A DNA stretch of 64,000 bases from Parvibaculaceae bacterium (GTDB lineage Bacteria > Pseudomonadota > Alphaproteobacteria > Parvibaculales > Parvibaculaceae), in NCBI GenBank assembly GCA_029209985.1, contig JARGNZ010000001.1, positions 65,982 through 129,981 on the forward strand. The letters are read 5' to 3'. Of this stretch, positions 1 through 64,000 are shown piece by piece. Position 1 is the first letter of the stretch. Every line of letters starts with the position of its first letter. The position numbers and the translations under genes are program-made. Below the pieces are notes generated by a model that saw only the letters and a program-made list of their open reading frames with translations, searched no databases and was not told the origin of the DNA.

Positions 1-1
1 T

Positions 2-154
2 GGCCGTGCCGACAAGTGACTTGCGCCTTTTTGGCAAGCCAGAAGCATTTCAAACCCGCCGTATGGGGGTTGCATTGGCGCGTGGTCAAGATGTGGATGA
101 AGCACGGGCCCGCGCTTTGGAAGCAGCGGGCCGCGTGCGACCTGTTAAGTTGTG
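2..154 (+). CDS. purT: 3' end of formate-dependent phosphoribosylglycinamide formyltransferase (PurT-like), truncated by window edge
   Basis: Frame 2 reads [50 protein letters not shown]. The LFGKPE...RRMGVALA pattern matches the PurT C-terminus as I remember it. Confidence 0.5.
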
Positions 155-384
155 ACTTAGCTGGTTGAGACCGAGCTGTCAGCGGTTGATGAAGAAACTG
201 GTGCTGCAGCGGCAGGTTTCTTGATCATCATGACTTTCACGTCTTTTGGATATTCCTGCATTGAAGTGGTCACGGTTGGTTGAGCAGATTGGCAGCGTTG
301 TTAAGGGTATCGATGGCATCGACAATTATTAGCCTCGCAGCTCGCTGAGCACTGCCTTGCACCGATCCGCTGATGGAACTTTTT

Positions 385-726
385 TTAACCTTTGCAGTTA
401 ATTGAAACAGCGCCCTGTAGAGCCATTACCTCACCCTTCGCCTGAGCGAGTTCTCCTTGAACATCTGCACCAAAAACAGAGCCAACAGGAACGAGCAGGA
501 GGAATACGCCTACTGCATCGCCAGTGGCTGCATTATTTTGTGACCTCGTAAGAGCGCTCTGAGACGCTTGTTTTTGAGACAGCATTGTTTTTGTCTCGTC
601 ACAGCTAAGGCCAGCATAATTAGAAGAGGGAACAGCGATAGGAGCAACTGAAGAGGCTCGGGACGCACAACCGGCAAAAGAAAGTGCGCAAGCGCCCACG
701 AGCGCAAGTTTAATAATTGATGTCAT
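385..726 (-). CDS. small lipoprotein, unknown function
   Basis: ORF 385..738. The N-terminus MTSIIKLALVGACALSFAGC has a signal peptide plus lipobox (FAGC). The ATG at 726 is preferred. It is divergent from the LysR gene. Confidence 0.6.
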   Translation of the reverse strand: MTSIIKLALVGACALSFAGCASRASSVAPIAVPSSNYAGLSCDETKTMLSQKQASQSALTRSQNNAATGDAVGVFLLLVPVGSVFGADVQGELAQAKGEVMALQGAVSINCKG

Positions 727-895
727 TGGATTCCCCATAATAAAACTCTAAAAGTACCGTAGTCATTTCACCTTATGCATTTGATGGCAAGGTAATTTGA
801 CGCGTAGGCGTTATGCATTTTAGCAAAACTCTATTTGCATTTTTATCTGAAGAGTGCTTTTTCTAGTCCGGTTAGGCGATTATAAGGGCTTGAGC

Positions 896-1840
896 ATGAA
901 CTGGGATGATTTGCGATATTTTTTGGCAGTGGCATCAGCGGGCAGCTTGTCGGGTGCTTCTCATCAGCTCGGTGTCAATACCACCACGGTTTTGCGGCGC
1001 ATTGCCTCGCTGGAAGATGACTTAGGGGCACGCTTGTTTGACCGGGAGCGCACTGGTTATCGATTAACGCAAGATGGCGACCGTTTGTTGGAAACATTAG
1101 ACCCGGTTGAACGCAAGTTGACTTCTTTGTCGCGGGATTTTCAGGCCGCGCAACCTGGCGGCGGGGGCACTGTGCGATTGGCCGTGGGGGAGGTTCTTGC
1201 GGCAAAAATTGTGGCGCCGAGTGTCGCTGCATTCCACGAACGCTATCCCCACCTTGAATTAGAAGTGATGGCAGATGCGGCAGCTGTTGGTGGCGGGATT
1301 GCCCCGCGCGTGGCAGTGCCTCTGAAAGATGTTGATATGGCCATACGTGCTGCGCGCCCGACGCAGGGCGACATGATTATGCGGAAGCTGGGTGACATGG
1401 CGTATGGGCTGTACGGATCGAAAGCTTATTTGCAGGAACATGGGCACCCTCAGGAATTGAGCGATTTGGCCGGGCATTCTCTCATTGGGTTTTCACGTAA
1501 TGATTCTCCTTTTGGCCCGATTTGGTGGATGTCGCGGGCTGAAAAAGTGGGGGAGATCGCATTTCGCTCATCCAGTGCCGCCGCGCGTGCCCGCGCGGTG
1601 CTGGACAGTAATGGTTTGGCGGTTTTGCCGTGCGTGGTTGGGGATGTTGAGCCAGAAATGGATAGGGTGTTTGGGCCTGATATTGTCGGTTCTTTGGAGC
1701 TTTGGCTGCTGACACGCAATGATTTAGCCCAGCAGGCGCATGTGCGTGCTGTGATGGAATTTATGGTGGAAGTTGTGCGCCGAGCGCGCAGTGAGTTGGA
1801 AGGGGATCCGCGACGGCTCACGGAGCTTCCGCCTAAATAG
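896..1840 (+). CDS. LysR-family transcriptional regulator
   Basis: MNWDDLRYFLAVASAGSLSGASHQLGVNTTTVLRRIASLE is a typical LysR wHTH N-terminus. Length of about 314 aa fits. Internal ATG at 896 of ORF 854..1840. Confidence 0.9.
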   Translation: MNWDDLRYFLAVASAGSLSGASHQLGVNTTTVLRRIASLEDDLGARLFDRERTGYRLTQDGDRLLETLDPVERKLTSLSRDFQAAQPGGGGTVRLAVGEVLAAKIVAPSVAAFHERYPHLELEVMADAAAVGGGIAPRVAVPLKDVDMAIRAARPTQGDMIMRKLGDMAYGLYGSKAYLQEHGHPQELSDLAGHSLIGFSRNDSPFGPIWWMSRAEKVGEIAFRSSSAAARARAVLDSNGLAVLPCVVGDVEPEMDRVFGPDIVGSLELWLLTRNDLAQQAHVRAVMEFMVEVVRRARSELEGDPRRLTELPPK

Positions 1841-2100
1841 GAATGGGCGCACTAGAGATTCTCTCGTGACACATATATGCGGCGTCAAAAAGCCCTGATT
1901 GAGTCGATAGACTGAAAAGAAGGGCCTTTATATTTGCTTTGAACACAGAAAAATGAGGCAACGCCCTTTTTATGCCACGAATCTCGCGTTATTAACCGTT
2001 TAGCTACTATAAGTAGTCACACTCTGTTTAGGTTAATGGTTAGAATACAGCAGCGACCCATATAGGGTGATGTAAATTTATAATCTGTCGAGATTGGTGA

Positions 2101-3189
<1,089 letters not shown>

Positions 3190-3273
3190 CATCTGTTTGA
3201 TGAGACGTAACCTGATCAAAGGTTTTGGTGGGAATTTCGGCAGCTACGCCGGTAATTGCAGAGGGTATGATCT

Positions 3274-4230
3274 GTGAAAGACCCATCCAATCGGTTGGCT
3301 TCTCCGCTACAGGAGTTTACACACCGAGTTTCACTTATATTTATGCTGACGTTGGCTGCCGCCCTGCTTTTGTTGGGGCGGGCGGAGACCTACGTCGTTG
3401 ACCAGGCGCGCCAAGTGGTGACGGATATTGCCGCTCCTTTGTTGGAGCTGGCCTCTCGTCCTGTTGCGGCGACGCGCCGGTTGGTTGAGCGCACTGACGA
3501 ATACGCTTACGTGTTTGATGAAAACGAACACTTGCGTGAAGAAAATTCTGACCTTTTAGAGTGGAAAGAAAAAGCACTTCGGTATGAAGCCAAAATTGCC
3601 CGCTATGAGGCTTTGTTGAATGTGCAGGTTGACCCAACGATCAGCTATGCAACCGGGCGTGTGGTGGGGGACCGAGGGGGACCATTCGTTGAAACTTACA
3701 TTGTCAATGTGGGCCGTGAGCACGGGGTTGCCAGCGGACAGGCCGTTGTTGATTCTGACGGATTGATTGGCCGGATTGTTTCGACCGGTGAAAAAGCCTC
3801 TCGTATTCTTCTTCTTACTGATTTGAACAGCCGGGTGCCGGTGGTGATTGAACCAACGCGCTATCGGGCTGTTTTGGCGGGGGATAACTCACCTTGGCCG
3901 CGTGTGGAATATTTGCCAGCGGGATCTGGTGTTGCACCGGGGGACCGGGTGGTGACTTCTGGGCACGGGGGGCTGATGCCTGCTGGGTTGCCTGTGGGGG
4001 TTGTCATTGCTACGGACGATGGTTTCTTACGGGTTCAAACATTTTCTAATAGGGACCGGCTCGATAGTGTGCGGGTTCTGCAATATGAATTTCCTTCTGA
4101 GGTATCCCGTCAAGACCCGCCGCTTGCTTTGCAAAAACCGGAAGAGCCAAAAGAAGGCGGTGCGGGGGCTGCACAAGCTGCCTCGCCGGCTGTTCCTGCG
4201 ACACCGGCTGCGCCTACCGGGGGGCAATAA
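3274..4230 (+). CDS. mreC: rod shape-determining protein MreC
   Basis: Position directly after mreB. It has an N-terminal TM segment, a coiled-coil region (ENEHLREENSDLLEWKEKALRYE), a beta-rich core (GLIGRIV...) and a Pro/Ala-rich tail. GTG start. Confidence 0.9.
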   Translation: MKDPSNRLASPLQEFTHRVSLIFMLTLAAALLLLGRAETYVVDQARQVVTDIAAPLLELASRPVAATRRLVERTDEYAYVFDENEHLREENSDLLEWKEKALRYEAKIARYEALLNVQVDPTISYATGRVVGDRGGPFVETYIVNVGREHGVASGQAVVDSDGLIGRIVSTGEKASRILLLTDLNSRVPVVIEPTRYRAVLAGDNSPWPRVEYLPAGSGVAPGDRVVTSGHGGLMPAGLPVGVVIATDDGFLRVQTFSNRDRLDSVRVLQYEFPSEVSRQDPPLALQKPEEPKEGGAGAAQAASPAVPATPAAPTGGQ

Positions 4231-4757
4231 TGGACCCGATTGGCCCAACATCAGCGGTGCGAGCTGGTAAATTTGTCCTCTTGCTGCTGCCTTTTGTGAT
4301 CGGTGTGGCCTGTGTATTGCTCAGTTTTGTGCCTTTAAGCTCCATTATTGGTTTGCAAGTGGCTCCGCTCTACGCGCTTATTGTGGTTTATTTCTGGAGT
4401 ATTCATCAGCCTGACGTTTTGCCGCCGTATGCTATTTTGGTGATTGGGTTGCTGTATGACCTGCTTTCCTACGGTCCGATTGGCCTGTGGACTGTGATTT
4501 TTCTGGCTACTTATGGCTTTGTGCAATCGCAGCGATTGGTTCTGCTGGGACGGCCTTTTGTGATGTTTTGGCTTGGTTTCGCGATTACGGCTGGTTTGGC
4601 AGGTAGTCTCGCTTGGAGCATGGCCAGCCTTTATAATGGTGTATGGATTTCAGCTTGGCCGGTTGTTAGTCAAATTTTGGCCACTGTTATTGTGTTCCCT
4701 ATATTTGTGATGCTCTTTAGCTGGGCCAGCAGAAGTGTAAATTCTACCTCCTCATAA
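4230..4757 (+). CDS. mreD: rod shape-determining protein MreD
   Basis: 175-aa polytopic membrane protein whose ATG overlaps the mreC stop by 1 nt. Canonical position between mreC and PBP2. Confidence 0.85.
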   Translation: MDPIGPTSAVRAGKFVLLLLPFVIGVACVLLSFVPLSSIIGLQVAPLYALIVVYFWSIHQPDVLPPYAILVIGLLYDLLSYGPIGLWTVIFLATYGFVQSQRLVLLGRPFVMFWLGFAITAGLAGSLAWSMASLYNGVWISAWPVVSQILATVIVFPIFVMLFSWASRSVNSTSS

Positions 4758-4803
4758 TTGAGGGGGAGAGAAACTTTATGTGTTTGAGGAGTGTTGACGC
4801 GCG

Positions 4804-6684
4804 ATGTTCATGGAGAAAGACAGTGTTCGGCTGAAAACCTTCTCCCGTCGGGCTGCCTTAATTGGCGGTGTGCAATTTGCTGCGTTCTCCGTGCTTGCCA
4901 GCCGTATGTACTATCTACAGGTTCTTAAATCTGACGAATACACAATGCTGGCGGAAGATAACCGGATCAATGTTCGGCTGCTTGCGCCTTTGCGCGGTGA
5001 AATTGTTGACCGGTTTGGCAAGGTGTTGGTTTCCAATCGGCAAAACTTTCGTGTGCTGTTGGTGCCGGAGCAATCTAACGACATTGAAGAAACGCTCGAC
5101 CGGGTGGGACGTTTGCTGAAAATCTCAGACCGGCAACGACGTAAAATTTTGCGTGATGCAAAACGCTCCGCCAAGTTTTTGCCGCTGACAGTGGCAGAAA
5201 ACCTGTCATGGGAAGAGTTTGCTGAGGTCAATATTCATGAACCAGACTTGCCCGGCATTCAACCCGATGTAGGCGAAACGCGCCACTATCCTTACGGGGA
5301 AGAGCTTGCTCATATTGTAGGGTATGTTGCGCCGGTTTCTGACCGTGATCTGGAAGATGACAAAGACCCGCTGCTAAAATTGCCGGGCTTTCGTATTGGT
5401 AAGCTGGGGCTTGAGTCCCGCCTTGATGATGAGCTGCGCGGCAAGGCGGGGGCTTCCCATGTGGAAGTGAATGCCTATGGACGTGTCATTCGTGAGCTTT
5501 CAAAAGATCCGGGCACGGCTGGTGCGCCCATTACGCTGACGCTGGATATGGACGTACAGAAATATGCGATTGATCGCATGGCTGGGGAGTCTGGTGCTGC
5601 GGTTGTGATGGATATTCACACCGGTGAGGTGGTGACTATTGCTTCTACGCCTGCGTTCGATTCAAACGATTTTAATGTTGGCTTGAGCCAAAAGAAATGG
5701 GACGGGCTGCGTAATAATATTTACAAGCCGCTCGTGAATAAAGCGATTGCCGGTCAATACCCACCGGGATCAACAGTTAAGATGATGGTGGCTCTTGCTG
5801 CCTTTGAAAGTGGTTTGGTTAATCCGCGCCACCGGGTAAATTGCACGGGTAAATATACTTTAGGCAACCATGATTTCCATTGCTGGAAAAAACGTGGGCA
5901 CGGGCCTGTCGATATGCACCATGCGATCATGTATTCCTGCGATACCTATTTTTATGAAATTGCTAAAAAGATCGGCATCGACCGGATTGAAGCGATGGCG
6001 CGTCGGCTTGGATTGGGTGAGACGCATGGCTTTGAGGTGCCGGGCGAAAAAAGTGGGTTGGTGCCAAGTCGCGATTGGAAACGTGCGCGCACGGGTAATT
6101 CATGGCAGCAAGGCGAAACTCTTATTGCGGGTATTGGGCAAGGCTACATGCTTGCGACGCCGCTCCAATTAGCAGTGATGACCTCTCGTATTGCAAATGG
6201 CGGGTTTGCTGTGCAACCGCGCATTGTACGCGGTGTTGGCGAGACCTTTATTCCGCCCCCTGAGGCATCTGATATGGGCATTTCCAAGGCGGGGCTTGAG
6301 CTTGTGAAAGCCGGGATGAATGCTGTTTCAAACATTCCCGGCGGCACGGCTTTTCGTTCGCGCATTAAAGAAAAAGGCATGGAGCTCGCAGGTAAAACGG
6401 GCACCGCGCAAGTGCGCCGCATTTCTAAAGCTGAACGGGAAAGTGGCGTGCTCAAGAACAAAGAGCTGGAATGGAAGCAGCGTGACCACGCGCTGTTTGT
6501 GGCTTTTGCCCCAGTTGATAATCCACAGTATGCCATTTCATTGATTGTTGAACATGGCGGCTCCGGGTCTGGTGTAGCGGCTCCTATTGCGCGAGATATT
6601 ATGAGGCGTGTGTTAGAGCGTGATCCGGCGAAACGCCTTACGGCTGCCGCGACGGCTCCTAAACCTGCGAAGCGGGGGGGCTAA
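4804..6684 (+). CDS. mrdA: penicillin-binding protein 2 (elongasome transpeptidase)
   Basis: 626 aa with an N-terminal anchor. Transpeptidase motifs are STVK (PPGSTVKMMVA), SCD (YSCDTYFY) and KTGT (AGKTGTAQV). It sits immediately upstream of rodA. Confidence 0.95.
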   Translation: MFMEKDSVRLKTFSRRAALIGGVQFAAFSVLASRMYYLQVLKSDEYTMLAEDNRINVRLLAPLRGEIVDRFGKVLVSNRQNFRVLLVPEQSNDIEETLDRVGRLLKISDRQRRKILRDAKRSAKFLPLTVAENLSWEEFAEVNIHEPDLPGIQPDVGETRHYPYGEELAHIVGYVAPVSDRDLEDDKDPLLKLPGFRIGKLGLESRLDDELRGKAGASHVEVNAYGRVIRELSKDPGTAGAPITLTLDMDVQKYAIDRMAGESGAAVVMDIHTGEVVTIASTPAFDSNDFNVGLSQKKWDGLRNNIYKPLVNKAIAGQYPPGSTVKMMVALAAFESGLVNPRHRVNCTGKYTLGNHDFHCWKKRGHGPVDMHHAIMYSCDTYFYEIAKKIGIDRIEAMARRLGLGETHGFEVPGEKSGLVPSRDWKRARTGNSWQQGETLIAGIGQGYMLATPLQLAVMTSRIANGGFAVQPRIVRGVGETFIPPPEASDMGISKAGLELVKAGMNAVSNIPGGTAFRSRIKEKGMELAGKTGTAQVRRISKAERESGVLKNKELEWKQRDHALFVAFAPVDNPQYAISLIVEHGGSGSGVAAPIARDIMRRVLERDPAKRLTAAATAPKPAKRGG

Positions 6685-6685
6685 T

Positions 6686-7843
6686 ATGTCAGACGGATTC
6701 TTTGGGGGACCGGGTGGCGGTCGTGATCTACGGATCAAAGAAAAATTCTTTGAATTTAATTGGGGGCTTTTGCTTTTGCTCATCGCCATTGCGTCGATGG
6801 GATTTGCAATGCTCTATTCTGTGGCGGATGGTAATTGGGACCCTTGGGCGACCCGTCAAATTATCCGCTTCTGCATGGGGGTGGTGATCCTCTTTGTGGT
6901 GGCTTTTGTTGATGTTCGCGTGTGGATGAGCTTGGCCTATCCAGCTTATGCGGTGTCGCTTTTGCTGTTGGTAGGTGTGGAGCTTATCGGATTTAAGGGC
7001 ATGGGGGCTCAGCGGTGGATCAACCTTGGGTTCATGCAACTGCAGCCTTCTGAGTTGATGAAGATCACTCTTATTCTTGCTCTGGCTCGGTACTTTCATG
7101 CGTTGACGTCGGAGCAGGTGTCACGCATTCGATTTGTCATTCCGCCTTTGATTATGATTGGCGTGCCGATGGCGCTGGTTCTCAAGCAACCTGATTTGGG
7201 CACGGCGTTGTTGCTCGCGGTGGTGGGCATTTCCTTGTTCTTTTTGGCTGGGTTGGCTTGGCGGTATTTTATTGTTGCGGGCATTGCGGTGATGGGGGCT
7301 ATCCCGGTGATATGGAGCCGCTTGCACGATTATCAAAAACAGCGTGTGCTGACATTTATGGATCCGGAAAGTGATCCGCTGGGAGCTGGCTACCATATTT
7401 TGCAATCAAAAATTGCTTTGGGGTCTGGCGGACTTTTTGGCAAAGGTTTTATGCAGGGTACTCAAGCGCATCTAAACTTTTTACCAGAAAAGCATACGGA
7501 CTTTATTTTCACGATGCTGGCGGAAGAGTTGGGCTTGGTGGGTGCTATGACGTTGATGGTGCTTTACCTTATGGTCTTGCTTTTTGGTATTACGGTTGGA
7601 TTGCAAACACGCAATCAATTTGGTCGGTTGGTTGCTTTGGGCGTGGTGGTGAACTTCTTCCTCTATATCTTTATCAACATCGCCATGGTGATGGGATTGC
7701 TGCCTGTCGTGGGTGTGCCGCTTCCGTTGGTGTCATACGGGGGGACGGCTATGCTGACGTTGATGCTGGGTTTTGGATTGCTGATGTGCGTTTACATTCA
7801 TCGCAATATGGAAATAAATCGAAACCCAACTTCTTTTTGGTAG
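6686..7843 (+). CDS. rodA: SEDS-family peptidoglycan polymerase RodA
   Basis: Polytopic membrane protein with FtsW/RodA motifs (QPSELMKI, LKQPDLGTA, PEKHTDFIF, GVPLPLVSYGG). The ATG at 6686 follows the PBP2 stop. The 5' extension of ORF 6620 overlaps mrdA and is rejected. Confidence 0.95.
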   Translation: MSDGFFGGPGGGRDLRIKEKFFEFNWGLLLLLIAIASMGFAMLYSVADGNWDPWATRQIIRFCMGVVILFVVAFVDVRVWMSLAYPAYAVSLLLLVGVELIGFKGMGAQRWINLGFMQLQPSELMKITLILALARYFHALTSEQVSRIRFVIPPLIMIGVPMALVLKQPDLGTALLLAVVGISLFFLAGLAWRYFIVAGIAVMGAIPVIWSRLHDYQKQRVLTFMDPESDPLGAGYHILQSKIALGSGGLFGKGFMQGTQAHLNFLPEKHTDFIFTMLAEELGLVGAMTLMVLYLMVLLFGITVGLQTRNQFGRLVALGVVVNFFLYIFINIAMVMGLLPVVGVPLPLVSYGGTAMLTLMLGFGLLMCVYIHRNMEINRNPTSFW

Positions 7844-7869
7844 CGGAATTTTCCGAACATATATTACGC

Positions 7870-7897
7870 AAAAGGCCAGAGCATGCTCTGGCCTTTT
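7870..7897. terminator. bidirectional intrinsic terminator between rodA and the convergent amidohydrolase gene
   Basis: AAAAGGCCAGAGC-AT-GCTCTGGCCTTTT is a perfect GC-rich palindrome flanked by an A-run and a T-run. Confidence 0.75.
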
Positions 7898-7916
7898 CGT
7901 ATTCTGTTGGGGGGGC

Positions 7917-9644
7917 TTATTGCGCTGCGGCTGGTCTTTCTTGGGCGCCTCGGATCAACTTACCGCCAAGGATGCCTGTTGGCTCGCCTTCACGAAAGGC
8001 TACTTCTCCGTTGACCAATGTTGCGGTGTAGCCTTTGGCCCGTTGGATGAGGCGTTTTCCACCTGCAGGCAAGTCATGCACAATGGTGGGGGGAAAGAGG
8101 GTCAAATTATCGTAGTCGATGACGTTGATATCTGCACGCATTCCTACTTGTAAAACCCCGCGATCTTTGAGGCCTACCAGCTCTGCATTTTTTTGGGTTT
8201 GTCCATGGATGACCCATTCGATTGGTAATTTGGGGCCACGCGTTCGATCCCGGGTCCAATGGGTGAGAAGAGTGGTTGGGAAGCTGGCATCGCAAATGAT
8301 GCCAACATGCGCGCCGCCATCTCCTAAGCCGAAGGCCGTGTTTGGGTGGGTAAGCATTGTATGCACATGGTCGAGGCTGCCCTCAAGATAGTTCATGAGT
8401 GGGAAATACATCAGGGCATTTCCGTTGTCTTGCAACATCATGTCCAAAATAACTTCACGTGGGTCTTTGCCGCTTTGTTCGGCTTTGGCCGCCACGCTGT
8501 TTTTTGGCTCTGGCTCATAATTGACGGGATTACCCAGCTCGAACATTTTGTGATGGCCGGTACAGAGCAGGGTGATGATTTCGCCCTCTGGGTAGGTGGG
8601 CTCTTCGGCAAGTAGGCGGGCGCGGAACGCGGGGTCCTTGAGGGCTTCCACTTGTTTTTCAAGCGGTGCATGGCCGATCTCTCGGAATGTTGAATGCATG
8701 ATAAATGGATTGAGGGAGGCGGTAAGGCCCATCAATAAGCCAGTTGCGCGCGGCGGTACTTGGCCTTGCATTGGCAGCCCGTCGTTTGCTGCTTTTTCGA
8801 TATGATCTAAGACTTGCTTCCAAACAGTTGGATAGCGATCGTCTTGTTCAATCGTCAAGGAAAGGGGGCGGCCAGAGGCTTCGACCATGCCGCGAATAAG
8901 TGCGAATTCTTCGTCTACATCCCGGAAGTCGGCGATCAGCTGTAAAACACCTTTTCCGGTTTTGCCCATCGCACGGGCGATGCCATGCAGTTCATCTGCC
9001 TCAGACTTAAAGCTGGGGGTATGATCGCCATTTGCGGCCCGGTGTTTTTCGGTGCGAGAGGTACTAAAACCCAATGCTCCGGCCTCTAACGCTTCAACCA
9101 CCAGTTGGGACATTTCTGAAATGTCGGTTGGGTTGGCCGGTTCCAAATCCGCCCCCCGTTGGCCCATGACGTAAGCCCGCAAGGCGCCATGGGGAACTTG
9201 TACGCCGATGTCTATTGAGAGGGGTGAGGTTTCTAGTGTGTCCATATATTCAGGCACACTTTCCCATCGCCAATCAATGCCTTCTGCCAAGGCCGTGCCG
9301 GGAATATCTTCTACGCCTTCCATCAAACCGATGAGCCAGTCTTGTTGGTCTGGTTTGCACGGGGCAAAGCCGACGCCGCAATTGCCCATGATGGCTGTTG
9401 TTACCCCGTGGCAGGTGGAGGGCTGGAGATAGGGGTCCCATGTGACTTGGCCGTCGTAGTGGGTGTGCACATCGACAAAGCCGGGGGTCACAATTTGGCC
9501 TGCGGCATTTATTTCTTCGCGGGCTGGGGCATCAATTGTGCCGATTACTGTGATGATGCCGTTGTCTATTGCGATGTCTGCGCTGAGGGGTTTTGAGCCT
9601 GTCCCGTCATAGACGGTGCCGCCGCGAATGATGATGTCGTGCAT
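7917..9644 (-). CDS. N-acyl-D-amino-acid deacylase (D-aminoacylase) family amidohydrolase
   Basis: MHDIIIRGGTVYDGTG...IVTPGFVDVHTHYDGQ...AIMGNCGVGFAP is characteristic of this family. Strong SD (GGGAGGATACC) lies before the ATG at 9644. Confidence 0.85.
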   Translation of the reverse strand: MHDIIIRGGTVYDGTGSKPLSADIAIDNGIITVIGTIDAPAREEINAAGQIVTPGFVDVHTHYDGQVTWDPYLQPSTCHGVTTAIMGNCGVGFAPCKPDQQDWLIGLMEGVEDIPGTALAEGIDWRWESVPEYMDTLETSPLSIDIGVQVPHGALRAYVMGQRGADLEPANPTDISEMSQLVVEALEAGALGFSTSRTEKHRAANGDHTPSFKSEADELHGIARAMGKTGKGVLQLIADFRDVDEEFALIRGMVEASGRPLSLTIEQDDRYPTVWKQVLDHIEKAANDGLPMQGQVPPRATGLLMGLTASLNPFIMHSTFREIGHAPLEKQVEALKDPAFRARLLAEEPTYPEGEIITLLCTGHHKMFELGNPVNYEPEPKNSVAAKAEQSGKDPREVILDMMLQDNGNALMYFPLMNYLEGSLDHVHTMLTHPNTAFGLGDGGAHVGIICDASFPTTLLTHWTRDRTRGPKLPIEWVIHGQTQKNAELVGLKDRGVLQVGMRADINVIDYDNLTLFPPTIVHDLPAGGKRLIQRAKGYTATLVNGEVAFREGEPTGILGGKLIRGAQERPAAAQ

Positions 9645-9715
9645 GGTATCCTCCCAAATCCTTGCTAATGTTTTGGCAAGCATAGCGCAGACGGAGGAGG
9701 GTGCCCAATAAAATG

Positions 9716-9743
9716 ACGGGCAGCTCTGCTAGGAGCTGCCCGT
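9716..9743 (-). terminator. intrinsic terminator downstream of the enoyl-CoA hydratase gene
   Basis: ACGGGCAGCTC-TGCTAG-GAGCTGCCCGT has an 11-bp stem. A T-rich tract follows on the minus strand (CATTTTATTGG). Confidence 0.6.
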
Positions 9744-9783
9744 GCGGTGTTAGATCGATAGGCTTCCGCTGGGGAAGTTGGTG

Positions 9784-10569
9784 TTAGGATGTTTGGGCTT
9801 TGCCGCGTTCGCGGATGCCTTCACGGCGATTTTCGATCGCGTCTGCACTGACGGCTGAGTTTGCGGATGCAGAGACTTTTTGTTCAGTCTTGAGGCCATC
9901 CCCATAGGCTTGCGCGTAGCCTTCGTCAATGAGGGCTTTGTACGCGTTGAGGCTTTCAGGCACGACGGTCAGCATGTCTTGTGCAAGTTTTTTACATGTT
10001 GCAAGCAGCTCAGCTTGTGGCACCACTTGGCCAACCAAACCCCATTCTGCAGCTTGCTGTGCGGACAAGAAATTGCCCGTAAAAGAGAGCTGCTTGGCAC
10101 GGTAGATGCCGATGGTGCGGGACAGTTTTTGTGATAACCCCCACCCTGGAAGAATGCCAACGCGGGCGTGGGTATCGGCAAAGCGGGCATTGTCGGAGGC
10201 AATAATCACATCACATGCAAGGGCAACTTCAAAGCCCCCGGTGATGGCAACGCCGTTGATGGCGCCGATTACAGGGCCTGAAAATTGGTTGATTGAGGTG
10301 ACGGGGTCTTTATTTGTGATGGTGCCTTGCGTGCCCATGCCGTCTTGGCCAAGTTCTTTCAAATCAAGACCGGCTGTGAAAGCGCGTTCGCCAGCGCCGG
10401 TCAAAATGACAACACGTGTTTCGGGGTCGGCTTCAAGGTCTTCAAATGTTTGGGCAAGCAGCGCGCGCAGCTCGGTGGAGAGCGCGTTCATCGCGTTTGG
10501 GCGATTGAGTGTGACGACAGCCACGCCGTTGTCTTTTTCTACAAGAACGACTGGTTCAGTTTGTGACAT
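9784..10569 (-). CDS. enoyl-CoA hydratase/isomerase (crotonase) family protein
   Basis: VAVVTLNRPNAMNALS...VVILTGAGERAFTAGLDLKE...GPVIGAINGVAITGGFEVALACD are classical crotonase oxyanion-hole motifs. Confidence 0.9.
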   Translation of the reverse strand: MSQTEPVVLVEKDNGVAVVTLNRPNAMNALSTELRALLAQTFEDLEADPETRVVILTGAGERAFTAGLDLKELGQDGMGTQGTITNKDPVTSINQFSGPVIGAINGVAITGGFEVALACDVIIASDNARFADTHARVGILPGWGLSQKLSRTIGIYRAKQLSFTGNFLSAQQAAEWGLVGQVVPQAELLATCKKLAQDMLTVVPESLNAYKALIDEGYAQAYGDGLKTEQKVSASANSAVSADAIENRREGIRERGKAQTS

Positions 10570-10659
10570 CTGGATAAATCCCTGAAGGTTTCTGTTCCCA
10601 GAGTCATATCAGGGCGCACGATGGTAGATCAACGTGCTTTTCAACCAGTTGGCCTTTGC

Positions 10660-11544
10660 TTAGTCAAAGAGGGCGTCGATGTCGTCTTGATCAATCGGTT
10701 CTCCGGCAGGTTCTTCTTCTTTTGCAAGGTTACTCGAAGCACTTACATGTGCCTGCGAAGCTGCCACTTTAGAGGTGCTTTCTTTTTTAGATGGGTCTGG
10801 CATGGCATCCCCATTGAGCATGGCGTCAATATCGTCTTGCGATACGCCTTCGCCGTCCATTTGTGGGCCATTGAGGAGGTGTGCATCTGGACGTGTTTCC
10901 ATATCCGCGATGTCGGGGGTTTGAGTGTGGCTTGCTTCTTCCACGACGCCCCAGATTTGGATCATTGCATTTACGCGTTGCTCCAAGTAACGCAACACAT
11001 TGACGACTTTTGTTGTGCGTTGTCCTGTAATGTCTTGGAACGAACAGGCCATAAAAATGCCCGTGGCGTGGGTGTCAATCTCGTCGCAAATGTCTTCATC
11101 AACACCGGATTCACGCAATTTTTCTCCGATGTCTTGCAGACGCTCGGTTGCACTCAAAATATCAGATGTGGCGCGTTCTGTGGCGGTGACAATGGCGTCC
11201 AGCTCTTCGGTCGCGGCCATGATGCGGTTGTCATCATCATTTTGCGGCTTAATGGCGGAAATTTCAAAACGCGTTTGTTGAATGGATGAGCTCATTTCTT
11301 GCAGCTCCCGGCGCAACACATCTAAGTGTGCATTCGCAGGATCTGTCTCGCCCACTGAATTTCCTAGGCTGGTAATGGCTTCCAATAATTGGTCGGTGTC
11401 AGCATTGCGATTGCGCCGTGCATATTCTTCCAAGAACCACCGCCCTCTGGGCGTGTCGAGGACGGCCTCTTTGATCGCATTGAATTCAACATCAGTGTTG
11501 ATTGGAGCTGATTTTTCGCTAATTGCTGTCATTTTCTCTAACAC
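10660..11544 (-). CDS. cheZ: CheZ-like CheY-P phosphatase
   Basis: The FQDITGQR motif (ACSFQDITGQRTTKV) matches the catalytic D..Q box of CheZ (E. coli FQDLTGQ). The acidic C-terminal peptide IDQDDIDALFD resembles the CheY-binding tail. Confidence 0.75.
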   Translation of the reverse strand: MLEKMTAISEKSAPINTDVEFNAIKEAVLDTPRGRWFLEEYARRNRNADTDQLLEAITSLGNSVGETDPANAHLDVLRRELQEMSSSIQQTRFEISAIKPQNDDDNRIMAATEELDAIVTATERATSDILSATERLQDIGEKLRESGVDEDICDEIDTHATGIFMACSFQDITGQRTTKVVNVLRYLEQRVNAMIQIWGVVEEASHTQTPDIADMETRPDAHLLNGPQMDGEGVSQDDIDAMLNGDAMPDPSKKESTSKVAASQAHVSASSNLAKEEEPAGEPIDQDDIDALFD

Positions 11545-11653
11545 AATCTTTTCCCACCCAAAGTTTCATAAATTATGAGGTCATTTCCTTGCGTTTTCCT
11601 TGATGGAGGGCGAAAACTCTTAGTAAGAGGTCTTTTTCTTTTGGGAGTCGGGT

Positions 11654-12511
11654 ATGAAATTGGTTCGATATGGTGAAAAAGGGGCAGAAAAGCCTGGTTT
11701 AGTGGATGCAGGCGGCAGAGTGCGTTGTTTGGCAAATGAAGTGCCTGATATTGACGTTGCGGCGTTGGATACGGCCTGTTTGGCGCGATTAAAGACATTA
11801 GACCCCAAAACCTTGCCATTGGTTGACCCGGATGTGCGCCTTGGGGTGCCTGTTTCGGGCATTGGGAAAATCATGTGTATTGGCCTGAATTATCACATGC
11901 ATATTGCGGAAACCGGTTCTGAGAAACCGAGCGAACCCATGTTGTTTATGAAAGCCACCAGCTCTTTGAGCGGTCCGCGTGATCCGCTTTTGGTGCCGCG
12001 CGGTTCTGTCTCAATGGACTGGGAGTGTGAGCTGGGGGTCGTTATTGGGACGGCGGCCAAGTATGTATCTGAAGTGGATGCACTGAAATATGTGGCGGGC
12101 TATACAATCGTCAACGATGTGTCTGAGCGTGATTTTCAAAAGAAACGGGCTGGACAATTTACCAAGGGAAAAAGTTGCGACACGTTCTGCCCGGTTGGAC
12201 CTTGGGTTTTAACCGCTGATGAGGTGGCGGACCCACAAGATTTGCGCGTTGAAACAGATGTGAATGGGGTGAGCCGACAAGACGGCAACACCAGCGACAT
12301 GATCCATTCGGTCGCTAAGCTGGTGTCTTATCTCAGCCAATTCATGACCCTTTATCCCGGCGATATTATTGCGACGGGGACCCCTGCTGGTGTGGGGGCG
12401 GGCATGGAGCCGCCAATGTTCCTTAAAGCAGGGGATGAAGTGGCCCTGCGGATTAGTGGCGCGTCGGCTGATCTCGGTGAGCAGTGCTGCGTGTGCGTTG
12501 CAGATGACTAA
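11654..12511 (+). CDS. fumarylacetoacetate hydrolase (FAH) family protein
   Basis: KIMCIGLNYHMH...PMLFMKATSSL...ECELGVVIG...VNDVSERDFQ...GKSCDTFCPVGPW...PGDIIATGTPAGVG are typical FAH/2-keto-4-pentenoate-hydratase-like motifs. Confidence 0.9.
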   Translation: MKLVRYGEKGAEKPGLVDAGGRVRCLANEVPDIDVAALDTACLARLKTLDPKTLPLVDPDVRLGVPVSGIGKIMCIGLNYHMHIAETGSEKPSEPMLFMKATSSLSGPRDPLLVPRGSVSMDWECELGVVIGTAAKYVSEVDALKYVAGYTIVNDVSERDFQKKRAGQFTKGKSCDTFCPVGPWVLTADEVADPQDLRVETDVNGVSRQDGNTSDMIHSVAKLVSYLSQFMTLYPGDIIATGTPAGVGAGMEPPMFLKAGDEVALRISGASADLGEQCCVCVADD

Positions 12512-13145
12512 GCCCATGACGTTGAAGGGCGTGTTGTCTCATATGCCAATTATGGCGATCTTGCGAGGGTTGACGGAAGAGGCTGCCCCGGAAGTGGGGC
12601 GCGGCCTATATGCGGCTGGTATTCGGTTTATGGAAGTGCCTCTTAACGGCGCGGGTGCGTTGAACGCACTGGCGGCCCTGCGCGCGTCAATGCCTGACGA
12701 TGTTTTGGTGGGAGCGGGCACGGTGTTGCATGAAACGCAAATTGAGCACGTGCTGCAAGCAGGCGGCGAAGTGATTGTTAGTCCTCATTTCGACCCTGCC
12801 TTGGTTGCACAGGCCAAAAAATGTGGGCTGATTTCTGTGTCCGGTGTTTTTACGCCAAGTGAAGCCTTTGCTGCGTTGAAGACAGGGACTGATGGGTTGA
12901 AACTTTTTCCGGCAGATGATTTGTCTCCAGCGGTGCTTAAAGCATGGCGCAGCGTATTACCTTTGATGGATGTTCCTATTTTGCCAACGGGCGGTATTTC
13001 ACGAGAGACCGTTGCGGCGTGGTGGGCGGTCGGCGCCTCAGGTTTCGGGGTGGGGTCCGGTGTCTATCAGCCTGACTTGCGGGGAGACGCGATTGAAACC
13101 CATGCAACGCGATTTACCCGTGCAGTTGGGGAGCTAACACGGTAG
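12504..13145 (+). CDS. 2-dehydro-3-deoxy-6-phosphogalactonate (KDPGal)/KDPG-type aldolase
   Basis: MPIMAILRGLTEEAAPEVGRGLYAAGIRFMEVPLNGAG...KLFPA... follows the DgoA/Eda family pattern. The ATG at 12504 overlaps the FAH stop by 8 nt. The longer ORF from 12369 lies inside the FAH gene. Confidence 0.75.
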   Translation: MTKPMTLKGVLSHMPIMAILRGLTEEAAPEVGRGLYAAGIRFMEVPLNGAGALNALAALRASMPDDVLVGAGTVLHETQIEHVLQAGGEVIVSPHFDPALVAQAKKCGLISVSGVFTPSEAFAALKTGTDGLKLFPADDLSPAVLKAWRSVLPLMDVPILPTGGISRETVAAWWAVGASGFGVGSGVYQPDLRGDAIETHATRFTRAVGELTR

Positions 13146-13237
13146 TCTGCGCGCCACAAACCTATCGCCGAGACCAAGCGTCAGTGTTTGGTCTGCTCCA
13201 ATACTGGATATTGCTGGCCTAAAAGAAGAGTTGAATT

Positions 13238-13864
13238 ATGGAATTGCCGATTGATGTATCAGAGGTCAAAGGATTTTTGGACCCTGCAGAGGGCGCTGCG
13301 CTTTATGAGGCGGCGTTAGAGGTCAGCAAAATGGGGCCGTGCCTTGAGGTTGGATCTTATTGCGGCAAATCGACCGTTTATTTTGGTGCAGCCTGTCAGA
13401 AGAATGAGGCGATTCTTTATGCGTTGGATCACCATTTAGGCTCTGAAGAAAACCAAGTGGGGTGGGAACATCACGACGGAGACCTTTTTGATGATGAAAC
13501 TGGGATGCTCAATACTTTCCCGTTGTTTCGGCGCACAATGCGCAAGGCCAAATTGGAAGATACGGTTGTGCCTTTGGTCGCCCCATCAACTGTTGTAGCC
13601 CGTGGTTGGGCGACGCCGCTTTCTATGGTGTTCATTGATGGCGGCCATGCGCTCGAACATGCGCTCAATGATTATCGATTTTGGGCACCGCAAGTTGTTG
13701 TGGGCGGGACTTTGGCGATCCACGACGTGTTCCCGAACCCGGAAGATGGCGGGCGGCCTCCTTATGAAATCTATAAGATGGCGTTGGCTTCAAACTTGTT
13801 TGAAGAAATCGCGGCTGTGAAATCGTTGCGGTTGTTACGCCGTCTCGGGCAAGTGCAAGCCTGA
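13238..13864 (+). CDS. class I SAM-dependent (cation-type, Methyltransf_24-like) O-methyltransferase
   Basis: CLEVGSYCGKSTVYFG (SAM motif I-like), VFIDGGH and LAIHDV motifs in 208 aa. Its 3' end overlaps the convergent barrel gene by 30 nt. Confidence 0.75.
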   Translation: MELPIDVSEVKGFLDPAEGAALYEAALEVSKMGPCLEVGSYCGKSTVYFGAACQKNEAILYALDHHLGSEENQVGWEHHDGDLFDDETGMLNTFPLFRRTMRKAKLEDTVVPLVAPSTVVARGWATPLSMVFIDGGHALEHALNDYRFWAPQVVVGGTLAIHDVFPNPEDGGRPPYEIYKMALASNLFEEIAAVKSLRLLRRLGQVQA

Positions 13865-14917
13865 GAACAGGGGAGCTGCTGGGGTTGAGCCGGTGATTGC
13901 GTCGGTTGCCAGAATAACAGCGGCGGCGGTCCATGCTGGTTTTTCAGCTGGCCATGCGACATCATCTTCAAACTGATAACCCATCCAGTACGCCCCACAG
14001 TCTGCGCGCCATTGGTGTAGCCAAGAAAGCATCAGCTCGGCGCGTGGTCGGTCCCCTGCGGTCAACAAGGCCATGACCAGCTCTGCTGTTTCTGCGACCG
14101 TCACCCACGGTTGTTCCATGACACAGCGGCAGCCTTTGCCCTGCGCCACAAAAATATCCCACTTCGCATTGAGGCGATCGTGGGCGGCTTTGCCAGTGAT
14201 GGCGCCTGCGAGTACGGGGTAGTACCAGTCCATGGAGTAGCGTTCTTTGCTTTCCCATGTGCGGTCAAACCGATGTGGTTTGTCACGGAGTGCTTCGCCT
14301 AATTTTTTACGGGCATGCATCCAGTCTTTGGTTGGCTCTCCCAGTTTTTGTGCAATTAAGATGGCGCACTCTAGGCTTTTATAAATTGAAGCACTGCCGG
14401 TGATGAGGGCATCATCTTCGGGGGTGCGAGGTTCGTCGGCTGCCCACCGAATGTCACCGTGGGCGCTTTGGTGAGCCACCACCCAATTGATTGCTTGTTT
14501 GACATGCGGCCAAAGATTTTTGAGTTCGGCTAAATCTTGGGTCAGCAGGTAATAATGCCATGCGCCTGTTGCGATGTAGGCCGCAAAATTGGTGTCGCGT
14601 AAGGGGGCTTCTATGTCTTCTTCTTTGCCGGTGAATTTCTGTTCTTCGTCATCCATTGGCACTGCAGAGCCTAATTCACCGAACCATGAGCCGTCATCGA
14701 GTTGGCTGTCTTGTAGGAAGCGGTAAGCTTTTTTTGCAGGCTCTAGGTGCCCCAAGGTGGCAAGGCCCATTGCTGCTTCGGTGTGGTTCCACGGATCTAC
14801 GACGCCGCCATCATACCAAGGGATCGCCCCGGTATCACGTTGCAGTTCGAGAATACGTTTGATCGAGCCATCGAAAAAGCCGTCAGGTATCGGATCACCA
14901 AGGGTGAGAAGGGTCAT
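13835..14917 (-). CDS. alpha/alpha-barrel protein (of the kind usually auto-annotated as prenyltransferase/terpene-cyclase-like); possible glycan hydrolase
   Basis: 360 aa with repeated W/Y-rich helical hairpin segments (GAIPWYDGGVVDPWNHTEAAMGL, DDGSWFGE, GAWHYYLLT, HGDIRWAADE, MDWYYPVLAG). It is 3 nt downstream of the methyltransferase gene. Confidence 0.6.
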   Translation of the reverse strand: MTLLTLGDPIPDGFFDGSIKRILELQRDTGAIPWYDGGVVDPWNHTEAAMGLATLGHLEPAKKAYRFLQDSQLDDGSWFGELGSAVPMDDEEQKFTGKEEDIEAPLRDTNFAAYIATGAWHYYLLTQDLAELKNLWPHVKQAINWVVAHQSAHGDIRWAADEPRTPEDDALITGSASIYKSLECAILIAQKLGEPTKDWMHARKKLGEALRDKPHRFDRTWESKERYSMDWYYPVLAGAITGKAAHDRLNAKWDIFVAQGKGCRCVMEQPWVTVAETAELVMALLTAGDRPRAELMLSWLHQWRADCGAYWMGYQFEDDVAWPAEKPAWTAAAVILATDAITGSTPAAPLFSGLHLPETA

Positions 14918-14920
14918 GGA

Positions 14921-15637
14921 TTAGCTGGCCGGTTTTGTGAAATAAAGAACAACACTTTTGCCCATCAACGGCGCGGCAATTGCTTCAAGCACGCGTACGA
15001 TGAAAGGGTTTTCGGTAATTTCCCAGACGAGAAGGCGGTGGTATAATTTTACCAAGAAGTTGTCGTTGTTTTTAACGCCAACTGCGCACTTGATCCACCA
15101 ATAGGGGGAGTGCAAACCGTGGGCCCAATGGCGCAACATAAAGCGGAGGCCATTTGCCTCTACGTCTTTGCGCAATTTGCCAGAGCGGAAGATGCGCACA
15201 TGGCCACCGGGTTCATTGTGATACTCTTCGGAAAGCGCCCAGCAAATCCATTCGGGCCAATAGCGTGGCACAGAAACAGCAAAGGTGCCGCCGGGTTTTA
15301 GAATCCGTTCGACTTCACTCAACGCCTGAACATAGTCAGGGATGTGTTCCATCACTTCAGAGCACAATACCTTGTCGAAGGAATTGTCAGCAAAGGGCAA
15401 GGACAGCGCGTTACCAACCGACAGCGTGTTGAGGCGTTTGGTTTCTGGGTCCATGTCCGGGCAATGGACAAAGCCATCGCGGGTTTTCTTTACATCATCA
15501 AAGGCGAGGTCCAAGCCAACGACGTGGCAGACTTTGTGATGATACATGGCATGTACGTGCCGACCTTCGCCGCAGCCAAGATCCAGAACGGTGTCACCGT
15601 CTTTAAGTCCGAGCGCGTTTAGATTGATTGTTTGCAT
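14921..15637 (-). CDS. class I SAM-dependent methyltransferase (Methyltransf_11 type)
   Basis: TVLDLGCGEGRH (motif I), VLCSEVMEHIPD and LKPGGTFAVS. The ATG at 15637 (MQTINLN) has a GAGG box upstream. The longest ORF extends to 15670. It overlaps the 3' end of the GT4 gene. Confidence 0.85.
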   Translation of the reverse strand: MQTINLNALGLKDGDTVLDLGCGEGRHVHAMYHHKVCHVVGLDLAFDDVKKTRDGFVHCPDMDPETKRLNTLSVGNALSLPFADNSFDKVLCSEVMEHIPDYVQALSEVERILKPGGTFAVSVPRYWPEWICWALSEEYHNEPGGHVRIFRSGKLRKDVEANGLRFMLRHWAHGLHSPYWWIKCAVGVKNNDNFLVKLYHRLLVWEITENPFIVRVLEAIAAPLMGKSVVLYFTKPAS

Positions 15638-17087
15638 TAGCAATGGCCTCACGATAGATCGCGACAACATTACGTGCCGCGTGTTCCCATTTGAATTTAG
15701 TTAGAATCCGCTCACGTCCGGCGCGGCCCACTTCAGCGCGTTTTTCCGGGTTGTTCAGCAGATCTGCAATCGCCGCTGCCAAAGCATCCGGGTCGGAGTG
15801 CTGCACAACGATTGCAGCATCCCCAGCAACTTCTGGCAATGAGCCGCCGTTGGTTGTGATGACTGGCGCACCGCAACACATTGCTTCGCCCGCAGGAAAG
15901 CCGAAGCCCTCATATACAGAGGGGGAGATGGCAATGGTGGCTTCAGCGTATTCGTCCACGAGCTGGCTATCGCTGAGGCCGGTTTTCCAGATCACTTTGT
16001 CCATGATGCCAAGCTTGCGCAGTTCTTTAGCCGTTGGCCCTTCGCGGAGCTTTCCGATGACAACCAGTTTGAGGTCTGGATGATCGGGTAACAGTTTTGC
16101 GTAGGCGCGCAGTAAGAAGATTAAGCCCTTGAGGGGGACATCTGCACTTGCACAGACAACCAGTTGATTATCAACGCGGGTGATGTGGGGGCGAGGCTCG
16201 AAGACTTCATGATTGATGCCGTGATAAACGGTTTTCATGTTTTCTTCTTTGACACCGAACTCGCGCACGACATCTCGCTTGGTACTGTCTGACACAACAA
16301 TCACCGGGCGTAATTGACGCGCCACTTTGATTTGCATGTTGAGGAAGGTGTACCAGCGCCATTTTAGAAATTTCATCCATGGGTTTGGCATGGCTGCAAC
16401 ATCGATGCGGCGGTCCATGGTGATTGGGTGGTGGATGGTGCCTGCTACTGGTAGGCCCATGTCGCGCACTTTCAACATGCCCCAGCATAAGGTCTGATTG
16501 TCATGCATAACGTCGTATTGGTCGATCTTGTCTTCCATATATTTGGCCATGCGTTCGCCAAACGTGTACGGCTCTGGAAAACCACCCCAGTTGTGGCTCC
16601 ACCATTCGAACAGGTCGAGGGGGGAGGTGAGCATCCACGGACGAAAGGCCCGGATGGGATGAGGGGTTGCGTAGAGGTCGAGTGATGGCAATTCGATCAA
16701 GCCAACGCGCGGATCCAAGTCAGGATATGGCGGGCCGGAAATGACATCCACATGATGGCCTAGCTCAACAAGCGCTTTTGAAATGTGGCGCATGTAAACG
16801 CCCTGTCCACCGGTTGTTGGATTTGACCGGTAAGACGGGAGCAAAATGCGCAACGGCGCACCGTCGTCGCTGTCGCCTGTTTGAACATTGGCCGGGGCGA
16901 GGGGAACAACCTTTTCAGATTGTTGCTCGGGCACCGAACTCTCTTCGGTCGTCGGATTTCCGTCCAGAGCCTTGGACATGCGCCTCTCCTTCATGCCGAC
17001 CTTTTGCATGTGCGCCTTTATCTTTTGATGCAGGCATTGGCAAATGTCGGTTGTGTCTGTGCCTATTGGCAGATTTTGAGGCGACAT
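15603..17087 (-). CDS. GT4-family (GT-B fold) glycosyltransferase
   Basis: GGQGVYMRHISKALVELGHHVDVI (N-domain) and SPSVYEGFGFPAGEAMCCGAPVITT (E-x7-E retaining GT4 motif). The start is uncertain: ATGs at 17087, 17009, 16994 and 16979, and the N-terminal ~75 aa are low-complexity. Confidence 0.85.
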   Translation of the reverse strand: MSPQNLPIGTDTTDICQCLHQKIKAHMQKVGMKERRMSKALDGNPTTEESSVPEQQSEKVVPLAPANVQTGDSDDGAPLRILLPSYRSNPTTGGQGVYMRHISKALVELGHHVDVISGPPYPDLDPRVGLIELPSLDLYATPHPIRAFRPWMLTSPLDLFEWWSHNWGGFPEPYTFGERMAKYMEDKIDQYDVMHDNQTLCWGMLKVRDMGLPVAGTIHHPITMDRRIDVAAMPNPWMKFLKWRWYTFLNMQIKVARQLRPVIVVSDSTKRDVVREFGVKEENMKTVYHGINHEVFEPRPHITRVDNQLVVCASADVPLKGLIFLLRAYAKLLPDHPDLKLVVIGKLREGPTAKELRKLGIMDKVIWKTGLSDSQLVDEYAEATIAISPSVYEGFGFPAGEAMCCGAPVITTNGGSLPEVAGDAAIVVQHSDPDALAAAIADLLNNPEKRAEVGRAGRERILTKFKWEHAARNVVAIYREAIANANNQSKRART

Positions 17088-17163
17088 ATGTCATCCCCGC
17101 GCTTGAAACGCGGAAACCCACACTCCTAGCTTAAATTTGGCCGGATCATACCGAAGGGAGCGG

Positions 17164-17197
17164 CTGACAACAAGTCAGAGGCTGACATATATGTCAG
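17164..17197. promoter_or_regulatory. two adjacent palindromes sharing CTGAC/GTCAG arms
   Basis: CTGACaacaaGTCAG (17164-17178) and CTGACATATATGTCAG (17182-17197) lie between the membrane-protein stop and the GT4 start. This could be a terminator and/or an operator. Confidence 0.35.
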
Positions 17198-17211
17198 GGG
17201 AATTGCCCTTT

Positions 17212-17604
17212 TTAAGAGATTTGGGCATCTCCGAGGAAATATCTGGCGAGATCCACGTAGTCGAACCCTAAAGACACGGCATTTGTGACGATGAGGAGCC
17301 AGAAATATATGCCTGTGATGCTGGGCAGCGCAAAATGCGCCCGCCGCCCGAGGAGATAGACCAGAAGGGGGGTCCATACGATGATATGTGCGAGGCCAAG
17401 CAGGCGCACGAAACCAAATTGATCGTACAGGTAGGGCATGATGATTATGCCGTTAAGTAACCATGCGGCTAGGGTCCAGCGTGCTTCTACTCTATGGATG
17501 ATGAAGAGAATGGAAGCTGTGTTGATAATCATCAGCCAATACACCCAATAAAGAATCGCGGGCGGTTGTGCCATGATTTGACTGAATAATGTCGGTGCTT
17601 CCAT
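17212..17604 (-). CDS. small polytopic membrane protein, unknown function
   Basis: About 130 aa with 4 predicted hydrophobic helices (ILYWVYWLMIINTASILFII..., AAWLLNGIIIM..., LLGLAHIIVWTPLLVYLL, IYFWLLIVTNAVSLGF). SD GAGGGGA lies before the ATG at 17604. Confidence 0.6.
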   Translation of the reverse strand: MEAPTLFSQIMAQPPAILYWVYWLMIINTASILFIIHRVEARWTLAAWLLNGIIIMPYLYDQFGFVRLLGLAHIIVWTPLLVYLLGRRAHFALPSITGIYFWLLIVTNAVSLGFDYVDLARYFLGDAQIS

Positions 17605-17693
17605 TGTCGTTCCCCTCTGTCCTTCTCTTTGGTGTGTCATTAGACGGCAAAATTTTATGAGGGCAAATCACAAGTGCGTCAGTCGTGAGGGGG

Positions 17694-18152
17694 CTATTCC
17701 TCAGGGTCTAAACGCCAGCCGCCTTTGCGCAGTACGAGGCGCATCACAAGATAAGCCAGCAAACCCATTGGGCCGAGTAGGCAGGTGAGGATGAGGCAGG
17801 GAATAAGAAGAAGGTGCGGGACACCACGCTTTTGCGCATCTCTGGCTTCCCATGCCCCGACAAAGAGATCGAAGACAAGATAATGTATCCAACCTGCAAA
17901 AAGGGCCGGGGGCGAACTGAAGAGGATTGCTAATTCTTCAAGTGAGCCAAAGCCGCCTCCTTCGGGTGCATTGGGAGCAAAAAAACTGCCCCCCAATGCG
18001 AAGGCGGAATAGACCACACCGATTGCGAGTGGATAGAGCATAGAATGCACAAGGACGTTTGTGCCCTGCCAGCGTGGGGCCACGATCAATAAGAGCCAAA
18101 ATGGAACAATGCTCAAATTGGCAATTTGAAATGCTGTGCTCAAGTCGATCAT
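17694..18152 (-). CDS. DUF4281 / ABA4-like membrane protein
   Basis: 152 aa with 4 TM segments. The motif WIHYLVFDLFVGAWEARDA and the N-terminal ANLSIVPFWLLLIVAPRW match my memory of the ABA4-like (PF14108) family. Confidence 0.65.
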   Translation of the reverse strand: MIDLSTAFQIANLSIVPFWLLLIVAPRWQGTNVLVHSMLYPLAIGVVYSAFALGGSFFAPNAPEGGGFGSLEELAILFSSPPALFAGWIHYLVFDLFVGAWEARDAQKRGVPHLLLIPCLILTCLLGPMGLLAYLVMRLVLRKGGWRLDPEE

Positions 18153-18179
18153 GATGTGTCCTTGCTCTTTGCTGTGCGC

Positions 18180-19163
18180 TTACTTTGCAGGAAAACGGCG
18201 TTGAAGCCAATCAATCATGAGGGCGTTCAGTGCTTCGGGTTGTTCTGATTGGGTCCAATGTCCACAATCTGGGATGATGTGTGTTTCTAGGTCTGGACAA
18301 TATTGTTCCATACCTTCTGCGTGTTCGGGGCGCAGTACAACATCGTTTGCGGCGCAAATCATTAGGCAGGGGGCGGCGACGTGCTCTGGCACATCTTCGC
18401 TGCGTTCCCAATTTCGGGTCCAATTGCGATACCAATTGATAGGGCCGGTAAAGCCGGTTTTGGCGAAGGCGTTGGCGTAATAGGCTTCGTCTTCAGCATT
18501 GAGCAAACTTGTGCCCTGCCAGTCGGCTTCTGGTGTGTTGAAGCCCTTGACCAGTTCAAAGTTCTTTTGATCTTCGGGAAGGGCGTCAAAGTCAGCTAGG
18601 GTCATTGGGGATTTGCGAAACCAAAAGCGCATGGTGCGGGCAGGGTCTTTATTAAATAGGGCATCGGCCACCCCAAACTTTTGGAAGTACACGATATACA
18701 TGTCGTCCCCGCGAAACTGGCGCATGAGTGCAATGGGGTCCATCGGAAGTCGGGCCATGAAGGGTGTGTTGACCCCAATCACTCCAGCGACGCGGTCTGG
18801 GTGGCGCTGAGCTAATTGCCAGACAATGAGACCGCCCCAGTCGTGTCCCACAAAGACTGCTTTTTTAATGCCTTTGGCGTCTAACATGCCCAGTAAGTCT
18901 GCGATGAGGTGTTCTACATCATAAAGCGGCACAGAAGCTTCATCGGTTGGGCCGCCCGTGTTGCCGTAGCCCCGCTGATCGGGGGCAATGGTGTGGAAAC
19001 CGGCTTGGGCAAGGGCGGGGAGTTGTTTCCGCCATGAATAGGCTAGTTCTGGAAAGCCATGGCAGAGGATGACGGGCACGCCTGCTTCATTTTCCCCTTG
19101 TTCATAAATGGCCATTTTGATGCCATTGGTGTCTATATAGGTTGGGGTATCAAAGAGTGACAT
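18180..19163 (-). CDS. alpha/beta-fold epoxide hydrolase-like protein
   Basis: The HGFPELAYSWRKQ (HGxP oxyanion motif), GHDWGG (Asp nucleophile elbow) and CGHWTQSE (His) arrangement is typical of soluble epoxide hydrolases and haloalkane dehalogenases. Confidence 0.8.
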   Translation of the reverse strand: MSLFDTPTYIDTNGIKMAIYEQGENEAGVPVILCHGFPELAYSWRKQLPALAQAGFHTIAPDQRGYGNTGGPTDEASVPLYDVEHLIADLLGMLDAKGIKKAVFVGHDWGGLIVWQLAQRHPDRVAGVIGVNTPFMARLPMDPIALMRQFRGDDMYIVYFQKFGVADALFNKDPARTMRFWFRKSPMTLADFDALPEDQKNFELVKGFNTPEADWQGTSLLNAEDEAYYANAFAKTGFTGPINWYRNWTRNWERSEDVPEHVAAPCLMICAANDVVLRPEHAEGMEQYCPDLETHIIPDCGHWTQSEQPEALNALMIDWLQRRFPAK

Positions 19164-19200
19164 GAGCTTTCCTTTACGCGCGTTGTTTTGATTTTTAATT

Positions 19201-20721
19201 TTACGTGTCGGTGGCTAAGCGATTTATATCAGCTTCTGCTGAAAGAGCTAGGCGACGAAACATCTCCGCGCGCTTTGGGCCGGGGGTCGGTGGGTAGAGA
19301 GCGGCATTGCGCCGCTTGCCGCGTAGCCATGCCAGAGCGATTTTGACAACGGCCCGACGGTTCTTCAGCCATTGATCTGATGGGGCGATCATTTGAAAGC
19401 CGCGTACAAAATTCCTAAACAGGGTGATGTCGCTGCGCAAGGCAATCATGAGAGCGTCTTCAATGAAACTCTTCGTTATCTTTGCACGGAGGCTTCGCTT
19501 TCTATTGGGAGTGAGCAAGGCCTTTGAGGCTTTGATGCCCTGTGCGTCTTGTTTGAGCATGGTGGTGTAATAGGGGCGTACTTCTTTTTCAACATACTTC
19601 ACATAGGCTGCCAGCCGGGCTGCGGGGTCTGTATGCGTGTTCAAAGCTTGTTTGAGACCTTCTGCCTCGACAAAGGCAAATGAACATCCGCGCCCATATA
19701 GGGGGTTGGTGCGTATATAGGCATCGCCAATTGGATAGAAATTGAGGAGGGCTGGCTTTCCGTCGGGCAGCAGCTCGCGCCACCGTGTGAACAATTTCCC
19801 CATGCCAAATACGCGGCTCACGCTCTCTGCGCGGCTCGCGTCTATCCAAGGTTTTAAGCCAGGAATTGCGGCGCATGTGGCATCAAAGACGTCAGGATCA
19901 ACCACGGCTTTTCTGAGTTCTTCTTCCTCTTCAGACACGGCAAGGGTGATCGAGTAGTGGTCGTTATCGGCGGGAAAAATCCCGAATTTCAAATAGCCTA
20001 GGTCGCCGGTGGCTGGTGCTTCGGATCGCTGCGGTTCGCTTTGGCCGGGCCGAAGGCGGTAATGGCGTGTGTAATAAATAATACCGGTCGGGGCTTCGGG
20101 GGCGGTGATGTCCACTCCTTTTGTCTCCAACCATTTTTCGGCAAAACTTAACCGTCCGCCAGCATCCACGACTATGTCAGTGGCGATGTGATCGTTTTCA
20201 CCGTTTGCTGTTTTAATGTCGATGCCAGTGAGCATGAGGGTGCCATCAGGCGTGCGTGTGGAGCCGAGGCCGGTTACTTGGGTATTGGTGAGGAGAGTGA
20301 TGCCGGGTTGAGCTTCGACAAACTTTCGAATGACATATTCGAATGTGCTGCGCCGTGAGCTCAAGATGGTGAAGTCTTTGTCTTCACTGTCGGGCACATA
20401 ATTTTTTGCTAAGGCGGGGGGCAGCATGTCTTCAAAGGTGAGCTCGCGGCATCCAGCATTGAGCAGAGCGGTTAGAAGATCGGGGTAGTCATCGCGAATG
20501 ATTTTGTAGAGGCGTGCTAAAAATGCGTGGGAATGGCGCAGATGGGTGACGCCTTTACGTTGCCATTCCTTGAATGCAAAATCTGCATCGCTTTGGTCGG
20601 GGCTCGTAGGGGGCGGGGCGTCTTTGTCGATGAGAATAATCTCACGACCTTCTTGCTGTAGTGCGAGCCCCGTCGCTAAACCAGCAATCCCGGCACCGAT
20701 GATGGCAATGGTTTGCGTCAT
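19201..20721 (-). CDS. FAD-dependent oxidoreductase (monooxygenase/reductase-like), specificity unknown
   Basis: N-terminal Rossmann motif IAIIGAGIAGLATGLAL..IILIDKD in 506 aa. A second FAD motif lies around DIVVDAGGR. Confidence 0.75.
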   Translation of the reverse strand: MTQTIAIIGAGIAGLATGLALQQEGREIILIDKDAPPPTSPDQSDADFAFKEWQRKGVTHLRHSHAFLARLYKIIRDDYPDLLTALLNAGCRELTFEDMLPPALAKNYVPDSEDKDFTILSSRRSTFEYVIRKFVEAQPGITLLTNTQVTGLGSTRTPDGTLMLTGIDIKTANGENDHIATDIVVDAGGRLSFAEKWLETKGVDITAPEAPTGIIYYTRHYRLRPGQSEPQRSEAPATGDLGYLKFGIFPADNDHYSITLAVSEEEEELRKAVVDPDVFDATCAAIPGLKPWIDASRAESVSRVFGMGKLFTRWRELLPDGKPALLNFYPIGDAYIRTNPLYGRGCSFAFVEAEGLKQALNTHTDPAARLAAYVKYVEKEVRPYYTTMLKQDAQGIKASKALLTPNRKRSLRAKITKSFIEDALMIALRSDITLFRNFVRGFQMIAPSDQWLKNRRAVVKIALAWLRGKRRNAALYPPTPGPKRAEMFRRLALSAEADINRLATDT

Positions 20722-20891
20722 AATCCCTCCAACAATTTCAGTGTCAGCGCCCTTGTGGGCATCTTATTTGGCCCGTGCCATAAAAACTGCTCTGTAGACT
20801 ATAACTAGACTCCGTTCTTGGTAAAGGTGTTTTACTAGGTTGGGTGTGCAGATATCTCTCTATTCTGGCGCGTGGGGCACCCTAAAAGCTT

Positions 20892-21281
20892 TTAATTGTT
20901 GGGGATTTGGCGCGCGGCAAAGGCCAATGAAATCCAGCCACAGAGGAAAAGTACTCCCCCGATTGGCGTGAAAAGCACAAGGGAGCGGCTTTCGGTGATC
21001 CCTAAAACGTATAAGGAGCCAGAAAAGAGGAGAGTGCCAAGAAGGAAAGCCCAGCCAGCGACTTGGCCTATTTGGCTGGTGGGGACTTTTGACAGAAGCC
21101 AGCCAACGCCAAGCAAGGCAAGCGCATGGTACATGTGATACTGCGCGCCGGTTTGGAATGCGGCAAGTTCAGTGGGGCCAACTTTATTTTGCAGGCCGTG
21201 GGCGCCAAAGGCACCAAAGCCAACGGCAAGGGCGCCGTTGAGGGCACCAAGTGAAAACCAAACTTTTGAGGGCAAGCGCAT
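20892..21281 (-). CDS. DUF423 (YgdD-like) membrane protein
   Basis: 129 aa with 4 TM segments and GALNGALAVGFGAFGAHGL, typical of the family. Confidence 0.75.
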   Translation of the reverse strand: MRLPSKVWFSLGALNGALAVGFGAFGAHGLQNKVGPTELAAFQTGAQYHMYHALALLGVGWLLSKVPTSQIGQVAGWAFLLGTLLFSGSLYVLGITESRSLVLFTPIGGVLFLCGWISLAFAARQIPNN

Positions 21282-21533
21282 TGAGGATCTCTTTTACGTG
21301 GAAAGTGGATGCTGGATGACGGCATGTCTGTGTCTTATTGTGATGGATTCGAACGCTTACGCAAGCTGACCGTCTTGTGAGTCGGAAGTATCTTGGTATG
21401 GGGTAATCGCACTAATACGGATTGACAGTGGTTCTGTGATGACTAGGTTATAGGACAGGCGACAAATAAATAAGTAAGGCATTAACAAGGTGCCAGTCAT
21501 TTAGGAAAGTCGATGATCGAGTGAGGTGCTTGT

Positions 21534-22688
21534 ATGAGCGAATTGCTAGGGGCATTGATGGGATACACGGGAGGGAGACCCATGCTTACTAAAGGTGATG
21601 ACTATCCGATTCATCAGTTGCCAGAGCCGATTGCGACGGCGGGAACTGATCGGAACTTCTATGATCGATATTTTTTTAATGGTTATTCAAGGGACGGCTC
21701 TGTCTTTTTTGCCACCGCCTTGGGGGTTTACCCGCATCTTAATATTATGGACGGTGCGTTCTCTGTGGTGATTGATGGAGTGCAACATAATCTGCATGCC
21801 TCTCGCTTTATGGGGATGGAGCGCATGGATACGCAGGTTGGCCCTCTTACAATTGAGGTGCTGGAACCGCTGCAATCTTTGCGCATACGTGTTGATCACC
21901 CGGAAAGTGGGCTTAAAGCTGATTTGACTTACCATGGTCGGGCGGTGGCGATTGAGGAGCCGCGCTTTACGTACCGTCAGGGGCCTCGTGTGTTGTTAGA
22001 CTATACGCGTCTCACTCAAAATGGGACCTATGAAGGGTGGATTGAAGTCGCTGGAAAACGCATTGAGATTGCTCGCGACACGCATTGGGGGACACGGGAT
22101 CGTTCTTGGGGCGTGCGGCCCATAGGGGCAAGCGATCCTCAGCCATCTGCGCCGCCCCGTAGCCCGCAATTTTATTGGTTATGGTCCCCCCTTAATTTTG
22201 AGAGTGGCTTGACCCTGTATCATAACAATTCCGATGAATTTGGACGTCCTTGGAATGAAGCGGCTGTTATGTGCGGTTTGGATGGCGCTTCTCCGCGCCA
22301 CATGGCGCATTGTTCTTCAGAATTGGATTTTCTGTCTGGATCGCGTCATGCCAAAGAGGCCACTTTGCGGATGGTTGATGATGAGGGCGGCGAAACAATT
22401 ATTGAACTCACCCCTAAGTGGACCTTCTATATGAAGGGCCTCGGTTATGGGAACCCGGATTGGGGCCATGGTCACTTTAAGGGTGAGTTGGCTGTTGAGT
22501 ATGAGAGCTTTGCTACTTCAGACATTACGGATTGCGTGCCGCCTAATCTGCATATTCAGGCCTTTGTGGAAGCCCGTAAAACAGCTCCTGATGGGTCTGT
22601 CGAATTGGGCTCGGGCATTCTAGAGCAATTGATTATTGGGCCACATGCCCCTTCTGGTTTTCAAGACATACTCGATTTGGCACCGTGA
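21534..22688 (+). CDS. conserved hypothetical protein (soluble, beta-rich); first gene of a coupled three-gene operon
   Basis: 384-aa ORF with coding-like composition. WGTRDRSWGVRP and NPDWGHGHF motifs are present but I cannot name a family. The start could be 21534 or 21582. Confidence 0.6.
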   Translation: MSELLGALMGYTGGRPMLTKGDDYPIHQLPEPIATAGTDRNFYDRYFFNGYSRDGSVFFATALGVYPHLNIMDGAFSVVIDGVQHNLHASRFMGMERMDTQVGPLTIEVLEPLQSLRIRVDHPESGLKADLTYHGRAVAIEEPRFTYRQGPRVLLDYTRLTQNGTYEGWIEVAGKRIEIARDTHWGTRDRSWGVRPIGASDPQPSAPPRSPQFYWLWSPLNFESGLTLYHNNSDEFGRPWNEAAVMCGLDGASPRHMAHCSSELDFLSGSRHAKEATLRMVDDEGGETIIELTPKWTFYMKGLGYGNPDWGHGHFKGELAVEYESFATSDITDCVPPNLHIQAFVEARKTAPDGSVELGSGILEQLIIGPHAPSGFQDILDLAP

Positions 22689-23737
22689 GGGATATGATGG
22701 AAGAATTAGCGAAAAAGTTTGCAGGGTATTTGCAGCATAAAATGCCTCACGTTTCCAATGTTGAGGTGCGTGATTTGTCGCGTATTCATGGGGGCGCAAG
22801 TCGAGAGACGTACCGTCTGACAGGGCATTGGGATGAAGAAGGGACGGCGGTTGCCAAACCCCTCATCTTGCGGCGTGACCCAGAAGTGAGTTTGATTGAA
22901 ACTGAACGGGATTTGGAATTTAACGCCTATCTCGCCTTTCACGGCACCGGTGTTCCGGTGCCTGAAGCTTTGTTTTTGGAATTAGAGACCAAGTGGTTGG
23001 ACCGTCCTTTTTTTGTGATGGAACAAATCATCGAAAGCGAAGCCGCGTCTCCCTTTTTGCCAGACCCTTATGGGGCGCTTGCTGACAAATTGGCGCCGCA
23101 GTTTTTTGGTATCTTGGGTAAAATTTCTGCCCAACAACCAGATGCGATTGGTTTGGCGAGCAGCATGGAGCAACCAGCGCTTGAGGCATGTGCAGTTGGG
23201 CAGTTGGATTATTGGGTCGGGGAGATCAACAAGGATGCGTTGGAACCCAATCCCTTGTTGCAATCGGCGATCCGTTGGCTGCGCCGTAACCCGCCGCCAC
23301 CACCAAAGCGGCTAAGCGTGGTGCATGGGGACTATCGGACGGGGAATTTTCTTTATAATACCAGTGGCGACATTACAGCCATTCTGGATTGGGAAATGTG
23401 CCACTTGGGTGACCCGTTGGAAGACTTAGCGTGGGCAATTGATCCGCTCTGGGCTTTTGAAAACGGCGACCGTCCTGCCTCCTTGATGGAAAGAGAGGCG
23501 GCCCTTGCTTTGTGGGAAGAGGCTAGCGGGTTTGATATTGACCGAGCCGCGTTGCTTTGGTGGGAAGTCTTTTCTGCTGTTAAGGGGCTGGCGATTTGGA
23601 TATCTGCTGGTAAGGAATTTCAAACAGGTGGAAATGCGGACCCGATTATGGGTTTGTCGAGCTGGTATTGCACCGATGTTCATACTCGGTTGTTGGCGGC
23701 ACGCATGCCTAAACTACGTGCGGAGGAGCGATCATGA
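22685..23737 (+). CDS. phosphotransferase (APH/choline-kinase-like) family protein
   Basis: VVHGDYRTGNFLY (catalytic-loop HxDxxxxN) and ILDWEMCHLGDPLEDLA (DxE metal loop). The start overlaps the upstream stop (GTGA). Confidence 0.85.
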   Translation: MRDMMEELAKKFAGYLQHKMPHVSNVEVRDLSRIHGGASRETYRLTGHWDEEGTAVAKPLILRRDPEVSLIETERDLEFNAYLAFHGTGVPVPEALFLELETKWLDRPFFVMEQIIESEAASPFLPDPYGALADKLAPQFFGILGKISAQQPDAIGLASSMEQPALEACAVGQLDYWVGEINKDALEPNPLLQSAIRWLRRNPPPPPKRLSVVHGDYRTGNFLYNTSGDITAILDWEMCHLGDPLEDLAWAIDPLWAFENGDRPASLMEREAALALWEEASGFDIDRAALLWWEVFSAVKGLAIWISAGKEFQTGGNADPIMGLSSWYCTDVHTRLLAARMPKLRAEERS

Positions 23738-24183
23738 AGCCAGATGTTCCAGTGGTGATGAACCAATTTTTTGGCAAAATGTTGCTTGAGCTTGGGCCTG
23801 CCCTTGAGGGTACTTATGCGTCTGGGAGTTCCAGCGTTATGGGCTTGATGATGTTTATGGCGGGCGAAGAATATGAACGGGGCGCACAAGTGCGTGTCGA
23901 GGATATTGCTGAGTTGCGTGATATTTTTGGGGAGGCGTCTGGGTTGGTATCTGATGCGGCGCTTAAACAAAAGTTGGGTGAGGCAGCGCAAGGGAGTGAA
24001 ACTTCGCTGCGTATTTCAGAGCTTGATAGTGCGCACGGTCAGCTTGCAAAGACACTGATCGAGCTGCAAGACTTTCTAGAGTCGACCCCTGAAGATTGGG
24101 CGGCTGCATTGGAAGAGCGCATTTACGCCCATCTTTTGCGTTCGGCTGAAGCACGCCGTATGCCGTATCCAGATATGGGCTAG
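23734..24183 (+). CDS. small helical hypothetical protein
   Basis: 149 aa. The ATG overlaps the kinase stop (ATGA), so the genes are translationally coupled. A strong terminator follows. Confidence 0.55.
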   Translation: MKPDVPVVMNQFFGKMLLELGPALEGTYASGSSSVMGLMMFMAGEEYERGAQVRVEDIAELRDIFGEASGLVSDAALKQKLGEAAQGSETSLRISELDSAHGQLAKTLIELQDFLESTPEDWAAALEERIYAHLLRSAEARRMPYPDMG

Positions 24184-24285
24184 AGCGGGGATTGGCTTAA
24201 CTGTGGTGGGTGTTGTGCGCGGGAGTTTAGAGATTGGATCACCTGTGCGCTAACGCTGGCAAAAGCCGTCTCAATATGTGACTTT

Positions 24286-24329
24286 GAATCCGCTTCTTAG
24301 GCTAAGCCCTTGGGAGCGGATTCTTTTTT
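24286..24329 (+). terminator. intrinsic terminator of the 21534-24183 operon
   Basis: GAATCCGCT...AGCGGATTC stem followed by TTTTTT. Confidence 0.75.
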
Positions 24330-24350
24330 GGTTTATCCACAGGGGGCGAC

Positions 24351-25544
24351 ATGCTCGGACTTCGTTTGTCGTTTTTTTATGTGGCCCTCTTTTTATATGT
24401 CGGCATTTATATGCCGTTCTTTCCCGTCTGGGCGCAGTTTAAACTTTTGAGCGACGGGCAACTGGCTACCATGTTTGCAACGGCGATGATGGTGCGGGTG
24501 GTGACCGGCCCGTTGATTGCGTTGGTCGCTGATGGGTTGGGTAATCGACGGATTATCATTCAAATTCTGGCGGTGCTTTCAACAGTGGCCACAGCCTTGC
24601 TGTTTATCACTGATGCCTATTTGTGGATTTTTATTGCACATCTTTTGCTTGCCGTGCTCCATGCACCGATGATGCCTTTGATCGAAAGTATTTCGATGCG
24701 TCTGTCTATCGCGGGGGCATTTGATTATGGGCGCGTTCGGTTGTGGGGGTCTCTGGCGTTTATCGTGAGCAGTACCGGGATTGGGTGGGCGTTGGACCTG
24801 TGGAGTGCGGCAATTATTATTCCTGCGCTTGTGTGCGCTGCCGGGTTGACGGTTTTTGCATCTGTGTTGCTGCCACAAGAAAATCACAACACTCCTAAAA
24901 TGATGGGGCCTGCATCTGTTTCACGGGGGAGCAAGATGCCTTTTTCCGACGTGGGCGTGGTTCTGCGGCATCCTTTGTTTTTGGCCTTCTTTGTCGCAAT
25001 GGGCTTGGCACAGGGATCACATGCTCTCTACTACTCTTTTGGTAGTTTGAATTGGCAGCGTATTGGATATGACACGGACCTTATTGGGGTGTTTTGGTCC
25101 ATTGGGGTTGCGTCTGAAATTTTGCTGTTTTTGGGCTTTAGCCGGATTGCAAAATGGTTTTCGCCTGTTTCATTGTTTATGACGGCTGGGTTTGCTGTTG
25201 TTTTGCGCTGGGGCCTGATGGCTGTTGAGCCTCCATTGGCGGTCGTCATTTTTGCGCAAATGCTTCATGGAATTACGTTTGGGATGGCGCATTTGGGCAG
25301 TATGCATTTTATTGCCCGTTCTGTGCCGCCCCGTTTTTCTGCGACACTTCAGAGTTTAGGAGCTGCTGTCGCGAGTGGTTTGTTCATGGGTCCGTTGACT
25401 TATTTTTCTGGGCCAACGTATGAACGGTTCTTTTCGGGGGCTTATGCGGTGATGTCTTTGCTGGGGGTTGTCGTGCTGGTTGCGGCCTTTGTACTTGCCC
25501 GCCGTTGGGATGGCGGATTGATTATCCAAGAAACCGAGGCCTGA
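24351..25544 (+). CDS. MFS transporter (LacY/HcaT-like subfamily)
   Basis: 397 aa with about 12 TM segments. The N-terminus LRLSFFYVALFLYVGIYMPFFPVW is typical of the MFS_1_like/PPP family. Confidence 0.8.
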   Translation: MLGLRLSFFYVALFLYVGIYMPFFPVWAQFKLLSDGQLATMFATAMMVRVVTGPLIALVADGLGNRRIIIQILAVLSTVATALLFITDAYLWIFIAHLLLAVLHAPMMPLIESISMRLSIAGAFDYGRVRLWGSLAFIVSSTGIGWALDLWSAAIIIPALVCAAGLTVFASVLLPQENHNTPKMMGPASVSRGSKMPFSDVGVVLRHPLFLAFFVAMGLAQGSHALYYSFGSLNWQRIGYDTDLIGVFWSIGVASEILLFLGFSRIAKWFSPVSLFMTAGFAVVLRWGLMAVEPPLAVVIFAQMLHGITFGMAHLGSMHFIARSVPPRFSATLQSLGAAVASGLFMGPLTYFSGPTYERFFSGAYAVMSLLGVVVLVAAFVLARRWDGGLIIQETEA

Positions 25545-25637
25545 TTTTAAGTTAGAGCCTTTTGAGCAAATAAGGGTTTTCCTGATCTCAAACATGTGTA
25601 CGATCGGCCCGTGTGGGGTGTTGAGATAGGGGGAAAG

Positions 25638-26495
25638 ATGCACGGCGAGGTCATACCAACTGGTGCAGCATTAGGTGCAGAAATAAAGGGATTGGACTTA
25701 TCCAAGCCCCTTACTGCATTGGAAACGGACCTTATCCGCGAAGCTTGGTTAGATCATTCGGTCTTGCTGTTTCGCGATCAAACTCTCGACGATGATGCCC
25801 TGATTGAATTTTCTCGGCGGTTTGGGAAATTGGAATTGAGCCCAGCCAGCGCCGATGATGCGGCTGGCGGACAAGTCAACTCTCAACCCGAAATATGGAT
25901 TATATCCAACGTGGTTGAAGAGGGGCAACCCATCGGCGCCCTTGGAGATAAGGAAGCCGATTGGCACACCGACATGTCTTATGTCGAAGAACCTCCAATG
26001 GGCAGTGTTCTGTACTCTCTGGAAGTGCCGGAAGTTGGCGGCAATACAAGCTTTGCGAATATGTATAAAGCCTATGAGCAACTTCCTGCTGTGTTGCGTG
26101 AGGCGGCGCGGGAGCTGACGTGTCATCATGATAGCTCAACCACCAGTGTGGGAGAAACACGGGTTGGGTTTGAGGGGGTCTGGGATGTGCGCGATGCGCC
26201 GGGTGCTGTTCACCCTATGGTGCGGACACACCCTGAAACAGGGGGGCTGGCGCTTTATCTTGGCCGTCGACGTAATTCTTATATTCCCGGGTTGGAATTG
26301 GAAGATAGCGAAGACCTGCTCGATGAATTGTGGGCGCATTGTACCAAGCCGGAGTTTGCTTGGACCCATCGTTGGAAAAAGGGGGACCTTGTGATGTGGG
26401 ATAACCGTTGTGCGATCCATCGGCGCGATGCTTTTTCACCTCGGGTGCGCCGGGTCATGCACCGGACGCAAATTTCGGGTGATAAACCGCGTTGA
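25638..26495 (+). CDS. TauD/TfdA-family Fe(II)/2-oxoglutarate dioxygenase
   Basis: HTDMSY (HxD iron ligands), GGNTSFANM and WDNRCAIHRR motifs. SD AGGGGGA lies before the ATG at 25638. Confidence 0.9.
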   Translation: MHGEVIPTGAALGAEIKGLDLSKPLTALETDLIREAWLDHSVLLFRDQTLDDDALIEFSRRFGKLELSPASADDAAGGQVNSQPEIWIISNVVEEGQPIGALGDKEADWHTDMSYVEEPPMGSVLYSLEVPEVGGNTSFANMYKAYEQLPAVLREAARELTCHHDSSTTSVGETRVGFEGVWDVRDAPGAVHPMVRTHPETGGLALYLGRRRNSYIPGLELEDSEDLLDELWAHCTKPEFAWTHRWKKGDLVMWDNRCAIHRRDAFSPRVRRVMHRTQISGDKPR

Positions 26496-26510
26496 ACCTA
26501 TGGGGGCATG

Positions 26511-27491
26511 TTAGCCCCAGATGTCGGAGGTGCACGGTTTGAGGGTGCTGCCATCGTACACAAGGCCGGGTGCTCGGTCTTTGGCTAATAGGAGTGGCCC
26601 GTCTAGGTCTATATATTTGGCAAAACTTGCGAGCAGAAGGGCGGGGGCCATTCCCAGGGATGTGCCCACCATGCAACCGATCATAATGGAGAGGCCTGCT
26701 GCTTTTGCCGCTTTTGCCAATTGCACCGCATCGGTCAAGCCACCGGTTTTATCCAGTTTAATGTTGACGGCTTGGTACAAGGGAATAAGGCGCGCTAAGT
26801 CTTTGCTGGTGTGGCAGCTTTCATCGGCACAAAAGGGAATGGGGCTTTTGATGGTGCGCAGGGCGTCGTCGGCATCGGCGGGAAGCGGCTGTTCAATGAG
26901 GTCGACGCCGTAACGCTGTAGGTCAGCTGCAAGCTGGATTGCTTCTGTGGCTTGCCACCCTTCATTGGCGTCTACAATTAACCGGGACGAAGGCGCTCCT
27001 TGGCGAATTGCGGCAAGGCGTGCGCTGTCTCCCTCATTGCCGAGTTTGATTTTTAGAAGGGGGCGATGGGCATTTTCTTCAGCGGCCTTTTGCATGGCTT
27101 CTGGTGTATCCAGCCCAAGGGTGTAGGCTGTTGTTACCGCCTTAGGCTCTGGAAGGCTCAAAAGTTGCCATACGGGTTTTGACTTTTGTTTGGCGTGCAA
27201 ATCCCAAAGTGCACAGTCGATTGCATTACGGGCCGCTCCGGCGGGTAAGAGATCGAGAAGGGCGTATTGGTTTGCGCCATTTTCAATGGCAGAACGCACG
27301 GTTTCAATTTCAGCCAGTACGCTTTCGATGGTTTCGCCGTAATGGGCATAGGGGACGCATTCGCCAGCACCTGTGTGCGCTCCATCATTGATTTTTACGA
27401 TAACAACATGGGCGCTGGTTTTACTGCCGCGCGAAATGCCAAATGCTTTTGCGAGGGGCCACTCTTCAGCTTGTGCGGTCAAAATGATCAT
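26511..27491 (-). CDS. dipeptide epimerase / N-acyl amino acid racemase-like enolase-superfamily protein
   Basis: 326 aa with LKIKLG, VDANEGW, IEQPLP and ADES (metal ligands and catalytic Lys pattern of L-Ala-D/L-Glu epimerases). Confidence 0.8.
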   Translation of the reverse strand: MIILTAQAEEWPLAKAFGISRGSKTSAHVVIVKINDGAHTGAGECVPYAHYGETIESVLAEIETVRSAIENGANQYALLDLLPAGAARNAIDCALWDLHAKQKSKPVWQLLSLPEPKAVTTAYTLGLDTPEAMQKAAEENAHRPLLKIKLGNEGDSARLAAIRQGAPSSRLIVDANEGWQATEAIQLAADLQRYGVDLIEQPLPADADDALRTIKSPIPFCADESCHTSKDLARLIPLYQAVNIKLDKTGGLTDAVQLAKAAKAAGLSIMIGCMVGTSLGMAPALLLASFAKYIDLDGPLLLAKDRAPGLVYDGSTLKPCTSDIWG

Positions 27492-27548
27492 AGAGGCAGA
27501 ATGGCCCGACGCGTGCGCCGGGCCAAGTGTTTCTTGAAAAATATTCGC

Positions 27549-29819
27549 CTAAATTCGGCCAACGTAGAACTTCCCATCCCAGCCAGGGGGCGGGGGGGAG
27601 GCCTCATGTTGATTTACGCGGGCTTCGTAGAAATCGTACAGTGTTGAAATGGCACCGCTTAGCTGGCGCACACGGGCGATGACGGCGCGGGCCTCAGTCC
27701 AGTTTTGGGCGCTGTAAGCGGCAAAGAATTCTTTTTGTCCATTGGCGAGCGCTTGGAATTTTGGACTTGCGCGCACGATTGAATCGCCGAGCAATGCGTA
27801 GACAGCGCGGCCTTTGGAGTGGCGCGGTGTTGAGATGCGATCTACTTCTAGCAACGCAAATGCAGAGCCAACAAGGTCTTTTGTGCCCTCGCCAACGATA
27901 ATCGCTGGGCCGTAGTCTCTGGCGTGGCGTTGCAGGTAGGAGGCGAAGGTGACAGGTTCGCCGGTGACGCCGAAATCAAAGCCTTGGGTTGCACCAATGT
28001 TGCCTATGATGCCGCCACCAGAATCGATGCCGATGGAGGCGCTGAGGGGGACGTAAGATAGGTTTTGGCGACGCGCATCTTCTTCGAGGAACTCGTTAAG
28101 CGCATCGAGCTGTTCTGTCATGCGCAGGGCGCTGTCGCAGGCTTTCATCGCATGGTCTTTAAGGTCTAGTGGAGCGTTCCATACCGTCAACATTGTATCA
28201 CCGACATGACGATCAATCATTCCGTCACGCTCGTGCACCAATTTCGTCATGGGCGTGAAGAAACGGTTGAGAATGTCGGCATAGGCGATCGGGTCGTCCA
28301 AATAGCGATCGGCAATGACGTTGAAACCGCGCAAGCCTGTTACCAAAGATGTAATAGGGCGAAGAGTGCCCTCTGCTTTTACCAAGTCTGGATTGTTGAC
28401 CACTTTGCGGAATGTTTTGGAAGCCAATCGGTTTTGGAATTGCGCTTCAATAAACCGTGTGCCGCTTTCTCTATAGAGGCGGTTGAAACTTGCGCAAATG
28501 AGGAATGTGCCCAGCAATGTCAACGTAGGGAAGGCGGGGTCAATGAGCAGGTTTAATGTGGAGAATGCGTACCATGAGCCATAAATGCTGCCGCCAATTA
28601 GGAGGGTTAGGAAGATAAAGCCCCAGTTTCCACGTGTGGTGGCAACGACAAGGATGATGAGAAAACCGCCCACGAAAATTGTGAGTTGTTCAGCTAAGGG
28701 TGCCCATTGTGGGCGGACAAGGAAAACGCCTTCTTGGATTTGGTCAATGGCTTCGGCGATGATGTCGCCTGAGGCCAACCTACCGACGACAGTGTCATAG
28801 GTTTTTTCTATGCCGTTTACAGAGCGCCCAATAACAGCGATGCGTCCGGTGAGGTCGAAGTCTTTTTTCTCAAGTAATTCCCATGCCGGAATACGTGTTG
28901 AGCTGCGTTCATTGCGGTAGTAAAGGCGCAAGCTGCCGTCTGGGTCTGTTTGCACCAGTGCTTTGTTTGGGGAAGCTGCTGGGTTATTTAGCGCGATAGA
29001 CTGGATGCCGGGAATTTTCATCAACGCGATGGCTTTAACCGGCTCTATCAAACTGATTTTATAGCCGTCGGCCTTTTGGGAGAGGCGTATTGCTTCTAGG
29101 GCGCTGGCCGGTTGGACTTCGCCGCTGAGTGCGGCCAAAAGCGGCAAATTGCGCACGCGTTCGCTATGTGCGGTAGGCGGCAGTGTGATGCCAATACCGT
29201 GGGCGGCATCTCGAAAGATATCCAAAGCAGGTTGGCGGGTTTCGAAGGTTGGCACGTGGCGCAACATGTTACCGCCTGATTGGGCGATCGGCGTTGAGCG
29301 GCGCAGAACATCTTGCCCCCGGCTTTTGCCGGGCACAATAGAGACGATGGTGATGCCTTCATTGAGGGCATCAGCGAGTTCGTTGTCATGGTCTGGTAGC
29401 AAAGAGAGCGTATCGTCCAAAGATCCAAATTCAGGATTGAGGGGAAGCTCCCCCCATGCTTTGACGGCTTGTTTGGGTGAGGTGACATCGCGGTGGGCTA
29501 AGGGCAGATCCAGAATGATCGCTTGGGCACCGGCTTCGATGGTTTGGCGCACAATGTCGGCGACAATTGTGCGGGGCCACGGCCATGCACCCAATTTCTC
29601 TGCGCTTTCAACGTCAAGGTCTATGTAGACGGAGTGGGGCGCGGTGGTTGCACGTGGTTTGAGCTGTTGATAGAGGTCAAAAGTCTGGTTTGAAATGAAT
29701 GTGGTGACATTCGATGGGTTCTTAAATGACACGCCGGTCGCCGCTATGATGAATAGCAGGGGCAACATCCAAGAAAGCCGTTTCATCCAAATAGTCTTTT
29801 GCATCAATTCGGTACTCAA
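27549..29819 (-). CDS. CHASE2 sensor-domain adenylate/guanylate cyclase
   Basis: 756 aa: an N-terminal TM segment, a ~350-aa periplasmic domain, three TM segments, then a class III cyclase domain (ITSLVTGLRGFN..., RHVGDTMLTVWNAP, IGIDSGGGIIGNIG). Confidence 0.85.
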   Translation of the reverse strand: MSTELMQKTIWMKRLSWMLPLLFIIAATGVSFKNPSNVTTFISNQTFDLYQQLKPRATTAPHSVYIDLDVESAEKLGAWPWPRTIVADIVRQTIEAGAQAIILDLPLAHRDVTSPKQAVKAWGELPLNPEFGSLDDTLSLLPDHDNELADALNEGITIVSIVPGKSRGQDVLRRSTPIAQSGGNMLRHVPTFETRQPALDIFRDAAHGIGITLPPTAHSERVRNLPLLAALSGEVQPASALEAIRLSQKADGYKISLIEPVKAIALMKIPGIQSIALNNPAASPNKALVQTDPDGSLRLYYRNERSSTRIPAWELLEKKDFDLTGRIAVIGRSVNGIEKTYDTVVGRLASGDIIAEAIDQIQEGVFLVRPQWAPLAEQLTIFVGGFLIILVVATTRGNWGFIFLTLLIGGSIYGSWYAFSTLNLLIDPAFPTLTLLGTFLICASFNRLYRESGTRFIEAQFQNRLASKTFRKVVNNPDLVKAEGTLRPITSLVTGLRGFNVIADRYLDDPIAYADILNRFFTPMTKLVHERDGMIDRHVGDTMLTVWNAPLDLKDHAMKACDSALRMTEQLDALNEFLEEDARRQNLSYVPLSASIGIDSGGGIIGNIGATQGFDFGVTGEPVTFASYLQRHARDYGPAIIVGEGTKDLVGSAFALLEVDRISTPRHSKGRAVYALLGDSIVRASPKFQALANGQKEFFAAYSAQNWTEARAVIARVRQLSGAISTLYDFYEARVNQHEASPPPPGWDGKFYVGRI

Positions 29820-30159
29820 CTAACTGGCCATCACTAGCCGATGGTTCACATTAACTCATTATCACCCTAAACTGTGCCAAATGAAGACACAGATTGGGCT
29901 TGTAGGGAAGAAAAAGCAGAAACTGGGCCAGCCAAACGATGTTCACAAACTTACCGGGCATAAACGCGATTTTGATGGGGTGTCTTACCTGAATGAGCCT
30001 AATGGCTGGGATTGTGAGAGCGAGGGGGCGAGATTAGTGTTTGAGTTCATGGCCTAGATGCGTAATTGTCATTTGAGTTGTTTTGGGAGGATGCTTTCGC
30101 AAAAAGACCCCGGTTTCATAAGGGGCGTGATGTGAAAGCACGGTATGTAGGAAGCCAAC

Positions 30160-31137
30160 ATGAAAAAATTAACCGGTTTTGTCGCTGCGTTTACAATCGC
30201 GGCGGGTCTTTTGGGTGCAGGTTCTGCGCAAGCAGCAAGCGGCACATTCCTCACGATTGGAACAGGAGGCGCGACTGGCGTTTATTTTCCTGCGGGGGGC
30301 GCGATCTGTCGGCTTATGAATAAAGCCCGCAAGACACACAAAATTCGTTGTACGGTAGAGAGCACAGGTGGGTCCATTTACAACCTGAACGCTTTGCGCG
30401 GTGGTGACTTGGAAATGGGCGTTGCCCAATCTGATTGGCAATATCATGCCTATAAGGGCACTGCGAAATTTAAGAAAGCGGGTGCTTTTGGAAAGTTACG
30501 CAGCGTCTTTTCTCTTCACCCAGAGCCTTTCACCGTTGTTGCGCGGGCGGATTCCGGCATTAAAACCTTTGAAGACCTGAAAGGGAAGCGGGTGAACATC
30601 GGTAATCCGGGGTCTGGCCAGCGGGCAACAATGGATGTGTTGATGAAAGCCTACGGCTGGACGGGGCGCACATTTGCCTTTGCTTCAGAACTTAAAGCTG
30701 CGGAGCAAACAACGGCTCTTTGCGATAATAAAGTGGATGCCATTGTGATGGCGGTTGGTCATCCAAGTGGGGCTATTGTGGAAGCAACAAGCACGTGTAA
30801 AACCGTGCTGGTGTCTGTTGACGGGCCGGTGGTTGATAAGCTTATTAAAGAAAATACCTATTATGGGCCTGCGACCATCCCTGGTGGTATGTACACGGGC
30901 AACCCAGAAGACACCAAGACCTTTGGGGTGGCTGCAACAATGGTCACGACTGCTGATGTGAGCGACACGATGGTTTATGAATTGGTGAAAGCTGTTTTCA
31001 CTAATTTTAATGCTTTCAAAAAACAACACCCAGCCTTTGGTGTGCTCACCAAAGAAGGTATGGTGCACAATAATAATTCTGCGCCCTATCATCCGGGGGC
31101 TGTTAAATATTACGAAGAGGCAGGGTTGCTGAAATAG
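30160..31137 (+). CDS. TAXI-family TRAP transporter solute-binding protein
   Basis: Signal peptide MKKLTGFVAAFTIAAGLLGAGSAQA. TIGTGGATGVYFPAGGAICRL and YHPGAVKYYEE are hallmark TAXI motifs. Confidence 0.9.
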   Translation: MKKLTGFVAAFTIAAGLLGAGSAQAASGTFLTIGTGGATGVYFPAGGAICRLMNKARKTHKIRCTVESTGGSIYNLNALRGGDLEMGVAQSDWQYHAYKGTAKFKKAGAFGKLRSVFSLHPEPFTVVARADSGIKTFEDLKGKRVNIGNPGSGQRATMDVLMKAYGWTGRTFAFASELKAAEQTTALCDNKVDAIVMAVGHPSGAIVEATSTCKTVLVSVDGPVVDKLIKENTYYGPATIPGGMYTGNPEDTKTFGVAATMVTTADVSDTMVYELVKAVFTNFNAFKKQHPAFGVLTKEGMVHNNNSAPYHPGAVKYYEEAGLLK

Positions 31138-31155
31138 CAGTCCTTTAGAGACTGT

Positions 31156-33744
31156 ATGACGCAAAAAGAAAATCTGCAGACCACGCTTGAGCAAAATGCC
31201 CTCGACATGGTTGAAGCAGAAGATACTGGTGCAAGACACGCGGGCGGTTTAACCGGCCGCGTGATTGCGTATGTGGCTGTATGTTGGTCGCTATTTCAGC
31301 TTTGGTACGCCTCTACGCTGCCCTTTCTTTTTGCGCATTATGTGCCGATCTTAAATGATAGCGAGGCGCGGGCTGTTCATTTAGCTTTTGCGCTTTTTCT
31401 TGGTTTTCTGACATACCCAGCTTTTGCAAAATCGCCGCGCGCTTCTGTCCCTTGGAATGATTGGCTGTTTGCCCTCTTGGGGGCCATGTCGGCGGGTTAT
31501 CTTTGTGTGTTTAACGATGCGCTCGCCGAGCGGCCTGGCCTGCCGACAACAGAAGATATTGTTGTGGCGGGAATTGGCTTGGTATTGCTTTTAGAAGCAA
31601 CACGCCGCGCCCTCGGGCCGCCTTTGATGGTGCTGGCGATGGTCTTTTTGGCCTATGTGTTTTTTGGCGACATGGCCCCTGAAATGATTGCGTGGAAAGG
31701 GGCCAGCCTTAACCGAGCGATGAGCCACCTTTGGCTGACCTCGGAAGGGGTGTTTGGGGTGGCGCTGGGCGTGTCTACCAGCTTTGTTTTTCTGTTTGTC
31801 TTGTTTGGTGCTTTGCTCGACCAAGCTGGGGCGGGGCGTTATTTTATTCAACTGTCGTTTGCAGCTGTTGGACATATGCGCGGCGGACCTGCCAAGGCGG
31901 CCGTTCTGGCCTCTGGCATGACGGGGCTTATTTCAGGCTCCTCCATTGCAAACACCGTCACAACGGGCACTTTTACTATTCCGCTGATGCGCCGGGTTGG
32001 CTTTAGTGGCGAAAAAGCAGGAGCGGTGGAAGTGGCCGCGTCTGTGAATGGGCAGATCATGCCACCGGTTATGGGGGCGGCGGCGTTTCTTATGGTGGAA
32101 TATGTCGGCATTCCCTATCTTGATGTGATCAAGCACGCCTTTTTACCTGCCATTTTATCCTACATTGCGCTGCTTTATCTTGTGCACCTTGAGGCGCTTA
32201 AAGCGGGCATGGAAGGCATGGCCCGCCCTGAACGGCGTGGGGGCTTTCTGGGGCTTGCGGTCATGTTGATGCAGGCGGCGGGACTGATCGTGCTTCTCAA
32301 TGCTTTGTATTACAGCATCCAATTTGTGCAGTCTGTTGCGGGCGAACATGCGGTTTGGTTGATCGCGGCACTCTTGGGCGGGGCCTATGTGGCTTTGGTA
32401 TGGGTTGCAGCGCGTGCGCCTCATACGGAGAAATTGTTAGAAGGGGACGCGCTGGAGCATTTGCCAACCACGGCTGAAGTGGCGCGCACGGGCCTTCACT
32501 TCTTGCTGCCGATTGGGGTACTTGTTTGGTGTCTTATGATTGAGCGTCTCTCGCCGGGGTTATCTGCCTTTTGGGGAACGGTGACGTTGCTTTTATTGAC
32601 CTTTACGCAACCCTTGTTGTTGCTATTTTTGCAGCGTGGGGAATTGGCCTGGGCAGCCCTTTTGGAGGGGCGTGCTCAGTTGATTGAGGGGCTTGGTACT
32701 GGTGCGCGAAATATGGTTGCCATCGCTATTGCAACGGCAGCGGCGGGCATCATCATGGGCACGGTTTCGCTTACGGGTATTGCGCAAGTCTTGACGGAGT
32801 TGGTGGAATTTCTCTCCGGTGGCTCTTTGGTGTTGATGCTGGTGCTTGTGGCTATCTTGAGTTTGATCTTGGGCATGGGGCTTCCCACTACGGCCAATTA
32901 TATTGTGGTGTCGGGGCTGCTGGCCGGTGTGGTGGTTGAGCTTGGGGCGGCTAATGGACTGGTGGTGCCTTTGATCGCGGTTCATCTGTTTGTTTTCTAT
33001 TTTGGTATTATGGCAGATGTGACGCCGCCTGTTGGTGTGGCGTCCTTTGCGGCTGCAGCTATTTCACGTGGTGATCCGCTTAAAACGGGTGGGTACGCCT
33101 TTTTATATTCGCTGCGTACGGTGATCCTGCCTTTCTTTTTTATCTTTAATACCAAGCTACTGCTTATTGGAGTGGAGGGACCCGTTGATCTCGCGTTGAC
33201 GGTTCTAGGCGCTTTAGGGGCGGTGCTGTTATTTTCTGCCGCGACTCAATCCTTTTTTCTGGTGCGCAATCGTTTGTGGGAAACCGGTGTGTTGCTGCTT
33301 ATTGCGTTCACGCTGTTTCGACCTCAGTTTTGGATCGACCAGTGGCAGGCACCCTTTGACGAAGTTCCTATCGTGCAGGCAACGTCTCTTATTGAAGAGG
33401 TTGAGGAAAATGGTAGTGCACGTTTGATCATGCGCGGTGAGACGCTAGAGGGGGATGTTGTGACGCGGCGCATATTGTTGCCCCTCGGGCCGGCCGGATC
33501 GTTGACTGAACGATTTGCATTTTCGGGTTTAGCTGTGCGCGCGGAAGGTGAGCAAACAATCGTCGATGATGTTGATTTTGCGAGTACTGCAGAGAAACTG
33601 GGTGTTGATTTCGATTGGGAAATTCTTGCGTTGGAAGTGCCGGTTGATCGGCCCAATGCATATTGGAGCTTTCTGCCCGCTGTGGTTCTGTTTGGCTTGG
33701 TGCTGATGTCTCAACGGCGACGCCGACGGGAGCATGCTGCTTGA
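31156..33744 (+). CDS. TRAP transporter fused permease subunit with C-terminal extension
   Basis: 862-aa polytopic protein directly after the TAXI SBP gene. It has a DctM-like core plus a ~150-aa soluble-looking C-terminal region (33300-33650) and a final TM segment. Confidence 0.9.
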   Translation: MTQKENLQTTLEQNALDMVEAEDTGARHAGGLTGRVIAYVAVCWSLFQLWYASTLPFLFAHYVPILNDSEARAVHLAFALFLGFLTYPAFAKSPRASVPWNDWLFALLGAMSAGYLCVFNDALAERPGLPTTEDIVVAGIGLVLLLEATRRALGPPLMVLAMVFLAYVFFGDMAPEMIAWKGASLNRAMSHLWLTSEGVFGVALGVSTSFVFLFVLFGALLDQAGAGRYFIQLSFAAVGHMRGGPAKAAVLASGMTGLISGSSIANTVTTGTFTIPLMRRVGFSGEKAGAVEVAASVNGQIMPPVMGAAAFLMVEYVGIPYLDVIKHAFLPAILSYIALLYLVHLEALKAGMEGMARPERRGGFLGLAVMLMQAAGLIVLLNALYYSIQFVQSVAGEHAVWLIAALLGGAYVALVWVAARAPHTEKLLEGDALEHLPTTAEVARTGLHFLLPIGVLVWCLMIERLSPGLSAFWGTVTLLLLTFTQPLLLLFLQRGELAWAALLEGRAQLIEGLGTGARNMVAIAIATAAAGIIMGTVSLTGIAQVLTELVEFLSGGSLVLMLVLVAILSLILGMGLPTTANYIVVSGLLAGVVVELGAANGLVVPLIAVHLFVFYFGIMADVTPPVGVASFAAAAISRGDPLKTGGYAFLYSLRTVILPFFFIFNTKLLLIGVEGPVDLALTVLGALGAVLLFSAATQSFFLVRNRLWETGVLLLIAFTLFRPQFWIDQWQAPFDEVPIVQATSLIEEVEENGSARLIMRGETLEGDVVTRRILLPLGPAGSLTERFAFSGLAVRAEGEQTIVDDVDFASTAEKLGVDFDWEILALEVPVDRPNAYWSFLPAVVLFGLVLMSQRRRRREHAA

Positions 33745-33759
33745 TAGGCTGGTGATGTC

Positions 33760-33789
33760 ATAAAGGCGGCTCGTTGAAGCCGCCTTTAT
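33760..33789. terminator. bidirectional intrinsic terminator (TRAP permease / cytochrome c convergent pair)
   Basis: ATAAAGGCGGCT-CGTTGA-AGCCGCCTTTAT has a 12-bp stem with T-rich tracts on both strands. Confidence 0.75.
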
Positions 33790-33811
33790 TTGTGTATAGT
33801 CCCGCGTTTGC

Positions 33812-34243
33812 TTATTCAGCTGGTGCAGGCGATGTTTCTGCTCTTAGGTACGCAATGATGTTGACCCGTTGCTTTTCTTTACGCAAGCCAGCAAAGGACA
33901 TTGCAGTGCCTTTGATATATTTGGATGGCTTGGTGAGATATTCTGCAAGCGTTTCGTCGTTCCATTCGGCAATTTCAGGTGCTTTTGCCCGCATTGCTTT
34001 TGAGTAGTTGAAGTCTTCAACAGAGGCGACGCCGCGCGTGAAGATGCCATAAAGATTGGGGCCAATTTTGTTGGCTTCACCTTCTTTGAGGGTATGGCAC
34101 GCTTTACATTTTTTGAAAACTTTTGCGCCTTTTTTGAGGTCAGGCACAATGTCGTCAGCCATGACGGGGGTGCTCAAGGCCATGCCAAGACCAATGGTCA
34201 AAGCGAGTGCGGGGGCGGCAATACCCTTCCAAACGATTTTCAT
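33812..34243 (-). CDS. class I c-type cytochrome (cytochrome c2/c550-like)
   Basis: Signal peptide, CKACHTL haem-binding CxxCH, and GTAMSFAGL (Met sixth ligand region, mitochondrial-type). Confidence 0.9.
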   Translation of the reverse strand: MKIVWKGIAAPALALTIGLGMALSTPVMADDIVPDLKKGAKVFKKCKACHTLKEGEANKIGPNLYGIFTRGVASVEDFNYSKAMRAKAPEIAEWNDETLAEYLTKPSKYIKGTAMSFAGLRKEKQRVNIIAYLRAETSPAPAE

Positions 34244-34382
34244 GACGACTTTCTCCTAATCTAGATCTTGTGTGTCGGTGAAACTTTATTTTTTCTTTGT
34301 TACCCTGAACTTAGCGTGAATGTTATACATGTCGATGTGGTTTTCTGACGCGTTAGGCTAAAAGTCGTATTGCGAGGTTTTT

Positions 34383-35522
34383 GTGGACGGTGAGGCTCTT
34401 TCTTTCCATGTGATTGATGAAAATGGCACTTTTCAGGTGGATTTCGCCGGAGAGTGGACCGTTCGGCATGTTCAAAGTGTGGATGATCGGCTGAAAACCA
34501 TACACAGCCAGCGGGTTGCGGGTCGAGAGGCTGTCTTGTCCTTGGGCGAGGTTTCACGGTTAGATACGGCTGGGGCTTGGATGATTGAACGCACGGCGTC
34601 TCAATTGGAAGCGCTTGGTTTTACAGTTCGCCGGGCTGGGGTTTCACCAGTTCAGCAAGCTTTATTGGACGCGATTGAGCACACGGGCACATCTATAGAG
34701 ATGCATCCAAATGAAGGCCCTTGGTATATTGCTGTGTTGGAACGCATGGGTGCGACGGTTCGCCAGATCGGTAACAACATTCTTGAACAGCTTGCATTTT
34801 TTGGTCTTGTGATTACCACTTTGGGGCGTGCCATACGGCGGCCAAGCCGGTTGCGGGTTGTGCCATTGGTGCACCATATGGAAAAGGCTGGTCTTGATGC
34901 GTTGCCAATTGTGGCGCTGATGACATTTTTGATTGGTGCTGTGATTGCCCAACAAGGAGCGGTGCAACTGCAAAAGCTTGGGGCTGAAGTCTATACGGTC
35001 AATTTGGTGGCGATTGTATTTTTGCGTGAGGTGGGACTATTGCTGACCGCCATCATTGTGGCTGGGCGCTCTGGGTCTGCTTTTACCGCTGAGATTGGGT
35101 CGATGAAAATGCGCGAAGAGGTGGATGCCATGCGCACTCTAGGGTTAGACCCTATTGAGATGCTGGTGGTGCCGCGCGTTTTGGCACTTGTGATTACCCT
35201 GCCTCTTTTGACCTTTATAGGCGACATTGTGGGATTGATTGGGGGCGGTGTGGCTGTTTGGACCATGCTGGATACAACTCCGGATGCGTATTTGGTGCAA
35301 TTGCGGGAGGCGTCAGGTTTTTGGACCTTTGGGGTGGGCTTGCTCAAAGCCCCCTTTATGGCGCTGGTGATTGCGATGATCGGGTGTCGTGCGGGTTTGA
35401 ATGTGTCAGGTTCGGCGGAATCTGTGGGGCGTCAAACAACCAGTTCGGTCGTGCAATCAATCTTTATGGTTATCGTGCTTGATGCGGCATTTGCCATATT
35501 CTTCACCGGGGTGGGGATTTGA
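34383..35522 (+). CDS. MlaE-family ABC permease with an N-terminal STAS (MlaB-like) domain
   Basis: The C-terminal ~260 aa are MlaE-like (GAVIAQQG, IVAGRSGSAFTAEIGSMKMREEVDAM). The N-terminal ~110 aa look like STAS (FAGEWTVRHV..., LSLGEVSRLDTAGAWMI). GTG start. Confidence 0.85.
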   Translation: MDGEALSFHVIDENGTFQVDFAGEWTVRHVQSVDDRLKTIHSQRVAGREAVLSLGEVSRLDTAGAWMIERTASQLEALGFTVRRAGVSPVQQALLDAIEHTGTSIEMHPNEGPWYIAVLERMGATVRQIGNNILEQLAFFGLVITTLGRAIRRPSRLRVVPLVHHMEKAGLDALPIVALMTFLIGAVIAQQGAVQLQKLGAEVYTVNLVAIVFLREVGLLLTAIIVAGRSGSAFTAEIGSMKMREEVDAMRTLGLDPIEMLVVPRVLALVITLPLLTFIGDIVGLIGGGVAVWTMLDTTPDAYLVQLREASGFWTFGVGLLKAPFMALVIAMIGCRAGLNVSGSAESVGRQTTSSVVQSIFMVIVLDAAFAIFFTGVGI

Positions 35523-35523
35523 T

Positions 35524-36318
35524 ATGAGCCAAACGTCTAGACATACAAACGAACAAGACGATTTCATTATTCAGGTTCGCGGCCTTGACAATAGTTTTGA
35601 TGGGCATGTCGTGCATCAAAACCTTTCGCTTGATGTGAAGCGAGGGGAAATTCTAGGGATTGTTGGGGGCTCTGGGACAGGTAAGTCTGTTTTGTTGCGC
35701 TCCATTGTGGGTTTGCGCGAACCCCAAGCCGGGGATTTGTCTGTTTTTGGCCAGCGCCTAAAAGACCTGACGGAAGATGAACGCCAAGCTATCGAGCAGC
35801 GGTGGGGCATCTTGTTTCAGGACGGGGCGTTGTTTTCTGCGTTGAGTGTGGCGGAAAATGTGCAAGTTGCTTTCAGAGAGCATCTGTCTATGAAGCCTAG
35901 CCTTATGGATGAATTGGCGGGATTGAAAATTCGGCTGGTGGGGCTTGATGAGGGGGCCTGTAGTAAATATCCGTCAGAGCTGTCTGGGGGGATGCGTAAG
36001 AGAGCGGGGCTGGCGCGGGCTTTGGCATTGGACCCGGAGATTGTTTTTCTGGATGAGCCAACGGCTGGTCTTGACCCCATTGGTGCCCACGCTTTTGATA
36101 TGTTGATTAAGGATTTGCAGCGTGCACTGGGGCTAACCGTCTTTATGGTGACGCATGACTTGGATACGTTGTCGACGGTGTGTGACCGTATTGCTGTGCT
36201 GGCGGATAAACAGGTTATTTTAGTCGGCACGATGGATGATATGTTACAAAGTACCCATCCATGGGTGCGTGAGTATTTTCATGGGCCGCGTGCACGTGCT
36301 GCGCGATCTTCTGGATAA
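35524..36318 (+). CDS. ABC transporter ATP-binding protein (MlaF-like)
   Basis: Walker A GGSGTGKSV, signature LSGGMRKRAGLARAL, Walker B IVFLDEPTAGLD. The ATG lies 1 nt after the permease stop. Confidence 0.93.
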   Translation: MSQTSRHTNEQDDFIIQVRGLDNSFDGHVVHQNLSLDVKRGEILGIVGGSGTGKSVLLRSIVGLREPQAGDLSVFGQRLKDLTEDERQAIEQRWGILFQDGALFSALSVAENVQVAFREHLSMKPSLMDELAGLKIRLVGLDEGACSKYPSELSGGMRKRAGLARALALDPEIVFLDEPTAGLDPIGAHAFDMLIKDLQRALGLTVFMVTHDLDTLSTVCDRIAVLADKQVILVGTMDDMLQSTHPWVREYFHGPRARAARSSG

Positions 36319-36406
36319 GCTGATCGGACGATGTGTTTGACGGCTGTTTAAGCGATAAGTAGTAGATGTGGGCCGGGCCCGCGCAAAGGCCCTGAAGGGA
36401 AATAAA

Positions 36407-37351
36407 ATGGAAATACGGTCCAACAATGTTTTGATTGGTGGTTTTGCACTTCTGGTTGTTCTTGGGGCCTTTTTGTTTTCGTTCTGGATTGCGCGTGTGC
36501 AAATCAACCGAACCTTCAATCATTATGAAGTCGTATTTCAAGGGTCTGTTTCTGGGCTGACGGATGGCGGCAGTGTGCAATATAACGGTATTCGTGTGGG
36601 TAAGGTTGTAGACCTGCGGTTGGATGAAAAAGACCCCAGCCGGGTGATTGCGCTCATTAGAACGGAATCTGCCACGCCGGTTAAAACCGATACTAAGGTG
36701 AGTTTGCAATTTACCGGCCTGACCGGCGTTGCTTTGATACAGCTAGAGGGTGGCTCGCAATCGGCGCCGCGTTTGGTGCGGAAAAAGGGGCAGCGTCACC
36801 CTATTATCATTGCCGAACCATCCGCGTTTCAGGAACTTTTTGAAAGCGCACCAGCTGCTTTGGATAATGCCAATAAGTTGATTATCGACTTGCAGGAAAT
36901 GGTGAAGCAAAATCAGAAGAATGTATCTGGCATTGTGAAAAATGTAGAGACGTTGACGGCGGAACTTGCGGGCAGCTCTGCTGACATTAAGCAGACCTTG
37001 CGCAATGTAAACGATATCACCGGAAATGTTGCTCGTGCTTCTGATAGCTTGGAGCGGTTGGCAAAAACCAGTGAAACTTTGCTGGCCGGAGATGTGGCGG
37101 GTGTTGTGCATGAAGCGCGCAAGGCTGTTAAAGCTTACCGTGCGCTTGGGGATGAGCTTGGCCAGATCATGCAGGACAACAGGGCTTCTATCGATAGCTT
37201 TACGCGTGACGGCCTTGGAGAGGTTCCGCTTTTGCTGGAAGATACGCGTAAATTGATTGATACGCTGGAGCGTATTGCGAAGACAGCCGAGGACAATCCG
37301 GGCCAATATCTACTTGGTAAAGATGTCGTTGAATATGATGTGCCACGTTGA
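36407..37351 (+). CDS. MlaD/MCE-domain substrate-binding protein
   Basis: N-terminal TM (NNVLIGGFALLVVLGAFLF), MCE domain (GSVSGLTDGGSVQYNGIRVGKVVDLRLD) and a helical C-terminal region. Confidence 0.88.
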   Translation: MEIRSNNVLIGGFALLVVLGAFLFSFWIARVQINRTFNHYEVVFQGSVSGLTDGGSVQYNGIRVGKVVDLRLDEKDPSRVIALIRTESATPVKTDTKVSLQFTGLTGVALIQLEGGSQSAPRLVRKKGQRHPIIIAEPSAFQELFESAPAALDNANKLIIDLQEMVKQNQKNVSGIVKNVETLTAELAGSSADIKQTLRNVNDITGNVARASDSLERLAKTSETLLAGDVAGVVHEARKAVKAYRALGDELGQIMQDNRASIDSFTRDGLGEVPLLLEDTRKLIDTLERIAKTAEDNPGQYLLGKDVVEYDVPR

Positions 37352-37393
37352 GCTGACTGGTGCGAGTGAATGAGCGTAGGACAGGATAGTAGG

Positions 37394-38101
37394 ATGGCAC
37401 GGGCAAATATGACAATGGTCACAGGTACGCAGACTGCTGCGCGTAAGCGGACATCTTTAAAGCGCGCTTCTTCCCTTGCCGCTTTAGGTCTTCTCGGCAT
37501 GAGCCTTTTGTCGGGATGTGCTTTGGTTGATATTGGCGCTGGTGAGCCTGCGCGGATGTTTGTGATTACGCCTGTGACGGTGGACCGTGTGAACGTGCCA
37601 CACGCGCGAACAGCGGTTACCATCAAAGAGCCGTATGCAGCGGCAGAAGTTAATACACCCAAAATTCTTTATCGCCCTTCGGCTCATGAAGTTGTCTATA
37701 TCGGCAATGTGCGATGGTCGGATACAGCGCCGGTGATTTTTCAAACGGCATTGATTGATACATTTGAGCAGTCTGGCAAGTTTGATGCAGTGGCACGCAC
37801 GGGGAGTGGTTTGCGGGCGCGTTATGACGTGCAGTCGGAGTTGAGGGAATTTGGTTTTACTCAGCAAGACGGCAAAATGATTGCTGGTGTGGACTTGCGT
37901 GTGAGCCTTGTTGATATGCACAAGGGACGGCTGATTGCGGCGACACGCTTTGCCGCTGAGGCGCCAAGTGCTGGTAAAACACAAGACGACCTGATCCTTG
38001 CCTTAGACGGTGTGAGCGACGATGTGATGAGCCAGCTTACCATTTGGGCCGCTCAGACGTTGTCGGCGCATACTCAATCGGCTGAACTTGCGGGCGGTTA
38101 G
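37394..38101 (+). CDS. ABC-type transport auxiliary lipoprotein (PqiC/DUF330-like)
   Basis: Lipobox LLSGC after a positively charged N-region. It occupies the fourth position of the Mla/Mce-like operon, as is typical for this family. Confidence 0.7.
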   Translation: MARANMTMVTGTQTAARKRTSLKRASSLAALGLLGMSLLSGCALVDIGAGEPARMFVITPVTVDRVNVPHARTAVTIKEPYAAAEVNTPKILYRPSAHEVVYIGNVRWSDTAPVIFQTALIDTFEQSGKFDAVARTGSGLRARYDVQSELREFGFTQQDGKMIAGVDLRVSLVDMHKGRLIAATRFAAEAPSAGKTQDDLILALDGVSDDVMSQLTIWAAQTLSAHTQSAELAGG

Positions 38102-40509
38102 CTCAAGTGACCGCTGGCTTGTGCAAGCATGAGATAGACTTTGCCTGTGTCGGATGTGAGATATGTTTCCACAAGGATATTGTCTCGGTCCCGCTCTGAG
38201 GCGTGGAGCATCAACTTTTCAAATAAACGAATGAAGCGTTGCACGTCGTCCCGGAATTCTGGTTCGCGTGAAAAACGCTCGGCGATGGTGTCGTATAATT
38301 CGCGGCCTTGCAAATTATAGAGACGGCGGGCAAATACATTGCGTTCCCCTTGTTGGTACCGTTGCCATAGCTCTGCAGGAGGGCTTTGTTCGAGGGCGCG
38401 GTCCAGGTCAACGGCTAGGGATTGCAGCGTTTCGATGATGTGCAATGAGGTGCGGTTGAACTCTTGTTCGTCGAGTGGCTTTTCGGTTGAGGGGCCTTCG
38501 GACTGACGGGCCGCAGAGAGCAAATCAGAAAGCGACCACTTGCCACCTGCTTTTTTCGGTTTCGTGTTATCGGCAGGCGTGTGTGCTGACCGTGGCGCTG
38601 CCATTTGCGGTGCGGCTGGAACGTAGGTGCGCGCTGCATTATCTAATGAGGGAGTGGACGTAGAGGCGGGCGCATTCTTGTCGAATGTGCGCGAATGGCG
38701 GACCACAATTTCTGCAATGGAGGCCAGCGTCGTGATTTGTTCCTCAAGGACGGTTTGGAGAGCTTGTGCGCCTTCTGCTGCCTCATGGGGTAATGTTTGC
38801 ATACGTGTTTCGAGGTCTTCGCTTGCGGATTGCAATGTGCGTGTTGCGTCGCGGGCAGCCCCACCAATGCGGAACATCACACTGTTGAGCTTTTCGCCCA
38901 CGCCTTCGAGGTCAGAAGCGGTGCTCTGAACAGTGCCTCTGATGTCGTCTGTGCGGTGCGTGACTTCTGCTTGCATGGCGTCGGCAGCTTGCAGAACAGC
39001 TTGATTTATTTCGGCCGAACTTGTCGTTAGGTCTTTTGCCAATAGATCCATCTGGTCGCGTAACATTGACGCCATTGTGCTGGTTTGCTGGTTGATGGCT
39101 GAATTGAAGACTTCTGTCTCTGAGGTGAATGTTGCTTTTAAGGCGCCGGTTGCTTGACGGATGTTGCTTTCAATCGCTTCAGACTCTTTACGTACCGTAT
39201 CTGCAAGGTGAGTGATTTCTACTTGGGTTTTTCCCGTCAGCTCGCTCATGTCGCGGGCGGCTTTCTCGGATTGTTTGGAAATATCAACGGCGTTGTTTTT
39301 TAATTCGGTGGCCACTGATTTGACGCGGTCTGAGGCACTGCGCAGGGTGTCTTCAATGTTGATGCCCGCTCCCTTGGCCGCAAGGCCGATCCGCTCAGCT
39401 TCGCTTTGGAAGGTTTTTCCTAATTCCGTTGTGCGTTTGGCAGCGGTTTCCATGGCATGGCTCAACTCAGTGGAGAGTGTGCTCACGGATGCATTGATGT
39501 CTGCGGTACGGGCCGCCAGCTCTGCACTTGTTGTTTCAATGGTGGCGCGTTGGCGTTCAAAGGTGGTCTCGAGGTGTTGCCGCTCATTTTCAAGGGATTG
39601 GCTGGCAGCCACCAGATTTTCACGTTGGTTTTCGTACCGTTGAGACAGCGCATCTGCTTTGTTTAGGGCTGCACTGGCGACAACTTCCAAGCGTGAAGAT
39701 TGGCGGTCGAGCATAACGGTTGTATTGTCGGCACCGGCTGCTGCGGTTTCGGTGATACGGGAGAGGGCTTCTGTTTGTTTACGCAACCGTTCTAAGTTGG
39801 CGTTCATAACTTCTTCGGCTTTGCGGGTCACAGAACGCACTTCATCTGTTTGAGTGCGGACGGCGCGGCTGATGGTGTCGCTTTCTTGCCCAAGCTTTCC
39901 TGAAATTTCATCGATTGTTGCGCGGTTGCGTGTGAGGGCATCGCCAATTTCTCTTGCGCGCAATTCTGCGCGTAGAGCAGAGCGATCGACACTGTCTAAT
40001 CGTTTGCTAAACATGTCGTCGAGGGTTTGGGTTTGCTCAAAAACTTCTTGGAGGCCCGCATTCATTTTTTCAATTTGAATGCGAATGGTTGAGGACATCG
40101 AGGAAATACGTTCTTCAGCTAATTCTTCTGGTTCCGTTAGGCGCAGGGCCGCACGGGCCAATGCGTCTGACATCATATGGAGGTGCTGGGTGCGCCAGCT
40201 CATATAGGCAAGTGCCCAAATCAGAAATGTCGGGACAAGAGCGCCGATGATCACAGGCATCCAAGTGGTTGCCGGGCGTTCTAGGACTGTTTCGCCGTAG
40301 AGGCCCCAAAGATAAGCTGCTGCAGTGGCCAAAATGAAAACGGTTGCCACGGCTGCCATGTGAAAAATAGTGCGCGTTGGCTTTCGATTAATCAGTCGAT
40401 AAAGCTCGCCCGCCGCTGGATTGTCCTCGTTGGCAGGTTGTGCCCGGTCAGAGGACGGGGCAGGGAGCGTGTTTAAGACGGGCTGATCGCGCCGATCTAT
40501 TTGATTCAT
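38098..40509 (-). CDS. large coiled-coil membrane protein (two N-terminal TM segments, ~550-aa apolipoprotein-like helical repeats, conserved C-terminal domain)
   Basis: 803 aa. TM segments are IFHMAAVATVFILATAAAYLW and MPVIIGALVPTFLIWALAYM. A long Ala/Glu/Thr/Ser/Arg-rich heptad-like region follows. The C-terminal block is ELWQRYQQGERNVFARRLYNLQGRELYD... Confidence 0.75.
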   Translation of the reverse strand: MNQIDRRDQPVLNTLPAPSSDRAQPANEDNPAAGELYRLINRKPTRTIFHMAAVATVFILATAAAYLWGLYGETVLERPATTWMPVIIGALVPTFLIWALAYMSWRTQHLHMMSDALARAALRLTEPEELAEERISSMSSTIRIQIEKMNAGLQEVFEQTQTLDDMFSKRLDSVDRSALRAELRAREIGDALTRNRATIDEISGKLGQESDTISRAVRTQTDEVRSVTRKAEEVMNANLERLRKQTEALSRITETAAAGADNTTVMLDRQSSRLEVVASAALNKADALSQRYENQRENLVAASQSLENERQHLETTFERQRATIETTSAELAARTADINASVSTLSTELSHAMETAAKRTTELGKTFQSEAERIGLAAKGAGINIEDTLRSASDRVKSVATELKNNAVDISKQSEKAARDMSELTGKTQVEITHLADTVRKESEAIESNIRQATGALKATFTSETEVFNSAINQQTSTMASMLRDQMDLLAKDLTTSSAEINQAVLQAADAMQAEVTHRTDDIRGTVQSTASDLEGVGEKLNSVMFRIGGAARDATRTLQSASEDLETRMQTLPHEAAEGAQALQTVLEEQITTLASIAEIVVRHSRTFDKNAPASTSTPSLDNAARTYVPAAPQMAAPRSAHTPADNTKPKKAGGKWSLSDLLSAARQSEGPSTEKPLDEQEFNRTSLHIIETLQSLAVDLDRALEQSPPAELWQRYQQGERNVFARRLYNLQGRELYDTIAERFSREPEFRDDVQRFIRLFEKLMLHASERDRDNILVETYLTSDTGKVYLMLAQASGHLS

Positions 40510-40731
40510 CTGATTTATTTCCTTTTGGCCTCTCCTCTAGGGTGTCTGAAGTGCTCGATTAGGTCAACCATTCTGATGGGGCAAAACGAGGCTTTTTGCT
40601 GATCTTGTAAGGGCTTGCGCATCGCCGCGTGCGGGGCCACGATGGGAAACCACAATTGTTGCTGTGTGATGCCGAAAATGCCTGTGTTGGGCTTTGAGTG
40701 AGTAGCGCTGAAATGGATTGGGGAGAGCAAA

Positions 40732-41037
40732 ATGCAGGACCACGCCGAGGATCAACCCGGCTCCCCGGAAAAGGCGGGGGAGGGGTCCCGTAGGGGGGAT
40801 AAGCCAACATGGGCGCAAACCCGTTATTTATTGCGAGGTTTGAAGGAGCCGGGCGGCAAGCTTCCGTTGTTTGACAAAGAGGGCCAGCAAATTGACGTGC
40901 GCACCATCCGTTCATGTATTGAAAAAGGCTGGGTTGAGCCATGGTTCAAAAACCCTATCAAACCATATTGGTTGGTATGCCGACTAACGGCCACTGGCTA
41001 TCAGGTTTTGGGAGCGAAAAAGCCTAAAGCCTCGTGA
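40732..41037 (+). CDS. small basic hypothetical protein
   Basis: 101 aa. Good SD (GGGGAGAG) 4 nt before the ATG. The conserved-looking core is GWVEPWFKNPIKPYWLVCRLTATG. It is divergent from the coiled-coil gene. Confidence 0.55.
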   Translation: MQDHAEDQPGSPEKAGEGSRRGDKPTWAQTRYLLRGLKEPGGKLPLFDKEGQQIDVRTIRSCIEKGWVEPWFKNPIKPYWLVCRLTATGYQVLGAKKPKAS

Positions 41038-41449
41038 TCTACCTCCTCCAAAAAAGTGCGACAGGGACCGTGACCTAGTATGGGCTTTGAGCAAGTCTGT
41101 GCCTTGCTTTTAGACTGCTGTGGCACTGTTGAGGGGGCATGCAAAACCCCCGGCGTGGGGGGCGCCGAGGGCTGCTACGAGGGGTTCTTTACGAATTCGC
41201 GCGGCAGTCGCCGCCTCGAAACATCCTATATTTACGAAAAATTAACCATAAAGTCAAGCAAAATATCCGTGTACGAACAAGGTGGGTTAGGCTGCTTTTT
41301 GAGGGGGCTGGGTTTGCGGCATTGGGGCGCGATTAACCCATTATTTATCCTGTGGTTGCTTTTTGTGCAGTTCAGCTTTCGACTAATGTTTTGGAAGGGT
41401 TTGCTCGATAGTTTGGAGGTCTTGCCAGTCAGGCGCGTATGGAGGGGAT

Positions 41450-41875
41450 ATGAGTCAAGTTGTTGAAAGTGTTGAAAACCAAGAGGGTGCTATGATTGCG
41501 GGGAATGTATTGCGGAGTAGTCGATTGAAAAACCCATGTACTGATGCACCGCGTCCAATTGACCTGGTTCATCTTTCTAAGTTTACGTTGGGCAATAGGG
41601 AGTTGGAGGCAGAACTTTTAGGCCTCTTTAAGTCTCAATCTCACATTTATTTGGATCGCATGAAGCTTGCCGAAACGGAAGAAGAGTGGGTGCGTGCTGC
41701 CCATAGTCTGAAAGGGTCTGCACGGGCTGTAGGGGCATGGATTGTTGGCGATATTTCTGAACGCGCTGAACAGACAACCTGCGATACAAGCTCTGAACGC
41801 CATGCTTTGGTGGGCGATGTGCGCCGCGAAGTAGATTTGACCAATCGCTATATTGAAGACCTTTTTGCTGAATAG
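41450..41875 (+). CDS. single-domain Hpt (histidine phosphotransfer) protein
   Basis: AHSLKGSARAVGAW is the HxxKGS phospho-accepting motif, set in a 141-aa helical protein. Confidence 0.8.
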   Translation: MSQVVESVENQEGAMIAGNVLRSSRLKNPCTDAPRPIDLVHLSKFTLGNRELEAELLGLFKSQSHIYLDRMKLAETEEEWVRAAHSLKGSARAVGAWIVGDISERAEQTTCDTSSERHALVGDVRREVDLTNRYIEDLFAE

Positions 41876-41876
41876 A

Positions 41877-43016
41877 TCAGCGGCACCGTTGGGCAACGTA
41901 GTCGGCAATTGCGAGACTTGCTGTTAAGCCCGGTGACTCAATCCCAAATAAATTTATCAAGCCCGGTACACCATGTGTGCCGGGTTCTTGTATTTGGAAA
42001 TCCTGCGGTTTGTCCCATGGAGAAATTTTGGGACGGATGCCCGCGTAATCTGCTGATAGATTTTGAGTTGGTAGGTCCGGCCAATAAGCTTGAATGGCGG
42101 CAATAAAACTATCACGGCGGTTGGGATCGACGGTGTAGTCAATGGTCTGTGTCCATTCGACATCCGGTCCGAACCGTGCGCTCCCTCCCATGTCTAACGT
42201 GAGATGTGTGCCCAAGCCGGCTTTTTCGGGCACCGGGTAGATGAGGTGTTGGAAGGGTGGTTTGGAAGAAAGGGAAAAGTAGTTTCCTTTGGCGAACCGG
42301 GTTTGCGGGATGTGGTGGTGTGGGAACCCAACTAAGGATGTCGCAAGGTGAGGCGCCCAAAGACCAGCGGCATTGATGATATGACGTGCCTGCAAATTTA
42401 TTGGAGCGTCATTTTCGGAGGCGCTTGTGACTGTGAGGATGGCCCCAGTTTCATCTACGGTGCCGGAAGTGACCACGGTGTTGAAGGCGATGGTGCCGCT
42501 GTTTTCTTCTAGGTCGCCTTGAAGTGCTAGCATGTATTGATGACTGTCTATGATCCCGGTGGAGGGAGAACGTAGGGCGCCAAGGGAATTTAAGTGTGGC
42601 TCTAGTTGGCTTACGTCGGATTGGGAGAGATGTTGAAGGTCGCTCACTCCATTTTGCCGGGCGTGGTGCGCAATGGTTTTGAGTTCCCCTAGTTGTGCAG
42701 GGTTGGTGGCGACGATGAGCTTGCCAAGCTTGCGATGTGGCAGGTGGCGTTCGTCCAAATATTTGTAGAGGGCGTGACGGCCTGCGACGCATAATTTAGC
42801 CTTTAGGCTGCCTTGGGGATAGTACAGGCCCGCGTGAATAACTTCGCTGTTATGGGATGAGGTATGAGTGCCTATTGCGTGTTCTTTTTCTAGGACAAGT
42901 ACGTCGCGCCCTTGCATGCTGAGAGCGCGGGCAATGGCCAAACCAACGACACCTGCGCCGATGACAATGCAGTCGAGCGTTTCAACAGTTTTGGGTGAGG
43001 GAGAAGACACGGGCAC
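41877..43016 (-). CDS. FAD-dependent L-2-hydroxyglutarate oxidase/dehydrogenase-like oxidoreductase
   Basis: DCIVIGAGVVGLAIA...LEKE...HNSEVIHAGLYYPQGSLKAKLCVAG closely parallels the LhgO N-terminus (HNSGVIHAGVYY..GSLKA). 379 aa. Confidence 0.75.
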   Translation of the reverse strand: MPVSSPSPKTVETLDCIVIGAGVVGLAIARALSMQGRDVLVLEKEHAIGTHTSSHNSEVIHAGLYYPQGSLKAKLCVAGRHALYKYLDERHLPHRKLGKLIVATNPAQLGELKTIAHHARQNGVSDLQHLSQSDVSQLEPHLNSLGALRSPSTGIIDSHQYMLALQGDLEENSGTIAFNTVVTSGTVDETGAILTVTSASENDAPINLQARHIINAAGLWAPHLATSLVGFPHHHIPQTRFAKGNYFSLSSKPPFQHLIYPVPEKAGLGTHLTLDMGGSARFGPDVEWTQTIDYTVDPNRRDSFIAAIQAYWPDLPTQNLSADYAGIRPKISPWDKPQDFQIQEPGTHGVPGLINLFGIESPGLTASLAIADYVAQRCR

Positions 43017-43308
43017 TCCATGGTTTGGGTTGTCTGTTTATAAGGGGCTGGGGAAAAGGTGAAAAGCTTATCTTCGAGTTGGGGCCCGAGTGGGGTTTTG
43101 CCCCATCCGGTGCTGATTATGGCTTTCGGGTAGAAATGAAGGCGTTTTAGCGTTAATAAGCTCTTAAATGAAGGGGCTGTTAACCAATTTTCTCGTATCT
43201 TGAGGGCAGACAGGTGGCCCACTCATAGGGCTATGATCCTTTTGGAAAGGTGCCCTTGTGTCTCAAATAGACACTTCTTTGGCTGATGCGCCGAGGCTCG
43301 TGCCCGGC

Positions 43309-44484
43309 ATGCTTGCTCGACCGCGCAAAGTGGCGGTGGTGAGTGGATCGCGTGCGGACTATGGGTTGTTGCGCACTTTGATGGGTTTTCTGAAAAACGC
43401 CCCCTCCATTTCCCTGCAAATTTATGTAACAGGCACGCATTTGTCTCAGCGCCATGGGATGACGATTACGGAAATTTTGGCGGATGGGTTTGAGGTGGAC
43501 GAGGAAATACCTTTGCCACTGGATTCTGATGGGCCGGTTGGGTTGAGCCATGCGATGGGCGTGGCTGTGAGCGGGTTCGGGGAGGCATTTGCCCGTCAAG
43601 CCCCTGACGTGGTTGTGGTGTTAGGTGATCGGTATGAGATTTTGGCGGCGGCGCAGGCAGCTATGTTAGCGCAATTGCCGATTGCGCATATTCATGGCGG
43701 CGAGGCGAGTGAAGGGCAAATAGATGAAGCTATTCGTCATTCGTTGACTAAGATGGCGCATTATCATTTTGTTGCGGCAGAACCTTACCGTGCGCGTGTG
43801 ATTCAAATGGGTGAGCAGCCTGAACATGTATTTACGGTTGGGGCGCCGGGGCTTGATGACTTTGTCGCGCAGAGTGGATTGCCTTTTGCTGATATTGCAC
43901 GAGACTTTCATTTGCCAATGGTTCGACCTCTTCTCTTGGTAACTTACCACCCGGTGACGTTGACCCGTGACCCGACGCAGGGCGTGCGGGCGTTGCTTGG
44001 CGCACTGGACCAATTTCCTGACGCTGGATTTATTTTTACAGGCACCAATGCAGATACGCATGGGGGGGAGGTTGCTCAGTTGGTGGAGGCTTATGTGGAA
44101 CGCCATTCCACACGTGCGATGCTGGTGTCTTCATTTGGGCATGGGCGGTATGGCAGTGTGTTGGCGGAGGTCGATGCGATGATTGGTAACTCGTCAAGCG
44201 GCATTATTGAAGCGCCCCTTATGGGCACACCGACTGTGAACATTGGGCCGCGCCAGCAAGGTCGATTGCGTGCCCCCTCTATTATTGATTGTGCTGAAGA
44301 AACGGATGCGATTGCTGAGGCGATCTGTACTGCGTTAAGTCCGGCGCATGTTGCGTGTGCAAAAAAGCGTGTCTGTGTTTATGGGGTTGGCGGTGCTTCT
44401 GAAAAAATCGCTGACCTGTTGATGAGTTTACCGTTGGACGATGTGTTGATGAAACGGTTTTATGATTTGGAGGACGTGACATGA
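43309..44484 (+). CDS. neuC: hydrolysing UDP/GDP-N-acetylhexosamine 2-epimerase (NeuC/LegG-like)
   Basis: KVAVVSGSRADYGLL..., VVVLGDRYE, IAHIHGGE and GNSSSGIIEAP are NeuC-family motifs. The ATG at 43309 is preferred over the GTG at 43258. Confidence 0.85.
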   Translation: MLARPRKVAVVSGSRADYGLLRTLMGFLKNAPSISLQIYVTGTHLSQRHGMTITEILADGFEVDEEIPLPLDSDGPVGLSHAMGVAVSGFGEAFARQAPDVVVVLGDRYEILAAAQAAMLAQLPIAHIHGGEASEGQIDEAIRHSLTKMAHYHFVAAEPYRARVIQMGEQPEHVFTVGAPGLDDFVAQSGLPFADIARDFHLPMVRPLLLVTYHPVTLTRDPTQGVRALLGALDQFPDAGFIFTGTNADTHGGEVAQLVEAYVERHSTRAMLVSSFGHGRYGSVLAEVDAMIGNSSSGIIEAPLMGTPTVNIGPRQQGRLRAPSIIDCAEETDAIAEAICTALSPAHVACAKKRVCVYGVGGASEKIADLLMSLPLDDVLMKRFYDLEDVT

Positions 44485-45584
44485 GCCACCTAGCCCAGCG
44501 CGTACAAATCATTGCGGAAGCAGGGGTCAATCACAATGGGTCGCTTGAACGTGCTCTTGAGTTAGTCGATGTTGCTGCTGAGGCGGGAGCGGACACTGTT
44601 AAGTTTCAGACGTTCAATCCCTCTGCTCTGGCCTCTCAGAGCGCGCCAAAAGCAGATTATCAAAAAGAAATGACCGGCGGCGCGCAAAGTCAATTGGCGA
44701 TGTTGGAAGCGCTCGCGTTATCCGATGACATGCACGAAGAAATTATTGGGCACTGCGGTTTGAAGGGAATTGAGTTTCTCTCTACGCCTTTTGATGTTGG
44801 TAGTATGAATTTACTCATCAACCGATTTGGCTTGTCTCGGCTGAAATTAGGGTCGGGTGAGCTGACCAATGCGCCTCTGCTTGTGGCGGGGGCGCGTACG
44901 GGCCGAGATCTTATTCTGTCTACGGGTATGGGTAATTTGGCGGAAGTGGAAGCTGCGCTGGGCGCTGTTGCCTTTGGCTATTTGGGGCTGTCTGATCCCT
45001 CATCTGTAGCGTTTGGTCGGGCCTTTCGGTCTGAGGCCGGGCAGGACATGTTGCGTGCAAAAGTAACTGTTTTGCAATGCACGAGTGCTTATCCCACACC
45101 AGACGAAGAGGTGCACTTGCGCGCCATGGATGCCTTGAGGGACGCCTTTGGTTTAGCCATTGGGTTCTCGGATCATTCCCTTGGGGGGGAGTTAGCCTTG
45201 GCGGCGGTCGCACGGGGGGCTGTGATGATTGAAAAACATTTTACCACAGACCGTTCTTTGCCGGGACCTGACCATAAGGCTTCGCTTGAGCCAGATGACT
45301 TGGCGGCTATGGTGCGCGGCATTCGACGCATCGAAGTTGCGTTGGGAGATGGGCAAAAGATTCAACGAGGTGTTGAGCGCAATACCGCCGAGGTGGCGCG
45401 AAAAAGTTTAGTCGCTGCAGAACCGATTGCATGCGGTGACGTTTTTACTGAAAAGAATTTAGGGGTGAAAAGGCCGGGAACAGGGCTTTCACCTATGCAG
45501 TATTGGGCGGTGTTGGGACAGACTGCGCAACAGGATTTTGAACCGGACGATTTGATCGTTCATGACACAATGGGTGAGCTTTAA
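44481..45584 (+). CDS. neuB: N-acetylneuraminate/legionaminate synthase family (NeuB/LegI-like) with C-terminal SAF domain
   Basis: IIAEAGVNHNGSLERALELVDVAAEAGADTVKFQTF..., SDHS..., IEKHFT.D. It overlaps the neuC stop by 4 nt. Confidence 0.9.
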   Translation: MSHLAQRVQIIAEAGVNHNGSLERALELVDVAAEAGADTVKFQTFNPSALASQSAPKADYQKEMTGGAQSQLAMLEALALSDDMHEEIIGHCGLKGIEFLSTPFDVGSMNLLINRFGLSRLKLGSGELTNAPLLVAGARTGRDLILSTGMGNLAEVEAALGAVAFGYLGLSDPSSVAFGRAFRSEAGQDMLRAKVTVLQCTSAYPTPDEEVHLRAMDALRDAFGLAIGFSDHSLGGELALAAVARGAVMIEKHFTTDRSLPGPDHKASLEPDDLAAMVRGIRRIEVALGDGQKIQRGVERNTAEVARKSLVAAEPIACGDVFTEKNLGVKRPGTGLSPMQYWAVLGQTAQQDFEPDDLIVHDTMGEL

Positions 45585-45585
45585 A

Positions 45586-46650
45586 ATGGTCGAGTGGAAA
45601 AAGACAGTTCTATCGCTTGATGCGAAGATGAGCGATGCGGTGCGCTCTCTTGAAGAGAGCCGCTTACAAATTGCACTGGTTGTCGATCAGGTGAATATGC
45701 TGAAGGGCACCATTACCGATGGTGATATACGGCGGGGTATTTTGCGTGGAGAAACTTTAGACACGCCGGTTCTTGATATTATGAAAGCCAATCCAATTAC
45801 CGCTGGGCCAGAAGTGGACCGGGCAACGGTTTTGAAATGGATGAAGCAATTCAACATTGGCCAAGTGCCGCTGATTGATGCGGCCGGGGTGCTTATTGGG
45901 CTGGAAACATTGTCCACGTTGAAAGGAAATCGGTCTGAGGATAATTGGGTTGTGATTATGGCGGGGGGCATGGGAACACGCTTGCGGCCTTTAACGGAAC
46001 ATATGCCCAAGCCGATGATACCGGTGGGCGGCAAACCCGTATTGGAAGGTATTATTGAGCGGTTGGCAGGCCAGGGCTTTCATAAGATTTTTCTATCGGT
46101 CAATTATCAAGCTGAAAAAGTTGAAGAGTATTTCGGTGATGGGTCTAAGTGGGGGGTGAACATCTCCTACCTTGAAGAAGAGCAACGGCTTGGCACTGCC
46201 GGGGCTTTGTCGCTTTTGCCGGAGCGTCCTCATGCACCATTTTTGGTGATGAATGCAGACTTGATGACTGATATTGATTTTCGTCGGTTGCTTGATTTCC
46301 ATGTGGAGCAGGTTGCGGATGCCACAATGGGTGTTCGGGAATATCGCTTTCAGGTGCCTTACGGGGTGATTGAAATGTCTGGGCACAAGATTACGACCAT
46401 CAACGAGAAACCAACCCAGAGCTACTTTGTGAATGGGGGGATTTATGCGCTGTCACCGGATGTTCTTGGCTATATCCGTCAGGAGCAAATGCATGATATG
46501 CCTGACCTCTTTAACGAAATTATTGAAGACGGCGGGATGTCCGCAGCATTTCCCATTCATGAATATTGGATCGATATTGGCCAATTAGATGATTTGGAAA
46601 AAGCCCGCGATGAATTTCCTGCTGTGTTCGGGAAGAAACAGGCGTCATGA
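45586..46650 (+). CDS. CBS-domain sugar-phosphate nucleotidyltransferase (PtmE-like)
   Basis: N-terminal tandem CBS region (VVDQVNMLKGTITDGDIRR...) followed by the NTP-transferase motif IMAGGMGTRLRPLT..PKPM. This architecture is as in Campylobacter PtmE. Confidence 0.8.
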   Translation: MVEWKKTVLSLDAKMSDAVRSLEESRLQIALVVDQVNMLKGTITDGDIRRGILRGETLDTPVLDIMKANPITAGPEVDRATVLKWMKQFNIGQVPLIDAAGVLIGLETLSTLKGNRSEDNWVVIMAGGMGTRLRPLTEHMPKPMIPVGGKPVLEGIIERLAGQGFHKIFLSVNYQAEKVEEYFGDGSKWGVNISYLEEEQRLGTAGALSLLPERPHAPFLVMNADLMTDIDFRRLLDFHVEQVADATMGVREYRFQVPYGVIEMSGHKITTINEKPTQSYFVNGGIYALSPDVLGYIRQEQMHDMPDLFNEIIEDGGMSAAFPIHEYWIDIGQLDDLEKARDEFPAVFGKKQAS

Positions 46651-47345
46651 CACGACTTTGCACCATACTTGCGCGGGGCGGCTCTAAGGGAGTTCCGGGC
46701 AAAAATATACGACCTTTGGGCGGCAAGCCGCTTTTGCTGCACAGTATTGAGCAAGCAAAGGCCTCTGGTCTGTTTGATGTGATTGCGGTGTCGAGTGATG
46801 ACACGGCTATTTTGGCACTCGCTAAAGAGGGCGGGGCGGATGAGTGTGTGGAGCGTTTGGCTGAGCATGCAACGGATACGGCAGCGAAGTTGCCAGCTAT
46901 TCGTCACTGCGTTGAAGAGGTTGAACAGCGCCGCAGTTGCTCTTTTGATGTGGTGGTGGATCTTCAACCAACTTCCCCGCTACGAGAGGCACAGGATATT
47001 AGTGCGGCTGTTTTGCTTGTGGAAGTGCTGGGGGCGGAAAACGTCATTACCGGCTCTATCGCGAAAAGTTCCCCCTATTTTAGTCTGGTGGAAGAACGGA
47101 CCAATGGCACGGTTGGCTTGTCTAAGCCAACGGACCCTCCTATTGTGCGTCGCCAAGATGCCCCTAAATGTTTTGATATGAATGGGTCGATCTATGTTTG
47201 GCAACGAGCGGCCTTGATGGAAAAGGATGGCTTGTTTTTGGCGACGACGCGGCTTTATGAAATGCCCGAAGAACGCTCTATCGATATTGATACAGAGCTA
47301 GACTTTGAATTTGCTGAATTTTTGCTTGAGCGCACGACAGCTTAA
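46647..47345 (+). CDS. neuA: acylneuraminate (nonulosonate) cytidylyltransferase (NeuA/LegF-like)
   Basis: ILARGGSKGVPGKNIRPLGGKPLL..., LQPTSPLR and RRQD motifs of CMP-NulO synthetases. It overlaps the upstream stop by 4 nt. Confidence 0.88.
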   Translation: MTRLCTILARGGSKGVPGKNIRPLGGKPLLLHSIEQAKASGLFDVIAVSSDDTAILALAKEGGADECVERLAEHATDTAAKLPAIRHCVEEVEQRRSCSFDVVVDLQPTSPLREAQDISAAVLLVEVLGAENVITGSIAKSSPYFSLVEERTNGTVGLSKPTDPPIVRRQDAPKCFDMNGSIYVWQRAALMEKDGLFLATTRLYEMPEERSIDIDTELDFEFAEFLLERTTA

Positions 47346-47372
47346 AGCGTGATCGGCGCTTCAAGGTCTTGC

Positions 47373-47663
47373 TTATTGCGCGGCGGTGTCGTTCTGTTCG
47401 TGCGCGTCAAATTCAACGTATTCGTGTTCAATGCTTTTTTCGATCAGAAGGCGCCAGACGGGTTCTGCCATCGCAGGGGAGAGGCCGGCTTCTTTTGCTG
47501 CGGCGAGGACTTTTGCGACTACATCTTCGATGCGGGGCACGTCGCGGACTTTATCGCGCGAGGCTTTTATGCGCCCGGCTTGCTCAATATAGTTCTGTCT
47601 CTCTGCCAAGAGTGTCACCAATTCCCGGTCAAGTCGGTCGATTTCGCGCCGAACATCGGTCAT
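47373..47663 (-). CDS. AroQ-class chorismate mutase
   Basis: MTDVRREIDRLDRELVTLLAERQNYIEQAGRIKA...RDVPRIEDV is a typical CM type 2 helix-bundle signature of about 96 aa. Confidence 0.85.
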   Translation of the reverse strand: MTDVRREIDRLDRELVTLLAERQNYIEQAGRIKASRDKVRDVPRIEDVVAKVLAAAKEAGLSPAMAEPVWRLLIEKSIEHEYVEFDAHEQNDTAAQ

Positions 47664-48001
47664 TGTTTCGCATTTGACAGCCACAGTAGCCCCCTTTAGG
47701 TCATTTTCGCCTGTGTTGTTAGGCAGTGGGTGAAGGCGTCTGATTTGGCGCTTTCTTCGGTTAACATAGGCATGTTGCCCGATTTGTCACGTCCCTATAA
47801 GGGGCGAATTGCCCCAGTTGAATGATTTTTGTCTTTATAGGCGAAGGGGCTGCCTTTTTGGGCGTGTTGGCTATGTATTTGTCCTTTTTGCTAGATGACT
47901 TTCTCCAATAAATGCTTACGTAGGGGCGGCAGGTGGTTGACGGCTGGTTTTGACAGATGAGCACTTGCGGTACGTGGTTTCCGCTTTTAATGTTGTGGGA
48001 G

Positions 48002-48029
48002 GGCACCTTATGGAGGTGCCTTTTGCTTT
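48002..48029 (+). promoter_or_regulatory. hairpin plus U-tract enclosing the SD/start codon of the downstream ORF
   Basis: GGCACCT-TATGG-AGGTGCC followed by TTTTGCTTT. The ATG at 48010 is in the loop, and the SD GGGAGGG (47997-48003) runs into the 5' arm. Confidence 0.35.
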
Positions 48030-48840
48030 GAGGGGCGAGGTGGTCAGGTCATCTCGAATATGTATGTTTCAGTTTCAAGATGTTTCCATTCAGCTTAGCA
48101 CTCATGGGGAAAAGGCACAGGTTCAGGACCAAGCTTGGTTCGCAGATGTGCCTGCTTTTCTTGAGGGGTTGGTTGGAGACTGGCAAAGCGATGAAGAGCT
48201 TTTGTCTGCGCGGGGGGTAGACGCGCTGCCGCGTGGAATGCTCGGACGGACTGTGGCTGAAGCTGCGCGTAATGTGCATCAAGCTTTGCGTGTGACTGAC
48301 CCTTCCAGTCTGCCGACGATTGCGGACAGTTATCGGGGAGCGGTTGTTGACCTTATGATGGAGCATGTGCCTGACGATGTGCCGGTACTTGTGAAAGTGG
48401 GCGATGTTGCTCGTTTCCGATTGGTTGGCGACAGTACGCTTGAACAAATAGGCGCAGATGATGCGGCTCTTCTCTTTGAGTCTGTTCGGGGACTGGAAGT
48501 GCCAATCCATGCGGGCGCGGTTGGTGTTGGGGGCGCTCGGTGTGAAGATTTTACCGACGGGGTCGCCGATGCGATTGCCTTGGTTGGCGGTGGGGCCGCG
48601 ACCACGGCTTACGGGTTGAAGGTGCTGCATACTCAAATGTCGGCGGCAAGTCAGGGATTTGATGGTACGGATGTGGACCAAATTTGGTTCCTGCTGTCAC
48701 GGGGTGTGAAAACCGTCTCCATGTTGCAAGCGGGTGGCTTGGTGCGTGCTGGGGCTTTATCCTTACGCGGGCGTGGGCGTTTGGTGGGGCCGCTCAGCGG
48801 CGATCATATGCTGCGATTTGGTGTTTCTGACTGGCGATAG
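48010..48840 (+). CDS. hypothetical protein (no recognisable family)
   Basis: Long ORF (47950 TTG..48840) with Asp/Val/Gly/Ala-rich, coding-like composition. The ATG at 48010 has the best SD, and the ATG at 48064 is also possible. The antisense ORF 48049..48681 has Arg/His/Cys-rich junk composition. Confidence 0.5.
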   Translation: MEVPFALRGEVVRSSRICMFQFQDVSIQLSTHGEKAQVQDQAWFADVPAFLEGLVGDWQSDEELLSARGVDALPRGMLGRTVAEAARNVHQALRVTDPSSLPTIADSYRGAVVDLMMEHVPDDVPVLVKVGDVARFRLVGDSTLEQIGADDAALLFESVRGLEVPIHAGAVGVGGARCEDFTDGVADAIALVGGGAATTAYGLKVLHTQMSAASQGFDGTDVDQIWFLLSRGVKTVSMLQAGGLVRAGALSLRGRGRLVGPLSGDHMLRFGVSDWR

Positions 48841-48848
48841 GAAATGAT

Positions 48849-49316
48849 ATGGGCTGTTCTATAGTGCTTCGTGAAGATGACTTGTGCGGTCCTGATATTG
48901 AAGCTTTGCTGGCAATTCATTTGGACAATGCGGCGCAGCACTCTCCGCCAGAAAGTGTGCACGCCTTGGATATGGCGGCCCTGCGTGCCTCCGACATTAC
49001 TTTTTGGACTGCATGGCAGGGAAGTAACCTGCTTGGGTGTGGTGCTCTAAAGGAATTGGAGGCTGGGCATGGAGAAATTAAATCCATGCATACGGTTGAG
49101 GCTCACCGAGGCAAGGGGATTGCCAGTTTACTTGTGGCGCAGATTCTTCAAGCCGCTGCATCGCGGTCGTATAAACGGGTCAGCCTTGAAACAGGTTCAA
49201 TGGCGGCTTATGCCCCTGCACGCGGGTTATATAGACATTTCGGTTTTGAAGAATGTGCCCCATTTGGTGAGTATGAGGCCGACCCCCACAGCTTTTTTAT
49301 GACGCGACTTATTTGA
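48849..49316 (+). CDS. GNAT-family N-acetyltransferase
   Basis: 155 aa. ...EIKSMHTVEAHRGKGIASLLV... (acetyl-CoA motif A R/Q-x-x-G-x-G/A) and YRHFGFEE. Confidence 0.85.
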   Translation: MGCSIVLREDDLCGPDIEALLAIHLDNAAQHSPPESVHALDMAALRASDITFWTAWQGSNLLGCGALKELEAGHGEIKSMHTVEAHRGKGIASLLVAQILQAAASRSYKRVSLETGSMAAYAPARGLYRHFGFEECAPFGEYEADPHSFFMTRLI

Positions 49317-49408
49317 GGCACCGCCTTTTTACTTCCTTTGAGTGTGGATTAAGCTAGGTATCGAGCGGGTTTTTGGGTATGCTTTTTGAAAAATAAAGGG
49401 AGAGAGCC

Positions 49409-50029
49409 ATGGGCATTTATGAAAAATATGTTGTGCCGAAAATTATTGAAGCGGCGTGCGGTGTGGGGCCCATTGCTAAGCAGCGGGCAAAAGTTGTTCC
49501 GATGGCTGAGGGGCGAGTGCTGGAAATTGGTATCGGCACCGGACATAATTTAGAATTTTACGATCCTTCCAAAATTGAAAAAGTTATTGGACTTGATCCG
49601 TCTACGGAATCTTGGAAAATTGCCGGTGAGCGGGCTAAAAATTTGCCATTTGATGTTGAGTTTATTGGCTTGCCTGGCGAAGAAATTCCGTTGGAAGCCA
49701 ACAGCGTTGATACCGTCATGATGACTTTTTCTTTATGCACTATTCCGGGTACCCAACAGGCTTTGGAAGGCATGCGCCGGGTTTTACGTCCCGGTGGCCG
49801 GCTGATTTTCTGTGAGCATGGGGCGGCCCCTGATGCGGCTGTGCGCAAATGGCAGGATCGGATTAATCCTGTGTGGAAACCAGTGTTCGGTGGGTGCCAT
49901 ATCAATCGCGAAATCCCTCGGCTGATTGAAGAGGGTGGCTTTGGCATCGAGAAAATGGACAGTATGTTTTTGCCTAAGACGATCAAAATCGCGGGCTTTA
50001 ACTATTGGGGCACTGCGGTTGCCCGTTAA
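49409..50029 (+). CDS. class I SAM-dependent methyltransferase
   Basis: VLEIGIGTGHNL (motif I), VDTVMMTFSLCTI and LRPGGRLIFCEH. Confidence 0.88.
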   Translation: MGIYEKYVVPKIIEAACGVGPIAKQRAKVVPMAEGRVLEIGIGTGHNLEFYDPSKIEKVIGLDPSTESWKIAGERAKNLPFDVEFIGLPGEEIPLEANSVDTVMMTFSLCTIPGTQQALEGMRRVLRPGGRLIFCEHGAAPDAAVRKWQDRINPVWKPVFGGCHINREIPRLIEEGGFGIEKMDSMFLPKTIKIAGFNYWGTAVAR

Positions 50030-50035
50030 AATGAT

Positions 50036-50070
50036 GCTGTTCTGTTGGCGTGTAACGCGAACAGAACAGC
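50036..50070. terminator. hairpin between the convergent methyltransferase and lipoprotein genes
   Basis: GCTGTTCTGTT-13 nt-AACAGAACAGC has an 11-bp perfect stem but no strong T-run. Confidence 0.4.
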
Positions 50071-50113
50071 ACCTATCAACCCAATATACTGTGTGCCTCT
50101 GATCGGCTGCTTT

Positions 50114-50326
50114 CTAATCCTTGTCTTCGTCGTCATCATCGCTGTCGGGAATAACCATATCGACAGCGCCCGTTGTCACATCTACTGCCGTGCCGACAAC
50201 GCCGGTTGTGACGTCTACAGCTGTTCCCACAATCTCAGCGGCGACACATGCGTTCAAGGTGAATGCGATGAAACACATGCCGAGCAACTTGGTGAGTGTG
50301 CGTAGGGGATTGAATCTATTTGTCAT
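50114..50326 (-). CDS. 70-aa lipoprotein with a tandem 11-residue repeat and a polyacidic tail
   Basis: MTNRFNPLRTLTKLLGMCFIAFTLNAC (signal peptide plus L-N-A-C lipobox), then VGTAVDVTTGV/VGTAVDVTTGA, then DSDDDDEDKD. Confidence 0.55.
   Translation of the reverse strand: MTNRFNPLRTLTKLLGMCFIAFTLNACVAAEIVGTAVDVTTGVVGTAVDVTTGAVDMVIPDSDDDDEDKD
50165..50230 (-). repeat. 2 x 33-nt in-frame tandem repeat inside the small lipoprotein gene
   Basis: The units at 50165-50197 and 50198-50230 encode VGTAVDVTTG(A/V). They share 10 of 11 residues but only about 73% of nucleotides. Confidence 0.7.
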
Positions 50327-50429
50327 GACGTCTCCTATGGTTGCTTTTGTCCTGACAGATAGAGATTACAAAATTGCTAATGTGCGCGGCATGCAGCTTG
50401 CCCGGCTGGGGTCGTGGTCTTTCGTGCCT

Positions 50430-51662
50430 TTAGTCGGCAGGCGTTGCAAGGGGAGCAGGCTTATGCCAAATCAATTCATTTCCCGGTTGCGGCACATGAG
50501 GAATGAGACGCGCAAGGACAAGTGATATAGCCGCCATGCCTGCACCTAATAGAAAGACAAGGCTTGGATCATAGAGCCAAATAAGGCCGAAGGTTGCGGG
50601 AATGAGAACGGCTGCGATGTGATTGATGGAAAAGGCGACACCAGCAGTTGGGGCAATGTCGGCGGGATCTGCGATTTTTTGGAAATAGGTTTTCATGGCG
50701 ATGGCCATGGCAAAGAACATATGGTCGATCACGTAGAAGGCGGCAGCCCATATTGCATCTTCGACAAAGGCATAGGCCACAAAAACTGGGATCAAGCCAA
50801 GGTATTCAAAGGTGAGGGCTTTGCGTTCTCCAAACCGGGAAATCATTTTTCCGATATAGGGGGCAATGAACATATTGAGAGCTTGGTTGATGAGGAAGAG
50901 TCCGGTGATGGCCGCAACGGAATAGCCAAACTTTTCGACCATCATGAAGCCTGCGAAGACAACGAAAATTTGTCGCCGGGCGCCTCCCATGAAGGTGAGA
51001 GAATAATACAGCCAGTAGCGTGGGCGCAGTACAAGGTGCTTGTGTTGTGGGGTGTGTGCTTCAAATTCTGGAAAGGCGCGCCACGCAACTAAAGCAATCA
51101 GCACAGTTATGGCACCACCGGCCAGATAGACCCATTTGTAATCCAGCTCTGCAAGGGTCCAGATTAGAAAGATCAAGCCGTAGGCAAGTAAGCTTGCAAA
51201 CCCTGCCATGGCAATGATGCGGCCCAGCATGACGGGCGCTTCCTTTTTGGGAAGCCATTGCAAGGTGAGGGACTGTTGTGCGGTTTCATAATAATGATAG
51301 CCAACAGACATGAGAACTGTTGTGCAGTACAGGCCAATCTCTGATGGGAAAAAGCCTGTTAACGCGGTTCCAATGCCCAATACGGCTAAAGAGAGGAGCG
51401 CAAAACGCTGCTCTTTTATGACCAGTAAGACAAAGACGAATGTGAAGGCAAGAAAACCAGGCACCTCGCGCAGGGACTGCAACATGCCCATTTCTGCGCC
51501 CGTGAAGGCGACACGTTCAATTGCGAAGTTGTTGAGGAGAGATTGCCACGTGGCAAATGAAAGAGGCACGCCCGCTGCCATGAGCAGTAGGAGCATCTCT
51601 GGACGTTTCCAGTCTTTTCGAGTGATTGATTTGAGCAAATCGCGCATGTGTTCTCTCTCCAT
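50430..51662 (-). CDS. MFS transporter
   Basis: 410 aa with about 12 hydrophobic helices and a central loop (...FPEFEAHTPQHKHLVLRPRYW...). Confidence 0.8.
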   Translation of the reverse strand: MEREHMRDLLKSITRKDWKRPEMLLLLMAAGVPLSFATWQSLLNNFAIERVAFTGAEMGMLQSLREVPGFLAFTFVFVLLVIKEQRFALLSLAVLGIGTALTGFFPSEIGLYCTTVLMSVGYHYYETAQQSLTLQWLPKKEAPVMLGRIIAMAGFASLLAYGLIFLIWTLAELDYKWVYLAGGAITVLIALVAWRAFPEFEAHTPQHKHLVLRPRYWLYYSLTFMGGARRQIFVVFAGFMMVEKFGYSVAAITGLFLINQALNMFIAPYIGKMISRFGERKALTFEYLGLIPVFVAYAFVEDAIWAAAFYVIDHMFFAMAIAMKTYFQKIADPADIAPTAGVAFSINHIAAVLIPATFGLIWLYDPSLVFLLGAGMAAISLVLARLIPHVPQPGNELIWHKPAPLATPAD

Positions 51663-51784
51663 CTTTGCCGGGAGTATAGCTAAGTTTTGGAAAAATTATA
51701 GAATTAGGCCCGTGGCCTGTGCTGTTACAAAAATGGCCCCCCAATTTCTTGGGGAGCCATTTGAGATGTTTATAGAACCAATGT

Positions 51785-52966
51785 TTACGCGCGCGAGAGT
51801 TCTCTCATGGCGCCGTCTAGCCCTTCAATGGTGAGAGGGAACATACGGTCCGCGAAGATCTGTTGAATGATCTGGGTGGACGGTGTGTATTCCCAATGCT
51901 TTTCTGCCATTGGATTGAGCCAAATAGCGCTCTCGTAGACTTGCTGAAGGCGCTCGAGCCAAATGCCACCGGGTTCTTCATTCCAGTGCTCAACGGAACC
52001 ACCTGCATAGGTGATCTCGTATGGGCTCATGGCAGCATCGCCAACAAAGATCACTTTGTAGTCATGGGGGTACTTATGGAGTACGTCCCATGTGTTCATG
52101 CGCTCGCCGTGGCGGCGGTGGTTGTCTTTCCAAACGTATTCGTACAGACAGTTATGGAAGTAGAAATATTCCATATTCTTAAACTCAGAGCGGGCTGCAG
52201 AGAACAGCTCTTCACACAGTTTAATATGACTATCCATAGAACCACCGACATCGAAGAAGATCAAAACATTGATCTTGTTCTTACGCTCGGGCACCATTTT
52301 GATGTCGAGGTACCCATGGCGTGCGGTTGCATTGATTGTATCGTCTAGGTCCAGCTCTGTGGGGTTGCCTGAGCGTGCAAATTTACGCAGGCGGCGCAAC
52401 GCCACTTTGATGTTGCGGGTGCCAAGCTCGACACTGTCGTCGAGGTTCTTGTATTCCCGTTTATCCCAAACTTTAACAGCCTTGCCGTGACGACCGTCTT
52501 TTTGGCCGATGCGGACACCTTCGGGATTGTAGCCATCTGCACCGAAAGGCGAGGTCCCGCCTGTGCCGATCCATTTGCTACCGCCCTCATGGCGTTCTTT
52601 TTGTTCCTCAAGGCGTTTTTGCAGCTCTTCCATGATCTTTTCCCAACCACCGAGGGCTTCAATTTGAGCCTTCTCTTCTTCGGTTAGGAATTTCTCAGTT
52701 AAAGATTTGAGCCACTCATCAGGGATTTCGGCAATGTTATCTTCATCGCCGAACCCTTCAATGCCTTTGAAAACCGATCCGAACACTTGATCAAATTTAT
52801 CAAGGTTACGTTCGTCCTTCACCAATGCGGAACGAGAGAGGAAATAGAAATCCTCAATTTTGCGCTCAATCACGTCACGGTCCAACGCTTCCAGCAGGGT
52901 CAGATATTCCCGCAGAGAAACTGGAATTTTGGCTGATCGTAATTCCTGAAAGAAATTAACAAACAT
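51785..52966 (-). CDS. VWA-domain protein (CoxE-like partner of MoxR ATPases)
   Basis: 393 aa. The C-terminal VWA has a MIDAS-like IFFDVGGSMDS (DxSxS-type) motif. It lies 11 nt downstream of a MoxR-type AAA gene. Confidence 0.75.
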   Translation of the reverse strand: MFVNFFQELRSAKIPVSLREYLTLLEALDRDVIERKIEDFYFLSRSALVKDERNLDKFDQVFGSVFKGIEGFGDEDNIAEIPDEWLKSLTEKFLTEEEKAQIEALGGWEKIMEELQKRLEEQKERHEGGSKWIGTGGTSPFGADGYNPEGVRIGQKDGRHGKAVKVWDKREYKNLDDSVELGTRNIKVALRRLRKFARSGNPTELDLDDTINATARHGYLDIKMVPERKNKINVLIFFDVGGSMDSHIKLCEELFSAARSEFKNMEYFYFHNCLYEYVWKDNHRRHGERMNTWDVLHKYPHDYKVIFVGDAAMSPYEITYAGGSVEHWNEEPGGIWLERLQQVYESAIWLNPMAEKHWEYTPSTQIIQQIFADRMFPLTIEGLDGAMRELSRA

Positions 52967-52977
52967 AGCTGTTCCTC

Positions 52978-53823
52978 CTAGTTGCGCTCCCGGCGTGCCA
53001 GGAATGCAAGACGCTCAAACAAGTGTACATCTTGTTCGTTTTTCAACAAAGCGCCGTGCAATGGTGGGATCAGCTTGGTTGGGTCTTTTTCACGCAGTGT
53101 TTCGAGCGTGATGTCTTCAACCATCAAGAGTTTGAGCCAATCGAGCAGCTCAGATGTTGAAGGCTTCTTCTTCAAGCCGGGTACTTCGCGGATTTCATAG
53201 AAGATTGACAAGGCATCTTTGACCAAGCGGTCTTTAATGTCTGGGAAGTGTACGTCCACGATTTTGCCCATCGTGTCATCATCAGGGAAGTTGATATAGT
53301 GGAAGAAACAACGACGAAGGAAAGCGTCTGGGAGTTCTTTTTCGTTGTTTGAGGTGATGATTACGATAGGGCGGTTGACCGCTTTAATCGTTTCACCCGT
53401 TTCGTAGACGAAAAATTCCATGCGGTCGAGCTCTTGGAGCAAGTCATTTGGAAATTCAATGTCGGCTTTATCAATTTCGTCGATGAGCAAAATGCACCGC
53501 TCAGGAGAGGTGAAGGCTTCCCAGAGTTTGCCTTTGTCGATGTAGTTGGAAATGTCTTTGACGCGCTCATCGCCAAGCTGACTGTCGCGCAGGCGGGACA
53601 CAGCATCATATTCATACAAGCCTTGTTGGGCTTTGGTTGTTGATTTGACGTGCCATGTGATCAAGTTCACATCGAGTGCTTTTGCGATTTGTTCCGCAAG
53701 CACAGTTTTACCGGTGCCTGGTTCCCCTTTAATGAGGAGAGGACGTTCCAATGCGATGGCTGCATTGACGGCAACGCGGAGGTCTTCGGTGGCGACGTAG
53801 TCTTTTGTTCCTTCGAACTTCAT
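52978..53823 (-). CDS. MoxR/CbbQ-NorQ-type AAA+ ATPase
   Basis: Walker A GEPGTGKT, Walker B ILLIDEIDKA, and ITSNNEKELPDAFLRRC (sensor and Arg finger) in 281 aa. Confidence 0.88.
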   Translation of the reverse strand: MKFEGTKDYVATEDLRVAVNAAIALERPLLIKGEPGTGKTVLAEQIAKALDVNLITWHVKSTTKAQQGLYEYDAVSRLRDSQLGDERVKDISNYIDKGKLWEAFTSPERCILLIDEIDKADIEFPNDLLQELDRMEFFVYETGETIKAVNRPIVIITSNNEKELPDAFLRRCFFHYINFPDDDTMGKIVDVHFPDIKDRLVKDALSIFYEIREVPGLKKKPSTSELLDWLKLLMVEDITLETLREKDPTKLIPPLHGALLKNEQDVHLFERLAFLARRERN

Positions 53824-54102
53824 TTTTCTTCTGTCCCTATTTGGCCTGTGAGGGCTTTATCTCAGTTACCAGTGGCAAGTTTCAGTTGGCAAGAAACTAG
53901 GGCGGTTGGGCGTTGGATTCAAGGTTGCGATCTTCTGTTCGCAAATTTGAAGACCCACCTTTGCATTCTTGGGGTTCTATTGGGCGGTCGAGCGTGCATT
54001 CCGCAGGGTCAAGGATCAGGTTGGGTCGGCGTGTTGGCTGAAAGTGCAGGGAAAATGGCAAGGGCTTTGATTTGCCCTTTTCTTTTGAGGGAAAGAATCT
54101 AT

Positions 54103-54137
54103 CGGCAGAAAGCGCCCCATGACCCGGCAAAAATTGC
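54103..54137 (+). promoter_or_regulatory. two CGGCA-RAAA-nnGC boxes, candidate enhancer (FlbD/NtrC-type activator) sites
   Basis: CGGCAGAAAGCGC (54103) and CGGCAAAAATTGC (54125) are spaced 22 bp apart, about 90-120 bp upstream of the sigma54 promoter. An AT-rich (IHF-like) tract lies between them and the promoter. Confidence 0.35.
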
Positions 54138-54222
54138 TCGTGAGGACGTGTTTTACCCTCCCTTTTTCGCCGAAACCCAAGATGTTTTTCTCTAACTCAT
54201 TGATTTTATTAAATATATTTTC

Positions 54223-54237
54223 TGGCACTGCTCTTGC
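54223..54237 (+). promoter_or_regulatory. sigma54 (-24/-12) promoter of the flgE-flgK-flgL operon
   Basis: TGGCAC-TGCTC-TTGC exactly matches the TGGCAC-N5-TTGC consensus, 55 nt upstream of the flgE ATG. Confidence 0.7.
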
Positions 54238-54291
54238 TCTTCCTAGACCAAACCCGAAGATTCCGCCTTTTGGCAGAGAATGGAGAGAAAA

Positions 54292-55650
54292 ATGAGTTTT
54301 GCAGGTGCAATGACTACCGCGGTGAATTCTATCCAAGCGCAATCAAGTGCGCTGGGACATATCTCGGACAATATTGCTAACTCATCGACCACTGGCTTTA
54401 AGCGCACTGACACAACCTTTTCGGAAGTTGTGACGGCCTCAGGCTCAAGTGTTCATTTGCCTGGCTCTGTTTCTGCGGTGCCGGCTTACACCAATTCGGT
54501 GCAGGGGGTGATCAATGGCTCTCAGATCGATACGCATATGTCCATCAACGGCGATGGGTTTTTTGTGGTCTCCGACAGCCTAGGCACAGTTGACGGCAAC
54601 GTCGTTTTTGATGGCACGGACTATTATACCCGGCGCGGTGACTTCTCGGTTGATGCAGATGGTTATCTGGTCAACGGCGGTGGATATTTTCTGCAAGGCT
54701 ATGCGGTGGACCCGGTTACGGGCAACACGACAGGGACTTTGCTGGAGCCGATTGAGGTTACGCAAGGGTTCTTGGCGGCGAATGGCACGACAACCATTGA
54801 TTATGAGTTGAACCTGCCAACGGTGCCCGAGACAGCTGTTTATGATAGCGCAATTGCAGGGAGTGATTTGCTCGCTTACGGGGCACCCTACAGTAATGAC
54901 CCAACGGCTGCGGGTGATGGGTTTGTGACAGCAACGGATGAGGATTCCTTCCTTGATCGCTCTATCTCTGGTGGTTCCATTACGACCTATGATGATGTGG
55001 GTAATGCGGTCGATGTTCAAATTCGATGGGCAAAGACGTCTGATGATAATTGGGAAATGTTCTATATGTCCGACGACACAGCGACGGGCGTAGATGCAAA
55101 ATGGACCAATGCGGGACAAAGTTATGCGTTTGATGGCACGGGCCAGTTGTCGCCTGCTGTTTCCTCTATCACGATCTCTGCTTTGACAATCAATGGCATT
55201 GTGATCGGTGACACTGTGTTTGATCACGGGGGCGGTGGGGTAACGCAATATGCGAACTCCCAAGGGAATGCGACCGTTAATAAGATTGATCAGAACGGAT
55301 ATGCTGCTGGCGAGTTGGTGGGTGTTTCCATCTCTAATGAAGGTCGCGTCGTGGGGAGTTATTCCAACGGTGAAACGTTTGACCTTGCAGAAATTGCAGT
55401 GGTTGATTTCAACAACCCTGATGGCCTGCAGAAAATGGACGGTACGGCTTATGCCGCGACGGAGGAATCTGGGGCAGCTCTGACGGGTGGGACCGGTGAC
55501 ATTGTCGGCTCTTCTTTGGAAGCCTCAAACGTTGATATTGCCGATGAGTTTACAAAGCTGATTGTCACCCAGCAGGCCTATACAGCCGGCACGCGGATTG
55601 TGACAACCGCTGATGAGATGATCCAAGAAACGCTCAATATGAAACGGTAA
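54292..55650 (+). CDS. flgE: flagellar hook protein FlgE
   Basis: MSFAGAMTTAVNSIQAQSSALGHISDNIANSSTTGFK (rod/hook N-terminal motif) and C-terminal VDIADEFTKLIVTQQAYTAGTRIVTTADEM. Confidence 0.93.
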   Translation: MSFAGAMTTAVNSIQAQSSALGHISDNIANSSTTGFKRTDTTFSEVVTASGSSVHLPGSVSAVPAYTNSVQGVINGSQIDTHMSINGDGFFVVSDSLGTVDGNVVFDGTDYYTRRGDFSVDADGYLVNGGGYFLQGYAVDPVTGNTTGTLLEPIEVTQGFLAANGTTTIDYELNLPTVPETAVYDSAIAGSDLLAYGAPYSNDPTAAGDGFVTATDEDSFLDRSISGGSITTYDDVGNAVDVQIRWAKTSDDNWEMFYMSDDTATGVDAKWTNAGQSYAFDGTGQLSPAVSSITISALTINGIVIGDTVFDHGGGGVTQYANSQGNATVNKIDQNGYAAGELVGVSISNEGRVVGSYSNGETFDLAEIAVVDFNNPDGLQKMDGTAYAATEESGAALTGGTGDIVGSSLEASNVDIADEFTKLIVTQQAYTAGTRIVTTADEMIQETLNMKR

Positions 55651-55693
55651 GTAATCGGAAGCTTTAAGTTGAAGTAGCCGATGGAGATGGAAT

Positions 55694-57544
55694 ATGGGCC
55701 TTTACAGTTCTATTAGTACAGCATTGAGTGGATTGCAGACTGCACAGTCTGGGATGTCGATCGTTTCGCAAAATATCGCGAATGCGAGTACGCCGGGCTA
55801 TACTAAAAAAGTGCTGGAAGTTGAGAACGCGGTTGCTGGGGATACCAGCATGGGTGTTCGCATCGCGGGGGTTACCCGTGAGGTTGATAAGTTTCTGCAG
55901 CAGCAAATGCGTACGGAAGTGGCTAACACGAGTAAGTTGGATGTGGCTTCTGTATATATGCAGCGCATTGAAAGCCTCTTTGGAGCGCCTGAGGATGAGC
56001 TGTCTATTGCGTCTGCTATCGATAATCTTGGGGCGGCATTACAGGACCTTTCCACACTTACCAATTCATCTTCTGCGGCGTCTTCTGTGTTGACTGCGGC
56101 GCAAAATATTGCCGATGAATTGAACCGACTTTCTAACGAAGTCCAGGAAATGCGGTTGAATGCAGAGCATGAAATTGCAGATGAAGTGGCGGAAGCAAAT
56201 CAATTAATGTCTCAGATTGCTGAGCTTAATATTATGATTGGCCAACGTCAGGATGGCTCCACGTCCACAGCTGACTTGGAAGACCAACGCGACAATGCTC
56301 TGGATGCTTTATCCGAAATTTTCGATATTAATGTGGTTGAGCAGCACAGTGGCACTGTGAGCGTCTTCACGAATACGGGCCAGCTGTTGGTTGATACGCA
56401 GGCGGCCACGTTGAACTTCGATGAGCGTTCTGCCATGGGGGCAAATGCTCTCTATGAAAATGGTGGTGTGGGTACCATTACCATTACCAATGGCTCCACA
56501 ACTATTGATCTGATTGCTGCGGGCGCGTTCAGCGCGGGAAGCATCGCGGGTTACTTGGAAATGCGTGATGAGGTTCTTGTGGAAGCTCAGGCGCAACTTG
56601 ATGAACTTGCAGCAGAGCTTGCGCTTGTGTTGTCGGAAGAAGAGATTGCGGGCACTGCGACGACTGTTGCGGGGGCAGATGGGTTTGAATTTGATATAGG
56701 AGAGCTTGAATCTGGTAATTCTATGTCGCTTACCTATACCGTTGGGGGTGTGGAAAGCACCGTCACGATTATTGCGGTGACGGACGCCTCGCTCTTGCCG
56801 CTTGCCGATGATGTGACAGCGCAAACGGGCGATAGCGTTATTGGTATCGATATTACAGATACGCAGACAAATATCGTGGCAGCTTTGAATGCTGCCTTGC
56901 CTGCTGAAGTTGTGGTGACAGATGAGGGCGGTACAACCATCGCTTTTACTGATGATGGGGGCGCGGGCACGTCGGATATTAATGGCTTGGTTGCAACCGT
57001 GGTGCCGGATGTTCTTCAAGGCGAAGGCACGGGGCTTGCTCTCTTTCTTGATAGTGAAACCAGTTCGGCTTTTACAGACAGCCTTGATGGGGATGGCCAG
57101 CAGCTCGGGTTTGCGGGACGTATCGTCGTCAATTCTGATTTGATCGAAGACCCTTCTTTGTTGGTGTCTTATGCCAGCACAACGGCTGAAGGGGATAATG
57201 CACGTCCGCTAGATCTATATAGCCGGTTAAAAGAAACCAGCAGAACCTATGCGACAAGCACCGGTATTGGTGGGGTTGCGTCCCCTTATGAAGGGTCCAT
57301 CGATTCATTCGCGCGAGAGTTTATTACTTATCAAGCTGCACAGGCGGATGCGACTTACGCTGCCCGTGATGCCTCGGCGATTGTTTCAGATGCTTTAGTT
57401 GAAAAGAACATGGGATCTTCCGGCGTCAATATTGACGAAGAAATGTCAGATCTCATCATTTTGCAAAATGCCTATACGGCTAATGCTCGGGTTATCAGCG
57501 CGGTCGAAGAAATGTTCGATACGCTCATGACTATTGGAAGGTAA
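55694..57544 (+). CDS. flgK: flagellar hook-associated protein FlgK (HAP1)
   Basis: MGLYSSISTALSGLQTAQSGMSIVSQNIANASTPGYT and C-terminal VNIDEEMSDLIILQNAYTANARVISAVEEM. Confidence 0.92.
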   Translation: MGLYSSISTALSGLQTAQSGMSIVSQNIANASTPGYTKKVLEVENAVAGDTSMGVRIAGVTREVDKFLQQQMRTEVANTSKLDVASVYMQRIESLFGAPEDELSIASAIDNLGAALQDLSTLTNSSSAASSVLTAAQNIADELNRLSNEVQEMRLNAEHEIADEVAEANQLMSQIAELNIMIGQRQDGSTSTADLEDQRDNALDALSEIFDINVVEQHSGTVSVFTNTGQLLVDTQAATLNFDERSAMGANALYENGGVGTITITNGSTTIDLIAAGAFSAGSIAGYLEMRDEVLVEAQAQLDELAAELALVLSEEEIAGTATTVAGADGFEFDIGELESGNSMSLTYTVGGVESTVTIIAVTDASLLPLADDVTAQTGDSVIGIDITDTQTNIVAALNAALPAEVVVTDEGGTTIAFTDDGGAGTSDINGLVATVVPDVLQGEGTGLALFLDSETSSAFTDSLDGDGQQLGFAGRIVVNSDLIEDPSLLVSYASTTAEGDNARPLDLYSRLKETSRTYATSTGIGGVASPYEGSIDSFAREFITYQAAQADATYAARDASAIVSDALVEKNMGSSGVNIDEEMSDLIILQNAYTANARVISAVEEMFDTLMTIGR

Positions 57545-57550
57545 TTGATC

Positions 57551-59041
57551 ATGCAGATTTCATCTCTCGCTCAAGCAATGAATTTTATCAATGACATTGG
57601 CAGTCTTTCTGAAACGATGGATGATTTGACTCGGCAATTAGCTTCGGGGAAAATCTCAGAAACTTATTCTGGCTTGGGATCAAATGCGTCACTGGTTTTG
57701 AGTATGCGCAGTGACATCAGTGAAATGAGCGCTTATCAAGACAATATTTCCTATACGCAGATCCGTGTGTCGACCATGGTGGATGTGTATAGCCGGGTTG
57801 ATGAGATGGGGCGTTCTTTGCAATCTGATTTGTTGGGGGCAGGGTATGAATTGCTTTCGGATGGCCGCACGTTAGAACAACAAATGGCGGGTGCTAACTT
57901 TGACGAGTTGGTTGCGCTGATGAATACAGAACTTGAAGGCTATCTGTTCTCTGGTGAGGCGACGAGCACGGCGCCAGTTGCCAATAGTGAAGAGATGCTG
58001 AATGGCACGGTTACTCAGGATGGCGTGTCGCAATATATTGCGCAATATCAAGAAGCTAATCTCGGGGCGAGTGGGCTTGGCCGAGTTACTGTGAATACAA
58101 CAACAGATACAGTGACGCTTGCTGAAGATGCGGACCCAAGTGAATTTGGTTTTAAGCTGACAGGGTCGAGCACGGATAGTGCCGCTGTAACTTTAACCGA
58201 TAATGGGTCTTCACCTCCCTCATACGACATTCAATTTGGGGCACCTCAAATTACCAGCGGGGAGCTTATCGAGTTGGAATTTACGTTGCCTGACGGCACG
58301 ACTGAAACGATTAGCTTGGAAGCCACTTATTCTGATCCAGCAGCTGAGGGCCAATTTACGATTGGTGCTGATGCTGACGCAACGGCGGCAAATTTTGATA
58401 CTGCGTTAACTGCCGCCTTGACGGAAGAAGCCGCGACCTCCTTGACAGCCGCAGCGGCCATTCAAGGGACGGATGCTTATTTTGATTATACTGTGAATGA
58501 TGTTCCCTTGCGTGTTGATGGTCCTCCTTATGCGTCGGCGACAGGGACCGTCGAAGCCACAGAAAATGACACTGTGCTTTGGTACACGGGGGGTGATCCA
58601 TCTTCTGCCGATAATACAACGATTGTGCAGATCGATGATGGGACTTATGTTTCTTACGGGTCAAGCGCGTATGAAGAAGCAATGCGCGACATGTTCAAGT
58701 CAACTGCAGTGATGGCGGGCACAACGTTCTCAGAAGTCGATCCCTATGCGGAGGAGGCGTATAACGCGCTTTCTTCTCGGGTGGCTTCTACTTTGACCTT
58801 CGAGTCGTCTACGTCTCCTGCGGACCTGGCAACAGAGTTGGGGCTTAAATCATCTCGATTGGATAATACCAGTGCACGCCATGCCAATTCTATTACTTTG
58901 GCGGAAAACCTGATTGGTGATGCAGAAAACATTGATGAGTATGAAGTGGCTGTCATGTTGACTGAAGTGCAAACCTCCTTGGAGGCCAGCTATAGTGTTA
59001 CGGCTATGATGCAAGATATGTCGCTTGTGAATTACATTTAG
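57551..59041 (+). CDS. flgL: flagellar hook-associated protein FlgL (HAP3), long form
   Basis: MQISSLAQAMNFINDIGSL...LTRQLASGKISETYSGLG is a flagellin-like N-terminal helix. It sits after flgK and has a flagellin-type C-terminal helix (EYEVAVMLTEVQTSLEASYSV). Confidence 0.8.
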   Translation: MQISSLAQAMNFINDIGSLSETMDDLTRQLASGKISETYSGLGSNASLVLSMRSDISEMSAYQDNISYTQIRVSTMVDVYSRVDEMGRSLQSDLLGAGYELLSDGRTLEQQMAGANFDELVALMNTELEGYLFSGEATSTAPVANSEEMLNGTVTQDGVSQYIAQYQEANLGASGLGRVTVNTTTDTVTLAEDADPSEFGFKLTGSSTDSAAVTLTDNGSSPPSYDIQFGAPQITSGELIELEFTLPDGTTETISLEATYSDPAAEGQFTIGADADATAANFDTALTAALTEEAATSLTAAAAIQGTDAYFDYTVNDVPLRVDGPPYASATGTVEATENDTVLWYTGGDPSSADNTTIVQIDDGTYVSYGSSAYEEAMRDMFKSTAVMAGTTFSEVDPYAEEAYNALSSRVASTLTFESSTSPADLATELGLKSSRLDNTSARHANSITLAENLIGDAENIDEYEVAVMLTEVQTSLEASYSVTAMMQDMSLVNYI

Positions 59042-59056
59042 ATCTTTGGACTGCTC

Positions 59057-59102
59057 GAAACGAAATAAGGCTCGTCTTCTCAGACGAGCCTTATTTCGTT
59101 TT
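59057..59102. terminator. bidirectional intrinsic terminator between flgL and flaF
   Basis: GAAACGAAATAAGGCTCGTC-TTCTCA-GACGAGCCTTATTTCGTTTT has a 20-bp perfect stem. Confidence 0.85.
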
Positions 59103-59151
59103 AATCCAGTGGGCGTCACATTTAGGGGCGGCGCTCATTTTATGGTTGTGT

Positions 59152-59535
59152 TTAGTCTTTAGAGCCTGCGGGACGCGCAAAGAGGCCGGCTGCAATCTGT
59201 CGATTGATGTTAATCAGCGTATCCAACTTCTCAGGCGTGGGTTGGCTGGTGATTGCACTTGTTTGTTTGAAAATGAAAACAGACAAATTGGCAATATTTT
59301 CTCGAATTTCTTTGGGAAGGCCGTCATCGTGCTCAACCACAGAGGTGGCAAATACGCTCCACAGTTTGCGGTTATAAAGCAATGCCTCCGTCAGCGTAGG
59401 GTCCAGCTTTGCGCAGGTATCCTTTGCTGTTTGCAATTTGGATGCAGCTTTTATCAAAAGAGAGCCTTCAAACTCTCTTGGATCAGAAACCGTCATATTG
59501 GCGGTTTTGCCGTAGGCCTCAGCCGGATTTCGCAT
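59152..59535 (-). CDS. flaF: flagellar biosynthesis regulator FlaF
   Basis: 127 aa. MRNPAEAYGKTANMTVSDPREFEGSLLIKAASKLQ... matches the FlaF pattern (AY...PRE.E..L). It is paired with flbT. Confidence 0.85.
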   Translation of the reverse strand: MRNPAEAYGKTANMTVSDPREFEGSLLIKAASKLQTAKDTCAKLDPTLTEALLYNRKLWSVFATSVVEHDDGLPKEIRENIANLSVFIFKQTSAITSQPTPEKLDTLININRQIAAGLFARPAGSKD

Positions 59536-59911
59536 TCGCTAGTAACTCCCGCTCGTACTCGATCAACTTTCGAGCTTCCTTCAATGCTTTATACATTTGT
59601 CCGGTTAAGATTCGGTTGTTAACAGCGTCCAAATAGTCTTTTGTACTCGGAGCAGCTTCCAGAACTTCTTTAGTTATTTGGAAGTAGAGTTCGTGATGTC
59701 TTTTTGCATCAACTGCCAAATACATCATCTGTACGACTACATATATCTTCTTGCAGGGAGTGTTGGCATCTTCCAATCGCATGATGTCTTTTTCACGCAG
59801 AATTGGGGCATTGCCCTCAATGAAGAGGCGGGTGCGTTGATCATCATTTGTGATCACACTATCCCCTAGAATAATGCGCTCGCCGGGCTTTAGTTCAACT
59901 TTCAATGCCAT
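59519..59911 (-). CDS. flbT: flagellar biosynthesis repressor FlbT
   Basis: MALKVELKPGERIILGDSVITNDDQRTRLFIEGNAPILREKDIM is the hallmark FlbT N-terminus. Its 3' end overlaps the flaF start by 17 nt. Confidence 0.9.
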   Translation of the reverse strand: MALKVELKPGERIILGDSVITNDDQRTRLFIEGNAPILREKDIMRLEDANTPCKKIYVVVQMMYLAVDAKRHHELYFQITKEVLEAAPSTKDYLDAVNNRILTGQMYKALKEARKLIEYERELLANAKSG

Positions 59912-60022
59912 GTGAAGGATCTCCGCTTCTGCAGACCGACAGTCAATTTTGACTGCGTGAATTGATTCGTTTTGAATATAGCGGATTTCGCAGGTTTGCG
60001 TCAGCTTCGTTAAAGGACAACG

Positions 60023-60050
60023 AAAAAGGGCGGAACCGAAGTCCCGCCCC
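60023..60050 (-). terminator. intrinsic terminator of flagellin gene 1
   Basis: The minus strand reads GGGGCGGGAC-TTCG-GTTCCGCCC followed by TTTTT, 24 nt after the flagellin stop. Confidence 0.75.
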
Positions 60051-60073
60051 ATATTTCTCGACTAATCAGTCTA

Positions 60074-61180
60074 TTAGAATAGACGTAGAACTGATTGGTC
60101 TGATTGGCTAGCCAAGGACAATGAAGTTGTACCCAAGCTTTGACGTGTTTGAAGAGCCAGCAAGTTAGCACCCTCAGCGTTGGTATCAGCCAAAGTCAAG
60201 TCAGCCGCACCACCTTGAAGTGTGGAGATCATGCCGGATGTAAAGTCATTCCGGTTTTCAGCCACAGCCAAGTTGTTACCGAAGGTAGATGATTGGCTCC
60301 GCAGAGTGTTTGTTGCGGTGTCCAATGTGTCGATCAGGCCTTCAAGGCTTGTGTCGCTTTCAAGCTCTGATTCACTTGTTTCCGACAGACCCAAACCTGC
60401 AGCGTCAAATGTCACACCTTCAATGGTCAATGAAGATGAACCATCTTCGTTGAAGTTCACTGAAAGGTCATCACCGTTTAGCAAGTTAACACCGTTGTAG
60501 GTGGCGTCGCCTGCCAATTGGTCGATTTGAGTGAGAAGGTCGTTAAAGTCGTTTACATATGAGTCACGGTTTGTGCCTTCAACTGTACCGTCGATGCCAG
60601 CCGCAGTCGCCGCTGCACCAGCCACAACCAATTCACGACCATCGGCCGCTGCAATTTCGATTGCGCCATCGCTGTTCACTTGAGCAGTGATGCCAGAAAT
60701 GTTGCCGATTGTAGATGCAAGCTCATCAACAGTTTGGTTAGAAAGTTCGATAGATGTTGTTGAGCCACCGTGTGTAATATCGATGGTGGTTGTTGATGCG
60801 ACACCCAATTCCGCCAGGGCTGTACCAGAACCGTCAAGATCTTCAACTGAACCTGTTACGTCTGATTCATCGATTTTTGTGTTCAAGGCAGAGTTTGCAG
60901 TAGATTTCAGCTGATTGACCAAGCTAGACAATGAGCTAATGCCTTCTTCAGCAGCTTGCAGTGTACGTACACCGTTATCGATGCTGTCGAGCTGAGTGTT
61001 CAAATCAGATGCACGGTTGCTCAAAGATTCCGAAGTGAAGTAAGCATTCGGATCATCAAGCGCGCTGTTCACGTCCAAACCAGTAGATAGCTTGAATTGT
61101 GTGTCCGCCATCATAGATGCAGTTGTTTGCAATGAAAGCAGGTTGTCACGCACCGCGGAAGAGAGAGTAATATCTGACAT
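60074..61180 (-). CDS. flagellin (paralog 1)
   Basis: MSDITLSSAVRDNLLSLQTTA...STGLDVNSALDDP... N-terminal D0/D1 and ...NLLALQTRQSLGTTSLSLASQSDQSVLRLF C-terminus. Start is the ATG at 61180; the track start at 61183 is a GTG. Confidence 0.93.
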   Translation of the reverse strand: MSDITLSSAVRDNLLSLQTTASMMADTQFKLSTGLDVNSALDDPNAYFTSESLSNRASDLNTQLDSIDNGVRTLQAAEEGISSLSSLVNQLKSTANSALNTKIDESDVTGSVEDLDGSGTALAELGVASTTTIDITHGGSTTSIELSNQTVDELASTIGNISGITAQVNSDGAIEIAAADGRELVVAGAAATAAGIDGTVEGTNRDSYVNDFNDLLTQIDQLAGDATYNGVNLLNGDDLSVNFNEDGSSSLTIEGVTFDAAGLGLSETSESELESDTSLEGLIDTLDTATNTLRSQSSTFGNNLAVAENRNDFTSGMISTLQGGAADLTLADTNAEGANLLALQTRQSLGTTSLSLASQSDQSVLRLF

Positions 61181-61383
61181 CACGTATTTCCTTTTCTAGG
61201 ACAAATTTCTGTTTGGCTCTTCTGAACCTGTCGCCAGTCTTGCGTGATGAATCTTAAGCAAATCTGAATCCGAGATTGCGGTATCGGATTGATGTTTAAG
61301 GAAGGGTAAATGGGTTTCGAGAAATTTTATCTATTTCTCTATCTCAATCCTGGATTTCTGCGGTTTTTGACCTGCGGACATAC

Positions 61384-61417
61384 AAAAACGGCGGAGGTTT
61401 TTTTCCTCCGCCGTTTT
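61384..61417 (-). terminator. intrinsic terminator of flagellin gene 2 (symmetric, could act bidirectionally)
   Basis: AAAAACGGCGGAGG-TTTTTTT-CCTCCGCCGTTTT. Confidence 0.8.
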
Positions 61418-61445
61418 GCCGTTGATGTGGTCTTTTGTTGCTCTT

Positions 61446-62552
61446 TTAGAAGAGTTGCAACACTGATTGGTCAGATTGGTTGGCCAAGGACAGTGATGTC
61501 GTACCCAAACTTTGACGTGTTTGCAAAGCGAGCAAGTTGGCAGATTCACCTGTTGTATCAGCCAGTGTAAGGTCAGCGGCCCCACTGTTTAGAGTGCTGA
61601 TGATGCCATTTGTGAAGGTGTTCCGGTTTTCAGCAACAGCCAAGTTGTTACCGAAAGTGGAAGATTGGCTTCGCAAGGTGTTGATGGCAGTGTCAAGATT
61701 ATCGATCAGAGCTTCAAGGCTTGTGTCGCTCTCTAGTACTGATGCAGTTGTTTCTGATAGACCCAAACCCTCAGCGTCAAATGTCACGCCTTCAATGGTC
61801 AAAGATGAAGAGCCATCTTCGTTGAAGTTCACAGTGAGATCATCGCCTGTTAGCAAGTTGACGCCGTTATATGTGGCATCGCCAGCCAACTGATCAACTT
61901 GTGAAAGTAGGTCGTTGAAGTCATCGACATATGAGTCACGGTTTGTGCCTTCAACTGTGCCATCGATACCGGCAGCCGTTGCAGCTGCGCCCCCAATAAC
62001 CAGTTCACGGCCATCAGCAGCAACCACTTCAATTGCGCCATCGCTGTTCACTTGAGCGGTGATGCCAGAAATGTTGCCGATTGTAGATGCAAGCTCATCA
62101 ACAGTTTGGTTGGAAAGCTCGATAGATGTTGTTGAGCCACCGTGTGTAATATCGATGGTGGTTGTTGATGCGACACCCAATTCCGCCAGAGCTGTACCAG
62201 AACCGTCAAGATCTTCAACTGAACCTGTTACATCAGATTCATCGATTTTAGTGTTCAAGGCAGAGTTGGATGTGGATTTCAACTGGTTGACCAATGCAGT
62301 CAAGCCTTTGATGCCTTCGTCAGCCGCTTGCAAAGTACGTGTACCATTGTCGATATTATCGAGTTGGGTGTTCAAGTCTGCTGCGCGATTGGTAAGGGCT
62401 TCAGCTGTAAAGTAAGCACTTGGATCATCTAGCGCGCTGTTCACGTCCAAACCAGTAGAAAGTTTGAACTGAGTGTCTGCCATCAATTTAGCAGTGCTTT
62501 GCAAAGAAAGCAGATTGTCGCGGACCGCAGATGAAAGGGTAATATCAGCCAT
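61446..62552 (-). CDS. flagellin (paralog 2)
   Basis: MADITLSSAVRDNLLSLQSTA... and ...LSLANQSDQSVLQLF. The central 78 codons encode the same residues as paralog 1. Confidence 0.93.
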   Translation of the reverse strand: MADITLSSAVRDNLLSLQSTAKLMADTQFKLSTGLDVNSALDDPSAYFTAEALTNRAADLNTQLDNIDNGTRTLQAADEGIKGLTALVNQLKSTSNSALNTKIDESDVTGSVEDLDGSGTALAELGVASTTTIDITHGGSTTSIELSNQTVDELASTIGNISGITAQVNSDGAIEVVAADGRELVIGGAAATAAGIDGTVEGTNRDSYVDDFNDLLSQVDQLAGDATYNGVNLLTGDDLTVNFNEDGSSSLTIEGVTFDAEGLGLSETTASVLESDTSLEALIDNLDTAINTLRSQSSTFGNNLAVAENRNTFTNGIISTLNSGAADLTLADTTGESANLLALQTRQSLGTTSLSLANQSDQSVLQLF

Positions 62553-62702
62553 TGTGTCGTTCCTTTTCTAGGAGCTATATGTTGCGCGCTCTTCCTGAGC
62601 ACGGGTGAACATTGGGCTTGTGAAGCTTAATTTCGGGTAAACAGGTTTGTTTTTTTTTGAATCAAATTGTCTAAGCTTTTGAAAAACATGAGAAAAAAAG
62701 CC

Positions 62703-62730
62703 AAAAAAAAGACGGAGCTGATGCTCCGCC
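62703..62730 (-). terminator. intrinsic terminator of flagellin gene 3
   Basis: The minus strand reads GGCGGAGC-ATCA-GCTCCGTC followed by TTTTTTTT. Confidence 0.7.
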
Positions 62731-62762
62731 TTTCAAATATGAAACTACTTTTCGAGCTGAGA

Positions 62763-63890
62763 CTAGAAAAGTTGTAATACGTTTTGTTCTGCTTGTGAGG
62801 CAATCGAAAGGGCGGTGGTGGCCAAAGACTGGCGTGTCTGCAAGGCCAAGAGGTTCGCACTTTCTTCGTTGAGATCGGCAATCGTCAACTCTGCCGCGCC
62901 GGTCTCAAGGTTCACAATGAGTTGGTCTGTGAAGTCAGATCTCACTTCCACAACACTCATGTTACCGCCAAAAGTAGAGGCTTGGGTGCGAAGTGTTTCT
63001 TTGGCTGAATCCAATTCAGCAACTGCTAGGCTAATGGATGATTCACTTTCCCAGGCACTGCCCGTGACTTCTGAGATCGAGAGATCGCCTCCAACTGTCA
63101 AATCAGCACCGCGAATAACAAGTTGGCTGGTTTGGTCCTCGTTGAAGTTCACAGTTAGGTCGTCGCCCGTTAGGATGTTGACGCCTTTATAGCTGGCATC
63201 ACCAGCCAATTCATCGATTTGAATGCGCAATTCATTGAAATCAGCTTCGAACTTGTCGTGGTTCGTGCCGTTGTCATATGTACCTTCAAGTTTCAAGTCA
63301 GCGGCAATGTCGCCCGCGCTGCTGCCAATGATGAGCTCTCGCCCGTCGTCAGCTTCGATGCGGAGGGCCCCATCAATGGAGATGTCGGCCGTCGCACCTG
63401 AAATTGCGCTGATGCTGCTGACCAACTCATCAACCGTCATATTGGACAATTGGATGGATGTGATGACGCCGGTGACTTCGATGGTGATCACATCGGATGT
63501 TTCGAGACCTGAATCCATCGCGGTCGCAGACATTGTGCCTGCGGAGATGAGTTCGCGGTCAGAGGCGATGTAAGAGGGGACAATCGGTGTGTCTAACGCT
63601 TCATTCGCGGTGGCCTTCATGGTCTCCACTAGCGTTAGGATCGATTGAATACCTTCATCGGCCGTGTTCAATGTTTCGGTTGCTAGGTTCATATTGTCTA
63701 GCAACTCGTTGAGGTCGGAGGCGCGCGTGCTCAATGTCCGTGACGTGAAAAACGCCGTTGGATCATCGATCGCTCCGTTGACCTTTAGACCTGTCGAAAG
63801 ACGCGACTGGGTTTGATCCAGTAGGTTCGACGTATTTTGTAGACTTAGCAAGTTGGAGCGCATCGCCCCTGATAGAACCACCTCAGCCAT
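62763..63890 (-). CDS. flagellin (paralog 3, divergent)
   Basis: MAEVVLSGAMRSNLLSLQNTS...STGLKVNGAIDDP... and ...LSIASQAEQNVLQLF. SD GGGAGGA lies 8 nt before the ATG at 63890. Confidence 0.92.
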   Translation of the reverse strand: MAEVVLSGAMRSNLLSLQNTSNLLDQTQSRLSTGLKVNGAIDDPTAFFTSRTLSTRASDLNELLDNMNLATETLNTADEGIQSILTLVETMKATANEALDTPIVPSYIASDRELISAGTMSATAMDSGLETSDVITIEVTGVITSIQLSNMTVDELVSSISAISGATADISIDGALRIEADDGRELIIGSSAGDIAADLKLEGTYDNGTNHDKFEADFNELRIQIDELAGDASYKGVNILTGDDLTVNFNEDQTSQLVIRGADLTVGGDLSISEVTGSAWESESSISLAVAELDSAKETLRTQASTFGGNMSVVEVRSDFTDQLIVNLETGAAELTIADLNEESANLLALQTRQSLATTALSIASQAEQNVLQLF

Positions 63891-64000
63891 GGTATCCATC
63901 CTCCCGGTTAAGGCCGGTCTGTATCATTCCGGCACGTTCCGTATACTCATAATTAATGATTAATGTCGCGTAAACGAACGCGCGAGATTTACGGGTGGGC

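Follow-up and report, generated by a model that had tools for sequence, protein, structure and literature searches.

Intracellular polymethylated polysaccharides are regarded as an actinobacterial trait, and the question raised by this locus is whether an alphaproteobacterium encodes the machinery that mycobacteria use to make and recycle their methylmannose polysaccharide (MMP). The window analyzed here, a 64,000-nucleotide stretch of a Parvibaculaceae metagenome-assembled genome (MAG), contains a block of four tightly packed open reading frames (ORFs) at positions 13238 to 17087. The original prediction, made from sequence alone, was that a GT4 glycosyltransferase, two different SAM-dependent methyltransferases, and an alpha/alpha-barrel protein of the kind usually labeled prenyltransferase correspond to mycobacterial ManT, MeT3, MeT1, and MmpH, respectively. 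The observation held: all four ORFs are present, and the similarity to solved MMP enzymes (E values of 1e-60 to 1e-104) is far beyond chance. The proposed interpretation was also supported, as this marine-type alphaproteobacterium carries a complete, same-order copy of the mycobacterial gene set. The four features are as follows.

15603..17009 (-), ManT homolog, a GT4 (GT-B fold) alpha-(1->4)-mannosyltransferase, within a 494-amino-acid (aa) ORF extending to 17087
14921..15637 (-), MeT3 homolog, the putative 3-O-methyltransferase (238 aa), within a 249-aa ORF extending to 15670
13835..14917 (-), MmpH homolog, an (alpha/alpha)6-barrel endo-alpha-(1->4)-3-O-methylmannosidase (360 aa), starting 3 nt after the meT3 stop
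13238..13864 (+), MeT1 homolog, the 1-O-methyltransferase that caps the reducing end (208 aa), convergent with mmpH, with 3' ends overlapping by 30 nt (13835 to 13864)

Gene starts required a small correction. A 249-aa methyltransferase would overlap the GT4 gene by 68 nt, and the overlap of about 35 nt given in the original prediction applies instead to a start at Met12 (15637, 238 aa), which is supported both by alignment to mycobacterial MeT3 and by public gene calls. Likewise, the GT4 probably starts at 17009 (468 aa) or 16979 (458 aa), as in public gene calls, rather than at 17087, and the region homologous to mycobacterial ManT begins only at residue 79 of the ORF.

Searches of the Pfam and PDB collections, along with direct comparison to the MMP locus of a Mycolicibacterium (locus L083), clarified the identity of each protein. 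The GT4 contains the motif EGFGFPAGEAM and matched Pfam Glycos_transf_1 (4.6e-33) and Glyco_transf_4 (4.3e-21). In a phmmer search of the PDB, it matched Mycobacterium hassiacum ManT (7QSG) at 6.3e-104 over residues 78 to 484, while the next GT4 was at 5.7e-19, and it was 45% identical over 408 aa to the ManT of L083. Using M. hassiacum numbering, ManT residues Gly15, His142, Lys240, Glu313-Gly314-Phe315, and Glu321 were invariant in 76 homologs and correspond to G93, H219, K320, E393-G394-F395, and E401 of the window protein. Asp293, proposed to read the guanine base (residue roles are from PMC9883506), is retained as D373 but varies across the family, and Leu317 is Phe, as in most alphaproteobacterial copies.

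A condition set in advance for rejecting the MMP interpretation was that the methyltransferases would show only generic Rossmann similarity to MeT1 and MeT3, and both proved to be specific relatives. The 208-aa protein (Pfam Methyltransf_24, 7.4e-21; motifs EVGSYCGKST and VFIDGGH) hit only M. hassiacum MeT1 in the whole PDB (6G7D, 6G80, and 6H40; E = 5.6e-60 over residues 9 to 204) and was 51% identical over 194 aa to the convergent gene of L083, although its substrate specificity was not assayed. Motifs invariant in 67 homologs were E37-G39-C42-G43-S45, D64-H65-H66-x-G68-S69-x-E71-x-Q73, F132-I133-D134-G135-x-H137, and H162-D163. The 238-aa protein (Methyltransf_11, 5.6e-21; motif VLDLGCGEGRH) had no PDB hit better than a generic 1.8e-13, but was 45% identical over 238 aa (E = 2e-78) to the gene between manT and mmpH in L083, with the alignment beginning at Met12. 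Outside its Methyltransf_11 core lies a conserved C-terminal region of about 110 aa, and the 33 columns invariant across 78 homologs include C143, W144, H157, H184, H187, W191, W192, and C195 beyond the Pfam domain. MeT3 activity has not been demonstrated in any organism, and is still putative even in mycobacteria (PMC9883506).

The MMP interpretation would also have failed if the barrel protein were a true prenyltransferase or terpene cyclase with intact Asp-rich motifs and no similarity to MmpH. Public annotations call this protein prenyltransferase or hypothetical protein (and the methyltransferases generic), yet no DxDD, DDxxD, or NSE/DTE motif was present, and no Pfam family reached threshold, with SQHop_cyclase_C scoring only 17.4 bits against a cutoff of 26.1 and no accepted stretch. 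Resemblance to prenyltransferase and squalene-hopene cyclase toroids is limited to an all-helical toroid with Trp/Tyr-rich repeats and one QW-like repeat. The protein instead aligned end to end with MmpH (7QSJ, E = 1.2e-83 over residues 21 to 358). D41 and E276 align with acid candidate Asp47 and catalytic base Glu262, and these positions, together with W49, N101, M215, Y219, E265, and W315, were invariant in 80 homologs.

Residues whose mutation inactivates the M. hassiacum enzymes (MmpH D47 and E262; ManT K240, E313, and E321 [PMC9883506]) were thus conserved in the window and in all 76 to 80 homologs examined. The one exception among mutagenesis-tested catalytic residues was MmpH Asp50, the second of two candidate catalytic acids, which is Asn44 in the window protein and Asn in 21 of 21 alphaproteobacterial copies, while it is Asp in gammaproteobacterial (43 of 44), delta, and actinobacterial copies. 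The Asp50Ala variant of the M. hassiacum enzyme is almost inactive. Alphaproteobacterial copies also carry an extra acidic loop of 11 to 12 residues just before the substrate-site residues N101/F102; the loop before N110 is 27 to 31 residues in Alphaproteobacteria and 16 to 19 elsewhere. Cleavage pattern or activity may therefore differ, and the consequence of the substitution for activity is unknown.

Synteny in related genomes, the remaining point on which the prediction had been staked, was widespread. The order and orientation ManT>MeT3>MmpH> <MeT1 are identical in the window and in L083, with overlapping gene ends, confirming the predicted order, including the convergent MeT1. In a scan of species genomes, 62 of the 80 best loci contained the block, with 49 in the canonical arrangement and 13 more having MeT1 displaced by 1 to 5 kb, across Alpha- and Gammaproteobacteria, Syntrophaceae, and Streptomyces. 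Flanking genes were not shared between classes, indicating that the block is the conserved unit, and natural MeT3-MmpH fusion proteins exist (P0322 and P0367). Neighbor-joining trees grouped the sequences by bacterial class, and GC and GC3 of the window genes were close to those of their neighbors, giving no sign of recent transfer. No paper reporting MMP genes outside Actinobacteria was found. Because the same block occurs in many other Gram-negative bacteria, this supposedly actinobacterial polymer is probably far more widespread than believed.

The best explanation is that the block is an ortholog of the actinobacterial MMP cluster in the chromosome of a Parvibaculaceae alphaproteobacterium. 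By inference from mycobacteria (PMC9883506), it would make and recycle a short, soluble, intracellular alpha-(1->4)-linked 3-O-methylmannose chain. In this view, the ManT homolog would elongate oligomannoside primers from GDP-mannose, the MeT3 homolog would 3-O-methylate the added mannoses, the MeT1 homolog would methylate the 1-OH of the reducing end, and the MmpH homolog would cut mature chains internally into oligomers that serve as primers for new chains (“partially conservative replication”). Our data show the homology, conserved catalytic residues, identical gene order, wide synteny, and absence of signal peptides, transmembrane segments (maximum KD19 of 1.65 or less), or export genes, while the sugar, linkage, methylation positions, chain length, and physiological role are inferred from the mycobacterial system. 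That role is presumably to bind long acyl chains or acyl coenzyme A (acyl-CoA) in the cytoplasm, as proposed for mycobacteria. There is no chemical evidence for the product, the evidence for its cytoplasmic location is only indirect, and no report of MMP or 3-O-methylmannose oligomers from any proteobacterium was found. GDP-mannose synthesis genes were not seen among the window ORFs scanned with Pfam, a scan that excluded ORFs at 1 to 7900 and 48000 to 64000 and did not extend to the rest of the genome. Orthology of the cluster is close to certain, and synthesis of an MMP-type polymer by this route is likely.

Alternative explanations were less well supported. The enzymes could belong to the same family but produce a methylated oligo- or polysaccharide differing from mycobacterial MMP in sugar, linkage, methylation position, chain length, or decoration, making this an MMP-like rather than an MMP system. 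Identities of 45 to 51% leave room for a change of acceptor, linkage, or chain length, and the lineage-specific MmpH changes at the active-site rim, the Phe at ManT 317, and the variable Asp293 are consistent with this possibility. In addition, some related clusters carry extra tailoring genes, such as a hexapeptide acyltransferase in 5 gamma and 5 delta loci and a B12-binding radical SAM enzyme in 8 of 8 Syntrophaceae-type loci, and Streptomyces griseus makes an acetylated MMP (PMC9883506), so the family's product is already diversified. However, all four enzymes are retained together in the same order, the sugar-contacting and catalytic residues of ManT and MmpH are invariant, the window cluster itself carries no extra tailoring gene, and retention of MeT1 at 51% identity argues that the 3-O-methylmannose reducing end is kept. 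A different product is possible but unlikely.

A salvage module that degrades MMP released by environmental actinobacteria would fit an endomannosidase specific for a methylated polymer and the many carriers that, judging from organism names, are marine or soil heterotrophs. This is very doubtful, since three of the four genes are biosynthetic, none of the proteins has a signal peptide or membrane segment, no transporter, demethylase, or mannose-catabolic gene is conserved next to the block, and in mycobacteria the hydrolase is itself required for biosynthesis (PMC9883506). An artifact, in which the barrel protein is a prenyltransferase or terpene cyclase as databases say or a chimeric or contaminated MAG carries actinobacterial DNA, is effectively ruled out. 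Apart from the motif and MmpH evidence above, the identical protein is found on 18 contigs from several independent sources, up to 1.19 Mb long, flanking genes (CheZ, MreC, PBP2, and RodA) and composition are proteobacterial and uniform, and the closest relatives, at 56 to 77% identity, are all alphaproteobacterial, whereas actinobacterial copies are only about 45% identical.

Compared with the meT1-mmpH-meT3-manT cluster of M. hassiacum and M. smegmatis (Ripoll-Rozada 2019 PNAS; Maranha 2023 Commun Biol, PMC9883506), the window encodes the same four proteins at 45 to 51% identity over full length, all predicted to be soluble. The differences are a Gram-negative host that uses type II fatty acid synthesis (general knowledge, not tested here), unrelated flanking genes, a product that has never been isolated, the MmpH substitution and insertion, the ManT Leu317 substitution, and a low-complexity N-terminal extension of about 40 to 50 residues in ManT. 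In Streptomyces loci (L078, L079, and L081), ManT-MeT3-MmpH are collinear and 42 to 52% identical to the window proteins, but MeT1 lies 2.8 to 4.9 kb away or is not within the 7-kb flank examined, and the S. griseus polymer is acetylated, while the window cluster has no acyltransferase, unlike some gamma and delta loci. The mycobacterial methylglucose lipopolysaccharide pathway yields the other intracellular polymethylated polysaccharide, also proposed to sequester acyl chains (PMC9883506, PMC2674218), but its sugar, linkage, primer (glucosylglycerate), and enzymes all differ, and none of its specific components is present in this block. GH15 and GH125 (clan GH-L) (alpha/alpha)6-barrel glycoside hydrolases are fold-level relatives of MmpH with an inverting mechanism and a conserved catalytic base (PMC9883506). 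Weak NCBIfam hits of the barrel protein to oligosaccharide amylase and kojibiose hydrolase were far below family cutoffs (TIGR01577, 27.5 against 820.7 bits; kojibiose hydrolase, 17 against 800), placing the sequence relationship with MmpH rather than with GH15 or GH125 proper.

The original prediction placed four tightly packed genes in this region, and that observation was confirmed in sequence. The open reading frames were found as follows.

15603..17087 (-), a GT4 (Glycos_transf_1 4.6e-33, Glyco_transf_4 4.3e-21)
14921..15670 (-), a Methyltransf_11 protein
13835..14917 (-), a 360-aa barrel protein with no Pfam family above threshold
13238..13864 (+), a Methyltransf_24 protein

The motifs attributed to these proteins (EGFGFPAGEAM in the GT4, VLDLGCGEGRH in the Methyltransf_11 protein, and EVGSYCGKST and VFIDGGH in the Methyltransf_24 protein) are all present, the methyltransferase stop and the barrel start are 3 nt apart, and the convergent barrel and Methyltransf_24 genes overlap by 30 nt. 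The predicted 35-nt overlap between the GT4 and the methyltransferase holds for the methyltransferase start at Met12 (15637, 238 aa), which is the start used in public gene calls and the residue at which the alignment with mycobacterial MeT3 begins. In public assemblies the GT4 is called from 17009 or 16979, and homology to ManT begins at ORF residue 79. The ORF carries a low-complexity, acidic N-terminal extension of about 40 to 78 residues (16854-17087, minus strand) that mycobacterial ManT lacks, and the true start codon (17087, 17009, or 16979) is uncertain. A promoter and terminator scan of positions 12900 to 17700 returned no more sites than shuffled sequence and was uninformative about operon structure, and tRNA and Rfam scans of the window found nothing.

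To identify the proteins, each was searched against all PDB sequences. The barrel protein matched one entry strongly, 7QSJ, the methylmannose polysaccharide hydrolase MmpH, with an E value of 1.2e-83 over residues 21 to 358. The 208-aa methyltransferase matched only 6G7D/6G80/6H40, the M. hassiacum MeT1 structures (E = 5.6e-60), although its active-site residues were not compared with the published structure description. The GT4 matched 7QSG, the M. hassiacum ManT structure deposited with the MmpH paper, at 6.3e-104, with the next GT4 at 5.7e-19. The Methyltransf_11 protein had only generic PDB hits, none better than 1.8e-13, because MeT3 has no solved structure. Structure prediction was not run, as the matches to solved structures were already decisive.

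To test MeT3, a mycobacterial MMP locus was obtained by searching with the 7QSJ sequence and retrieving the contig of a Mycolicibacterium hit (locus L083). This locus reads ManT 4054-5289 (+), methyltransferase 5283-6008 (+), MmpH 6001-7065 (+), Methyltransf_24 7062-7766 (-). The window methyltransferase is 45% identical over 238 residues to the L083 gene in the same position (E = 2e-78), ManT is 45% identical over 408 residues, and MeT1 is 51% identical over 194. Order, orientation, and even the overlapping gene ends are the same as in the window. The proposal that this is an MMP-like cluster in a proteobacterium was supported by the comparisons.

Maranha et al. 2023 (PMC9883506) report that MmpH Glu262Ala is inactive and that Asp47Ala and Asp50Ala are nearly so, that Asn101, Trp49, Phe102, Thr163, Met215, Tyr219, Glu265, and Trp315 line the MmpH site, that ManT Lys240Ala and Glu321Ala are inactive and Glu313Ala is crippled, and that Gly15, His142, Gly314, Phe315, Leu317, Leu291, and Asp293 of ManT contact the donor. 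In alignments of 80 MmpH and 76 ManT homologs taken from the retrieved loci, MmpH D47, W49, N101, M215, Y219, E262, E265, and W315 were invariant, as were ManT G15, H142, K240, E313, G314, F315, and E321. ManT Asp293, proposed to read guanine N2 of GDP-mannose, is kept in the window protein but is not conserved across the family (Thr in 27, Asp in 13, and others in 36 of 76). The C-terminal region of about 110 residues of the MeT3 homolog (14921-15637, minus strand; residues about 135 to 249) lies outside the Pfam methyltransferase domain, yet carries many invariant residues across 78 homologs (C143, W144, Y150, G155-G156-H157, H184, H187, W191-W192, and C195), and may be a family-specific substrate lid or a metal site.

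The one clear departure is MmpH Asp50, which is Asn44 in the window protein and Asn in 21 of 21 alphaproteobacterial copies, but Asp in 43 of 44 gammaproteobacterial copies and in all deltaproteobacterial and actinobacterial copies. Alphaproteobacterial MmpH also carries an acidic insertion in the loop that precedes N101/F102, which is 27 to 31 residues long compared to 16 to 19 elsewhere. These natural Asp50Asn variants bear on which aspartate is the catalytic acid of MmpH.

The barrel protein is identical to a protein named from a “Parvibaculaceae bacterium” MAG and occurs on 18 contigs of up to 1.19 Mb. Parvibaculaceae belong to the Alphaproteobacteria, and the flanking genes (CheZ, MreC, PBP2, RodA, and enoyl-CoA hydratase) and the composition are uniform. 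The CheZ-family gene in this alphaproteobacterial genome (PF04344, from the public gene call) lies at 10660-11544 (-) and was not examined further. A pattern scan of one genome per GTDB species with an MmpH alignment returned at least 600 rows, of which only the best 80 loci were retained. These comprise 20 Alphaproteobacteria, 44 Gammaproteobacteria, 9 Syntrophaceae-type Thermodesulfobacteriota, 4 unclassified Proteobacteria, and 3 Streptomyces. The Alphaproteobacteria include Parvibaculales, Rhodobiaceae, Micropepsaceae, Henriciella, Robiginitomaculum, Maricaulis, Phenylobacterium, and OCS116, and the Gammaproteobacteria include Halieaceae, Luminiphilus, Spongiibacteraceae, Cellvibrionaceae, Microbulbifer, Zhongshania, and Pseudomaricurvus.

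Whether the four genes stay together in related genomes had been set in advance as a condition that could overturn the prediction, and tblastn with the four window proteins against these 80 loci showed that they do in most. In total, 49 loci have ManT>MeT3>MmpH on one strand with a convergent MeT1 within 400 nt, 13 have the same block with MeT1 displaced by 1 to 5 kb, 9 have three genes and no MeT1 within at least 1.5 kb, and 9 are cut by contig ends. The nine three-gene loci (L020, L042 to L044, L049, L064, L076, L008, and L079, from Zhongshania, Spongiibacter, Cellvibrionaceae, Smithella, one alphaproteobacterium, and one Streptomyces) lack MeT1 within 1.5 to 7 kb downstream; MeT1 may be elsewhere in those genomes or absent, in which case the reducing end would be uncapped. 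Among cultured carriers, Pseudomaricurvus hydrocarbonicus JCM 30134 (L036) and Microbulbifer agarilyticus S89 (L050) have four genes, whereas Zhongshania aliphaticivorans (L020) and Spongiibacter marinus DSM 17750 (L064) have three genes and no nearby MeT1. Genes flanking the block are not shared between classes and no fifth gene conserved across phyla was found, only lineage-specific neighbors, so the four-gene block is the conserved unit.

An exhaustive phmmer search of 1.84 billion cluster representatives found 216 clusters (at 50% identity) with E values of 1e-30 or lower. Two of these representatives, P0322 (590 aa) and P0367 (606 aa), whose source organisms are not known, are single proteins with a MeT3 domain (about residues 1 to 240) fused to an MmpH domain (about residues 275 to 588), which independently links those two activities. 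Apparent long MmpH ORFs of 585 to 617 aa in Streptomyces loci are upstream ORF extensions in a different frame from MeT3, and were not counted as fusions.

Alternative identities for the block were also considered. NCBI and UniRef label the barrel protein a prenyltransferase, and a true prenyltransferase or terpene cyclase with intact Asp-rich motifs was an outcome specified beforehand as refuting the MMP reading. No DxDD or DDxxD motif and no family hit above threshold was found, so this label is not supported and the reading was rejected. The possibility that the methyltransferases would show only generic similarity, so that a generic GT4 and generic methyltransferases were adjacent by chance, was rejected by the gap in scores between the MMP enzymes and all other PDB entries and by synteny. 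Recent horizontal transfer or MAG contamination was not supported. The GC content is 53.2% compared to 51.4% for the window, GC3 of 0.53 to 0.60 compares with 0.49 to 0.56 in neighboring genes, rough neighbor-joining trees group the sequences by class, and the protein sits on many independent contigs. Because the trees carry no support values, no conclusion is drawn about the direction or age of interphylum transfer, but together with the unremarkable composition they argue against a recent transfer into this genome.

The analysis itself establishes orthology, synteny, conserved catalytic residues, the absence of hydrophobic segments or signal peptides in any of the four proteins, and the absence of a conserved exporter, while the mechanism is inferred from the mycobacterial work (PMC9883506). 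In this view, ManT extends oligomannosides from GDP-mannose, preferring 3-O-methylated acceptors, MeT3 methylates O-3, MeT1 caps the reducing 1-OH, and MmpH cuts mature chains into primers, so that the polymer is propagated from preexisting polymer. The physiological role is unknown. The role proposed in mycobacteria is sequestration of acyl-CoA and modulation of fatty acid synthesis, with a cold-growth phenotype for the mmpH mutant. Proteobacteria use type II fatty acid synthesis (general knowledge, not tested here), so a role tied to FAS-I cannot be the whole story.

The closest known system is the mycobacterial MMP cluster, and the window block shares every sequence-level feature by which membership was assessed except MmpH Asp50. 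MMP and MGLP are described in the literature as unique to mycobacteria and a few related actinobacteria, and the 2023 survey searched actinobacterial genomes only. Full-text literature searches found no report of MMP, its genes, or polymethylated polysaccharides in Proteobacteria, although a remark in the 2019 PNAS paper on MeT1 is not excluded. Public annotations of the window proteins are “prenyltransferase,” “hypothetical protein,” “class I SAM-dependent methyltransferase,” and “O-methyltransferase YrrM.” The system is therefore mechanistically ordinary and already known from Actinobacteria, but its taxonomic reach is unexpected and bears directly on what these polymers are for, an old open question for which the standing proposals are sequestration of nascent acyl-CoA, modulation of fatty acid synthesis, and, more recently, cold adaptation (PMC9883506, PMC2674218). 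A complete, conserved MMP gene set in many Proteobacteria and Syntrophaceae would move the polymer out of the category of mycobacterial oddity, would separate its function from the mycobacterial FAS-I and mycolate context, and would offer cultured nonpathogenic hosts in which to test function. The finding also corrects a systematic misannotation, as thousands of “prenyltransferase” or “hypothetical” proteins are MmpH-type endomannosidases.

A broader hypothesis, judged about as likely as not, is that MMP-type polymethylated polysaccharides are not an actinobacterial specialty but a widespread intracellular polymer of Gram-negative bacteria, including Parvibaculales, Hyphomonadaceae, Halieaceae, Cellvibrionaceae, Microbulbifer, Spongiibacteraceae, and Syntrophus/Smithella-type syntrophs. 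Because these organisms lack the FAS-I that MMP is thought to regulate, its real role would be more general, such as buffering long acyl chains or other hydrophobic substrates, or cold adaptation. Several carriers bear names that suggest hydrocarbon or fatty acid degradation (Parvibaculum, Zhongshania aliphaticivorans, Pseudomaricurvus hydrocarbonicus, Smithella, and Syntrophus), an association that was not examined statistically. Under this hypothesis, lineage-specific versions, such as the alpha-type MmpH with Asn50 and an extra loop or delta-type clusters with a B12-radical-SAM enzyme and an acyltransferase, would give chemically distinct polymers.

Lineage-specific neighbors of the block were found in three groups. 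In all 8 Syntrophaceae-type loci with enough sequence (L063, L069, L070, L071, L074, L076, L077, and L080; for example, L080:8063-10370), a B12-binding radical SAM protein of about 525 aa sits between mmpH and the displaced meT1, and in 5 of them it is preceded by a hexapeptide-repeat acyltransferase. This suggests a further-modified (C-methylated and/or acylated) polymer in this lineage. The same hexapeptide acyltransferase family lies next to the four-gene block in five gammaproteobacterial loci (L036:8984-9706, L049, L050, L058, and L060, from Pseudomaricurvus, Microbulbifer, Pseudoteredinibacter, and Cellvibrionales), recalling the acetylated MMP of Streptomyces griseus. In the window, an epoxide-hydrolase-like alpha/beta hydrolase (18180-19163, minus strand) lies upstream of manT on the same strand, and a homolog about 50% identical sits upstream of manT, directly adjacent in most cases, in about 10 other alphaproteobacterial loci (for example, L010, L011, L013, and L014), but was not found there in other classes. 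This may be a lineage-specific operon partner, or simply synteny among relatives.

Elsewhere in the window, where two exact-protein look-ups intended to aid annotation returned nothing, an Mla-type lipid ABC transport set (MlaE, ATPase, MlaD, and auxiliary lipoprotein) at 34383-40509 is followed on the opposite strand by an 803-aa protein with a subthreshold apolipoprotein-repeat hit (40 bits against a cutoff of 90). A nonulosonic acid (sialic, legionaminic, or pseudaminic type) biosynthesis set lies at 43258-47345 (+) and consists of Epimerase_2, NeuB, a CBS-domain nucleotidyltransferase, and a CMP-type cytidylyltransferase.
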